Assembly: GCA_030141605.1 (NCBI GenBank)
Contig: JAQGDQ010000274.1
Span: forward strand, 244,677 to 308,676
Reading direction: 5' to 3'
Length of the DNA: 64,000 nt
Origin: Tubiluchus corallicola
Taxonomy: Eukaryota > Animalia > Priapulida
The notes below the pieces were generated by a model. It was not told the origin of the DNA and searched no databases. It worked only from the letters and a program-made list of their open reading frames with translations. This document shows positions 1-64,000 of the stretch, piece by piece. Both the position numbers and the translations under genes were made by a program. How positions within the stretch are numbered: position 1 is the first letter of the stretch; each line of letters starts with the position of its first letter.

Positions 1-2
1 TA

Positions 3-3000
3 CTGCACATGTCTAATGATTTCTTCCTCAGCCTCCATTAGTTCCTTCAAAGAAAGGGCAGCGTGCTTTGACATAGTACGGACCCTCTTAAGTACTTTGT
101 CTCTCAACAATCGTTTCAGACGTAGGAGATAAGCTACACATCTTTTTAGCCGATGCAGATTTGAATAATGCTCACACAACATGTCGATGACATTATCATC
201 CTTTTCTACTGCTTTAGACGTGTAGACCACCATAGGACTTTTCTTAATTTCAGAATCATCTGAGACATCTTTGCCTTTGATACTATCACCGATCTTTGGC
301 CATTGCTCTCGCTTGCCTTTCAGAAATGTGGGGCCATTTATCCACCTGCTTTCCTTCACCAGATCTAATGCTGCAATTCCCATTGTTGCATCATCTGCTG
401 GATTGTCTGCTCCTGGTAGGTGATGCCATTGTTGTGGTGAAGTTAGTTCCTGAATGACAGCCAAACGATTGGCAACAAAGGTTTTATACCTTGCAACTTC
501 ATTATTCAAGTAGCCTAATACTATTGAGCTGTCCGTCCAGAATATGGATTCATCAATGTGCATGTTAAATTCCTGTCGTAACATGTGATCTACTCTAGCT
601 GATAGCATGGCTGCAGAAAGCTCCAGTCTGGGAATTGTCATACCCCTCATAGGTGCCAAGCGTGATTTGTCCAAGATGAAGGAGACATGTACTTTTCCAT
701 CGTTGTTCTCGAATCGCACGTAGGACACTGTTCCAAAGGCAACTTCTGATGCATCACTAAAATGATGCAATTGAGTGTTATTTACGGTCCCAAAATGCTC
801 TGGTTTCAAGCAACGAGCTACCTTCATGTTTTCCAGTGTCATAAGCTCTTCTTGCCAAACTTTCCATTTTCTGGCAGTGTGCTCTTCCAGGGGTTCATCC
901 CATGCCTTTCTTAGGCGGGTTTCTTCCTGGAACATAAGCTTGGCACGTAGAACAAAAGGAGAAATTATGCCTGCAGGATCATAAACTGATGACACCACAC
1001 TTAGTAGGCCACGGCGAGTCAATGGTTTTTGTCTTTGGTTTACATGGATTTTGAACTGATCAATTTCCATGTCCCAGAAAATTCCTAAGGCCCTTTCTAC
1101 TGGCAAAGTATGTGCTTCTAGATCCAGATTCTTAACACCTTTGCCCCGCTCCTCTTCTGGGATGGACTCAAGGACACTTCTACTGTTGCTGCACCACTTA
1201 GTTAAACGAAAGCCACCTCGAGCCAATAGATCAGTCAGTTTTTGACGCATGTGCTTGGCTTTCTCTTCATTTACAGTTGAGGTTAGGCAATCGTCAACAT
1301 AGAAGTCTTTCAGCAGTGTCTGAATTATGTTTTCATCATACAAATGTCGGTTATGCTTTGCAATGCTTTGGAGTGCAAAGGCTGCAACATTTGGACACCA
1401 TATTCCACCGAATGTGTGAACAGTCATTCTGTAGACCTTTTGTTCCGTGTTTAAACAACCATTTTCCCACCATAAAAATCTAAGGACATCGCGATCCTCT
1501 GCAGGCACCTTCACTTGGTGAAACATGCATTCAATATCAGCCATCAAAGCTATTTGGTTTTCTCTAAATCTAAGCAAAACACCGATCAGTTTATTTGTTA
1601 AAACAGGACCCTGCATAACGTTCCTATTTAGAGTAGTACCTGCGAATTGAACTGCACAATTAAAGACGATTCTCGTTTTATCTGGTTTGTTTGTATTTCT
1701 GACTGCAAAATGGGGCAAATACCATATCTTTCCAGGTCTTCCATTAACACCTTTGGCATTTATTTCCTCAGCATAACCCTTATTCAGCATATTTGAGATT
1801 TCTGCAGTATACTTCTCTAGCAATGCATTGTCCCTTTGTAACTTGTTCTTGAGCCCCTGCAGCATAGACTGTACCACAGGTAAATTGTTTGGAAGCTCAG
1901 GATTCTCACTTCGGAATGGTATGGGCAATTGATAGTGATTATCCTCAGTTAGGGTTACTGAATCCTCCCACAATTTGATCACCTTGACATCTTCTTTGGA
2001 ATAATGATTTTCGTCTTCACACATTTCCATCTGCCAAAACTGGGCGACAATGCTGTCAAGATCTGCAGTGGCTTGGACATAGTTACTGATGATTGCTTTG
2101 CTGCTTGTGTACCCTATTGGCCCATTAAGAGCCCACCCTAGTATAGTCCTGGATGCCCAAGGAGCTCCTCGTGGCCCTGTTCTGACCTCTAATGGAATCA
2201 TCGCGATAGGCACATCCTGACCAATCAAAAGCCCCACTTCAGGTTCTCCAAAACCGCCAGAGGTCAATGGTATGTCCTGCAAGTGTGGCCATTTTTTTAG
2301 GTCTTTCAATTCTGGCAGAGTTTCTCCCTTTAATCTTAGCGAAGGTCTGGTGTACACTTCAGGAAGCGTTATGCATTCATCTTTTTCCATGCTCATCACT
2401 TGCAAACTCACCACCTTGGCTGTAAATTCGCTATTTTCCCTTTCCAAAGTAGTCAGTGATAAGGCAACATCCTTTCCATCTACGCCCAATTTAGCGGCTA
2501 GCTCCTCAGTGCAAAATGTATTTGTGCTACCTGAATCCAAGAAAGCCAGAGTCTCGAGTGGCATTCTTTGTTTTTGAGATTGTACAAGAACCTTTACAAC
2601 GGGTAAAATAATCCTTTTGCGCACTGTATATCTTTCAACATAACCATTTTGGACAGAACACTTGCTGCTAGCTTCTCTCATATCGCTATCTTCATCATCC
2701 TGCCTGCCTTGCTTAAATTTACTCAGGTGTAAGAAAGTGGAATGGCTTCTTTGACAGACATTGCATCTTTTGCTCATACGACACTCATAGCTGCTATGAT
2801 TGGGCTTTAAACATTTAAAGCAAAGTCTCTTCTCTCTGGCTAGCTCCAGTCTTTCTTCAGGCTTCATGGCATTAAAGTCTGCACATTCAGTTATAAAGTG
2901 TTCACCAGTGCAAATGCTACACGTAGATCTCTTCGATTCGCCTGCTATTTTAGATAAAAAACTTGTTTGGTAACTTGCTTTAGCATCCTTTCTTGTTGTG

Positions 3001-4250
3001 AGTTTCTGGGTTTCCTTTCTTTCTCGGTCGATATATCCTAAATTCCCAAAAACTGGATCATTTGCCTCTAAAGCTGCTGTTTCCACAAAATGAACTACAT
3101 CATCAATCGTTGGACTCCTTTCTTGGCTCATTCTAATTTTATATGCCTCTGTCTTCCACCTTGTTTGGAGATAAATTGGGAGTTTCTCAAGTATACACAA
3201 AAGATTTGTTTGGTTATTTATTTCTTCTCTTTTGTTAATACTGGCCAGTATTCCTTGAGCCATTCTCAAGTCATCTGCAAAATGCATTAATTCTTCTCGG
3301 CCCTTAACAGCCTTCGTTTCTCTAATCTGTGTTAGCCAAGATTCAACTATGTTGTAAGAATTCCCAAACCGCTCATAAAGCATCTTCTTCGCCTTTGCGT
3401 AGGCCTCATTAGGAGGCATGAGCAAGCAGCTTTCCACCACCTTTCTTGCTCTTCCTGTACAATAATGTAGTAAGCGCAGAAGATTGGCATGACTATCTAC
3501 AGAAACTCTCTCTACTGCATGTTCAAAAGTCTTCATAAACAGATGAAACTTTAATGGGTCTCCATCAAAATACATCATCTCCACCTTAGGCAAGCTTGCA
3601 CTTTCAGAATTTATTTGCCGACTTATTTCTCCTGTGTGTGTTTTGTTTCCTTCGCTGTGAGCATGACATACATCGTCACATCTATTGTCACAACCACAAC
3701 ATCGTGTTGAGATTGGTGCACTTCCTTGAGATGAATGATTTGGCTGTCTCACTGCTTCTTCACACATTTCAACCCACCGCTTTGTCTCATCCCTTTTATA
3801 TGCAAGCAAAGATGGGAGTTCCTTCTTTTCTTCTTCTTCTACTTTCTCATCGACTTCAAACTTGGCGAGCACCCTTTCTTCAGCTTCCAGCATTTTAATT
3901 TCAGCTTGTTCTTCCAATTCGCTCATTTTCATTTGATACAATCGCTGCTCCTTTTCTGCCTTTGCTCTTCTCTGATATTCACAAAGCTCAAGGTTTCTCA
4001 TCTTTTCCATGATGGATGCCTTTGCTTGTAAAGCGGCTCTTTTTGCTGCTACCATGGCCCGTGCACTGGCAACACTGCTTACGCTTTTATAGCTGAGCCT
4101 TCCGCTACTCCCAGCAATAGAATGGTTGTCTTTACTATGTGACTGGTCGTGTTCATCCTGGATGGGTTTTAGACAAGAATTTATTTTTGCGTGCATTTCA
4201 TTAACGTTTCCCATGACAAACTCATCCCTCTCGCATGCTAGCAATCTCAT
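3..4250 (-). CDS. BEL/Pao retrotransposon gag-pol polyprotein (gag, Zn knuckles, aspartic protease, RT, RNase H); open to the left window edge
   Basis: Spot translation of the minus strand shows LPKVEMMYFDGDP (gag), CFKCLKPNH..C..RCNVCQRSHSTFLH (Zn knuckles), AFLDSGS (protease), WYLPHFAV, ADIECMFHQV and FYVDDCL (RT), and LHHFSDAS, IPRLELSAA, WTDS and NPADDAT (Pao-type RNase H region). The ATG at 4250, the gag motif and YVDD share one frame. Confidence 0.95.
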   Translation of the reverse strand, partial: MRLLACERDEFVMGNVNEMHAKINSCLKPIQDEHDQSHSKDNHSIAGSSGRLSYKSVSSVASARAMVAAKRAALQAKASIMEKMRNLELCEYQRRAKAEKEQRLYQMKMSELEEQAEIKMLEAEERVLAKFEVDEKVEEEEKKELPSLLAYKRDETKRWVEMCEEAVRQPNHSSQGSAPISTRCCGCDNRCDDVCHAHSEGNKTHTGEISRQINSESASLPKVEMMYFDGDPLKFHLFMKTFEHAVERVSVDSHANLLRLLHYCTGRARKVVESCLLMPPNEAYAKAKKMLYERFGNSYNIVESWLTQIRETKAVKGREELMHFADDLRMAQGILASINKREEINNQTNLLCILEKLPIYLQTRWKTEAYKIRMSQERSPTIDDVVHFVETAALEANDPVFGNLGYIDRERKETQKLTTRKDAKASYQTSFLSKIAGESKRSTCSICTGEHFITECADFNAMKPEERLELAREKRLCFKCLKPNHSSYECRMSKRCNVCQRSHSTFLHLSKFKQGRQDDEDSDMREASSKCSVQNGYVERYTVRKRIILPVVKVLVQSQKQRMPLETLAFLDSGSTNTFCTEELAAKLGVDGKDVALSLTTLERENSEFTAKVVSLQVMSMEKDECITLPEVYTRPSLRLKGETLPELKDLKKWPHLQDIPLTSGGFGEPEVGLLIGQDVPIAMIPLEVRTGPRGAPWASRTILGWALNGPIGYTSSKAIISNYVQATADLDSIVAQFWQMEMCEDENHYSKEDVKVIKLWEDSVTLTEDNHYQLPIPFRSENPELPNNLPVVQSMLQGLKNKLQRDNALLEKYTAEISNMLNKGYAEEINAKGVNGRPGKIWYLPHFAVRNTNKPDKTRIVFNCAVQFAGTTLNRNVMQGPVLTNKLIGVLLRFRENQIALMADIECMFHQVKVPAEDRDVLRFLWWENGCLNTEQKVYRMTVHTFGGIWCPNVAAFALQSIAKHNRHLYDENIIQTLLKDFYVDDCLTSTVNEEKAKHMRQKLTDLLARGGFRLTKWCSNSRSVLESIPEEERGKGVKNLDLEAHTLPVERALGIFWDMEIDQFKIHVNQRQKPLTRRGLLSVVSSVYDPAGIISPFVLRAKLMFQEETRLRKAWDEPLEEHTARKWKVWQEELMTLENMKVARCLKPEHFGTVNNTQLHHFSDASEVAFGTVSYVRFENNDGKVHVSFILDKSRLAPMRGMTIPRLELSAAMLSARVDHMLRQEFNMHIDESIFWTDSSIVLGYLNNEVARYKTFVANRLAVIQELTSPQQWHHLPGADNPADDATMGIAALDLVKESRWINGPTFLKGKREQWPKIGDSIKGKDVSDDSEIKKSPMVVYTSKAVEKDDNVIDMLCEHYSNLHRLKRCVAYLLRLKRLLRDKVLKRVRTMSKHAALSLKELMEAEEEIIRHVQ

Positions 4251-5663
4251 GGGGGGTTCCATTACATTCCCTAACAGCTGCGTAACAATCTTCAAAGGAA
4301 TTTTTGTAGTCTGTAATGATATTTTCTAATTCAGCTTGCTTTAAAAGGAGCTCATCTTGCTCCCATTGTTGTAGGTTGTTCATATTTTTTATCTTAATTT
4401 ATCTTTTTTGTTAATCGACCCTGCTGTGTACTCAGTCTTCTTTTGTATTCTTGTAAAGATGCTGTGAAATCGTCACCCCCCCCCTAATGTTTGCTTCTTT
4501 TCGCATTGTTCAACAGACTTTTGGAAGCCAATTGCCTCGGCTGGAAGATCAGCTTTTGGCTTGAAGAAATCCTTTTCCATATTTTGTCTGTTGAAGTTGT
4601 GCACTTAAAACCTGCTCGTTCTCCTTTGTTACCAAGCAACATTTCACATAAGCTACACGATACACACTACATAAGCATTAAAATTACTATCCTAATGTAC
4701 TTGAATGTATATGTATCAGTGTGTGCCTATAGTTACTATTTGTACTTCACCAAAGTTATCAAACTGTCATTAAATACCCGGAGTGCACGTGCCGGTAAAC
4801 ATACAAACATACAGACGGCGTGTATCAGCAAACCTATGGCAAAAATATGTAGACAAGAACTTCCACAGATCTCAAGCTTTAACCTAAATCGTGGCTTGGT
4901 ATAGCAGCAGTTCACACATCACGTATTAATGTTATATCGATTAAAAAGAAGCGTGATAATTAAGTTAAACACCATATTGCAAATTAATTCAACATTCAAC
5001 CATGCTTTATGTTGAGCTTTCACACTCCTAGGGATAATGCTTGATTAAGCATTGTAGATTATGTTGGGTGACTTAGTAGATTTTCAAATTTTTTAAGCAG
5101 GTACAGCACGGTGTAAATTTTGTCAAAATGAGCAGTCGATTCAGCGTTGTTCACTGAAAACATTTGACACAACGCAAACATTGCATAATATCATATTTTC
5201 TAACTTCAATAAACTGTACACAATGAGTGCCATATCTTTAATTTGCTTCGATTAGATCAGCTGATGCACGGCAGCGTGGGAGTTTACTACTTGGCTGGAT
5301 TCCAGCAGGTCTGTTTACATTCGCCGTATCTGTTGCGGTTCATGTTACTAGTTCCCAGGGCTCCTTAGTTGAAGCTGTATATCATTGGAAGACAATCGCG
5401 TGCGCTGTAGCTCGATGAAGGTTCACTGGGAGTCAGGTTCGCCCAGAGTACGTTTCTTCCTGACCTCTGCAAGGTCGCCTGCGTCACAGGCTTGTGTTCG
5501 ATATTGATTGGTTGCTCGCTGTACGGCATTCACTACATTTACTACGTCGCACCGGTGTGTAAGATGCTGATTGGCTGTTCGTCTGGACAGTGAAGCAGGT
5601 TACTAGGACTGCCTGTAAAATGTTGCTGGAAGAGTAATTTTCAAGGCTTAGACAGCTTTTTAC

Positions 5664-6251
5664 TGACGATTATTGTCTTTTCAGGCAATGATCTATTGTC
5701 CAAAATTATGGCACCAGGTTCTCTGGTATCTGGCCTCCTCGTCGACTATAATACTGTTTCTCGTAACACTGGCATAACAAATAGATTTATTCGCAAATAA
5801 TGATAGAATATTGAAGTGTACTACAGCCATGGTGGAAGAGCCGATAATAAACTGTTGTGAACAGAAAGCCTTCACTATTTGATTCATGCTCCAAAGTCGT
5901 TTATTCTAAACAGAATAATAAAAAGAACATTAACAAGTAAGAAAATGAATAAAATGATAAACTGAAGCTCAGTAATTACAAAGAAGTCAACTTATTGGCA
6001 AAGTACTTTCTCAAACTTGAGAGATTGAATTCACAACTTAATTAAATTACTTAAATTGATGTAACTCACATCGTTGGCTCTTCGTCAAGATTTAAAATTT
6101 CTCAAGGTACAAAATTCGGTTATGACTAAACGATGTTATTAAATGTAACACAATAACGACAAAAACATTGCTGTGATCAAAAAACACGACCACCATTGTT
6201 CCCCTCCTGTCCTTTCCTCCTCACTCGTAGAGGGCAGCACCTTCCAATACA
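5664..6251 (-). repeat. Candidate 5' LTR of the BEL element
   Basis: TG...CA bounded segment (minus strand starts TGTATTGGAAGGTGCTGCCCTC) upstream of the leader. The second LTR is outside the window, so the boundaries are unverified. Confidence 0.4.
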
Positions 6252-7239
6252 TAGGTGTCGTTATGCATATTGCCGTTACAGATGTCATGTTTCTAAAGCA
6301 GGACAAATGTATAATTGCTGCATTTTTGGACTATCAATAAATAATAATAATAACTAATCGCTATGATACCTTTGTTTACAGAAGGACTATTTAGATTTCT
6401 GGGATGTTTTTGTTTACGTACATTTACAAATTATCATTATCTTATTAATGTACTAGAGTTATAGAGAACTAATGAACAATAGGCAAACGGTCATTAGTGC
6501 GCGAACATTCGACGTTGTGTTTTTTATATATGCGTTTACGGTTGTCACAAAAACCAAATTTTCGCGAAAATTTATAATAAGTATTGTTTGCCTCTCTATA
6601 AGTAAATGTGAGGGTTATCCAAGTTCATCTCGAGTTGGTATTGATGTTTTCATTTGTGCGTAATGCCTGTGTTTGCCGTATTTGTTTTTTGGAAATAATC
6701 TACTATAGCTTTTGAAAGACCTACTGCGTTTTACATATTAAGTAGTGGTTTATGTGCGAGTCTTCAAAATAACTAATATGAAAAGATGAAACCAAACCTT
6801 AAAATCAACGTTGACACAGTCTGTAGTCAGTGGCTGATCAAAACTTGTCATACATTTACATCACATCAACAAATTAAAACTCACAGCACACAAAAAACTC
6901 AACTCACCAACACAAAACATTAACAAAGCATCCTATTTCAATTTCATACATCTAGCATTTTACAAAAAAACTAATTTGTAAATTTTGAAAATGTGTTAAA
7001 TCTTCCGAACTGTGTGATAGAAATGTAAAGTCTTTTGTACTTATGTACTTTATTACAACCTCACTTGTGTTTTTAATTGTAAATTCGTTTTTAACACTCT
7101 TACACACAGCAGTGGAAACACTGTTTATACCACCAATTTTTGAATGTGAAATCTATCGTTCAATGATGTGTAATGTTAATAGCAATCAAGAATTTTATTA
7201 TTACTGTTATATAGCATCCGAATGCGTTATCTGCTATTT

Positions 7240-8037
7240 GGCGTTTACGTAGCATGCGGATGCGGATGCGGACGCGTTTTGGGGGTGCGGAAGAGATAAA
7301 ACCGGTTTATATTGTTTTCAAAATATTATATTGTTGTTTATCCTGTTTATCAAACGTGCGCATGCGTACGGTGGCTATTTCCAATTGATTTTATTCCGCA
7401 GGTGGAAACGCATACTTTGTTTTATTTCTTGTTTTATTTCGTAATCTTCAGAATACAATACACGAGTGACAAGGCAGTTGAAAACTGAAATAAAATATTA
7501 AAGAACTACTACAGAAAGAGTGCAAATTAAAACAAAGTGATGATAATAATTTAAGTAGAAGATCACGGTAAAAACACAAAGAACTAAAATAGCTGCTTAC
7601 AAGTGTCTGTTAAAAAGTAAAAATTTTCTAAAATTGAGATGACATGGCCGTTTTTTAAATAATTTTCTGTTGCCAGCATTTACAGTTGGAACATCATTCA
7701 CATATGATGGCAGTTTATTCCATAAACTTACAACTCTGTTGCTGAAGAAATGTTTAAAGCAATTAAGTGAGCTTTTTATCACTTGTAATTTCAATTGGTG
7801 GCCCCTTGTAATATTTGCAAGTGGTGCAAAGTTAAAAAAAGATTCACTTGAGATTGATATGTCTTACTATGCTATAGCACACGATATGTATGCCATGATA
7901 TGCTACGATTTATGCTGTAGCACATAGACAGATCAACATAAATGCGTCTTTATTCAAGGGGTTCCAATCTGAGTTTTGATAATGAGTATGACGCCGAGTT
8001 TAATTTAAATTTCGCATCCGGATGCCAAGTAAACGCC
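7240..8037. mobile_element. MITE-like element with GGCGTTTAC...GCGGATGCG terminal inverted repeats, interrupted by a LINE fragment
   Basis: Left end ggcgtttacgtagcatgcggatgcg and right end cgcatccggatgccaagtaaacgcc. A shorter uninterrupted relative lies at about 58006-58203. Confidence 0.55.
7590..7850 (-). mobile_element. CR1-type LINE 3' ORF2 fragment
   Basis: Translation TRGHQLKLQ...HFFSNRVVSLWNKLP is a typical CR1/L2-group C-terminal motif. Confidence 0.75.
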
Positions 8038-8739
8038 TCTTTAATGCTCAAAATAGTTTCCTGAATTACTCGTCTCGCTTGTAACTATACAGTCACTCGT
8101 TTGAAATGACCATAATTCTTTTTACAAAGAAATCTACCCGGGTCTTTGATGTTTCTGATGGCGCCTTTGATGTTTTCAACACACGATTATTATTTCAACA
8201 CACGTGATAATTATTTTTTCTCATTTTGTATTTTCAACACTGAATAGAATTTGCCCAAATTGGTTTCGCGATTCAAACGCGTGAAACACGATCCTGCTCT
8301 TTCCAGAGCGTGAAACGAACGGAAATCCTGTTTTAGTATAAGAGTGGGCGAAAATCAAGATGAATATAAAATTAATGAGATACATTCCACTTCATGCTCT
8401 CTTGCTTCAGCACTTTAACAATACGCAGGCGTTATTACTTTATCAGTGAACCGTACTTTGGTAATCAGTCAAAATTTTCGATCTCATATTTAATTAAAGT
8501 TTCCCTTGAATGCTTTCAGGAATTCTGTGAACGTAATTAAGGAAAGAATTCTTTCTCTATGCAGGGTGGGATCTTTTGGGGGGCCCAGTGCTAATGAAAT
8601 TATGGAGCCCTTTCAGACGGAGCCAGTCTCTAGTTTTCTCGCGCTCGTCTCGAATATTTTTTACTCGTGATATATTTCAGCAACATTTCCATAGCTGGGG
8701 CTATATTTCAAATAAAGAGCTTCAAAGAGGGGCCCTTGT

Positions 8740-10725
8740 CTCAAATAAAAGGCCTCAAACAAGGGTTCTTTGTCTGAAATAAAATGCCTCAAACAAGGGT
8801 CCTTTGTCTGAAATAAAATGACTCAAACAAGGGTTCTTTGTGTCAAATAAATTACCTCAAACAAGGGTCCTTTGTCTCAAATAAAATGCCCCAGAGAAGG
8901 GTCCTTTGTCTCAAATGCCTCAAACAAGGGTGCTCTCTCTCAAATAAAATGCCTCAAAACAAGGGTTCTTTGTCTCAAATATAATGCCTCAAACAAGGGT
9001 GCTGCGTCTCAAATAAAATACCTCAAACAAGGATGCTTTGTCTCATTTAAAATGCCTCAAACAAGGGTGCTTTGTCTCAAATAAAATGCCTCAAACAAAG
9101 GTGCTTTGTCTCAAGTAAAATGATTCAAACAAGGGTTCTGTGTCTCAAATAAAATGTCTCAAACAAGGGTCCTTTGTCTCAAATAAAATGCCTCAGACAA
9201 GGGTCCTTTGTCTGAAATAAAATGATTCAAACACGGGTTCTTTGTCTCAAATAAATTACCTCAAACAAGGGTCCTTTGTCTCAAATAAAATGCCCCAGAC
9301 AAGGGTCCTTTGTCTCAAATGCCTCAAACAAGGGTGCTCTCTCTCTCAAATAAAATGCCTCAAAACAAGGGTTCTTTGTCTCAAATATAATGCCTCAAAC
9401 AAGGGTGCTGCGTCTCAAATAAAATACCTCAAACAAGGATGCTTTGTCTCATTTAAAATGCCTCAAACAAGGGTGCTTTGTCTCAAATAAAATGCCACAA
9501 ACAAAGGTGCTTTGTCTCAAGTAAAATGATTCAAACAAGGGTTCTGTGTCTCAAATAAAATGTCTCAAACAAGGGTCCTTTGTCTCAAATAAAATGCCTC
9601 AGACAAGGGTCCTTTGTCTCAAATAAAATGCCTCAAACAAGGGTCCTTTGTCTCAAATAAAATGCCCCAGACAAGGGTCCTTTGTCTCAAATGCCTCAAA
9701 CAAGGGTGCTCTCTCTCAAATAAAATGCCTCAAAACAAGGGTTCTTTGTCTCAAATATAATGCCTCAAACAAGGGTGCTGCCTCTCAAATAAAATACCTC
9801 AAACAAGGATGCTTTGTCTCATTTAAAATGCCTCAAACAAGGGTGCTTTGTCTCAAATAAAATGCCTCAAAACAAGGGTTCTTTGTCTCAAATATAATGC
9901 CTCAAGCAAGGGTGCTGCGTCTCAAATAAATACCTCAAACAAGGATGCTTTGCCTCATTTAAAATGCCTCAAACAAGGGTGCTTTGTCTCAAATAAAATG
10001 CCACAAACAAAGGTGCTTTGTCTCAAGTAAAATGATTCAAACAAGGGTTCTGTGTCTCAAATAAAATGTTTCAAACAAGGGTCCTTTGTCTCAAATAAAA
10101 TACCTCAGACAAGGGTCCTTTGTCTGAAATAAAATGATTCAAACACGGGTTCTTTGTCTCAAATAAATTACCTCAAACAATGGTCCTTTGTCTCAAACAA
10201 AATGCCCCAGACAAGGGTGCTGCGTCTCAAATAAAATACCTCAAACAAGAGTCCTTTGTCTGAAATAAAATACCTCAAACAAGGGTGCTTTGTCTCAAGT
10301 AAAATTATTCAAACAAGGGTTTTGTGTCTCAAATAAAATGTCTCAAACAAGGGTGCTCTCTCTCAAATAAAATGCCTCAAACAAAGGTGCTTTGTCTCAA
10401 GTAAAATGCCTCAAACAAGGGTGCTTTGTCTCAAACAAAATGCCTCAAACAAGAGTGCTTTGTCTCAAATAAAATGATTAAAACAAGGGTGCTTTGTCTC
10501 AAATAAATTACCTCAAACAAGGCTGCTTTGTCTCATTTAAAATGCCTCAAACAAAAATTCTTTGTCTCAAATAAAATGCCTCAAACAAGGGTCCTCTGTC
10601 TCAAATAAAATGATTCAAACAAGGGTGCTTTGTCTCAAATAAAATGATTCAAACGAGGGTTCTTTGTCTCAAATAAAATGATTCAAAAAAGGGTGCTTTG
10701 TCTCAAATAAAATGCCTCAGACAGG
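8740..10725. repeat. Satellite of ~31-bp units (aaacaagggtcctttgtctcaaataaaatgcctc-like), ~60 copies, with higher-order blocks of ~370-410 bp
   Basis: Direct tandem array. The same unit occurs in only 2-3 copies inside dispersed elements at ~24700-25070 and ~42800-43182. Confidence 0.95.
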
Positions 10726-10960
10726 AATAAACAGACCAGTAAAAAATTGATACAGTAATTTTTTACTGGTCTGGTTATTCATGACCTATTTGGCTTCTTT
10801 TAACTACTTACATAATGGTCTCTGCCTATATAAGCTAGTTGTATGTTTGCAAATTTACCACTGACGATGACAGTAGCAGCTGGTCGAAACGTTTGACATG
10901 ATTTTAACATTTTAATGTAAAAGCGTTGATAAAGTTGAGCTGTTTTTAGAATAAATGTTT
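10726..10960 (+). mobile_element. Penelope-like dispersed repeat with hammerhead-like core (copy 1)
   Basis: CTGACGATGAC...GTCGAAACG followed by AATAAA-like tail. Homologous to 29665-30060, 62950-63165 and 20215-20310 (minus). Confidence 0.55.
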
Positions 10961-11484
10961 TTACTTGCCTGTAATTTTAAAAAATGAATTGAATTATTTA
11001 TTTTTACTGTTGCTGAATATTGCACATATTATAATGATGTGTGTGAAGCAAAGAGTTCCTTCCTTTAAACACAAAACGTAAACGTCAATCAGAGATATTG
11101 TTGTGACTTGACCTCTTTTGAAAACCATTATATCCCCTCATAACGTTGTAGAAGAAGTGATTCATAGCTAGCATTCTCATTCGATTGAAGCCCGGTTTTA
11201 TTGCCATTACACGTACAAAGCGATTAGTTTTTACTTAGATGTCTGTAATGTCTTCTGCTTAGAATCACTCTTATAAATAATTCTTTTCATTTCGTTCGAC
11301 TAATTATATTTTGTTCGGCTGGAGCAGGACAGCACAGTTTAATACAGTTTAATACAGTTTATGTAAAACTGTGAACTTCTCAAATGATATCCTGCTAGCA
11401 TGCTCACCAAGTCTATGTGAAAGAAAAAACGGACCCAATCTTAAACTATATCTAAAACAATCCACCATGAATCAATACAACAGA

Positions 11485-12095
11485 ATGCTAGGCCTAATTT
11501 ACTGAAGGTAATGTTAAAAATTGTAGGCCTAGTTTACTGAAGGTAATGTTTTAAACAGTAGACCTAATTTATTAAAAGTAATGTTGAAATAGAAGGCCTA
11601 GTTTAAAGGTAATGTTAAAAATAGTAGGTTTAATTTATGTAAGGTAATGTAAAAAAATAGTAGGCTTAGTTTACTGAAGGTAATGTTAAAAATTGTAGGC
11701 CTAATTTGCAGAAGGTAATGTTTAAAATTGTAGGCCTAATTTACTGAAGGTAATGTTAAAAATTGTAGGCCTAATTTACTGAAAGTAATGTTGAAAATTG
11801 TAGGCCTAGTTTACTGAAGGTAATTTTAAAAATGGTAGGTCAAGTATATTGATGGTAATGTTAAAAATAGTAGGCCTAGTTTAGTGGAGGTAATGTTAAA
11901 AATGGTAGAGGCCTAGGTTGCTGAAGGTAATGTTAAAATTAGTAGGCCTAATTTATTGAAGGCAATGTTAGAAACATAGGTCTAGTTTACTGGAAACATA
12001 GGTCTAGTTTACTGAAGATAATGTTATAAATAGTAGGCCTAGTTTACTGAAGGAAATGTTGAAAATAGTAAGCCTAGTTTATTGAAGATAATGTG
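11485..12095. repeat. 35-bp minisatellite (taggcctaatttactgaaggtaatgttaaaaattg), ~17 copies
   Basis: Direct tandem array. Confidence 0.9.
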
Positions 12096-12704
12096 TTTGC
12101 CAAACGTGGCTTCATTGATTCGAATGTTGAAACACTTTGAGCAGCCTCCATTGAGCTGTCAACGTTGATGGTGTTGATGTTCACACTACAGCTGCTACTG
12201 GACGAAGGAGCTTCCAATAAGTATCACTTATGCATAATTTGAATAAACACATAGATCGTGACTCTCCGACCGACGAAGCAGAATAATTGTACATTATCAC
12301 ATTGCTGTTTCTCACAGCAAACACGAGTCCCACTTGACCTTGTTACAAGCCAATTACTATTGACCAGACATTGTTATAACCTCTAGAGTACAAGCGGAAT
12401 CTACTCAGCACTTCCGGAAATGCTCTACTTTATTGGGTTGGCGTCAACGGCTCACCACGTGACGTCAGTTTGATCAGATTATCCCGAGTTTAATAGAGTT
12501 TCAAGTCGTTCAGATCAGTTTAGCCATTAGTGTAATACTGGAAAAATGACGAGTACATTAGGACGCTGTTACCGGATATTAGCTGGTTGCTTTTAACCTT
12601 TTTTCTTCCAAGTTTCTTATCAAGAAGGAAGCTTAGTGTAATATTTCTAGCACTAATTGTACAAAGTAATTAGCCTGCAATGTTGTCATTTAACTTTGTT
12701 TTGT

Positions 12705-13275
12705 TAAAGTAAAGAAGTCACTCAGCATGTTGGGTTTATTTTACTATTATGCTTCAACTTAGAAAAATATAACAAAGAGATTTGCAAAGAACTGCCTATA
12801 AAGCATAAATTTACAATAAACTACCCCTGAATAGAAATTTTCAGGCATGGTAGTCGCCGCCATTCTGAAAATCATGACTTAACTGGGAGACTTCGTGGCT
12901 TTCCGTAAACGTTCGGCAGCTCATGCGTGAACACAACAGTAAATCTAGAATTTGAAATTTATCTATTTTCATCTTAAAACTTGCCTAGTTTTAGTACAAC
13001 ACACTGAATATCTTACAGTAGCAATATACTTCAATTTTCGATTTCGCTTGCGGAATATTTTTCTTGTTGAAAATTATGTTAGTTTGTGATGTCGTCAATA
13101 GTTGGGCTCACCCACCGTTAATTAAGTCTTAATCTATTATTTAATTATCAGAAACGCTTCTGCAGTATTAAATGCATTAAAATGTTTACGTTTTATACAT
13201 TTTAATTCGGATACATTTTAATATATCGGATTTGAAAATGGCGTAGCACATGAAAAATCATCCAGTCTTCCTTTA
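12705..13275. mobile_element. Kolobok-like non-autonomous element (chimera of families B and C)
   Basis: 5' half matches 27480-28040, 39030-39595 and 45203-45888. 3' half matches 26780-27170 and 30785-31386. Ends in tcttcct|TTAA. Confidence 0.55.
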
Positions 13276-13348
13276 ACGACCTTGCAGAAAGAGACGGTAT
13301 ATATCAGACGTTTTTACTAACAATAATTGTTTTCTTTACATATTACAG

Positions 13349-13675
13349 GTGTTCATTGCGTAAATGACAATATATGGACGGCACCAACATTTTTTCACGA
13401 ACCCCCCTCCTCTGTGATATTCACAAACGATACAGGGGCGAGTGTGCCCTGCTCTGTAAGGGGAAACCCACAACCGGTCATTGAATGGAGAAATAGGTTC
13501 GGAAGTGCTCTAAGAAATGTGACGGAGCTTCGCTCCATATACAGCAATGGAACTCTTCGCTTGCATCCCTTCAAGAAAGATTTGTATGATGCCAATGTTC
13601 ACGCCACTGTTTACGTTTGTTTCGCGAAAAATAGCAATGGAGTCGTACGCAGCCGCAACATCACTGTGCACGCAC
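13349..13675 (+). CDS. Dscam: Dscam exon, Ig1
   Basis: APTFFHEPPSSVIFTNDTGASVPC...VHATVYVCFAKNSNGVVRSRNITVHA; acceptor tacag, donor gtaagt. Confidence 0.93.
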
Positions 13676-14039
13676 GTAAGTAGATTTAAGATTAATGTTA
13701 TAACACGTTTTCATTTAGTAAAAATTTAAAAATTATTAATTCAAATTTAAAACTGTAAAGCTACGACTCCGTGTGCCCGTAATGCGTGATCCGTAATGCG
13801 TATTCAGACGATAGCCCTCGCGTTCGATTGAATACGTATCACGCATCACGCATTACGGATGACGCATTAGGTACACATGGAAACACTTCGACGTGTTTAA
13901 ATATAAACTGCTGTATACGGATCGCGCATTACAGATTACGCGTCACGCATTACGTGCACATGGAGTTGTACCTTCAGTTTAAAAAATCCCCGCAAAACCT
14001 GCTAGAAAGACAAAAGTGAAATATAGTTCATTGTTCCTG

Positions 14040-14805
14040 TTACACAGTCAGAAGATGAATTCTTGCAACTCTCTCCACCAATGCTTACATGATCTCTAAG
14101 CGTATTCAAACTGGAATTAAAAACATTAAGGAAGTTTAACATTAATCGTAAACATTATTCATATGGCACGGGACTCGACTCTGTCCATCACGCACGCATG
14201 CGCATTGGGTTTAGTCAGTTAAATGGTGATTTGTTTCTGAAAGGCTGCACCGTTTCTGATGGTCTACTTGTCTCCCCAAATTGTGGTCGTGGTGAATATT
14301 TTGAAAACGTTTTTTCCTAGAATGCCCTCATTATTAGCACGCCAGAGATGCTATGTTCAGTCAATTAAATAGCATACTATTGCCTTTAAATATCAATCTT
14401 TTACAATATAGTAATAGTGAACTTTTGTCATTGTACGTATGTGGAAGTGATGATTTTAATATTGCTGTTAACAGTAAAATTTTTGATTGCGTCCAAAATT
14501 ACATTACGAGAACTAAACTTTTTAATGTGAACAAACATTAGGATTTCTTTTGTGTACTTAGGGTATATTTTAAGATAGTTTTTGTTATTATTTACTTGTT
14601 ATATTATTGATTCCGTCATATCTGCTAACTTTCTATGTATGTGTCTTTGTTTATAAGTATTTGTATGTATGTATATCTATGTCTGAATTTATTTCTATTT
14701 AAATTAATTTTTTCTGCACTTCTGCTTGTACATATTTTTACATGATGAGGATTCGTGTATCAGTTTTAAAAAAGTCTAATCTAAACCAAATAAACTGTTT
14801 AAACT
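14040..14805 (+). mobile_element. Degenerate LINE 3' end with tail
   Basis: HARMRIGFSQLN...FLECPHY...NSKIFDCVQNYITRTKLF. A similar fragment and tail occur at ~41370-41860. Confidence 0.6.
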
Positions 14806-16439
14806 CGTGAAAAGATCAAAAATCCTTTTTGTAGAACTCTGTCCAAATATTGATCGTTTAAAAGCCAGCAAAAGTTCATACGAGAAGGCACCGTTGGAGC
14901 TACCGTAGGCCTACGTTCTTAATTGATTTCGACTTCAATTGTAGAGTTCGTCTTGCAAAATTTCGCCTAAACAGTCATTTATTCAAACTCTTGTAACCTC
15001 TAGAAATCTTTTCAATGGGTAGAGTGACGTAAGAGAAAACTTTGTGGATCGTTTAGTGTAGTGGTGTTGCGGTGTGAATAACTTAGAACGAATCTTTACT
15101 AAACAGCATGAATAACACGTTGACATTACTAACAAAACTAATATTTTATTTATTGTTTTTTTATTTAAAGTTCATTTCAGCACATAAAAATGCCATATAA
15201 AAGTTGGAAATTTACACTAAAAGCTGAGAAATAATTTAATAAACAAATGTTAGAAACAACTATATGTACTGCTGTAATAACTTAATAACTGTAATACTAC
15301 ACTAATTGTATTAATTACACATGTATTGGATTTCTGAATTAAGTAGCAACATTGTACATTACAATGTACAACTTGTACTTTGCATAGGTTTATAGGCTTA
15401 TGTAAATCGAGAATCGTTTCTGTTATCGTATCTATTGTATGGATTTTGTAAATTTTAATTAAGTATTAACTAATGAACTAGTCGTATTTTTGAATTAACT
15501 ATTTTGAGTTATTACGTACTCGAACTAACTAATTGTATATTTCATCACTGCACATAGTGGAAATATTGTAATCAGTAACAGTTACAGTATTGTAAATGCA
15601 CTCAAAATAAATAAAGTTTATATATAAGAATGCTACACGTCATGTACTATTAAAAACTAGGAAATTTACAAAAATGTAAAATATATATATAGAATTTAAA
15701 ACCACAAAGCATCAGTGAAAGAAGCCACTGTTACTACATCAATAAATCAAGCCATCTTCTAAATATTCTACTATAAAATCACACATCAGTTTGGTGGCAA
15801 TTTGGTGTTATAAGATGACATTTGTACTTAAGAGAATTTCATTAATTAAGTAATTAGTAACGTTAAAGAACAACTATAGAGGAAGTATAGTCGCATTGCG
15901 GGACTGAAGGACACCAAGCTATCCTGGAATTCCAGCCCACTGACTCCCGAAATTCCAGCCCTCTGACTCCCGAGACAAGTCGAATTCAGACCAATATGTA
16001 TTTTTACAGTGAGGCTTAATTTTATTACGATTACTAGATGGAATTTGCTTTACTTGAAGAGTAATTCGAATGAGAAACTCGAAAACTAACAAACCTATAC
16101 CAAAGAATCGCCTTTCATTACCTCTTAATATAAACAACTTTGACCCACAATTGAAAATTTCAGTTTTTCTTTCTAGTAGTTCTCTACTAAGTTATGAACA
16201 GAACGCAATCGTATTTGTCCTGTCACAGCAATATATTGGTTCATCTAATCGTTTTATTTATCCTAATTAACAACTGGAATAGATATGTATATTTTGTGAT
16301 AGATTTGTTTTTCCTGTCAAACTGCACTCCTGCAAATCTTGCAGCCTGAGGCACTTTGGTGAGCATTTGTTAGCTGTTTGCCAAAGACATTTATTTCAAA
16401 CAAATGTTTATAAAAAATTGCTTTACAATGCATTGTAAT

Positions 16440-17153
16440 GTTATAATAACTCTAGTGTTATATTATTACAATAATGTATACTCTAGTGTTATATCATTAC
16501 AATAATGCATACTCTAGTGTTATATCGTTACAATAATGCATAGTCTAGTGTTATATCGTTACAATCATGCATACTCTAGTGTTATATCATTACAATAATG
16601 CATACTCTAGTGTTATATCATTACAATAATGCATTCTCTAGTGTTATATCATTACAATAATGCATACTCTAGTGTTATATCATTACAATAATGCATACTC
16701 TAGTGTTATATCATTACAATAATGCATACTCTAGTGTTATATCGTTACAATATTGCGCACTCTAGTGTTATATCATTACAATAATGCATACTCCAGTGTT
16801 ATATCATTATAATAGTGCGTACTCTAGTGTTATATCGTTACAATATTGCGTACTCTAGTGTTATATCATTACAATAATGCATACTCCAGTGTTATATCAT
16901 TATAATAGTGCGTACTCTAGTGTTATATCATTACAATAATGCATACTCCAGTGTTATATCATTATAATAATGCGTACTCTAGTGTTATATCATTACAATA
17001 ATGCATACTCTAGTGTTATACCATTACAATAATGCATACTCCAGTGTTATACCATTACAATAATGCATACTCCAGTGTTATACCATTACAATAATGCATA
17101 CTCTAGTGTTATACCATTACAATAATGCATACTCCAGTGTTAAATCATTACAG
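16440..17153. repeat. 31-bp minisatellite (actctagtgttatatcattacaataatgcat), ~23 copies, ending at the Ig2a splice acceptor
   Basis: Tandem array whose last unit reads ...taaatcattacAG|taacc. Confidence 0.92.
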
Positions 17154-17300
17154 TAACCAGACAAGCTTACGATGTAGCGGTGAACGACAAAGATGCTATT
17201 AGGGGAAACACAGCGGTGCTAAAGTGTGAGATTCCCACGTTTATAAAGCCTTATATACAAGTAGATTACTGGTTGCGAGATTCGCTTAAGCTCAGACCAG
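17154..17300 (+). CDS. Dscam: Dscam exon, Ig2 N-half
   Basis: TRQAYDVAVNDKDAIRGNTAVLKCEIPTFIKPYIQVDYW; donor gtgagt. Not in the ORF track. Confidence 0.92.
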
Positions 17301-17909
17301 GTGAGTCAGATGTGCTTACTGAATAGCTTTCGGGTATTATGACTCCCTTGTTGATGCTTGAGGATTAGACTACAGCTATGAAATTGGACGGTGTAAGAAT
17401 TTTGCAATAAGCCTCCTCGCAGTTCCATCGATTGATGACGATCGTGAAAAGGTTAAGTGTTCCAGAGAACGCATTTGTGTACACTTGGCAACGCCTGGTA
17501 GCCCATGCTGTTGTAATAGTAGCAGTTTTAACAGCTAGCTAGAGCCTTACCTAGTTCCGATAGCTGCTAAAACTGCTACTATTACAACAGCGTGGACTGC
17601 GAGGCATTGTCAAGTGTACACAAATGCGTTGTCTTGTACACTTAACCTTTGACCTTTTCACGATCATCACAAATCGCTCGAACACTTATTGCACTGAAAA
17701 ACACTTGCTGAACTTGGAGACCCTAGTAGGCTTTGGCTTCTAAACGATTTTGAAACCCTCCATTCTCCACTTTTGGCCCATTTGCCTTTCAGTGTAAAAA
17801 TATTTACTGTTAATATTGAAGCAAAAGCTCTAACAAACTTATATATAATATCTATGTTTATATTTTTTACATTTTAAGTTCATTTCAATAAACGTGTTGC
17901 TCATTTCAG

Positions 17910-18059
17910 GCAATAAAATAAGTATATTCCCCACTGGAGAATTACATATTAGAAACGTGACAGACGAAGATGTGAGGTATTCTTACACATGCGTTACGAA
18001 AAACATCATTACTGATCAGAAGACAACCAGTATAAGATCAGGAAGATTGAGATTAAGAG
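17910..18059 (+). CDS. Dscam: Dscam exon, Ig2 C-half
   Basis: IFPTGELHIRNV...YSYTCVTKNIIT...GRLRL; tttcag acceptor, gtgag donor. Confidence 0.92.
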
Positions 18060-18134
18060 GTGAGATTACAAAATTTAATTAAAATAATACAGTCAACCTC
18101 GGGTATAAGGTGCTCGCTTATAAGGAACATTCGC

Positions 18135-18780
18135 TTTGTGTGTGCTAGGTGACTTGTTACTTTGTTATTCTAGTGTCTTATTTTGTGACTTTTGTGTGTT
18201 CTAGATGACTTGTTACAGTGTTATTCTAGGTGTCCTACTTTGTGACATTGCGTGTGCTAGATGACTTTTTACAGTGTTATTCTAGGTGTCCTACTTTGTG
18301 ACTTTGCGTGTGCTAGATGACGTGTTACAGTGTTATTCTAGGTGTCCTATTTTGTGACTTTTGTGCGTGCTACATGATTTGTTACAGTGTTATTCTAGAG
18401 TCCTATTTTGTCACCTTTGTGCGTGCTAGATGACGTGTTACAGTATTGATCTAGTGTACTATTTTGTGACTTTTGTGCGTGCTAGATGACTTGTTACAGT
18501 GTTATTCTAGAGTCCTATTTTGTGACTTTTTTGTGTGCTAGATGACTTGTTACAGTGTTATTCTAGTTTCCTATTTTGTGACTTTTGTGTATGCTAGACG
18601 ACTTGTTACAGTGTTATTCTAGGTGTCCAATTTTGTGACTTTGCGTGTGCTAGATGACTTGTTACAGTGTTATTCTAGGTGTTCTATTTTGTGACTTTTG
18701 TGTGTGCTAGATGACTTGTTACAGTGTTATTCTAGGTGTCCTATTTTACGACTTTTGTGTGTGCTAGATGACTTGTTACA
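18135..18780. repeat. ~57-bp minisatellite, ~11 copies
   Basis: Unit gtgctagatgacttgttacagtgttattctaggtgtcctattttgtgacttttgt. Confidence 0.9.
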
Positions 18781-19240
18781 AGAAACATATGCAGTTAGTT
18801 CATAAACAATTCATTACTAATTAAAAAACATTTGTAATTAAGTGTATTTTATTAGTTAAGTAATTAATTACATTAAAGAAAAACTATACAAAATGGATCA
18901 TCATAATGCGGAATTTAAAGACTATCATGCCATCCTGGAATTCGACCCGCTGACTCCCAAGCGAAGTCGAATTCAGTCCAATATTGTTTAGATTCCGTTT
19001 CCGGTTTAACTGCTTGAAACCACGGCTGAGTTGGAAACATCTTGTCATTCAGCCCGTTATTATTCATGGCATAAACTTACTATTACTGTGTGACCTACAC
19101 ACTAATATTACGCATTTTAACATGTAATTTTCCTTTAATGGTTTATTTAAGGGTGATAAATTGTGCTTGTATCATTAAACCCACCACAGATCTATCAGAT
19201 TGATAATGAGCAATCAGTTGCATAACAAATTGCTTGTAAA

Positions 19241-19966
19241 CGCAGTAACTATGTATTTTATAACTTGCAGTTGATTAAATTTAGGACATCAATGACAAAT
19301 TAAGGACGTATAAAATCAATTAAACAGGGTAATGCTTATGTGATATTGTGCATAAGTGTGTAGGTATTGAACATACACTAGTTTAGTATGAGCAATACTG
19401 AAGTAGAATTATCTAAGATAATTGGTTTTGGGTCACAAACTAAACTTGCTAGAAAATTCGAAAATTTGGGCTTGCCATACTTTAGTGGCCTGAAACAGTC
19501 TTGTAAAGAAATTATTTTTCAGTTTTCAATCGAAAAATTATTATACACATACTTATACTTATATTATAGATAAGTATAAGATTAAATATAAGTATAAGTA
19601 TGCCTATAAGTATAAGTATACATATTACACAAGTATACTTATAGTTTTACAGGAGTGTATCACTTATACAAAATATCACATAAGCATTACCCAGTTTAAA
19701 TGATTTTATACGTCCTTAATTTGTCGTTGATGTTCTAAATTTAATCAACTGCAAGTAATAAAATACATAGGTACTGCGTATATACACAATATCCACTCTC
19801 TTATATACAATACTTATATACAAGATTGACAACTAAAAAATAATGTCTTTACAAGACTGTTTCCAGCACTAAAGTATGGCAAGCCGCGATTTTTCGAATC
19901 TTCTAGCGAGTTTAGTTGGCGACCTAAAACCAGTTATTCCAGATAATTCTACCTTAGTATTGCTCA
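19241..19966. repeat. Two interleaved inverted-repeat pairs (A-B-A'-B')
   Basis: 19241-19358 is the reverse complement of 19661-19778, and 19389-19531 is the reverse complement of 19824-19966, both imperfect. Confidence 0.85.
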
Positions 19967-20419
19967 TGCGCAAGAACTGTTGGAAAATTGTAGTCTTTTG
20001 AAGAAGCATAATGTGTGTAATTCGCTTAAAAACAGTGATAGATAATAAACTCGCAGAGGACCCCAGCAGGTAAAAGTTTATCCAGATGCTAGTTTTATCA
20101 ATTAAACCACTAATAATGCAAAGATGTTAGACAAATTCCACTCTTATGTGTATCAATTGGCCTAATTACCAATTTTCAAAACAATAATAATCATAATTCT
20201 TAGCTAAAACACCACAACTTTATTAAAACTTTTAATTTACACAGTTAAAAATCATGTCAAACGTTTTGACGGAGCCACTGCTGTCATCATCACTGGTAAA
20301 TTTTTACAAACATCCAAACATAGATAGATTATTATAGATTTATATTCATATATTAGAGCAAATGTATAAATACAATTTTATAAAACGCCTATAGAAATGA
20401 CACTTTAAAGTGAAGGAGC

Positions 20420-20960
20420 CTAATTAGTTTTCTACCTGTTTTAGATTTCTGAGTTTCTGTTGTTTTCCTTAAGAGGGAAAAAAGGACAATTTTAAAGTAC
20501 ATAGCAAAAATTTTCTACAAAGTTATATTCATTACGTTTATCTGCTTGAAAGACTTATGTAACTGGAAAAGAAAATTCGTGGTAATTTGAAACGTTCGCG
20601 CCAACTGGTAAAATGTTGGTGACCCACCTTCCCAGTGTGCACCACTGGCTCACCAAAAACATGGTTTTAATCTTACTGACAAGATATAGTAATTTAAACT
20701 TTTGTTTGGGTTAAAAGAGTGCGCTGCGAATACGCTGGCTATTTTTTCAAACACGCAATCTTATCAAAACTTGTTTCAAATGACCTATCATCAAAATGGC
20801 TGCGCCTAACTGTCATCGCGGGAGTTTAATTAAAAAAATCTATACAGCGTTACTACCAGTGCAACCTTTGTGCGCCGCAGGGCAGTATGTAGATGATTTT
20901 CAAAATTCCAAGACGATTTTTTTTAATTTTCATGTAAGTAAAAGGTTTTTTGTGCTTGAT
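20420..20960 (+). mobile_element. Dispersed repeat family E (copies also at ~40700-41345 minus and ~58725-59430 plus)
   Basis: Shared blocks ccagggtgcaccac, tcaaatgacytatc.tyaaaatggctgcg and aaaattccaagacga. Confidence 0.65.
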
Positions 20961-21061
20961 TTTGATTTTTGATTTTGATTTAACTCTTTATTGCGAACTA
21001 GGTTCATAGAATACATAACATACAATAGTAACAAGATATACAATAATCATAACCCCTCCTC

Positions 21062-21525
21062 TCAACACATACAAATTAATACATAAATAAATAAAATAAC
21101 AGAACTGAAATCCCCGACACAACGAACATAGCTAAACTCTGTAGTTTCAATAATAGAGGCGAGAGTGCCTAGACAATGCCTAAATTCATCAAAATTATTA
21201 TCAGCTTCATAGGGAAAGTAAACATTAATTAATACAAGTGGCATTAACTTATCAAGAAATGAAAGGGAAATACCCATTACTCTGCATTCGTCATCATAGG
21301 TAAGTATTTTACTAGTAACAGGAAGACTTTTTCGCCATAAGATAGCCAAGCTTCCTTGTGGTCTACCATCTGGTGTTCCTGCAGAGAAATCGGTTGGTGA
21401 AACTCCATAGAATTCTGGATAAATGCATGATAGGTGTTCTAGCTCTTGTTTAGGCAACATCGTTTCTTGCAAAAGTAGCACATCACTAGATTTGCACAGT
21501 TCCTGTAGTACGTTCTTGAAACTGA
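21062..21525 (-). mobile_element. LINE apurinic-endonuclease (APE) domain fragment
   Basis: DVLLLQET...GRPQGSLAILWRKSL...INVYFPYE...VGDF are typical non-LTR endonuclease motifs. Truncated, with no RT. Confidence 0.8.
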
Positions 21526-21545
21526 ACTCTTCTTTCTGTTTCTAG

Positions 21546-21836
21546 AGGTGGTCAGTCTACGACCCACAATTATAGATATTCAGCAACGGATTCATGCAAA
21601 ATCAGGAGACACGATCGAGATACCCTGTGCCGCAGAAGGGGTGCCAATTCCGTCGTATAGGTGGTACAGTCAAAAGAGGGGCATATCACGAAGGGTGGGT
21701 AGCAGCGAAAGAGTTAGGACTCTATCGGGAAGCCTTATTTTAAGAGATGTAGGTCTAGATGATGCAGGTGGCTACATGTGTGAAGCCAAAAATAGGATTG
21801 GAACAGCAAGAGCTACGGTGGAGCTTGTTGTTTCAG
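21546..21836 (+). CDS. Dscam: Dscam exon, Ig3
   Basis: IPCAAEGVPIPSYRW...DAGGYMCEAKNRIG; ttctag acceptor, gtaaga donor. Confidence 0.93.
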
Positions 21837-21854
21837 GTAAGATGACAGAGAGTT

Positions 21855-22240
21855 TCTTTTTACAGTTCCAGCGATTGATGATGATCGTTAAAAGCTCAAA
21901 GGTTAAGTGTACCAGACAACGCATTTGTGTACACTTGACAACGCCTCGCAGTCCATGCTGTTGTAATAGTAACAGTTTTAACAGCTAGCTAGAACCTTAC
22001 CTAGTTCATTTTTACTTGTTCCCAAGCAAGATCCTGCTAGTAAATCACCTTACGCACAGACTCATGTATAATTTAGTAAAGTCCACGTAAGACAACTGAC
22101 CTCACTGAACTGATGTTGCAGACGGCTTTGTTTTATACACACGTCGCGTGACGGTTGTACTTAAGATGTGTTGCTGTTGTACACTTAACCTTTGACCTGC
22201 AACAACTGCGCGTGCGCCCAACGAAACTGTGAAAAGGCTT
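21855..22240 (+). mobile_element. MITE family A copy
   Basis: Matches the TIR-bounded copy at 63507-63868. Confidence 0.75.
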
Positions 22241-23308
22241 AATGAAACGCTCGAACAGAACATTTGTAATTAGATCAAGCCGTGCACCTGTTTCAAAACC
22301 TTTTTCAAGTTTAGACTACAATTTGCTATGGCTTTTGTAATTTTGCTCTTAAACATAGACAGTAAGATCAGAAAATTAGTTTTGGATGAAATAAATACAA
22401 CTGAAAGAGGAAGGAAAATATGTCTTCCCTTCATCCTTCCCTTTTCTCTAGTACTTTTATTGTAGTTTTATGTGTATGTATATTGTATTCTATATTAATA
22501 TGTGCAAATTTTAAAACAAAATTGGGACAAATACCCACTATGGAACGAACTCTGTAATCAAGCAAGCAATTCTAATTTGTAATTCGCTATCATTACAGGG
22601 TAAACAAATCAGGTTCCTACCAGCATTTAAAACAAAATTAAAATTATTAATATTAACCAGATATGAAATACCATCACACCGGTACGACAACATACACACT
22701 AATTCAGAATTCCTTTATCCACGGCCGTATTAATTAAATCATAATTTTTAATTCTTGTGAATAATTGTAAATACGTTTCGTTACTGCGCCGTAGTTTAGA
22801 TTGCACTGACACATTTGCGTTTAGCAGTGTAAGTTTTTATTAACTAACACTGAGTGATAACCTCTGTAAAGTTTTTATTTAGTGAGTATAAATGTATTTT
22901 AATGGCAAATAAAGATTATATATATGTATTAATATACTACATAGTAATAATATTACACATACCTATATGCATATAATATAATAGTTTTTTTAACTCATTG
23001 AATAAATACATAGTTTCAAAGTTGAAAATTAATCACTGATCAGTGGTAACGTTTTGTCTGTCCAAGACGACTGTGGTAAAGTAAAATTTATTACATATCA
23101 TTACATAATAATTACGTACTACTTAATTACATAATTACATATTATTATATAGTAATTACATACTACATAATTACATTATTACATATTATTACATAATAAT
23201 TACGTACAACATAATTACATTATTACATATTATTATATAGTAATTGCATACTACATAATTGCATTATTACATATTATTACATAATAATATTTCTACGTTT
23301 TCCCGTAG

Positions 23309-23578
23309 AAAGTTTAAAAGTATCGCTTACACCATCAGTGGTTGAAGTAAATGAGGGAGAGAGAGTCACCTTTACGTGCCAAGCCTCGGGTTATCCAATA
23401 AACAGTTTGTACTTGTACAAAAACGGTGTCAAACTTTACGAAGAAGCCCACGTATTATCAGGAGCAGCTAAGCGACTTCAGATAGAGTCGGCGAAGTGGG
23501 ATGATCGCGCGGTGTATCAATGCTTCATCGAAAATCAGTATGAGACGGTGACTGATGCTGCCACGCTTAAACTTGGTG
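23309..23578 (+). CDS. Dscam: Dscam exon, Ig4
   Basis: VTFTCQASGYPI...DRAVYQCFIENQYE...LKLG; cgtag acceptor, gtaaga donor. Confidence 0.93.
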
Positions 23579-23694
23579 GTAAGATCTCTGGTTGTTACAA
23601 TGTGCAGATAATAAGACTAAATTAAGATTTAATATTGATTCACATTTGATACCTGACATTTTATTGAAACTGGTTTAAGTTTTATGTTTTAACC

Positions 23695-24000
23695 ATTCAC
23701 TAAGCGTTTGTAGAGAAGGCAACACTTGATTAGACTATATGGAGATGTGTGGTGCAGTGATATGATAAATGATTTAAACATTCGCTAAGCATTTGTGGAG
23801 AAGGCAACACTTGATTAGACTATATGGAGATGTGTGGTGCAGTGAAATGATAAATGTTTTAAACATTCGCTAAGCATTTGTGGAGAAGGCAACACTTGAT
23901 TAGACTATATGGAGGTGTGTGGTGCAGTGAAATGATAAATGTTTTAAACATTCGCTAAGCATTTGTAGAGAAGGCAACACTTAGTTAGACTATATGGACG
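23695..24000. repeat. ~84-bp tandem repeat, ~3.5 copies
   Basis: Unit cattcgctaagcatttgtggagaaggcaacacttgattagactatatgg... Confidence 0.88.
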
Positions 24001-24206
24001 TTTGCACTGTAGATATATATACAGGTGGGAACTAATAATTATACTATTATCCCAGAGGGGAAGTTTTTGAAAATGAAAAACATCAACAAATCATGATTGA
24101 TTGATCCAGTCATACGTTTCAAGTCAATATTTGAATATGGACAGTGAGTTTAGATGAAAAAAAAATCTGAAAAGGTGGCTTGTATAATCGATAAATTCTT
24201 TTACAG

Positions 24207-24506
24207 CTGCCCCCGCTATTTTCGGATCAGTTTTTCAACAAACCACCGTCTATCCCGGGGAAAACGTCTCTTTGGCTTGCGAAAGTTTTGGGAATCCTTT
24301 GCCAGTCGTCACTTGGACACTAGATGGCGAGTCAGTCGTCGACTTTAAACGCAGATTCGTGGTTCAAACGACGCATCAAAATGTTGGAACTACAAGGAGT
24401 CTGTTGAATATTTACAATGTCCATGTTGAGGATGGTGGCGTGGTCACGTGTACAGCAGCTAACCAGCATGGAAATACGTCTCATGCTGCTAAAATGAATA
24501 TTTACG
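24207..24506 (+). CDS. Dscam: Dscam exon, Ig5 (followed by a GC donor)
   Basis: PGENVSLACESFGNPLPVVTW...VEDGGVVTCTAAN...MNIY G|gcaagt. Confidence 0.92.
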
Positions 24507-24694
24507 GCAAGTTATTAAAACTGATACCCGCATTGTTGTTTTGGTATTGGCTATCACAATGAGGCATCGGGCATTTGCATTGTTTTTTTCTATAGGGGAA
24601 CGGAAGTCATTATCCACTGATCCGTAGTCATCTGTTCATCCACCCTCACGGCAGTATTATCACATTTTCGGGTTCCCTAAACTAAAGAAATTAT

Positions 24695-25070
24695 CCCCCC
24701 GCCAAGCGGAGCCACCCTCTAATTTGCTCACACTCGTCTCCAATATTTTCTACTTGTGATATATTTTAGAAAAATTCGCATAGTTGGGGCCCCGTTTTTC
24801 AAATAAAGAGCTTCAAAGAGGGGCCTTTATCTTAAATAAAGGGCTTCAAAGAGGGCCCTTTGTCTCAAATAAAAGGCTTCAAACAAGGATCCTTTGTCAC
24901 AAATGAGAAGCCACTTTAAAATTGGATTTTCAGACTTCCTGGCCACATTTTTTAAAGTTGAAATTTTATTTTAAAGTTATATAAATTGTTCACAATAGAA
25001 AGTATAGGCCGCCCAACTATAGGGCCCTAGGCTGTAGCCTATACTAAGCTATAGGGTAATCCAGTCCTGC
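24695..25070 (+). mobile_element. hAT-like MITE family F (carries the satellite monomer); other copies at ~8563-8770 and ~42800-43182
   Basis: Shared gccaccctctaatttgctc...aaacaagggycctttgtc and right end taatccagycctg. Confidence 0.6.
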
Positions 25071-25328
25071 TTACCCTGACTCCTGACAGAACAGTCTAAT
25101 GTCCATGAGTGTGTATGGCTAATTGTCCACATTTGACGACTACTTCTCATTGGGTCCTTGAGTTAAGAACATCTTTCTGTCGAATAAAATCCACCTAAGA
25201 AACCCGAGCGCTGCTAAATACTGATGTCTTTCCACTCTGCTTTTGAAATTTTATGAGATTTTGGGATGCTAAGGACTAAGGTTATGAATAGTGAATATTG
25301 ATTAATGATTATTTATCGAATATTTTAG

Positions 25329-25439
25329 GTGCGCCCTTCATTAAACCAACGGCAAACATTACCGCAATTGATAATACAAATTTGACCGTCAGGTGTCGTG
25401 TGAGTGGTTATCCAATCAAGTCTATTACGTGGGAAAAAG
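25329..25439 (+). CDS. Dscam: Dscam exon, Ig6 N-half
   Basis: GAPFIKPTANITA...CRVSGYPIKSITWEK. Confidence 0.92.
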
Positions 25440-25649
25440 GTAGGTCATTTCGATCATTTCGGTTTGTGTTTCCAGGTTTATAAGTGGAAGGCAAATTTGA
25501 TTATTTGTAATAACACTTATGAGCTTTCGTGAAGCAGAAATGACTAATTGCCTTCTGTGTTTTGTCAATAGTACAAGAGTCAGTTTAGTCGTCATTATTA
25601 TCACCGTCATCGTTCTTATCACGGTGCCATTCTACATGACTAACCCAAA

Positions 25650-25885
25650 ATAATGATGATATTAATGATGATGGTGATGATGATGATGATGTTGTTGGTG
25701 ATGATTATGATGATGATGTTGTTGGTGATGGTGATGATAATGATGATGTTGTTGTTGTTGCTGTTGTTGTTGTTGATGATGATGATGATGATTGATGATT
25801 ATGATGATGATGACGATGATGATGTTGTTGTTGGTGATGGTGATGGTGATGGTGATGATAATGATGTTGTTGTTGTTGTTGTTGT

Positions 25886-25935
<50 letters not shown>
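25650..25935. repeat. (GAT)n/(GTT)n microsatellite
   Basis: Simple trinucleotide repeat. Confidence 0.95.
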
Positions 25936-25936
<1 letters not shown>

Positions 25937-26165
25937 GGATTAACAAATAATATTAACTTGTCGCCAACTGTAAATAACAATTCTAACTACATAACATAAT
26001 AGAGATTGTGGCAAATGTTTACAATTCGCCACACACAAGAAATTAGTTCAAAAATCAGATGAGGGTTAAGATTTGCTTAGCGTTAGGATTAGCGTTAGGG
26101 TGAGGAATTGTAAACTCCTCCCGGGATTATTATTATTATTATCCCGGGAAGTTTCGCCAAATTCT

Positions 26166-26400
26166 TTAAACAGCGTCACGAATAACGTTATATAACCGTA
26201 ACTGTAACGTTAACTGTAACTTATAAAATAATGTGCCCTTTTTGAGGTCTGCAAACCCCTGTATTACATTTTCAATATCAATTTCGTCTTTGTTCAGGTA
26301 CATGTGGGCAAGGCTGGCAGTACGGTACAGTACGGTGCGAAAAAATACCGTAATTCGTACCTCGGAAAAATACCGTACCGTAATTCCGTACCGCGAATCG
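26166..26400 (-). mobile_element. hAT-like transposon remnant (C-terminal dimerisation-domain fragment next to a TACGGTAC/GTACCGTA inverted repeat)
   Basis: ASLAHMYLNKDEIDIENVIQGFADLKK resembles hAT transposase C-termini. Confidence 0.4.
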
Positions 26401-27188
26401 AAACTTTTCACACAAAGTTAACTATAGCATTACGTTTAGTTGTTTGAAAAACTTGCCTAATTGGAAAAGAAAATTCCAGATATTTTACATGTTTATACAG
26501 TGATACTGCGAATGAAAGCTCTGTATGCGATAAGACAGTATTTAGATGATACAAAATTACGCCAGAATGACATCAGGAACAGTTTTTAAAGTCTTTGTTG
26601 TAACCCTGCCGCGGTGTCGAATCCTTAACCTCCCAGACGGGAAATTTTTTGTTGTTTAGTGGCACAGTTTATAGGCTAGTAAATTAGATAGGATAAACGT
26701 TTTTGCTTACAAACAAAACGGTACCTAACACGCTTGTTTCTACGTATATTATAGAACACAAAAACTCATAAAAGCATTGCACGAAAAACAGGTGCTGTAC
26801 CTTTCAGTTCAGATGTGTTAATTTGTGACAAACTACACGGTTTGACAGCTCACGCGTGAGCACAGTGGTAAATTTAAATTTTTATCTTAAAACTTGTCTA
26901 GTTTTAGTACAATACACTGAATATCTCACAGTAGCAGTGTACTTCAATTTTCGCTTTCACAAACGCGTGCAACACGCTCGTGGAATATTTTTGCTGTTGA
27001 AAATTATGTTCGTTTGTGACGTGACCAATAGTTGGGCTCGCCCGCCATTAATCAAAATTTTAATCTATTATTTAATCATCAGAAACGTCTTTCCACTATA
27101 AATTGTGTTAAAACGTTTTACTGTACTTGAAAATGGGGTAGTATAAGAAAAATCATCGTGTCTTCCTTTACACGATTTTTCTTTGCAG

Positions 27189-27350
27189 ATGGAGTGCCTC
27201 TTCCATCGAATCACAGGCATCATGTTCTCAGCGATGGTGAACTGATCATTGAAGATGTTCGAAAGGACACCGACAACGGATATTACGCATGCGTGGCTAA
27301 AAGTCCATCAGGACAAGGAACACGCCGTGGCTTATTCATTGACGTTAAAG
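27189..27350 (+). CDS. Dscam: Dscam exon, Ig6 C-half
   Basis: GVPLPSNHRHHVLSDGELIIEDV...DNGYYACVA...IDVK. Confidence 0.92.
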
Positions 27351-28659
27351 GTAAAGTGAAATTGCAAATGGAGACCCATGTTTTGCAAAGTTTAGAGAAA
27401 TTTTTATAGTAGGCGAAGGAGAAGTCACTCAGTATGTTGGGTTTATTTTGCTGTTATTACTTAAACTGTTTGTGGTGTGCTAAAGGAAAGAACAGGTCAC
27501 TCAGTATGTTGGGTTTATTTTACTGTTATCACTTAAACTTAGAAAAGTATAACAAACAAATTTGCAAAGAACTGCTTATAAAGCATAAATTTAAAATAAA
27601 CTACCTCTGAATAGAAATTTTCAGGCGTGGTGATCTTCGCCATTCACTTGAAAATTATGACGTAACTGGGAGACCTCGTGACTTCTCGTAAGCGCGTCGT
27701 GGCTTTCCGTAAGCGCGCGCTGCTTAAACTAATTCAAACTTCTGCAGCTTACCTAATGTTCACGCAGAAATATTACGAAATTAGCTATCCATTTTTTTTG
27801 TAAAAACTTATTGTACTTTTGACGAAGATTGACAGTGCGCTACTTTTCTTCAACACGAATGAGGTCATTGGTGGAAGAATGGGCGCTGAAAATGACAGCG
27901 ACCAAGCATGAAGTGCTCGCGACTTTAAAGTGATTTTACGAATTACACGAGGCGCTTATTGCAGTTTTATTACTAAATCTTTTTAACGTTCTTCACGAAC
28001 ATTGACATAAGTCCAAGTTTCCAGATGGCTTCAACGTTCCCTTAGTGTTTTGAGGTCCATACGAACCAACCTACAAGCAAGATGTTCATATCGTCTGCTC
28101 AGTTTGAAATCAGAATTTGCTAAACAATAAAAACAAACTATCTTGACAATAGATAATAGAGATATCTTGACAACAGATAATAGAGATATCTTGACAACAG
28201 ATAATAGAGATATCTTGACAATAGAGCAAACCAGTAGACTCACGGTACTTACTAAGTATTCGAAACTAAACCTATAGCTGAAGAAGAGAATTAGACTGCG
28301 AAGCCTTTCCGGGAAACCCCCATGAAGCCAGGTAAACATTCCGATTGCAAATGTTCAACACCACGCTCTCTAACTTTACAAGTTTGCTTACTTACACGCT
28401 TACGATAGATCATCGTTAACTCGATGAAGCCAGTTCCTTCATGGGTGGCTGACTCGGTGGACGATGAAATATTTCCTGGAGGCCCAAAATTTGGGACATC
28501 TGTCACAGGTGAAGACGTTGCCATAGTTGGGCGGTGCCTGTCTTCTCTTCCTCTACTTGATCCTCTCAGTCCCTCATTATTTCAAAATGTTTGTTAGTTT
28601 ATTTTTTATTTTTTGCTGTTATAATTGGTTAACTTTCTTAAAGAGAATCGGACGATTGA

Positions 28660-29045
28660 ATTATCTCTGTCCAAAATATACATTTTCTTGCCTTTAAAAG
28701 TTAGCAATTGTTTCTTATATTTGAATAATTACCTTAGAAAGTTAACTAGCGGGAACTGAACACAGCTATCGCTTACTAACTAACACACAGTTAGTCAGTA
28801 ACACACAACGTCACAAACTAACCACAGTTTGTGTAATGGTAGGCATCGTCCCTGCGCGTCAAGCACGTTTGTGTAAGCGAAGATTGTTATAAAACGCTGA
28901 CATGATGTCACGAAAATGAGCTTTACGTCACACTGGCCTCACAGACGAACACTGCAGTTCATCGTCATGCTTATCACGGTACCACGCCTATTTGTCAGCC
29001 ACGGGAATGTGACAAGAAGGCGCCATGGCCACTCTTAGTGGATTC
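28660..29045 (+). mobile_element. Dispersed repeat family G (second copy ~50555-50890)
   Basis: Shared aaaagttagcaattgttt...gcgcgtcaagcacgtttg...cacggtacc...ggcgcc blocks. Confidence 0.65.
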
Positions 29046-29221
29046 GCAGAGCCGCGTGGAGCTTTGAAAGTTTAACAAAATCCAACTATACGAGATAATT
29101 TTTATTTAATCTTAGCTTCGATTTGAAAAAGCTGTTGTAGGTTTTTTCCATATTTTAGAGCATACTGTATTTTGAATTCTACACAATCGTCAATGTTAAC
29201 GCAATTGTTTATCATTCACAG

Positions 29222-29324
29222 TTCCTCCTAGAATCAATGCATTCGAGTTTCCGAGACTACTGGAAGGATTACGAGCTATGGTGATGTGTGGCATTAGTAA
29301 GGGCGACCAGCCAATCACAATAAA
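29222..29324 (+). CDS. Dscam: Dscam exon, Ig7 N-half
   Basis: VPPRINAFEFPRLLEGLRAMVMCGISKGDQPITIK; phase-2 gtaagt donor. Not in the ORF track. Confidence 0.92.
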
Positions 29325-29664
29325 GTAAGTGACTTTATGTATCTAAATAGTAAATTTGGAAAGTGCACATAAGTGTATTTAGTTCCCAAGTGAACAAACT
29401 CACTTCAGTTACTAAGTCATACTACAAGAGATTATAATGTAATTTCCTATAACGCTGCCATTTTTGTTTATTAAACTAATAATGATCTATTCCCTAAATA
29501 CTTCAAGAATGGTCTGAGTAAGAATGTTAAATCACATCATACTAGACGTAAGGATTACCAACTCAGTTAGTAAAGAGGCAATATTGCAAAACATTTCATA
29601 TAGTGGACCTATAATGTCACTCATTACGATCCGATGTAACATTATGTATTTAACAGATCCATAT

Positions 29665-30060
29665 CGGTAATCAACAAGCAAACCAGTAGAAAAGATACAG
29701 TATATTAGGCAAGACTTCTGTTAAATACCTAATTAGTGCAAAATTTATTGCGTCAATTTCTTTTCTACTAGTTTGCTTATTTTTTTCATATTTGGCTTTT
29801 TGTAAATACCTAATTACTGCAAAATTTACTGTGTCAATTTCTTTTCTACAGGCTTGCTCAATCATTACCTACTTGGCATTTTGTTCAATACGTAATTAAT
29901 GCATAATGTTCTATACTGTAGGCTCTGCGTATATAAACTGGTTGTATGTTTGTAAAAATTTACCACTGATGATGACAACAGTAGCTCTGTCGAAACGCTT
30001 GACAAGTTTTTTTCACTATGTAAATTAATATTTTAAATAAAGTTGTGGTGTTTTAACTAT
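29665..30060 (+). mobile_element. Penelope-like dispersed repeat with hammerhead-like core (copy 2)
   Basis: CTGATGATGAC...GTCGAAACG at 29966-29997. Confidence 0.55.
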
Positions 30061-30373
30061 TCATGACTATGCCCATATCATTAAGAACAAGAACCAGAAA
30101 TGAATCCTGTTAGGTGCTTGCGTCAGTGTAAGCACGTTCAAATAATTGAAATGAACAAAAAACGAGGGTCCAAATGCCGTTTTAAAGGAAAAAGCCCTGC
30201 AAACGCAATTTTTTAACTTTGTAATAAGTGCCTGTAATAATTAATATAGTCATTAATATTAACTGTACATTTTTCCATTGTTTTCCATAAATTACAATTA
30301 AAATTGCATTTATAAGTGTTACTTAATTACTTAGATAGTATACAGTGAGTGCATGAATCAATTTCGTTTTTAG

Positions 30374-30549
30374 GTGGCAAAAAGACGGGAAACCGATAGA
30401 TCGCAATCTAGATGTTACGGTAACCGTAAATCCTTACCTATCAACGTTGTTAATTGCAAAGGTAACACCGACACATAATGGCAACTATACCTGCATTGCA
30501 AGTAATCCTGCAGGTACCTCCAGATACACTGCAGAACTTCTTGTAGACG
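30374..30549 (+). CDS. Dscam: Dscam exon, Ig7 C-half
   Basis: WQKDGKPI...STLLIAKVTPTHNGNYTCIASNPAG...LLVD. Confidence 0.92.
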
Positions 30550-30784
30550 GTAAGTAAACATTCACCTGTGAGGTAAGACAAAGTGATGCACTGTGCCAAC
30601 AATGTATGACAGTAAAGAGACACGCATAAATAATACTAATTGTGTCGATAATTGCCGTAATTTAGACAGCATTAAAGACAGAATCTACAGCTATCTACAC
30701 TGCAGTAGAAGCAACAATGATAGTTGCTATGTATTTACAAGGAGTATGGCGCAGAAGTTGTAAAAACGTTTTCATGGATGTTAA

Positions 30785-31386
30785 AGGAAAACCTGTCCTA
30801 ATCTTAAACTATATGTCAATTCTGTTCCTTAAAATATTGAAGGAAAACATACTATTTTTTTCAAAAATGACTTACCGGGAGGGAATTATTACCACACAAA
30901 CACAATTTGGCATTCGTGTCACTAGTTCTTCATTGTTATCTGCATTTCGCCATTCGCTAGTTGGACAGGTACTAGCGCCTGTACTTTGAAGACGCATTGC
31001 ATAAAAAACAGGCGCTGTACTTCTCAGTTCCGAGGTGTCGTACTGCACGGTACATGACGTACATGCGGGAGCACAGTAGTAAATTTGAATTTTTATCTGA
31101 AAGCTTGTCGAGTTTTAGCACAACACACTGAATCGCTTACACTGGTACTCTAGTTCACTTTTTGCTTTCGAAAAACGTGCAACACGCTCGTGGAATAACT
31201 TGTGCTGTTGAAAATTGTATTCGTTTGTGACGTCATCAATATTTAGGCCATTCCGCCGTTAATTACGATTTTAATCTACTATTAAATTATCAGAAATGCT
31301 TTTCCAGTATTATTAGTGTTAAAATGTATAGTTTTTACCGTACTTGAAGATGGGGTAGTATGTGAAAAATCATCATGTCTTCCTTC
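30785..31386 (+). mobile_element. Kolobok-like non-autonomous element, family C
   Basis: TTAA|aggaaaac...gtcttcct|TCAA termini. Related copies at ~12910-13275 and ~26780-27170. Confidence 0.55.
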
Positions 31387-31558
31387 AATAGAATTTTTAC
31401 ACAGCATCAAGAACATCGCGAAAAACAGCTGCATCAGTACCAATAATGAAGTAATAACAGCAGCGTTAATGACAACAATGTCGTCACCATTAATATCGTA
31501 AGATTTAAACGACAAGAAGCAGCACCAGCTCAATTTTTTTGATTATTTCTGATTTTAG

Positions 31559-31684
31559 TTCCACCATCTTGGATAATTGAACCTCAAGACACGGACGTGA
31601 CGTTGGGTGATAAAGCCGTGATGAACTGCCAGACCATAGGAACACCAGAACCAAAAGTAACTTGGCGAAAAAGGCTTAGGCAAA
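31559..31684 (+). CDS. Dscam: Dscam exon, Ig8 N-half
   Basis: VPPSWIIEPQDTDVTLGDKAVMNCQTIGTPEPKVTWRK. Confidence 0.9.
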
Positions 31685-31849
31685 GTACGTGTAACTTGTT
31701 ACTTTTGCGAATTACTTTTCCAAATCGTGTAAAGTTAGCTTTTCTTTAATTACACATAAAGAGGAAAGTTTGTCAATAAAATCTTCTTGAAATGTCGATG
31801 AATATCGTGTTCACTTCATCCTATTGCTAACTTTTGACAACTCGCACAG

Positions 31850-33320
31850 GGTTGTGTACACTGTACAGTAGTGTATGTCGTTTTGTACACTGTACAGTAG
31901 TGTTTGTCGTTTCGTACACTGTACAGTAGTGTTTGTCGTTTTGTACACTGTTCAGTAGTGTTTGTCGTTTTGCATACTGTACAGTAGTGTTTGTCGTTTT
32001 GCATACTGTACAGTAGTGTTTGTCGTTTTGTACACTGTACAGTAGTGTTTGTCGTTTTGTACACTGTACAGTAGTGTTTGTCGTTTTGCATACTGTACAG
32101 TAGTGTTTGTCGTTTTGCATACTGTACGGCAGTGTTTGTCGTTTTGCATACTGTACAGTAGTGTTTGTCGTTTTACGTACTGTACAGTAGTGTTCGTCGT
32201 TTTGTACACTTTACACTAGTCTTTGCCGTTTTGTACACTGTACAGTAATGTTTGGCGTTTTGTACACTGTACAGTAGTGTTTTCCGTTTTGTACACTGTA
32301 CACTAGTGTTTGTCGTTTTGTACACTGTAGAGCAGTGTTTGTCGTTTTGTACACTGTAGAGTAGTATTTGTCGTTTTGTACACTGTATAGCAATGTTTGT
32401 CATTTTGTACACTGTACAGTAGTGTTTTCCGTTTTGTACACTGTACAGTAGTGTTTGTCGTTTTATACACTGTAGAGTAGTGTTTGTCGTTTTGTACACT
32501 GTACAGTAGTGTTTGTAGTTTTGTACACTGTACAGTAGTGTTTGTAGTTTTGTACACTGTACAGCAGTGTTTGTCGTTTTATACACTGTAGAGTAGTGTT
32601 TGTCGTTTTGTACACTGTAGAGTAGTATTTGTCGTTTTGTACACTGTACAGCAATGTTTGTCGTTTTGTACACTGTACAGTAGTGTTTGTCGTTTTGTAC
32701 ACTGTAGAGTAGTATTTGTCGTTTTGTACACTGTAGAGTAGTATTTGTCGCTTTGTACACTGTACAGAAATGTTTGTCGTTTTCCACACTGTACAGCAGT
32801 GTTTGTCGTTTTGTACACTGTACAGCAGTGTTTGTGGTTTTGTACACTGTAGAGTAGTATTTGTCGTTTTGTGCACTGTAGAGTAGTGTTTGTCGTTTTG
32901 TACACTGTACAGTAGTGTTTGTCGTTTTCTACACTGTAGAGTAGTATTTGTCGTTTTGTACACTGTACAGCAATGTTTGTCGTTTTGTACACTGTACAGT
33001 AGTGTTTGTCGTTTTGTACACTGTACAGTAGTGTTTGTCGTTTTGTACACTGTACAGCAGTGTTTGTCGTTTTGTACACTGTACAGTAGTGTTTGTCGTT
33101 TTGTACACTGTACAGTAGTGTTTGTCGTTTTGTGCACTGTAGAGTAGTATTTGTCGTTTTGTACACTGTACAGCAATGTTTGTCGTTTTGTACACTGTAC
33201 AGTAGTGTTTGTCGTTTTGCATACACTGTACAGTAGTGTTTGTCGTTTTGTACACTGTACAGCAGTGTTTGTCGTTTTCTACACTGGACAGTAGTGTTTG
33301 TCGTTTTGTACACTGTATAG
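31850..33320. repeat. 29-bp minisatellite (ctgtacagtagtgtttgtcgttttgtaca), ~50 copies
   Basis: Tandem array filling the intron inside Ig8. It accounts for the repetitive minus-strand ORFs. Confidence 0.95.
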
Positions 33321-33402
33321 TAGAAATTGGCCTACAGCAACTGCGCGTGCGCACAACGAAACTATAAAAAGGCTTATTACTCCTCTAATAACGCAATTTC
33401 AG

Positions 33403-33567
33403 ACGCAGAAGACTACACAGAGCTGGGCATGCATCGGGTCAACCAGTTTAGTAATGGTACACTAGTAATCAGTAGCACTATAACATCCGATCATGGTGAC
33501 TATTTGTGCCAAGCTAGTAATGGAGTCGGTTCTCAGCTCAGCAAACTCGTGCAACTAACAATACACG
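33403..33567 (+). CDS. Dscam: Dscam exon, Ig8 C-half
   Basis: FSNGTLVISS...DHGDYLCQASNGVGSQLSKLVQLTIH. Confidence 0.93.
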
Positions 33568-33970
33568 GTAAGTGTGCACGTTAGCAAACTCGTACAACTA
33601 ACGATACATGGTAAGTGTGCACGTTAGCAAACTCGTACAAGTAACAATACATGGTAACTGTGCACGTTAGCAAACTCGTACAAGTAACAATGCATGGTAA
33701 GTGTTCTCGTTAGCAAACTCGTACAACTAACAATACATGGTAAGTGTGCACGTTAGCAAACTCGTGCAACTAACAATACACGGTAAGTGTGCACGTTAGC
33801 AAACTCGTAGAACTAACGATACATGGTAAGTGTGCACGTTAGCAAACTCGTACAAGTAACAATACATGGTAACTGTGCACGTTAGCAAACTCGTACAAGT
33901 AACAATGCATGGTAAGTGTTCACGTTAGCAAACTCGTACAACTAACAATGCATGGTAAGTGTTCACATTA
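33541..33970 (+). repeat. 43-bp tandem repeat x10 made of the Ig8 exon end plus its splice donor
   Basis: Unit gcaaactcgtgcaactaacaatacacg|gtaagtgtgcacgtta. Confidence 0.95.
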
Positions 33971-34463
33971 ACTAAAAAACTATCAGTTCGGTTAGACATA
34001 ATTATGCAAATTAATGTTAAACTGCACGCATGGGAGGGATATTCTCTTTGTATCTCTGCCATCTTGTTTATGAAAGGAATACTTGGGTACTAAAAACTTT
34101 TAAATGCAGATACGAAACAACTGCAGGTTTCAAATGCTGATAGAAACTTATTAAACTACAAACAAGATAATTTTTTTGTCTCATTATTTGTGAATTAAAA
34201 TTGTAATTATTTAGTTGATTATTAGCTTATTAGAGATTATAATATTCGATAGCATCATTGTATAATGTATGTGTGTATATATATATATATAAATATGCCT
34301 CTATATGTAGAGTCTGATGGCTGGTGATGTAGAGTCGACCTCTAGAAAATATCACAGAAGTTTTACAGAATTTAATACTCAAAGATGCCAGCGGTTATTC
34401 AGTAGTACTTTACTATTTATTATTTTATCATGGACTTTGTTAAATGATTTGTATTCGTTGCAG

Positions 34464-34611
34464 TGCCAGCCTCATTCAAAAAAGATGCTATGGAGTTGTC
34501 AATAAGAAAGGGCCAAGCAGTGAACCTTGTCTGCACAGCCACTGGTGACCTTCCTATGGGAATAGTGTGGATTGTAGGGCAAACGCGTCTAGAGAAGATT
34601 CCTAGCAACAG
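34464..34611 (+). CDS. Dscam: Dscam exon, Ig9 N-half
   Basis: VPASFKKDAMELSIRKGQAVNLVCTATGDLPMGIVW. Confidence 0.92.
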
Positions 34612-35672
34612 GTATGTGTTCATATTTATAGAGATTTAGGGATTTTTTGGCATACAGAAAACATAACAACACAGCATAACAAACATAATGGGTGAGATGC
34701 ATAGATGGCCATAACAACAACAGAACAATACAAATTAATGTATTAAACTAAACGACTACAAAATTTAATATAGATTCTAATGACATAACTGTTTAATCTA
34801 AACCTAACTATAAGCGATTGCTGTTGTTGATAGATAATAGGCGTTTCTTAAGGTAGTAAATAATTGTAAATACATTATTTTGTTTAAAGAGACACGGACT
34901 AAGCAATATACGTACTTTAATTTATATTTATAGTGTTAAGCAGTCGAATACAAATTTACAAACAAAAGCTACATCTTCAGTATCATTAGTTCCTAAAAGA
35001 AAATTAAATTTGTTTTCGTTTGACATATTATAAAAATAACAGAGAAAGACAGACCGTAGGCGGTTATGCTTTGTGTGTCGTAGTAACAAGTGTGCTTCTT
35101 CTTCTGTTCCATCTAAATTGCAATATTGGCGAAATTGTTGTTGAACTGATAGCTTATGTGGTTTGTGCCGTCTTCTTGTTCTATAGCTAGTGTGTATTAA
35201 CAGATGCGTGATCAGTGAATGCAGTTTTGTGTTGTGGGGGTATTGAATTGAGTAGTAGTAATTCTCAAGTGTATATCTATTTTTACATTTACTGAAGGTT
35301 CTTAATTTATTGCCTTCCCCTATTATTGTTAGTATTATTAGTTTATATGTACGTAGATGTAGATGCAGATAAGTGAAAAAATTGTAAATTTTAATATTCC
35401 TAACTATGATATTATTACACGAAAGATGACAGGATCCTTTACATATGGGCTGGCAGAACTAGCTAATGATATAATAGATAAATTGTATGTTTACTCTGCA
35501 TACAAAATACAGTTATATGGATGAACTGATGAAAACTATGTTTTGCTCTATGAAATCAACATCTTTTACCATTTGAAAAGTGACTTTTATTGGGTTTTAT
35601 GTATCTGTGTATGGTATTTTTAGTGACTTGTCTTGTGTATTTATATTTTGCATATAAACAGTGTACATATAA

Positions 35673-35752
<80 letters not shown>

Positions 35753-36317
35753 TGTTTATATACATATATATAATGTGTATGTATGTATATATGTAAATAT
35801 TTTACTAGTTTCTATCGTAATTTTATACTATAACTGAGTGTTCTTTAAATTTTTTATATAATTCTATGTACTTCTAAATGTATGAAATAAATTTAAAATA
35901 ATAAAAAAATGTCCGCACTACACCTAATTTAACTTTCGCGAAGAGAATAGTTTTTATGATTGTACGGTATACTATAGCGTACAGAAGAGAGACGCATTCA
36001 AAAAGATATAGCTTTATGCTACCAAATAATTCATAGAGAAGTTGATGTTGATTTTGCAAATTTTTTACCCGAGTATCTTGCAATAGAACAAGGCAAAATC
36101 ATTCTCTGGAGCTTTTCATTTGGTCAATTTTTCTTCAAATCAAGTTGTACAGATTTGGAACTCATTGCCTGCATATGTTGATGGTGCACCCCTCGTAACT
36201 GCACAAAATATTAAGTTATTGAAAAGCCGCTTATATAAGTAAATTGCATATTAAATTCCTTGTACACAATAGAAACATGTAAGCAGTTAATCTCTTTGTG
36301 TCTTTTTTGCCAACGTG

Positions 36318-36380
<63 letters not shown>

Positions 36381-36540
36381 GTAATGTAATGTAATGTAAT
36401 GTCACGTCACGTCACGTCACGTCACGTCACGCCACGCCACCACACGCCACGCCACAACACGCCACAACGCAACACAACACAACATTTTACTATTGGTATG
36501 AATAAAATAAATAAATAAAAATAAATAAAATACCCTACAG

Positions 36541-36689
36541 GTATGTGAAAACTGAAACAAACATTTCTGGAGGGATGGAATCAAAGCTTCATCTTGAAGA
36601 AGCTGTACGTGATGACACAGGTACTTACACCTGTATTGCTACAAATGCGCACGGCCATGATAGTACAATAATTCATCTCAAGGTTTTAG
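36541..36689 (+). CDS. Dscam: Dscam exon, Ig9 C-half
   Basis: SKLHLEEAVRDDTGTYTCIATNAHGHDSTIIHLKVL. Confidence 0.92.
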
Positions 36690-37458
36690 GTAAATATAGC
36701 CTACTCACTTACTTAATTATTTAATCTTTTATTTATTCTATGGTGAAAAAGCTTTTTTGTCTGTGCTCTGCATCTCTGGAATAACTTACCTGTTGCTATT
36801 CGTTATACAAATTCATTAGATTGTTTAAATTGTGCTTTTTATGATGAATTTTTTTTTTTAATTTAAACGTCTTTCAAATTTTATTTTTCTTGTGAGTTTT
36901 AAATGTATTTTATTGTTCAGCGTACTGAGATTTTAAATGTAGCGTACTATCTAAATTAGTTTTTCATTACATTACATTAAAGTATATCGTATAAAATTTT
37001 ATGCTTCTCTGGCGTCCTGGGTCTCAATAATACAAGCCACCTGAATTGGCAAAATTTTAGAACAGGCAAAAAGTCATTTAACTCAACCAGTTTTAGCGTT
37101 CACGAAATAAATGAGCGACAATATCAAAACTTAAAAATGTTACATTTTTGTCGTCCTATGCAACAAATGATGCAACTATTATTTATCGTGATTATAAGTG
37201 AACAAAAACTTGAATTCTTTTTGGTAAATGAATTTTGATTGCATGGATCCACCTTGCACACGTGTGCAGTATATCTGGATCCGCCCTCCTAATTACTTTT
37301 TAAGATTAATAAATGACGCAACTGTTATGTATCATGATTATAAGTGGACAAAATGTGGGAATTCTTTAGTTTACAGAATTTTGATTGCGTGGATCTACCT
37401 TGCACACCTGCACAACTTGTGTGGATCCGTCCTCTTATATCAGATATTAAATTTTCAG

Positions 37459-37590
37459 AACCGCCAGATCGACCTAGTAAACTGTTGGTCAATGGGTACA
37501 CAAGCAGAACCATTCAGCTGTCCTGGATGGCACCTTTTGACGGAAATAGTCCAATTGTCATGTATATAGTGGAGTATACCAATCATACAG
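37459..37590 (+). CDS. Dscam: Dscam exon, FNIII-1 N-half
   Basis: EPPDRP...SRTIQLSWMAPFDGNSPIVMYIVEY. Confidence 0.93.
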
Positions 37591-37604
37591 GTGAAATATT
37601 GTAG

Positions 37605-38310
37605 CTTTTAGCTATACAATTGATTATCAATTTACTTTTAGCAATACAATTGATTATGAGCTTACCTTTAGCAATGCAATCGATTATGAGTTTACCTTTA
37701 GCAATACAATTGATTATTATGAGTTTACCTTTAGCAATACAATTGATTATTATGAGTTTACCTTTAGCAATGCAATTGATTATGAGTTTACCTTTAGCAA
37801 TACAATTAATTATGAGCTTACCTTTAGCAATACAATTGATTATGAGTGTTTTCCTTTAGCAACACAATTGATTATGAGTTTACCTTTAGCAATACAATTG
37901 ATTATGAGTTTACCTTTAGCAATACAATTGATTATGAGTTTGCCTTTAGCAATACAATTAATTATGAGTTTACCTTTAGCAATACAATTGATTATGAGTT
38001 TACCTTTAGCAATACAATTTATCATGAGTGTTTTCCTTTAGCAACACAATTGATTATGAGTTTACCTTTAGCAATACAATTAATTATGAGTTTACCTTTA
38101 GCAATACAATTGATTATGAGTTTACCTTTAGCAATACAATTGATCATGAGTGTTGTCCTTTAGCAACACAATTGATTATGAGTTTACCGCTAGCAATACA
38201 ATTAATTATGAGTTTACCTTTAACAATACAATTGATTATGAGTTTACCTTTAGCAATACAATTGATCATGAGTGTTTACATTTAGCAATACAATTGATTA
38301 TGAGCTTACT
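37605..38310. repeat. 30-bp minisatellite (ttacctttagcaatacaattgattatgagt), ~23 copies
   Basis: Tandem array beginning ~15 bp after the FN1a donor. Confidence 0.93.
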
Positions 38311-38397
38311 GATTCTTCCGTGTTACAGTTATGCTAATCTATAAAGGACTCTTCAGCAATTCCGTTTTAAAAATTCATGTTTGTCAAAAATAAGTAT

Positions 38398-38760
38398 TTT
38401 CACAGTTCCTGCGATTGATGATGATCGTAAAAAGGTCAAAGGTTAAGTGCACCAGATAACGCATTTGTGTACACTTGACAACGCCTCGCAACCCAAGCTA
38501 TTGTAACAGTAACAGTTTTAACAGCTAGCTAGGACCTTACCTAGTTCATTTTTTTCTTGTTCCCAAGCAAGATTTTGCTAATAAATCAGTCTACGTACAG
38601 ACTAATGCATAACTAAGTAAAGTCCACGTAAAACAACTGAAGTTACTGAACTGATATTTTGCTTTACACACATGTCATGATTGTAGTTGAGATGCATTGC
38701 TGTGGTGCACTTAACCTTTGACCTAGAGCAACTGCGCGTGCGCACAACGAAACTGTAAAA
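38398..38760 (+). mobile_element. MITE family A copy
   Basis: Matches 63507-63868. Confidence 0.75.
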
Positions 38761-40052
38761 CTCGTATTGATTTTTGTCGCAGCGGCAGATGCACTAGTAG
38801 AAGGCATAAACAATATTTTCTCCTCGAATTAGGCGCACATTTCGTCGAATGCTCAATTGATTTGCTGTGACAGTTTGTAATCCACTTATTCAAAACACGT
38901 GGCAAATGGGCGTTGAAAGAGAATTTTCAGTTTTGTCTCTCGTGTTAAGACGTTTCAAATGTCCTTAGATTTCTCTGTAAATGCACTGCTTTGCCACTTT
39001 CCTTTCGTTATCTGACTGTCATTAGTTTTACAAGAAAGGACAAATCACTAAGTATGGTGGGTTTATTTTACTGTTATCACTTAAATTTAGAAGAATATAA
39101 CAAAGAAATTTTTAAAGAACTGCCCATGAACCACAAATTTAAAATGTACTACCTCTGTGTCCAAATATTCAGACGTGATGGTTGCCGCCATTCACTTGAA
39201 AATCTCGACGTAACTGGGAGACTTCGTGACTTTTCGTAAGCGCCTCGTGGCTTTCCGTAAGCGCGTCCTGCTTAAACTAACTAAAACTTCTGCAGTTTAC
39301 ATAATGTTCACGCAAAAATATTATAAAATTAACTAATTAAATATCCAATTTTTTTGTAAAAACTTATTATACTTATTATATTATTGTGAAGATTGACAGG
39401 CGCAACTTTTCTTCTAGACGAATGACGTCATTGGCATTGAAGATGGAAGCGCCCGAGCATGAATTGATCACGACTTTCAAGTGATTTTTACTAGCTACAA
39501 GACGCGCTTATTGCAATTTTATTACTAAATACTTCTAACATTTTTCGCGAGCATTGAAATAAGCCTAACCTCCTAGAAGGCTTGACCTTTCCTTTAAAAT
39601 GGCGCTCTCAGTCCAATCGATGTTTCCATTTCCCATAAATGGAACATCCAAACATTCAAGCAATATTTAAAAAATAGTGGTTTTAATTCATGTTTTTATT
39701 AAAATTACATTATTTTCCAGTTTGCGTACATATTCTAATCATATTATATGATATCTGTTTTGGATACAGTAAAAAGCATATCGATATGAACAATGTAATA
39801 ATGTTGAAAAAAAGATGGCGGAAATTTTGGAATTAGACTTGTAAAAAATGAAATGTGAAAAAGTAGAACAAAGCCTGGATTTGAACTAGGGACTTTACTC
39901 TTACAAGGCAAACGCTTTTACCATTACTTGCTGTGGGCCAATGACAAGCACGCCATCTATTGATAAAATGATTCTAAGATAGTAAACAACTTACTTTTCA
40001 TATCTAAACGAGTAACCTTGCCACTCACAGACTAACATTTCTAACATTACAG

Positions 40053-40223
40053 GGACATCAACATGGCAGAAATCGCAGCGCCATCTAGTGCAATCTATTA
40101 GAAACACTACAGTATTACAGGGCTTGTATCCTGCATTTACATATCAAGTGCGCGTGTATGCTGAAAATGAGATAGGTCGGAGTGACCCAAGCGAAGTTGT
40201 TACAGTCACCTTGGAAGAGGAAG
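40053..40223 (+). CDS. Dscam: Dscam exon, FNIII-1 C-half
   Basis: LQGLYPAFTYQVRVYAENEIGRSDPSEVVTVTLEEE. Confidence 0.93.
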
Positions 40224-40249
40224 GTAACTATTATAACTATACAGTAAAA

Positions 40250-40545
40250 ACGTTTCATCAACGTTTCACCAACGTATCATCAACGTTTCGTCAACATATC
40301 GTCAACGTTTCGTCAACATATCATCGACGCTAAATCAACGTATCATCGACATTTCACCAACATATTATCAACGTTTCGTCAACGTGTCATCGACGTTTCG
40401 TCAACGTATCGTCTACGTATCATCGACGTTTCATCAACATATCGCCGACGTTTCATCAACATATGATCAACGTTTGATCAAACTTTCAACAACGCATCAT
40501 CGACATTACATCATCAACGTTAAATCAACGTATCATCGACGTTTC
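40250..40545. repeat. Degenerate 11-bp-period repeat (catcaacgttt)
   Basis: Tandem low-complexity array just after the exon. Confidence 0.8.
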
Positions 40546-41945
40546 GTACCTTTTACCTTTTGTACTTTTTCTAAACGATATACACATATATTTATACAAT
40601 ACATATTAGCTTCTATACACTCCGCATTACACTGTATTCTGTATTATTTTATACAGACAATATTGTACCTTATTATTCCAGTTATATTGATTGAGGTCGT
40701 TTTTAAAGCACAAGAAAACCCTCAACTCAGTTAGAGCATAGAAAATTCGTCTTGAAATTTTATACCATTTACATACAGGGCTTGCGTCGGCAGCAACGCT
40801 GTTGAAAGATGTAAATTTAAATTCTGGCGACGACCTTTAGACGCAGCCATTTTGACGATAAGTCATTTGAAACAAATTTAGATAACACTGATTAAAGTTT
40901 GAAAAATAATCAGAGCATTCGTAGCGCACACGCTACTAACTAAGCAATTTAAATTACTGTATCTTGTCAGTAAGATTAAAAATACGTTTTGTGGTTAGTG
41001 AGTGGTGCACCCTGGAGGTGAATCAACGACATTTTACCAAGTGGTGAAAGCATTTTAAATAATTAATAATTTTCTTTTCTTGTTAGCTAAATCTTTCAAG
41101 CAGGTAAGCGAAATTCTAAGTAATATAGATTTGCATGTAAAGATTTTTGGGACATAATTTAACATTTCCTTTTCTTCCCCTGGTTTACGTTGTGCGTATG
41201 TGACGTCATGTAATGGCGCAGTCGGAACAGTACTGTGGGATATTTAAAATGAAAACAAAGTATTAATCCTCTCAACGTGAGTACGATATATTGGTATAAT
41301 TTTTTAAGGCGATTTTTCTGAAACCTACTTCAGGTGCCCCTTTTCTTGTCTTTTAACCAATCAAATACAATCAAGCATCTTGTACTTGCAGTAAGTTTGA
41401 ATCTTGTGCATTAAAAACTCAAATGTATAACAACTAGCTAGGGTTGTTATGTTTGATATTTTAAATGAAATACTTCTGCCCGAAAACCTTCATATAACTG
41501 CCTTAGGAAATAATGATCTGTTGAAGTTGTTATTATTCGGAAAAGATAAATTTAACTATGTTACTAACTATAAAATATTCCAATGTATACATGACTTTAT
41601 ATTACGTACTAAGCGCTTCCAGTAGCTTCTATCTGATATAAAATGCAGCAGTCTTAAATATTCGTACATTAATATTTTCTAACCGTCATTTTCTACTAAT
41701 GTCTAATGTAATCTTCTAGTAAAACTTGTCAGCTTGTGTAGTTATAGTCAATTTTTACTGTAAATGTTTTTGTAAATAGTGTATAAAGTCTGCCGTGGTG
41801 AGGATGCTAGATCATGTTGTTCAAACTGTCTGATCCAATCCTAAATATATTATGTTTAAACTAATTCAAATGCATCTTTTCCGTTAATCATTCACGTATT
41901 GCTTTTATTTTCTGTTGGTATTTTTCTGGCTTTTGAATTTTGCAG

Positions 41946-42016
41946 AACCAAGCGGACGTCCCATTAATGTATTCGTACAAGCTACGGGTTCCCAGTCTAT
42001 AAAAGTGTCTTGGTTG
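41946..42016 (+). CDS. Dscam: Dscam exon, FNIII-2 N-part
   Basis: EPSGRPINVFVQATGSQSIKVSWL; phase-0 gtaagt donor. Confidence 0.9.
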
Positions 42017-43303
42017 GTAAGTAGACACGTAATAGATTTGTCTACTTTAGGAAATGATAGCGCCACTATAATTTGCTGTTACCTAATTGAACGTGGTTTA
42101 TTAACCCGTCCGTGCGTTTGAGTAAAAACTTACCATATTTCCCATATTTCAACAAAAACCTTTTCACGGTTTCAGTGATTGATGATGATCGTGAAAAGGT
42201 CAAAGGTTAAGTGTACCAGACACTTGATACTTTGAATCGGAAGTGGTGCTGACAAGCCACGGCATAGCTGTGTCTAGTTTTTTGCTGGATTACTGCTGCG
42301 TTTACCTGTCTAAGGCAGATTTCTTTTATTTTAGAATTCTGCCTGCCCAATGTCTACAATAGACGTGACGGGTGTATGATGATGATGATGATGATGTACC
42401 AGACAACGCATTTGTGTACACTTGACAACGCCATTGTAATAGTAACAGCTTTAAAAACTGAAGTTACTGAAACGACTGAACTGATACGGCAGACGGTTTG
42501 CTTTACCCACATGTCACGTGACGGTTGTAGTTAAGACGCGTTGCTGTGGTACACTTAACCTTCGCCCTGCAGCACAACGAAACTAGGAAAATGTTTATTT
42601 AATGATGACTTAACAGTCCGCTGTCCGCTGTCAGTTAAGATGTTTATCTTGTTCGCTTTTTCACTCCTACTTTTAGTCAATTGATTCTCGTGTGATTTTT
42701 CTAATCATCTAGTTGCTTGTTTGTATTTTCTACTTATTTGTTCGTTTATCTCTTTTTTTGTTTATTAACTAATTCGTTCGTCTGTCTAGACTAATGAAAT
42801 TACCCCCCCCCCCGCGCCAGGCACAGCCACCCTCTAATTTGCTCGCGCTCGTCTCGAATATTTTTACTTGTGATATATTTTAGCAATATTTGCATAGCTG
42901 GGGGCCCATATTTCAAACAAAGGGCTTGAAACAGGGACTCTATCTCAAATATAAGGTCTCAAACAAGGGCCCTTTGACTCAAATAAAAGACCTCAAACAA
43001 GGTTCCTTTATCTCAAATAAGAAACCACTTTAGAATTGGATTTTCAGATTTCTTGGCGCTTTTTTAAATCTGAAACTTTATTTTAAGTTACATGAATTAT
43101 TCAGCAATACATAGTATTGGCCCCCAAGCTTGAGGGTTGCTAGGTTGCGGCCTATACTAGCCTATAGGTTAATCCAGCCCTGTCTGTTTTTCCTTCTTCC
43201 CGCAGATCGCTCCTTTGTTAATACTGCCTTAGAAAATGCACATTTCGTGTTAAAATAAATTCGTTAGTTTACTAAGTGCAAGTGTTATGTGTTTTCGCTT
43301 CAG

Positions 43304-43541
43304 CCACCTGCATACTCCTTTCGGAATGGTAAGCTGAAGGGGTATTACGTGGGATACCGTCTATTGAACAGCACTGGACCGTACCTATACCACACCTTGG
43401 CTTACACAGGCGAACAGGGAGAAACTCATGAATTGAAAAACTTGAAGAAGTTTACTGCCTACGTCATTGTCGTGTCTGGCTTCAATCGACGCGGAACAGG
43501 ACCAAGGTCTGAAGAGGTGACCGTGAAGACTCTAGAAGATG
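43304..43541 (+). CDS. Dscam: Dscam exon, FNIII-2 C-part
   Basis: PP...NGKLKGYYVGYR...LKKFTAYVIVVSGFNRRGTGPRSEEVTVKTLED. Confidence 0.93.
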
Positions 43542-44316
43542 GTATTCATAATTCGTATTGTTGTAGCAGTTTTAATTCCTTCAGGATAGCACTATTCAAA
43601 ATAGGTCTTATAAGACCTTCGAGTTTTCTGCTACTGTATGAGCACAGACATAACTAAATGATTACAAATTGGTGCTGTTCTAGTTTGGGAAAATCTCGGC
43701 TATCCAATCGTGCTATTTGTTTAAGCATTCGTAAGTGATTTAATAGGGTAAAACTTAAAAAGCAACCCCTTTTCAGGCACTCAACTTAGCTTGAATTAAG
43801 TCGCATAGTCTGGTGTACTCTTGCGTGATCGTGCACACTATTTTATTGATCGCCAACTTGTTGCTGCCCAAGCTGTGCAGTGTCCTTGTGCTATTCCAGG
43901 AAAAACCAACTGATCAGTCAATGACACATTAAGGTCGTTTCATCTTTTAACAAAAAAAATAGCTTAAAAATAGAGTGAACTTGAGGACAAAGTGAATCAG
44001 AGTGTTGTGTCTGGATAGTGGAAACTTTCTGCATTAACCCGTTTTACGCAAGTGATACTGTACTGTGTTACAGTGCAGCACTACAGATACTGAAAGTTTT
44101 TTTCAATTTATTCGTCAGAACTCGATTTTTAATTTGTCTCAGGTAAGCAAATGCATTTCACATATAATTTTGCATGAAAATCTATTGTGTGGGGAATACA
44201 AATCTACAAAAATTATCAAATATAACATAATTGCAGCTTAATGAAAGTAGTTTTTTATGAACCCGTTTTCGTCTTTTCGTGTACATTAGTATTAAATCAA
44301 ATATATACTATTTCAG

Positions 44317-44472
44317 TTCCATCAAAACCACCAAGGGAGGTGAGAGCAGTACCTCTTGCTTCTCAGAGCCTGATGGTTGAGTGGCTTCCGCCTCCATTTG
44401 AAAGCATTCATGGCATCTTGCAAGGGTACAAAGTTACCTACTTTCCCATTTTGGATGAGAGTGCTGTGGAAG
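44317..44472 (+). CDS. Dscam: Dscam exon, FNIII-3 N-half
   Basis: VPSKPPREVRAVPLASQSLMVEWLPPP..IHGILQGYKVTY. Confidence 0.93.
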
Positions 44473-45072
44473 GTAAAGAAATAAATTACATTCGAACTGA
44501 TGTTAGATAAATCAAAGGTGATTTCAATTGTTATAGTATTTTCATTTGAACTTTATGACAAGCCACCGACTAATTTCTTATATAAGTTAAAGTCTTTTGT
44601 CTTTAATGCTCACCTGCTTATACGGCAGATCTTCCTACTACAGTAAGTCTTCGTTTAACGATTCCCCGTTTAACGACGTTTCACTTAACGTACATTAGCA
44701 TCATTAATCAAGGACTTACTGTTCTTTTATTTGATAGAGAATTATTGTCAATTGGAAGTTTATTATTGTTGAGTAGCTTTTTGAACTAAATAGTAGATTT
44801 TTGTTTGCGGACACAAAACTGCATCATTGCGATTATGATATAAGTAATTTTTTATACAAATATGTACAAGAGTTTAGTTAATAGCTTGTTTCGCTTCATA
44901 GATTTTCTAGTTAAACTTGTATAACTGTCTAAATACTTTGTGCAACCATGTTGAGTCGGTCTGATGGCTAGTATCATCTGAAAATCATTACCCAAGCTGT
45001 GCCCACTGATAAAACCATCGGGTATACGTTGCTTTTGTAATTTTCACGTAAGAAATTTCAAAAACAAAATAT

Positions 45073-45164
<92 letters not shown>

Positions 45165-45202
45165 CACCGAAGTTAACGTTACAGGAGTAGCATTGCAGTT
45201 AA

Positions 45203-45888
45203 AGGAGAGGACAAGTCACTTAGGATTAGCATGTTGGGATTTCATTTTACTATTATCGCTGAGAAAATATTACAAAGAAATTGCAAAAACTGTCGAAAAG
45301 TTTATCTTGTGCACCTTAATATTACGCAAAGTAGACAGTGATTCATATCATCTCAGTTTTTTGCCTGACATGTCTTTTGTTTGGAAACCGATGTCGCTGT
45401 ACCCACAAATAATATAAATTTGGACTAAAATTTGTCATCTTTCTCATTGTCACCCTACTAATATATTGTATATTTGAAAAGTTTTGGTCAATAAATCTTT
45501 TACTACTACTGCTACTACTAGATATTTCAGGCTGGTGGTAGTCGCCATTATGACGTAACTGGCGGGCTTCCTGACCTTTCGTAAGCGCATCGCGGTTTTC
45601 CGTAAGAACGCGCACTACTTAAACTAATTCAAGCTTATGCAGCTTACATGCAAAATGTCGCAAAATACCTTTCTTTTTCTGTAAAAACTTATTATAGTTT
45701 TGGTGAAGATTGATATTGCGCTACTTTTATTCAGAACGAATGACGTCATGGAAAGAAGAATGGACATTGAAAATGGGAGCGCCCAAGCATGAAGTGATCG
45801 CGACTTTAAAGTGATTTTACTGATTACGCGAGATGTTTATAGCAGACATTGATTTAAGCCTAGCTTCCCAGAAGGCTTGACCTTTCCT
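45203..45888 (+). mobile_element. Kolobok-like non-autonomous element, family B (full copy)
   Basis: TTAA on both sides and imperfect TIRs aggagaggacaag / cttgacctttcct. Copies at ~27480-28040 and ~39030-39595. Confidence 0.65.
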
Positions 45889-46653
45889 TTAAACTCACAA
45901 TGAACGCCCAAATCTTTCAGAAAACGTCAAAAATTTAAGAATATCCAGCAGCATCATATTCAATAAATTGCCTATTAAAATCGAAATTATAATTACATAT
46001 ATACATTTTAAATAAATTTGACTCAATTCAAGAAAACACAATTTGATAGTCAACTAATGCTCTTTTATAAAAACCCTTCCTACCCATCTGTAGTTAAGTA
46101 CATACTAGGTTTATTTGTGCAATAACAATTTTAGTTGATGACGGCACAAGGGCTAGATAGCGTTTCCGAAATGTATTTTGTTTAACATGGCGACGTCTAT
46201 TAACAAAAGGAAACATTTTTAAGCTGGTGCCTCTTTAAAGTGTTTATGTTCGTCCTGGGTTGAGTAGCTGAGTGGTATGGATTTCAGACTACAACCACGC
46301 AGTGTTAAGTTCGAAACTGACGATTGCCGACGCCAGAATTATTATTTCTTATTTGTGTGTTGCGTCCTTACCTGTAATGTTGTAATTGTATTATCTGCGC
46401 AATGCGTGATGCGTAATCTGTAATGCGTTATGCGTGATCGAACGTGATGGCTGTTACGTATTACGCATTACAGGTCACGCACTATGCGCACATGGAGACG
46501 TAGCTCAAGTCGCTAAAAACTGTCAGTGTTGTCTGTTAAAAGAGCGACACCAAATAAAATTTGTCTTTATCTTTATTCGTACTTTCACCGCCATTTGCAA
46601 AACTTTTTCTTGAACGATGGAAAGCTACTGCAATGTTAAATTCTTTCTCACAG

Positions 46654-46809
46654 ATGACGACATGCCAGAGCATAGAAAAACGAACGGACTCACCATGACC
46701 ATTTACAACCTGAGAAAGTTTACAAATTACAGTATCGAAGTGTGTGCTTACACACGAGCTGGAGAGGGAGTAAAGAGCCAACCTGTGTTTATGAGATCTC
46801 TTGAGGATG
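46654..46809 (+). CDS. Dscam: Dscam exon, FNIII-3 C-half
   Basis: NLRKFTNYSIEVCAYTRAGEGVKSQPVFMRSLED. Confidence 0.93.
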
Positions 46810-47726
46810 GTACGTGATGTTTGTGTCAACGTTTCAGATTCTTCTTGCACAGTTGTACAGTTGTTGGGAAATATTCTTAACACAAGCGTTCAGTGGCGGT
46901 TCGTAGCTAAAATTACTGGGGGTGTTGCTTCAGAAGATCTTTACCCATTGTACTAATACTGTGTAAGCAAACGCATGTAATTTTAATGTAGTAATTCTAA
47001 TTTTAAACAAACAAACAAACACACAAATTTTGTACATCAACTTGAAAAAATCCTAAACAAACTATATTGCTTCCTTACGAATAGCCTAAATTGTCACCGT
47101 TCAACAATATGGCGTGACCATACAACATACACACTGTATGCGTGACAGTACTCTAAAGTGCAGGATTTTATCACAGACATGTGCGCATGGCCGCATGTGA
47201 ACAACAGCCAAACATCACGTTGTTTGAACTGTGAACACACTGTGCTGAGCTGTGAAGCAAACAGTACTAACCTCACGTGCTGTGGTTCCGTACACGTATA
47301 AGGAAAGAACTAAAGAAAAAAGACTTATTATATTGAATATTATTAATAATACTGAGTGAAAATAGAGGATGTTGCAGTTGCACAGTACCTATACACCAGC
47401 CGCCACTGCAAGCGCTTATACATTGCTAGGTGCCATTGTTCAGTTTGCAGGCTCAGTGTTTAGAATTCAATTAAAAAGTAATGCAAGGATAAAGTGTTGC
47501 TTAACTTCATCATCTTTTAATGAAAGGAAAGCTGGACGATTGTGTAGAAATTAGTTGAAAATAACGAATTTTCAAAAATTTTGAAAACTACAATAGCTTT
47601 CTTTACAACGAAGTTTAGATTAAATGATAATTACCTCGTATGAATAAACGAATGAACAGATAACTGAATGAATGAACAAATGAACAATCAGACAAATGAG
47701 CTCATGTGTATTTTTGCTGATTTCAG

Positions 47727-47857
47727 TACCAAGTGAACCTGCAGGAATTAAAGCTCTGCCAGTGGCGCCTACTAGCATTATTGTATCCTGGATGCCTCCC
47801 ACTTATCCAAATGGAGTACTGACTCGATATACTCTATACAGGCGTTATAATAGAGAG
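47727..47857 (+). CDS. Dscam: Dscam exon, FNIII-4 N-half
   Basis: VPSEPAGIKALPVAPTSIIVSWMPPTYPNGVLTRYTLYRR; donor gtataa. Confidence 0.88.
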
Positions 47858-48256
47858 GTATAATATATACATTATGCATGCGCTATAATAGAGAGGTATA
47901 ATATATTACCATTACTTTAAAATATACATTATAAATGCCCTATAATAGAGAGGTATAATATATTACCATTACTTTAAAATATACATTATAAATGCCCTAT
48001 AATAGAGAGGTATAATATATTACCATTACTTTAAAATATACATTATAAATGCCTTATAATAGAGAGGTATAATATATTACCATTACTTAAAATATACATT
48101 ATAAATGCCCTATAATAGAGAGGTATAATATCTTACCGTTACTATAAAATATACATTATAAATGCCCTATAATAGAGAGGTATAATACATTATCATTACT
48201 TTAAAATATACATTATAAATGCCCTATAATAGAGAGATATAATATATTACCATTAC
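47845..48256 (+). repeat. 57-bp tandem repeat containing the FN4a exon end and donor (tataatagagag|gtataa)
   Basis: About 7 extra copies of the exon/intron junction. Confidence 0.92.
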
Positions 48257-48654
48257 CTTCAAAAAAGATTTGTTGATAAGTTGCGAAAACTAGCTCAATT
48301 AAACAGAGCTTACTTATTCGTGATATCTTAATCATTTTTTGTTAATGTAATAATCCCTTTTTGTAATGCAAGTGACATAATCAGGTAGTTTGAGGCAAAT
48401 GCTCAGAAACTCAGCAGTTTTTCTAAAAAAATCTATCAATTTTCAGAACAGACGTAACAGTGGCCAAAATGGAGGGCACCCACTAGTAAGTAAATAATAT
48501 GAAATCTATTAAAATAAAAATATGATAATTTGCGATGACATAATATAATGACATAAGAACAGATTTAAACTCCTTTCAGACCTACGTGCAAAATGGCGTA
48601 TTCTGGTTTTACACTTAAAAAATTATTCAAATGATCCAGTTGCAATTTAAAATT

Positions 48655-49740
48655 TGCCTTCAGTCCAATGTTCTAGGCCTTGTGTTGTAAAACTCAACCA
48701 GGAGAACTGTCTATTTTTCTTCAGTCCAACGTTCTAGTCCTTGTATTGTAAAACTCAACCCAGAAAACTGTCTATTTGCCTTCAGTCCAATGTTCTAGGC
48801 CTTGTGTTGTGAAACTCAACCCAGAGAACTGTCTATTTTCCTTCAGTCTAATGTTCTAGCCCTTGTGTGGTAAAACTCAACCCAGAGAACTGTCTATTTT
48901 GCTTCAGTCTAATGTTCTAGCCCTTGTGTTGTAAAACTCAACCCAGAGAACTGTCTATTTGCCTTCAGTCCAAAGTTCTAGCCCTTGTGTTGTAAAAATC
49001 AACCCAGAGAATTGTCTATTTTGCTTCAGTCCAATGTGTTAGGCCTTGTGTTGTAAAACTCAACTCAGAGAGACTGTCTATGTTTCTTCAGTCCAACGTT
49101 CTAGTCCTTGTATTGTAAAACTCAGCCCAGAAAACTGTCTATTTGCCTTCAGTCCAATGTCCTAGCCCTTGTGTTGTAAAAATCAACCCAGAGAATTGTC
49201 TATTTTGCTTCAGTCCAATGTTCTAGGCCTTGTGTTGTAAAACTCAACTCAGAGAGACTGTCTATGTTTCTTCAGTCCAACGTTCTAGCCCGTGTGTTGT
49301 AAAACTCAACCCAGAGAACTGTCTATTTGCCTTCAGTCCAATGTTCTAGCCCTTGCGTTGTAAAAATCAACCCAGAGAATTGTCTATTTTGCTTCAGTCC
49401 AATGTTCTAGGCCTTGTGTTGTAAAACTCAACCCAGAGAGACTGTCTATTTTTCTTCAGTCTAACGTTCTAGTCCTTGTATTGTAAAACTCAGCCCAGAA
49501 AACTGTCTATTTGCCTTCAGTCCAATGTCCTAGGCCTTGTGTTGTAAAACTCAATCCGGACAACTGTCTATTTGCCTTCAGTCCAATGTTCTAGGCCTTG
49601 TGTTGTAAAACTCAACTCAGAGAACTGTCTATTTGCCTTCAGTCCAATGTTCTAGCCCTTGTGTTGTAAAACTCAACCCAGAAAACTGTCTATTTGCCTT
49701 CAGTCCAATGTTTTAGGCCTTGTGTTGTAAAACTCTGTCT
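48655..49740 (+). repeat. ~60-bp minisatellite, ~18 copies, each with an acceptor-like ctgtctatttgccttcag
   Basis: The array ends at the true acceptor ctgtctatttttacag (49750). Confidence 0.92.
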
Positions 49741-49750
49741 ATTTTTACAG

Positions 49751-49904
49751 ACAATTCGACAGATTAACTTGCCAGCAAACGTAACCACGTACACATTGAA
49801 GAAACTTCATCGTCATCAGCAGTACACGTTTTGGATCAGCGCTTGGACAAGCGTGGGAGAAGGTCCTGGTACGAAGCCAATCCAGCAAGCACCAAATAAC
49901 AAAA
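49751..49904 (+). CDS. Dscam: Dscam exon, FNIII-4 C-half
   Basis: TTYTLKKLHRHQQYTFWISAWTSVGEGPGT. Confidence 0.92.
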
Positions 49905-50382
49905 GTATGGCAGTTAATGATGATGTTAATCAAAACAAGTAAACAACAGTAATGATGAGCAAGATGATGCATCACAGCAAGAATGACACTTACAAAAACA
50001 AAACCACTATGATAACGTCAGCGACATTGACGATAATGATGACAATGACAACCATGTCGATGATGACGACGACGACGACGATGATGATGCTAATGATGAT
50101 GATGACAATGGTGACGATGATGACGATGATGGCGATGGTGATGATGATGATGATGACGATTTGAAATAGAAGTCATTACGCCTTTTTATTCTAATTAGGA
50201 AATAGATGATCACTCAATAGGCTCAAAAATATATTTTTGTAAAGTGCAATATTACGTATATTATAAGATTGATGAAAATCAGAATTTTTAATTGAAATTC
50301 AGTCAATAGGAATAGTCAAAACAAAACAGAGATATAAATGAATCTTTATCATTCACATGGTATAACTGGACCATTTGTTTAG

Positions 50383-50497
50383 TTCCAGCAAGGATAGTAT
50401 CTTTTGGCCGAACAATTTCAACTAGATGGAAAAAAGACGTGATTCTACGTTGTGAAACCATTGGTCACCCAAAGCCGGACATCAAATGGGTTTACGA
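50383..50497 (+). CDS. Dscam: Dscam exon, Ig10 N-half
   Basis: PARIVSFGRTISTRWKKDVILRCETIGHPKPDIKW. Confidence 0.92.
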
Positions 50498-50905
50498 GTA
50501 TGTATTAAAGAAAACCGCACGATTGTTTAGACTCAATCTCATTTTAATTTACTGTCCTGGATATACATTTTCATGTCTATAAAAGTTAGCAATTGTTTTC
50601 TATATTTGAATAATTAGCTTAGAAAGTTATGTAATGGCAACCAAACACAGCTATTGCTTACGTCAGAAACTAACCACAGCTTGTGCTACGGCAGGCATCT
50701 CCCCTTGCGCGTCAAGCACGTTTGCGCAAGTGCAACTGCTTAAACTTCGTGATGTCACGAATGTGGGCTCTACGTCATATGACGTCTGAAACTAGCACTG
50801 CAGTTCACGATTATGGTTATCACGGTACCGCTTTCCATTTATGGGCCACGCGTATGTGACAAAAAGGCGCCGCTGCCAATCTTAATAGATATATATCGGT
50901 TTCAG

Positions 50906-51057
50906 GAAAATGATCCAAAGAGCTTCACGAATTCACTTACGGAAAGACAACTCTCTTCTTCTGGTAGACGTACGCCAGGAAGATTCGGGAAAATATATTT
51001 GTCATGTTTCCAATTCTCATGGCTCAGATGAAGTTGTCTACGAATTACTAGTTAGAG
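50906..51057 (+). CDS. Dscam: Dscam exon, Ig10 C-half
   Basis: DNSLLLVDVRQEDSGKYICHVSNSHGSDEVVYELLVR. Confidence 0.92.
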
Positions 51058-51158
51058 GTAAGAACACATAGTCTATAGTCTTTCTACGTAATTTTGAAAC
51101 TACAGAGGGATACACGCACTTAGTATGTAACTATTAAATGCGGTTTTTTATATAATAG

Positions 51159-51260
51159 GTCCACCAAGTAAACCAGTAATAAAGGTTGTTGCTGTGACGT
51201 CATCATCCGTTATTGTAAACTGGAATGTTTCTGATGACGTAGGAGCCAGGAGATTAACAG
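51159..51260 (+). CDS. Dscam: Dscam exon, FNIII-5 N-half
   Basis: GPPSKPVIKVVAVTSSSVIVNW; the phase-1 donor gtgggt fits the next exon. Confidence 0.88.
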
Positions 51261-51524
51261 GTGGGTGGGTAAGCATACAAGTTGATGTAAAATAGTGAGT
51301 TGCAGAGAATTGAAATGAAAAATAAAATTAACTTTTAAATTTGAATGAAATCGAATAAGACATGCTTCATTTGCATGCAATCAACGAGAGATGAAGATCA
51401 GTTTGCGTGCGTTTCAGTTAGCATAACAGCTCGGAAAGCAGCAAGTCTTGGGTTCGAGTCCCAGCTGAGGTGAAAATATTTCCAAACTTTCTAATTCAGT
51501 GTTGCTTTCTTGTGTTTACGTTAT

Positions 51525-51526
51525 GT

Positions 51527-51558
<32 letters not shown>

Positions 51559-51573
51559 GTGGTGATGATGATG

Positions 51574-51605
<32 letters not shown>

Positions 51606-51675
51606 GGTGATGATGGTGATAATGATGATGATGATGATGATGGTGCTGAAGATGATGATGATTGATGGTGCTGAC

Positions 51676-51713
<38 letters not shown>

Positions 51714-51745
51714 CGACGATGACGATGATGGCGATGATAATAAAG
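51525..51745. repeat. (GAT)n microsatellite (another at ~50010-50160)
   Basis: Simple repeat. Confidence 0.95.
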
Positions 51746-51917
51746 ATAAGGATACTGTTATTAACAACTTGCTGTACAATACTGATACAATTTTTAGATC
51801 AAACATTTTTAAACCGTGGCAAAGAATTTTATTTACCCATTTTAACTAACCCTTTCTTGTATATAAGCTTACTATGTTCCTGTATAAACTATATATATAT
51901 ATGTTTCTATTTTCCAG

Positions 51918-52103
51918 CAATTGAACTAAGATATAAAAGAGAATTTGACGACTGGCACGAGATTAATGTACTTGTGGAGAACAAGACTGTTGTTGTGGAC
52001 AATTTAATGTGTGGAAGTAATTATCAGTTCACCATGGCTGCCTACAACAGTGTTGGCATGAGTGAAGCAAGTGACGTACTTGCTACCTCTACAATGGGAT
52101 CCA
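51918..52103 (+). CDS. Dscam: Dscam exon, FNIII-5 C-half
   Basis: IELRYKREFDDW...NLMCGSNYQFTMAAYNSVGMSEASDVLATSTMGS. Confidence 0.93.
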
Positions 52104-52144
52104 GTAAGTATCATATCAGATCATTAGTATTTTGTTTAGTTATG

Positions 52145-52620
52145 TACTGTCCTGTCTGGTGCCCCTACGTTACTCTGCCCTGTCCTGTCCCATCCCATCC
52201 CATCCCGTCCTGTCCTGTCTTGTCCTGTCCTGCCCCGTCCTGCCTGGTCCTCCCCTACATTGCTCTGCCCTGCCCTGTCCTGTCCTGTCCTGTCCCGCCT
52301 GGTCCTCCCCTACATTGCTGTACCCTGTCCTGTCCCGGTCTGCCCTGTCCTGTCCTGTACTGTGCTGCCCTGTCCCGTCTGGTCCTCTTCTACATTGCTC
52401 TGCCCTGTCCTGTCCCGTTCTGTCCTGTCCTGTCCTGTCCTCTGCTGTGCTGAGCAGGGCTGCCCTGTCCTGTCTTGTGGGTCTTGTCCTTTTCTGTTCT
52501 GCTATTTATTGTGCTGTGTTGTCCTGTCCTGTGCAGTCCTGTCATGTCCTGTTCTGTCCCGCTGTGACCTGTTCTGCTTTGTTCTGACCAGCCCCGTATC
52601 GTGTCTTGTCCAGTTCCATC
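52145..52620. repeat. (CCTGT)n-derived pentanucleotide low-complexity repeat
   Basis: Simple repeat that accounts for the Cys/Pro-rich ORFs. Confidence 0.9.
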
Positions 52621-53989
52621 CAGTCTTATCTTGCCTTGCTTGTTTTGTTTTATTATTTTATTTTATTTTGTTTTGTTTTATTATTTTATTTCATCTTGTT
52701 TTACTGCTTTGTTCTATTTCTCATCTTACCTTGCAGTGCTGGCAGCTACAGAAATGATAAAAGTGAATCAAGTGATAGAAAACTGAGATCAACTAATAAG
52801 ATTTGCAAGGTTCTGTCAACGCTGTATTAATTTATTTCATAATCTTCTTATTTCTTGGTTTATTTCATATTTATCAGCATTTTCAGTTTCTTACGATCTC
52901 TGGAAGCTTCCAGAGATTTTGCTCTTATATACTTCTGCCTCATTCTTGCGTATTCTTTTCCAAATTTGGCTCTCACACGGCAAAACGTAACAAACAGTGA
53001 CCACAATTTTCAATCCGTATGCATTTTACGGATGTTTCAGATATGATCTATTTCTAAGTCTGTTTCAGACATGATCTACGTTTTAGACAAAATTAACGTA
53101 CGTCATATTTGCGTCAACTTACATCATCATTAGGACTGAGCATTTTCTACCAGAAAGCGAATTCGAATCGAATCGAATTTGTGACTTTCTAATTCAAATC
53201 GAACCGAATTTCAGCATTTCGAATCCGAGCCGAAGTCGAATTGCGTTTGAAAGATTTTCGAACAAGTTTTCGAACCGCTAGTAAAAAGTGGTCTTACAAA
53301 GATCGTGCATATTGCTCGATTATGTTCTGCTGTAAAACCACTGTTAGTTTGTTAACAAATTTGCACAGAAACTGCAGCTAAAGTGTACTAATTGCTTGCA
53401 GTTTCAAACACTTTAATGACAAAGAATGTATATAACTGAAGTGCTAAATTATTCGAATCTATAATTTTAGGTTGGAATCGAATTCGAACTGAAAAAACTC
53501 GTTCAAAATTCGAACGTTCGATGCTTACCTCTAATACCTATGTCTGTTAAGAACTCAAGTTTATTTGTTAAAAAATAAAAAAATAATACTAATTTATTAT
53601 TATTTATTTGTTTTAATGTTTATTTCAGCTCTTAGACGTTACGTGTCTTAAGGCATAAAAACAATTACTAATAAACGTAATTACCAAGATATAAACGTAT
53701 TATTTACAAAACTTAAAAAGAGAAAGTAGTTCAAAATATTTAAATAAATACATTATTAAGACATACGTCAAGCGTTTTGGAGCATATAAAAACATTAGTA
53801 TGGTAAGTTACATGTTTTAAGAAACTATTAGAAGAATTTAAAACGTGGTATCTAAAATTATAATTTACAGTAGAGCAAAAGAGGTTTAAAATGGTTAATA
53901 TAGGCCTAATCACAGTTTTGTTGTGCGCACGCGCATTTGCTGTAGGTCGAAGGTTCAAAGGTTAAGTGTATCTTGATCAAAGGTCTAAT

Positions 53990-54495
53990 CAACTAGTTGA
54001 TTAAAAAAATCAAACGAGAATCAATTGACTAAAAGCAGGAGCGAAAAAGCGAACGAGATAAAACATCTTAGCGGACAGCCGACAGCGGACTGTTCATCAT
54101 GAAATAAACATTTTCCTAGTTTCGTTGTGCGCATGCGTAGTTGCTGCAGGGCGATGGTTAAGTGTAAAACAGCAACACGTCTTAAATACAACCGTCACAT
54201 GACATGTGGATAAAGCAAAGCCATCAAGCTCATCAGTTCAGTAATTTCAGCTGTTTTAATTAAGTCAGCGGACTTAATTATGCATTAGTGATTTACTAGC
54301 AGGATCTTGCTTGGGAACAAGAAAAAAATAAACTAGATAAGGTTCTACCTAGCTGTTTAAACATGTTAAAACTGTTACTGTTACAAGAGAATGGACTGTA
54401 AGGCGTTGTCAAGTGTACACAAATGCGTTGTGTGGTACACTTAACCTTTGACCTTTTCACGATCATCATCAATCACTGGAACTGTGAAAAGGCTT
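53990..54495 (-). mobile_element. MITE family A extended copy, inverted relative to 42160-42715
   Basis: Reverse-complement match including the cagtccgctgtc...tagtcaattgattctcg extension. Confidence 0.75.
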
Positions 54496-54545
54496 GTTAG
54501 ACGAACATTGAAATTAGCACGCTGAAATAACAAGTCGGACGTGGC

Positions 54546-54751
54546 TTAAAGTTCACAGACGAAACTAGCCTTTAGACCGCAATTCTCATTTGACCAAGTA
54601 TAACCTTGTGTTGTGAGCATTGCTACACAGTCTTTATCTGTGTCGTTAGTTGGTTTTCCTGACTGCCAATCAGAATACTCGAACAAGCGACCTGTCTCTT
54701 CCCACCGGAAGTAACCCTCGTGCGAAATACCCGAGCCGGATGTCCAGAATC
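54546..54751 (-). CDS. Nested lectin gene exon 4: C-type lectin domain C-half and stop
   Basis: GFWTSGSG..HEGYFRW...YSDWQSGKPTN...DCVAM...YTWSNENCGLKASFVCEL*; acceptor ccctattcag. Confidence 0.9.
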
Positions 54752-54824
54752 CTGAATAGGGAAACGTATTGCAGGTAAACAACTCAAAAAAATCACTACC
54801 AAGTATTTCTAAACATAAAAATTG

Positions 54825-56940
54825 AAATACGAAAAAAGTTCCCACAGAACCCAAAACTAGAAATACAAAAAAGTTCTCAAAGAACCCAAAACTAGAAATA
54901 CAAAAAAGTTCTCAAAGAACCCAAAACTAGAAGTACAAAAAAGTTCCCACAGAACTCAAAGCTAGAAATACAAAAGGGTTCCCACAGAACCCAAAGCTAG
55001 AAATACAAAAAGGTTCCCACAGAACCCAAAACTAGAAATACAAAAAAGTTCCCACAGAACCCAGCACTAGAAATACAAAAAAGTTCCCGCAGAACCCGAA
55101 ACTAAAAATACAAAAGGTCACAGAGAACCCAAAACTAGAAATACAAAAAAGTTTCCACAAAACCGAAAGTAGAAATGCAAAATGTCACAGAGAACCCAAA
55201 ACTAGACATACAAAATGTCACAGAGAACCCAAAACTAGAAATACAAAAAAAATTCCACAAAACGCAAAGCTAGAAATGCAAAAGGTCACAGAGAACCCAA
55301 AACTAGAAATACAAAAGGTCACAGAGAACCCAAAGCTAGAAATACAAAAGGTCACACAGAACTCAAAACTAGAAATAGAAAAGGTCACACTGTACTCAAA
55401 ACTAGAAATACAAAAGGTCACACAGAACACAAAACTAGAAATGCAAAAGGTCACACTGAATCCAAAACTAGAAATACAAAAGATCACAGAGAACCCAAAA
55501 CTAGAAATGCAAAAGGTCACAGAGAACCCAAAGCTAGAAATACAAAAGGTCACACAGAACTCAAAACTAGAAATACAAAAGGTCGCACTGTACTCAAAAC
55601 TAGAAATACAAAAGGTCACACAGAACCCAAAACTAGAAATGCAAAAGGTCAAACTGAATCCAAAACTAGAAATACAAAAGATCACAGAGAACCCAAAACT
55701 AGAAATGCATAAGGTCACAGAGAACCCAAAACTAAAAATGCAAAAGGTCACAGAGAACCCAAACTAGAAATACAAAAGGTCACAGAGAACCCAAAGCTAG
55801 AAATACAAAAGGTCACACAGAACTCAAAACTAGAAATACAAAAGATCACACAGAACTCAAAACTAGAAATACAAAAGATCACAGAGAACCCAAAGCTAGA
55901 AATACAAAAGGTCACAGAGAACCCAAACCTAGAAATACAAAAGGTCACACAGAACCCAAAGCTAGAAATACAAAAGGTCACACAGAACTCAAAACTAGAA
56001 ATACAAAAGATCACAGAGAACCCAAAGCTAGAAATACAAAAGGTCACAGAGAACCCAAACCTAGAAATACAAAAGGTCACACAGAACTCAAAACTAGAAA
56101 TGCAAAAGGTCACACAGAACTCAAAACTAGAAATGCAAAAGGTCACAGAGAACCCAAAGCTAGAAATACAAAAGGTCACAGAGAACCCAAAGCTAGAAAT
56201 ACAAAAGGTCACAGAGAACCCAAAACTAGAAATGCAAAAGGTCACACAGAACTCAAAACTAGAAATGCAAAAGGTCACAGAGAACCCAAAGCTAGAAATA
56301 CAAAAGGTCACAGAGAACCCAAAGCTAGAAATACAAAAGGTCACAGAGAACCCAAAACTAGAAATGCAAAAGGTCACACAGAACTCAAAACTAGAAATGC
56401 AAAAGGTCACAGAGAACCCAAAGCTAGAAATACAAAAGGTCACAGAGAACCCAAAGCTAGAAATACAAAAGGTCACAGAGAACCCAAAACTAGAAATGCA
56501 AAAGGTCACACAGAACTCAAAACTAGAAATGCAAAAGGTCACAGAGAACCCAAAGCTAGAAATACAAAAGGTCACAGAGAACCCAAAGCTAGAAATACAA
56601 AAGGTCACAGAGAACCCAAAACTAGAAATGCAAAAGGTCACACAGAACTCAAAACTAGAAATGCAAAAGGTCACAGAGAACCCAAAGCTAGAAATACAAA
56701 AGGTCACAGAGAACCCAAAGCTAGAAATACAAAAGGTCACAGAGAACCCAAAACTAGAAATGCAAAAGGTCACACAGAACTCAAAACTAGAAATGCAAAA
56801 GGTCACAGAGAACCCAAAGCTAGAAATACAAAAGGTCACAAAGAACCCAAAGCTAGAAATACAAAAGGTCACAGAGAACCCAAAGCTAGAAATACAAAAG
56901 GTCACACAGAACTCAAAACTAGAAATACGAAAAAATTCCA
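54825..56940. repeat. 33-bp minisatellite (cacagagaacccaaaactagaaatacaaaaggt), ~64 copies, with a 4-monomer higher-order repeat
   Basis: Tandem array filling intron 3 of the nested gene. Confidence 0.95.
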
Positions 56941-57066
56941 GCAGAACCCATTAATCAACACAAAAACTTTAAACTGTACCAGTGTGACTTAGTCTACAAC
57001 ACCCACGCCACGATTCACAAATTTAAATGTTTTACTTTAATTGAAAGTAACTGAAAAATTGCTCAC

Positions 57067-57266
57067 CATTAATTCTTGGTGAACGACATCTGACAGCTGC
57101 TATTTCGGTATCTCCGCAATTTTCTACCCCCCAACCGCTGTGTGCGCATCTTTCTAAAGAGACTTCATTACCACTGCATGTGACGTCATCCAGATGAAAC
57201 CTTGCATTAGGATAGTCACTCACAGGGTTACCAAATGAAGTACCTTGTGTAACCTCTTCTGCTCCA
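57067..57266 (-). CDS. Nested lectin gene exon 3: SRCR C-half
   Basis: GAEEVTQGTSFG...FHLDDVTCSGNEVSLERCAHSGWGVENCGDTEIAAVRC; donor gtgagc. Confidence 0.92.
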
Positions 57267-57707
57267 CTGTGATAACATAACGAAAAATGTCAAAATTTTC
57301 TTAGTCTGTGACAGTAATGTAATGTAATGTAAAATTTATTTACATAGCACACTACATTTAAATTCTCAGCACGTTGGACAATAAAATACATTTAAAATTC
57401 ACAAGAAAAATCAAATAAAACATAAAATTGTCAGTCTGTTAGAAGAGACATTAAATTTTATAATTTTATGCTGAAATGTGTTAATTGTTGTTCGTTAAAT
57501 AAGAAAGAAGTATTTGAGTAGTTAAATTTAAGACCGAATTCCGCGAGGATTCCTCCCGAAAATGGAAAATGCAACATTTCTACCGAGCGGCAAAATTCCT
57601 CACGAGGAGGACGCACAGCTTCTAGCTGGCGGCAGAGTTCCTCACTGTGAAATGGGCCTTATTAATAACAGAGTAACATCTCCAATACCATCCAAGATGG
57701 TACTAAC

Positions 57708-57867
57708 CTAAATCCTAGCTGACGACAGATAACGTGTCCATCAGATATCCCCCAGGAATCATCACAGATGAACCCCCATTCGCCATTGTAACGGATCATC
57801 GGGTAGCCGCTTGTAGTCTCCCATGAAGCTTGGTTCACGCCATGTACAAGTTTCACTTCGGATATAT
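57708..57867 (-). CDS. Nested lectin gene exon 2: SRCR N-half
   Basis: VKLVHG...SGYPMIRYNGEWGFICDDSWGISDGHVICRQLGF; donor gttagt. Confidence 0.92.
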
Positions 57868-59581
57868 CTAAAAATCGGTGATAATTGTTTAATTTCATAT
57901 CAATTTTCGGTAGCATGCTTAGCTTCGAGGAACAGTTTGGAGCAATGTTGTTTACGTTGAATTGAGGCGAATATAGAGAATGAAGTGATTGTGAAACTTC
58001 CGAAGTGGCGTTTATGTTGCATGCGGATGCGGATGCATTTTGGGGGTGCGGAGTAGATAAAATCGGTTATATTGTTTTCAATGCACCAGTTTATGCAGAT
58101 TGCATGTGTGTTATTCTTTTTCTGCAGCTATTCCTGTTGATTTTTTCCGCAGGCTGTGCCGCAATGGAAAACGCATCCGCATCCGGGTGCTGGGTAAACA
58201 CCACTTGGTGGGAATAATTTAGCTACAGTATCATATCGTCCTAGCACATATATTAGACCTATATCCCTTTTAGCTCTAGAACAGGCCTACTTGTGGCTTT
58301 TGACACAGCATTATCCGAATCTTTACAAAAATTTTACAAAATTGCAACAAAAGGCATCAGTTACTACTTAAACGTTAATGCTTTGGAACAAAAATTTAAA
58401 CAAAAATTTAACGTTCAACACGTAATTATAATGATCATTGTTAACCGTTGCACTGTATTTTCACGTAATAGAACACAATGTAACGTCTCCGTTACAGCGA
58501 TTAAGAGCCAGCAGCAGAGGGCCCACAGCCCCAACAAAAATAATTTTTATTCAGATGGACTCATAAATGATACCCGGTTCTCCCTACACGTGTTATCTGA
58601 TGTTGCAAAGATGACCCAACCATGGACTTGCCTTCAGTCAATATATTCACGGCAGATCTAGTAACCAAAGCCTTCAACGCCTAATACCTTATAATCAGTT
58701 AACATCTGAGATTAACCTTACAGGGCAAGAAGATGGGTACTTGAAGTAGGTTTCAGAAAAATCGCCTTAAAAATTATATTACTTTATAGCAATTTTATGC
58801 GTATATCGTACTCGCGTTAAACGGATTTTTTGTTGCTTTCATTTTAAGCTTCTCGCAATACTGTTCTAACTGCGCCATTTCATGACGTCATATACGTACA
58901 ACGTAAATCGGGCAAAGAAAAGCAAATGTTAAATTATGTCCCAAAAAACTTTCCAGGCAAAGTAATATAACTTTGCCTGGAAAGTTTTTGGGACATAATT
59001 TAACATTTCCTTTTATGAAGACTTGCGTAACTAGAAAAGAAAATTATTAATTATTTAAAATATTTTTTAGAAATTGGTAAAATGTTGTTGACTCACCCTC
59101 CAGGGTGCACCACCCACTAACCAAAAAACGTATTTTTAATATTATTGACAAGATACAGTAATTTAAAAATTTTCTTATTTAGTGACGTTTACGCTACGAA
59201 TGCTCTGGTTATTTTTTCAAACTTTACTCAATGTTATCTAAACTTGTTTCAAATGACTTATCGTTAAAATGGCTGCGTCTAACAGTCATCGCGGGAGTTT
59301 AAATTTACAGGTTGTATAAAGCGTTACTGTCGATGCAAGCCCTGTTTGCAAAAATGCAGTATACAAGTGGTATAAATTTTCAAGACGAATTTTTTAAGCT
59401 TTATGTAAGTGGAGGGGTTTCTTGTGAACTAGCCAGCACGCGTTAAAGATTACTAAAGTAAATTTAGTGGGATACTATTTAAATGTAAATTACCTGCTTG
59501 CTTTCTCAGCAAAATACCTTGCGTCTCAGCTTCTAAATACAAATTTTCATTGAACTCAAAAATTCTTTATAAAATTCTAAC

Positions 59582-60473
59582 CTCCCATAATGGTCCTAAG
59601 TAGTTTCTTTATCGCTAACATTTTAGCGTAGGAGTCGACGGAGATGAGGTTCGCTTTATTATCTGCACATATTTGCTTGGCTTCCGTCCAAGTTACTCCA
59701 GTTGGAAATTCTGAAGTTGTAGTGAAAGGTTTGAAGCACCTTGTTGTCAATGAGTCAACAGATTCAGCAAAACCTCTAGGACATCCTTGCGTTTCTTCAT
59801 ATCTATGCGAAACTGCCATGACGACATCTTGGATGTTATTGGCAATGCTATCTAGTTTATCTGCTAACACTTGAAATACTTCCGTTGTCATGTTGGTCGT
59901 TTCCATTGTTTTCTGTTCTCTCTTGTGCAACGTTTCCATTGTTCTCTGTTCTCTTTTATCTAACGCATGTAAAAGGGTGTCTATTGCAAGGTTTATTTTA
60001 TCTAACAGTTCATTTGTTTGATTGTTGCCGTTAGCAAATTGGTTTTTTAACGCTTCCTCATGTTGACGTTTTTCCACAGCTTCTAGCCGCGCTTGTAGAA
60101 GTTCCAAGTCCACATAAGTGTCATTTACTTGCAAACATTTGTCTTTATCGTCAACAGTTTCGTCACTTTCTTGTTCGTGCAACAACTTCAGTGTGTTTAT
60201 CTGTTCCTGTAGTTTATTCTTTGCTATTGCATTTTCACCTATTTGTTCTTCTAGTGAGCTTAGCTGATCCACAATGTCGTCCACTTTAACACCATTAGCA
60301 TTGATAACATTTTTATTCATTTCATCCAACTTTTCAATTACAGCTTTAATATGCTCTTCTGTGCAGAGTTTGACCTCTGAAGGTACATCAGTTTCGTTGG
60401 CATTAATGTGCTTCTTAAGAGCGGCTAATTCAAGAATAATAATTAGTAACACGGTTCTAGAAAGAGAAGCCAT
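59582..60473 (-). CDS. Nested lectin gene exon 1: probable signal peptide, coiled coil and C-type lectin N-half
   Basis: Hydrophobic N-terminus, an E/K/L/Q-rich heptad-like region, then CPRGF...RCFKPF...TWTEAKQIC...LISVDS; phase-1 donor gttaga. Confidence 0.9.
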
Positions 60474-60824
60474 CGTAAAATTCAGTGAAAGAAGTATCAG
60501 CAGTAATGACAGTGTGGGAAATTTTGAAGTTGCGTCTAATTTCCTATCTCTACTGCTTATATTCTTATATTAATGTAAACAGGATGTCGGAAAATTACTT
60601 CATAAATTTTCACAGGAGGCAAGTTTCCTGCAAGCACTGAAATGTCATCCATGTGACATTTCTAAAATTCCCGCCAGACTTTTGTTACACGGTATCCTGA
60701 TTTCCGTTTCTTTGTTGGATGTCGTGGAATCGTTATTTCTGCGAAGATAAAGTGTGTCGAAACGTTCTAGAAATTACTGAAAATCCATGACACGAGCCGA
60801 AACATTCATTTCAGTTTTATCACG

Positions 60825-61025
60825 TTAAATTTGTTAGATTATATTCCTTTTCCTTTGAGCCCAAATTTATTGAGTAATATTCCTTTTGCAGTGTACCCAA
60901 ATTTGTTGGGTAATATTCCTCTCAAGTTGGGCCCAAATTTATTGGGTAATATTCCTCTCAAGTTGGGCCCAAATTTATTGGGTAATATTCCTTTTGCGTT
61001 GGGCCCAAATTTATTGGGTAATATT
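60825..61025. repeat. 39-bp tandem repeat x5 with internal palindrome (cccaaatttattggg)
   Basis: Tandem array ~350 bp upstream of the nested gene ATG. Confidence 0.85.
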
Positions 61026-61629
61026 CATATGAAATTTGTTGTTTATTTTACTATGTTTAATCATAGTACTACGTAATCTTTATTAAAAAATATTAAAAGA
61101 TTTACGGTTAAAAGCATAAAGAGCCAAGAGCCATGACACATGTCTGTTAAATGATTATGATGATAAATGATTATTAAGATTTACATCTTTTAAACGGTTT
61201 TTAAAAAGTTTGCTACTTTGAGCACAGAGCCAAGGGGCACCACCGACTGACACAGGGAGTTAATTTCAGATTCTTTGAGAAAAAAGTTTTCAAAACAATC
61301 AAGTCGGCAGCGAGTGAGCTGTGATATTGTCAGATGACAGTGCATTTGACTGTTATTCGAGCCCAGAGTGTCTGGCTTCCCACGTCGCAGCATAAAAACA
61401 TCGTTAATGACACGAAAATGTTACCTAAGGTCCTAAGGTTACAGACTCTCAATTTCATACCAAATTTGAAAGACGGGAACTCCAGGCTGGATTCTATTTT
61501 TCTCATACTAATACCAAATCTGAAATAATTGGAGGGTTTGTGCCAATAACTCTTAATTATAATCTTTATATTATATAGTATTTGAACTAATATAGTAATT
61601 AATAGTTTAAGTTCTGTGGAATTTTACGA

Positions 61630-61970
<341 letters not shown>

Positions 61971-62017
61971 ATTGTTGTTATTGTTATCTCTTATATTAAT
62001 ATTCTTGGTATATTTAT

Positions 62018-62812
62018 TTATATATAAGATTCGAGGCTACAGCCCGGACGACGGCACCATTTGCGGCGATCTATATATCAAACGAAAGGTCTCGATCTAG
62101 TGTCGTCTCATTAGGGGTTTATTTTTCGAATGGGGCCCACCGCGAGGAACGGGGGGCGAAAAACCTCCAAAAATGGCCAGTTTTTGGCCGTTTTTTGCAA
62201 AAGTTATACGGCTGAGATGTAGAGAACGGGAATGGGCCGAGGGGGGTGCTGGGTATGGATAGATAGCCCGTTCAGCGATGGGTGTCATAGGCCTATTTAG
62301 AATTCGCGAGAGGGCCACTGGGTCCCGTAACGGGCGTTTTCCCGGACCCAACTCGCGATTTTTTCGAAATTTTGACCAAACAGCATGCGGGAAAAACGTT
62401 CTAGCGTCGCCCAGTGGGACTCTCGGAAGGAGATATATGGCTCTTTACAAAGAGGAAGGACAGGGCTACACGATGATGTGGGTTATATTTTAGGGCAGGT
62501 CCACCGAAAGGAGTATTGGCGAGTTAATTAGGAGTTCTATTTTCGGCAATTTTCAACCCAAATAATTGCTGACGCAAAGGCAGACGCATTCCATTGTGCT
62601 GACGTCATCCATTATTGCTTATAGCTTTAATTCAGCAAAAAGCTGCTTTGCGTTAGTTAAACATACAGTAGGCACGAGTACAGGTTTTGCGTTAGGTAAG
62701 TAGGCAGGATGTTACGGGCTTTGCGTTATACATGGGGACTGTGTAGGATGTTCGCGTATTATTCATTACACGTGTATTTATACGCAAAATCTTTTGCGGG
62801 GCCTTTGCTAGT
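62018..62812 (+). mobile_element. GC-richer insertion, possibly a non-autonomous Helitron-like element
   Basis: Abrupt composition shift. Starts tatatataaga and ends gcggggcctttgCTAGt. No TIRs seen. Confidence 0.35.
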
Positions 62813-62949
62813 TATTATATTAATATTAATGTTATGAATATTTGTTATAAATCAAAATTAATGAATGTTTTTTCGTAAAAAGGCAAATTCAGAATGCCCC
62901 GATATAGAAATTTTGCACTAATTATGTGTATAACAGAAGCCAAATAGGT

Positions 62950-63165
62950 AATGAATAAGCAGACCAGTAGAAAAGATACAGTATATTAGGCAAGGCTTCT
63001 GTTAAATACATAATTACTGCATAATATTCTATACTGTAGGCTCTACCTATATAAACTGTTTGTACGTTTGCAAAAATTAACCGCTGATGATGACAACAGT
63101 AGCTCCGTCGAAACGCTTGACAGGATTTTTAACTAGATTAATTAATTAATAAAGTTGTGGTGTTT
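62950..63165 (+). mobile_element. Penelope-like dispersed repeat with hammerhead-like core (copy 3)
   Basis: CTGATGATGAC...GTCGAAACG at 63084-63115. Ends just before the FN6 acceptor. Confidence 0.55.
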
Positions 63166-63177
63166 CTTTAATTTCAG

Positions 63178-63350
63178 CTCCAGTTAAACCGTCCAGTGAC
63201 TCATTTATCCTGCGCAATACAACAAACGTAATTCTTAATCTATCTGCATGGTCTGACAGTGGATGCCCCATTCGATCATTTGTGATTGAGTATCAAGAGT
63301 TTGCCTCAGCTCTCTGGAAAACTGTTGATAACAGCGTCAGTCCTAACCAG
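63178..63350 (+). CDS. Dscam: Dscam exon, FNIII-6 N-half
   Basis: PVKPSSDSFILRNTTNVILNLSAWSDSGCPIRSFVIEYQ...WKTVDNSV; phase matches the exon ending at 52103. Confidence 0.92.
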
Positions 63351-63506
63351 GTAGGTACCATCTGCCATAATTAATGCTTTTAATGCTTATTAATAATAAT
63401 AATTAATGAGAAATTCTACAATTAAAAAACAAAGTTTTGTCGTTGTTCTTTAGTTGAGAAACTTTTTACTAATTGTTATTAATTAAGAATTAAATTTGCG
63501 TAATTA

Positions 63507-63868
63507 GCCTTTTCACAGTTCCAGTGATTGATGATGATCGTGAAAAGGCCAAAGGTTACGTGTACCAGACAACGCATTTGTGTACACTTGACAACACTGC
63601 GCAGCTCATGCTGTTGTAATAGTAATAGTTTTAACAGCTAGCTAGAACCTTGCCTAGTTCATTTTATCTTGTTCCCAAGCAAGATCCTGCTAGTAAATCG
63701 CACTACACACTGTCTATTGTATAGTTAACTCCATGTAAAACGACTGATGTTACTGAAGTGATGCGGCATACCGCTTTGCTTTGCCCGCATGTCACGTAAT
63801 GGCTGCGTTACACTTAACCCTTGACCTACAGCAACTGCGCGTGCGCACAACGAAACTGTGAAAAGGCT
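63507..63868 (+). mobile_element. MITE family A reference copy (~360 bp)
   Basis: TIRs AGCCTTTTCACAGTT / AACTGTGAAAAGGCT, plus subterminal inverted aaggtta.gtg / cacttaacc.ttgacc. Confidence 0.8.
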
Positions 63869-63887
63869 TATTATTGTAACTTTTGCT

Positions 63888-63990
63888 GCATTTAATACAT
63901 TGTTCTTCTTCAGGGAACGTTTCATTTAATACATTGTTCTTCTTCAGGGAAAGTTTCATTTAATACCTTGTTCTTCTTCAGGGAACGTTT
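63888..63990. repeat. 34-bp tandem repeat x3
   Basis: Unit catttaatacattgttcttcttcagggaacgttt. Confidence 0.85.
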
Positions 63991-64000
63991 CGAATTTTGG

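Follow-up and report, generated by a model that had tools for sequence, protein, structure and literature searches.

A predicted SRCR domain nested within a C-type lectin domain, encoded antisense to a Dscam-type gene within one of its introns, in Tubiluchus corallicola

Results

Genomic setting

The window, a stretch of 64,000 nt from contig JAQGDQ010000274.1 of the priapulid Tubiluchus corallicola, carries a predicted four-exon lectin/SRCR gene that lies entirely within one intron of a gene on the opposite strand and is thus a nested antisense intronic gene (Table 1). The host gene, which is absent from the original prediction, is of the Dscam type by Pfam (FN3_DSCAM-DSCAML_C, 46.9 bits, above the cut-off) and by its best PDB match (Dscam, E = 9e-18). 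Introns 1 and 2 of the enclosed gene are packed with high-copy repeats, and a minisatellite fills much of intron 3. We saw no long repeat shared by both flanks of the SRCR exon pair in 56950-59600, a segment that leaves most of intron 3 outside, and tblastn found no second copy of the gene within the 64-kb window.

Table 1. Positions in the window of the host gene, the enclosed lectin/SRCR gene and their parts
Feature	Position	Strand	Remarks
Dscam-type host gene, span of Ig and fibronectin-III exons within the window	13327..63350	+	Pfam and PDB match
Host intron, 11.1 kb, phase 1, GT..AG	52104..63177	+	Between two fibronectin-III exons; encloses the whole lectin/SRCR gene antisense
Exon 1, coding part (892 nt)	59582..60473	-	Likely signal peptide, helical stalk and CTLD N-half; phase-1 GT donor
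Likely signal peptide (hydrophobic N-terminus, about residues 1-25)	60399..60473	-	From hydropathy; no other hydrophobic stretch in the protein
Stalk, helical and likely a coiled coil, about residues 32-228	59790..60380	-	Cys 37 and 113; N-glycosylation sequons: four, between residues 26 and 194
CTLD N-half, residues 227-297	59582..59795	-	Cys231, Cys246, Cys269; helices 1 and 2; model positions 3-62 of 136
Exon 2 (160 nt), first half of SRCR	57708..57867	-	Cys332, Cys345, Asp333, Asp334; phase 1 at its 5' border, phase 2 at its 3' border
Exon 3 (200 nt), second half of SRCR	57067..57266	-	Cys381, 391, 401, 411; Asp377, Asp378, Asn400, Glu405; phase 2 at its 5' border, phase 1 at its 3' border
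33-bp minisatellite, 63 copies	54834..56933	.	Occupies most of intron 3
Exon 4, coding part (206 nt)	54546..54751	-	CTLD C-half, from WIGL-equivalent strand to stop; Cys459, 475, 483; KPT for EPN, WSN for WND

A four-exon reading frame

The original prediction joined four minus-strand exons of 892, 160, 200 and 206 nt into a 485-residue frame, and we re-derived the same coordinates, lengths and phases. All three introns have GT..AG borders in the genomic sequence, with junction phases of 1, 2 and 1, and the spliced frame of 1,458 nt (485 codons plus TAA) keeps all six SRCR and all six CTLD cysteines. The ATG is the earliest in its frame and is preceded by an in-frame stop. Each of the four splice sites bordering the two phase-1 introns has three to six GT or AG within 45 nt, and the chosen ones coincide with the domain edges. 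Exons 2 and 3 lack a start, a stop and a signal of their own; the only phase-compatible neighbours found for them inside the host intron are exons 1 and 4. The joining is a reading of genomic sequence and yields a predicted gene model, in which the four-exon frame with an SRCR nested in a CTLD is probably real.

Complementary halves of one CTLD

Pfam, run on the exons separately, matched exon 1 to positions 3-35 of the Lectin_C profile (E = 0.072, weak alone) and exon 4 to positions 39-106 (E = 4e-8). A reference HMM, which is partly circular in that its sources are exon 1 hits and were seeded with the joined form, places the exon 1 half at positions 3-62 and the exon 4 half at 69-132 of 136, with zero overlap; the two profiles independently give the same split. 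Alone, the halves score 40.7 and 40.8 bits, and as one domain they score about 85-89 bits. Only both together give a Lectin_C-type match over the whole domain (positions 3-132 of 136, 84.9 bits). The core cysteines are Cys269, 459, 475 and 483, and Cys231 and Cys246 are the long-form pair. With the insert subtracted, the Cys-to-Trp spacing is 31, within the range of reference CTLDs (27-42, mode 32; 63 of 96 measurable), which implies that no lectin residues were lost. Profile positions and spacing support the claim that the SRCR sits at the loop between helix 2 and the WIGL strand. We predict that the two halves fold together into a single domain, from whose helix-2 loop the SRCR would project.

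Hidden exons completing two separate CTLDs, which the original prediction named as evidence against itself, were sought and rejected: none turned up when the three introns and both flanks were scanned for motifs, and Pfam detected neither Lectin_C nor SRCR in any of 150 frames, made up of 148 from a list of 185 and two more.

The canonical calcium/sugar motifs of site 2 are absent from this CTLD, with KPT in place of EPN (residues 450-452) and WSN in place of WND (470-472); the available part of PMC12842671 describes EPN/QPD and WND as the motifs of that site.

The SRCR insert

Exons 2 and 3 match positions 8-41 (E = 5e-9) and 36-100 (E = 2e-9) of the Pfam SRCR profile, both above the cut-off. 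The six cysteines (Cys332, 345, 381, 391, 401 and 411), spread over two exons, follow the group A pattern (PMC3100851, as far as available), and among single-domain PDB entries exon 3 matches SCARA5 best (E = 4e-9). Other invertebrate SRCRs are encoded by one or three exons in the available part of PMC10855680. Mapping by motif and spacing, we found all six ligand residues of DMBT1-type cation sites 2 and 3 kept; site 1 has a Gly at one buried ligand position, and GYPMI stands where DMBT1 has its bacteria-binding peptide GRVEV. Since the CTLD has lost its calcium/sugar motifs while the SRCR keeps its cation-site residues, the insert likely supplies calcium-dependent binding. The "dual recognition" originally proposed has to be qualified, as this CTLD is without canonical calcium/sugar motifs.

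Stalk and N-terminus

Hydropathy peaks at 2.05 over a stretch of about 12 residues that begins near residue 8 and includes a Glu; past residue 30 no 15-residue window exceeds 1.0, and the C-terminus of the 485-residue protein has no hydrophobic segment. Heptad periodicity over residues 38-226 gives a modest coiled-coil signal (p = 0.026; two of four segments below 0.05, uncorrected). A single-sequence model of exon 1, of low confidence (mean pLDDT 51, pTM 0.26), is helical in the stalk and leaves the lectin half unfolded by itself. The translation contains no Gly-X-Y run and no Pfam collagen match. Hydropathy, periodicity and the helical model lead us to grade both earlier claims, a secreted protein and a coiled-coil stalk, as likely.

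Searches for relatives

Word-indexed protein searches returned 1,385 candidates for exon 1 (proteins of 163-520 residues), none at E 0.01; nine for exon 3 among longer proteins, none at E 0.001; and zero for exon 4 among longer proteins. With the final 125 residues encoded by exon 1 as query, full HMMER gave 14 matches. Pfam found SRCR in none of 13 and Lectin_C, in 2-16 copies, in 10 of the 13; the 14th, too long for the Pfam scan, has no SRCR motif by pattern. Ten of the 14 were looked up, and the named ones are mannose-receptor-like proteins from unrelated animals. Metagenome scans confirmed 0 of 151 stretches with exon 4 and 0 of 362 with exon 3, and the ESM Atlas gave only generic lectin clusters (0.80-0.83 with exon 1 and, perlucin-like, 0.93 with exon 4). 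Single-exon queries were used throughout and make weak tests for a nested layout; with them, no relative was found in the protein or metagenome searches. Nor did the literature searched contain a description of an SRCR inside a CTLD at the helix-2 loop.

Discussion

On balance, we favor a single secreted protein of 485 residues, encoded by all four exons, in which the two halves form one CTLD that carries the SRCR on its helix-2 loop. Such a gene would descend from an older stalk-plus-CTLD gene with a phase-1 intron in the helix-2/strand-2 loop, into which a two-exon class 1-1 SRCR module would have landed. The insert would be tolerated because SRCR termini lie close together and it has linkers of 5-7 residues on either side. 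Across it, the CTLD halves would be held together by a Cys269-Cys483 bond. The stalk would oligomerize the heads, the SRCR would bind anionic surfaces in a calcium-dependent manner and the CTLD, lacking its calcium/sugar site, may serve as a scaffold or a calcium-independent binder. The protein's likely role, judged from these features, is that of a soluble multivalent agglutinin or opsonin.

The original prediction called the SRCR pair a skippable cassette with two isoforms. As it claimed, the pair lies between phase-1 introns and can be skipped in frame: joining exon 1 to exon 4 leaves the frame intact over 365 residues, and both profile score and loop length mark the product as a canonical CTLD. 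Phase symmetry, however, is no sign of alternative splicing, because such symmetry is required of every module that inserts into an intron, and the insertion itself accounts for it here. The 160- and 200-nt exons each shift the frame and are therefore skippable only jointly. The acceptors of the SRCR exons are not strong (pyrimidine share 0.65-0.71 over the 17 nt scored), but that of exon 4 is no better (0.71). We compared two sequencing runs (X1 and X2 at 90%, X1 also at 80%), which are not on record as RNA; no exon junction, the skip junction included, was among the joints listed (15 of 54 and 15 of 64). That a plain stalk-plus-CTLD lectin and the nested form are both made by alternative splicing is, on this evidence, unlikely.

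A broader proposal is that the protein belongs to an undescribed, possibly lineage-specific secreted class, in which the SRCR replaces the calcium-dependent binding lost from the CTLD and joint skipping of the SRCR exons switches the head between plain and composite folds of differing specificity; we regard this combination as doubtful.

Alternatively, the SRCR exons might be a passenger (a recent insertion, the relic of another gene or an assembly chimera) that is always spliced out, leaving an ordinary 365-residue coiled-coil lectin. The skip form is complete, the repeat-filled introns 1 and 2 and the 2.1-kb minisatellite in intron 3 would suit such an origin, and run X1 covers exon 1 well while exons 3 and 4 are uncovered. 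That gap carries no evidential weight, however, and both SRCR exons are open, with six of six cysteines, six of six ligand-site residues and four phase-correct splice sites, which makes a passenger quite improbable.

We consider it very unlikely that the nested protein is made with its halves paired between chains by domain swapping, or with an uncleaved N-terminus that serves as an anchor, in the manner of class A scavenger receptors. The stalk would keep several heads near each other, and an anchor, coiled coil and SRCR/CTLD would resemble those receptors (PMC7663992, in the part available), but the short linkers and adjacent SRCR termini permit pairing within one chain, the short Glu-containing hydrophobic stretch is more like a signal peptide and collagen is absent. 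Transcripts ending in intron 3, with a product of stalk, half-CTLD and SRCR and with exon 4 reserved for the skip form, are highly improbable: reading through the exon 3 donor gives 11 codons and then a stop, with an ATTAAA hexamer there, yet this would leave half a CTLD with Cys269 unpaired, hexamers of this type are common at 36% GC and the donor is a good GTGAG.

In animal innate immunity, few recognition modules are as common as CTLDs and SRCRs. In the literature consulted, they stand in series or are alternatives at the end of a stalk (PMC6716108, PMC7663992 and PMC5119243, in the parts available). Class A scavenger receptors resemble the predicted protein in their coiled-coil stalk, which is capped by a group A SRCR (SR-AI, MARCO, SCARA5) or a CTLD (SRCL/COLEC12). 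They have a membrane anchor and collagen, the latter absent from our protein, and carry one of the two domains, not nested, in the available text of PMC7663992 and PMC5119243. The crab protein SpBark (Bark beetle/Anakonda) combines SRCR and CTLD in one chain, has a CTLD without EPN/QPD/WND and has an immune role in the crab; as described in the available part of PMC6716108, it is a type I membrane protein of 2,863 residues in which three SRCRs and a single intact CTLD follow one another, a size, topology and order that the present protein does not share. The secreted shrimp lectin MjCC-CL, with its N-terminal coiled coil and single C-terminal CTLD, resembles the skip form in layout; its CTLD is canonical, uninterrupted and binds bacterial glycans (PMC5645147, as far as available), whereas ours is interrupted by an SRCR and has neither EPN nor WND. 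DMBT1/SALSA SRCRs share the residues of cation sites 2 and 3, by motif mapping, but are group B domains with eight cysteines, encoded by one exon each, in tandem arrays and with the GRVEV that is replaced here (PMC7043408, in part).

Extracellular domain-in-domain insertions include the fibronectin-II repeats in gelatinase catalytic domains and the integrin I domain. The present arrangement follows the same scheme, a module with adjacent termini on symmetric exons placed in a loop of the host domain, but differs in pairing an SRCR with a CTLD, and is probably a further form of domain-in-domain exon shuffling. With one copy and no relatives found, it is a good test case and not yet a family. 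Nested proteins of this kind are easily misannotated, either as a pair of broken lectin domains or as split genes. If this is a clean case, exon shuffling can exploit an intron within a domain, the helix-2 loop of a CTLD accommodates an entire domain of 110 residues and an insert may be able to replace a lost binding site.

An SRCR module lies between the halves of a C-type lectin domain

The lectin/SRCR gene comprises four minus-strand exons in the window sequence, with GT..AG boundaries at all three introns and junction phases of 1, 2 and 1. Joined, they encode 485 codons and a stop, as originally predicted, and a stop lies in frame upstream of the ATG. Pfam assigns exons 1–4, in order, to Lectin_C 3–35, SRCR 8–41, SRCR 36–100 and Lectin_C 39–106. 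PDB searches agree: the exon 1 tail weakly matches first halves of C-type lectin domains (CTLDs); the matches of exon 4 are to second halves, with mosGCTL-3 (E 2e-7) as the best single domain, and those of exons 2 and 3 are to SRCR domains. The predicted complete SRCR domain between lectin halves is thus borne out.

Features of the lectin/SRCR locus and its surroundings, in window coordinates
Feature	Position	Strand	Remark
Lectin/SRCR exon 1	60473-59582	-	CTLD N-half
Lectin/SRCR exon 2	57867-57708	-	SRCR
Lectin/SRCR exon 3	57266-57067	-	SRCR
Lectin/SRCR exon 4	54751-54546	-	CTLD C-half
Short tandem duplication in stalk	about 59895-59955	-	~10 codons; residues about 171-192
Ig and fibronectin-III exons	13327 to 63350	+	most of window
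Host intron	52104-63177	+	phase 1; encloses lectin/SRCR gene
33-bp minisatellite, 63 copies	54834-56933		spurious long open frames, both strands
Inverted-repeat, high-copy MITE-like elements	58003-58206, 58918-59014, 59026-59187		intron 1; one is a near-perfect 97-nt palindrome
Endonuclease/exonuclease/phosphatase-like frame	21065-21541	-	probably LINE remnant; host intron, abuts Ig exon frame start
36-bp tandem repeat and long trinucleotide runs	60827-61026 and 61630-62003		just upstream of nested gene
713-nt exon 1 contig (run X1)	59605-60317		depth 25
Variant base in SRCR codon 337 (run X1)	57750		Glu for Gly

We compared the lectin halves with a 136-position profile based on 96 CTLDs, all intact and from other animals. 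The N-half alone aligns to positions 3–62 (40.7 bits) and the C-half alone to 69–132 (40.8 bits); joined without the insert, they form a single domain over 3–132 scoring 84.9 bits (88.9 for the trimmed domain), outscoring 18 of the 96 training domains, on a profile that is partly circular because its source proteins were exon 1 hits and the joined form served as its first seed. Pfam independently gives the same split. The distance from the helix-1 Cys to the WIGL Trp, 27–42 in the 63 of 96 reference CTLDs in which it is measurable, is lengthened by the insert from 31 to 151. Further lectin or SRCR exons that might complete two separate CTLDs were found neither by a motif scan of the gene's introns and flanks nor by Pfam in 150 other frames of the window, and tblastn found no second copy of the gene within the window. 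On this sequence evidence, exons 1 and 4 read as the two parts of a single lectin domain rather than as two incomplete domains.

As predicted, phase-1 introns flank the SRCR cassette, and joining exon 1 directly to exon 4 preserves the frame (365 codons). The evidence for a skip isoform is this reading frame; phase symmetry is expected for any inserted module and so does not argue for one, and we consider regulated skipping of the SRCR exons unlikely.

The insert retains candidate cation sites

The SRCR module has six cysteines over two exons, the pattern described for group A SRCR domains (PMC3100851), and linkers of 5–7 residues at its edges. Two exposed cation sites on which ligand binding depends are reported in the SRCR protein DMBT1 (D1019, D1020, E1086; D1020, D1058, D1059, N1081; PMC7043408). 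Mapping by motif and spacing places their counterparts at Asp333, Asp334, Glu405, Asp377, Asp378 and Asn400, all six kept, whereas one buried site-1 ligand is Gly337 in the insert and the GRVEV peptide is replaced. That the SRCR exons are silent passengers seems doubtful at best, at odds as it is with a full set of exposed residues. One contig of run X1, a sequencing run of kind not on record, at depth 17.4 has a different base in codon 337, the counterpart of a DMBT1 site-1 ligand, that would change Gly to Glu; it may represent an allele or a paralogue.

The proposal of dual recognition calls for qualification, as the canonical calcium and sugar motifs of the CTLD are gone. KPT stands in place of EPN and WSN in place of WND, which makes canonical calcium-dependent sugar binding by the split CTLD unlikely. 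This state could leave room for other, non-canonical binding, by analogy with clam SPL-2 (KPD), reported to bind N-acetyl sugars without calcium (PMC12842671), and the motif-less CTLD of crab SpBark, reported to bind LPS (PMC6716108).

A secreted, oligomeric product is predicted

The sole hydrophobic stretch of the predicted 485-residue protein lies at its N-terminal start and is likely a signal peptide. Residues about 32–228 are helical in a low-confidence structure model and have modest heptad periodicity (p 0.026 overall; two of four segments below 0.05, uncorrected). Secretion is likely, and the helical stalk would oligomerize the heads. In the CTLD, the usual pairing, which we take to apply here, predicts a Cys269–Cys483 bond spanning the SRCR insert. 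A swap of CTLD halves, or a membrane anchor, is improbable.

None of the datasets listed as containing the sequence is recorded as RNA. Run X1 covers repeats in the introns and, in a single contig with one difference that stops 23 nt short of the donor, most of exon 1. Neighboring pieces outside repeats reach about 150 nt and a depth of 2–6; the contrast with this contig hints at several copies or RNA in the run, but depth is no copy number. Exons 3 and 4 are without cover in this run, and no exon junction is among the 15 of 54 and 15 of 64 joints listed; neither observation supports or refutes splicing. An early 3′ end of the transcript is very improbable.

The gene is nested in a Dscam-type host

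The lectin/SRCR gene lies entirely within one intron of a plus-strand gene, an antisense nesting that is an ordinary layout and no novelty in itself. One Ig/fibronectin-III exon of this host has Dscam as its best PDB match, and another exceeds the Pfam cut-off for DSCAM C-terminal FN3; no arrays of duplicated alternative Ig exons are apparent among the frames scanned. A TATA-like TATAAG lies ~90 nt upstream of the nested gene's ATG.

Sequence searches with single exons, weak queries for a split layout, found no relatives, and none of 13 matches scanned by Pfam contained SRCR. Full-text searches of the open-access literature turned up no paper describing SRCR inside a CTLD; such a layout could still appear in the domain tables of SRCR/lectin surveys. 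The arrangement is apparently an undescribed, clean domain-in-domain pairing. We think it probable that a stalk-plus-CTLD gene gained a two-exon SRCR module at a phase-1 intron located in the helix-2 loop; it would encode a single protein, secreted and oligomeric, whose composite heads would owe their calcium-dependent binding to the SRCR domain.
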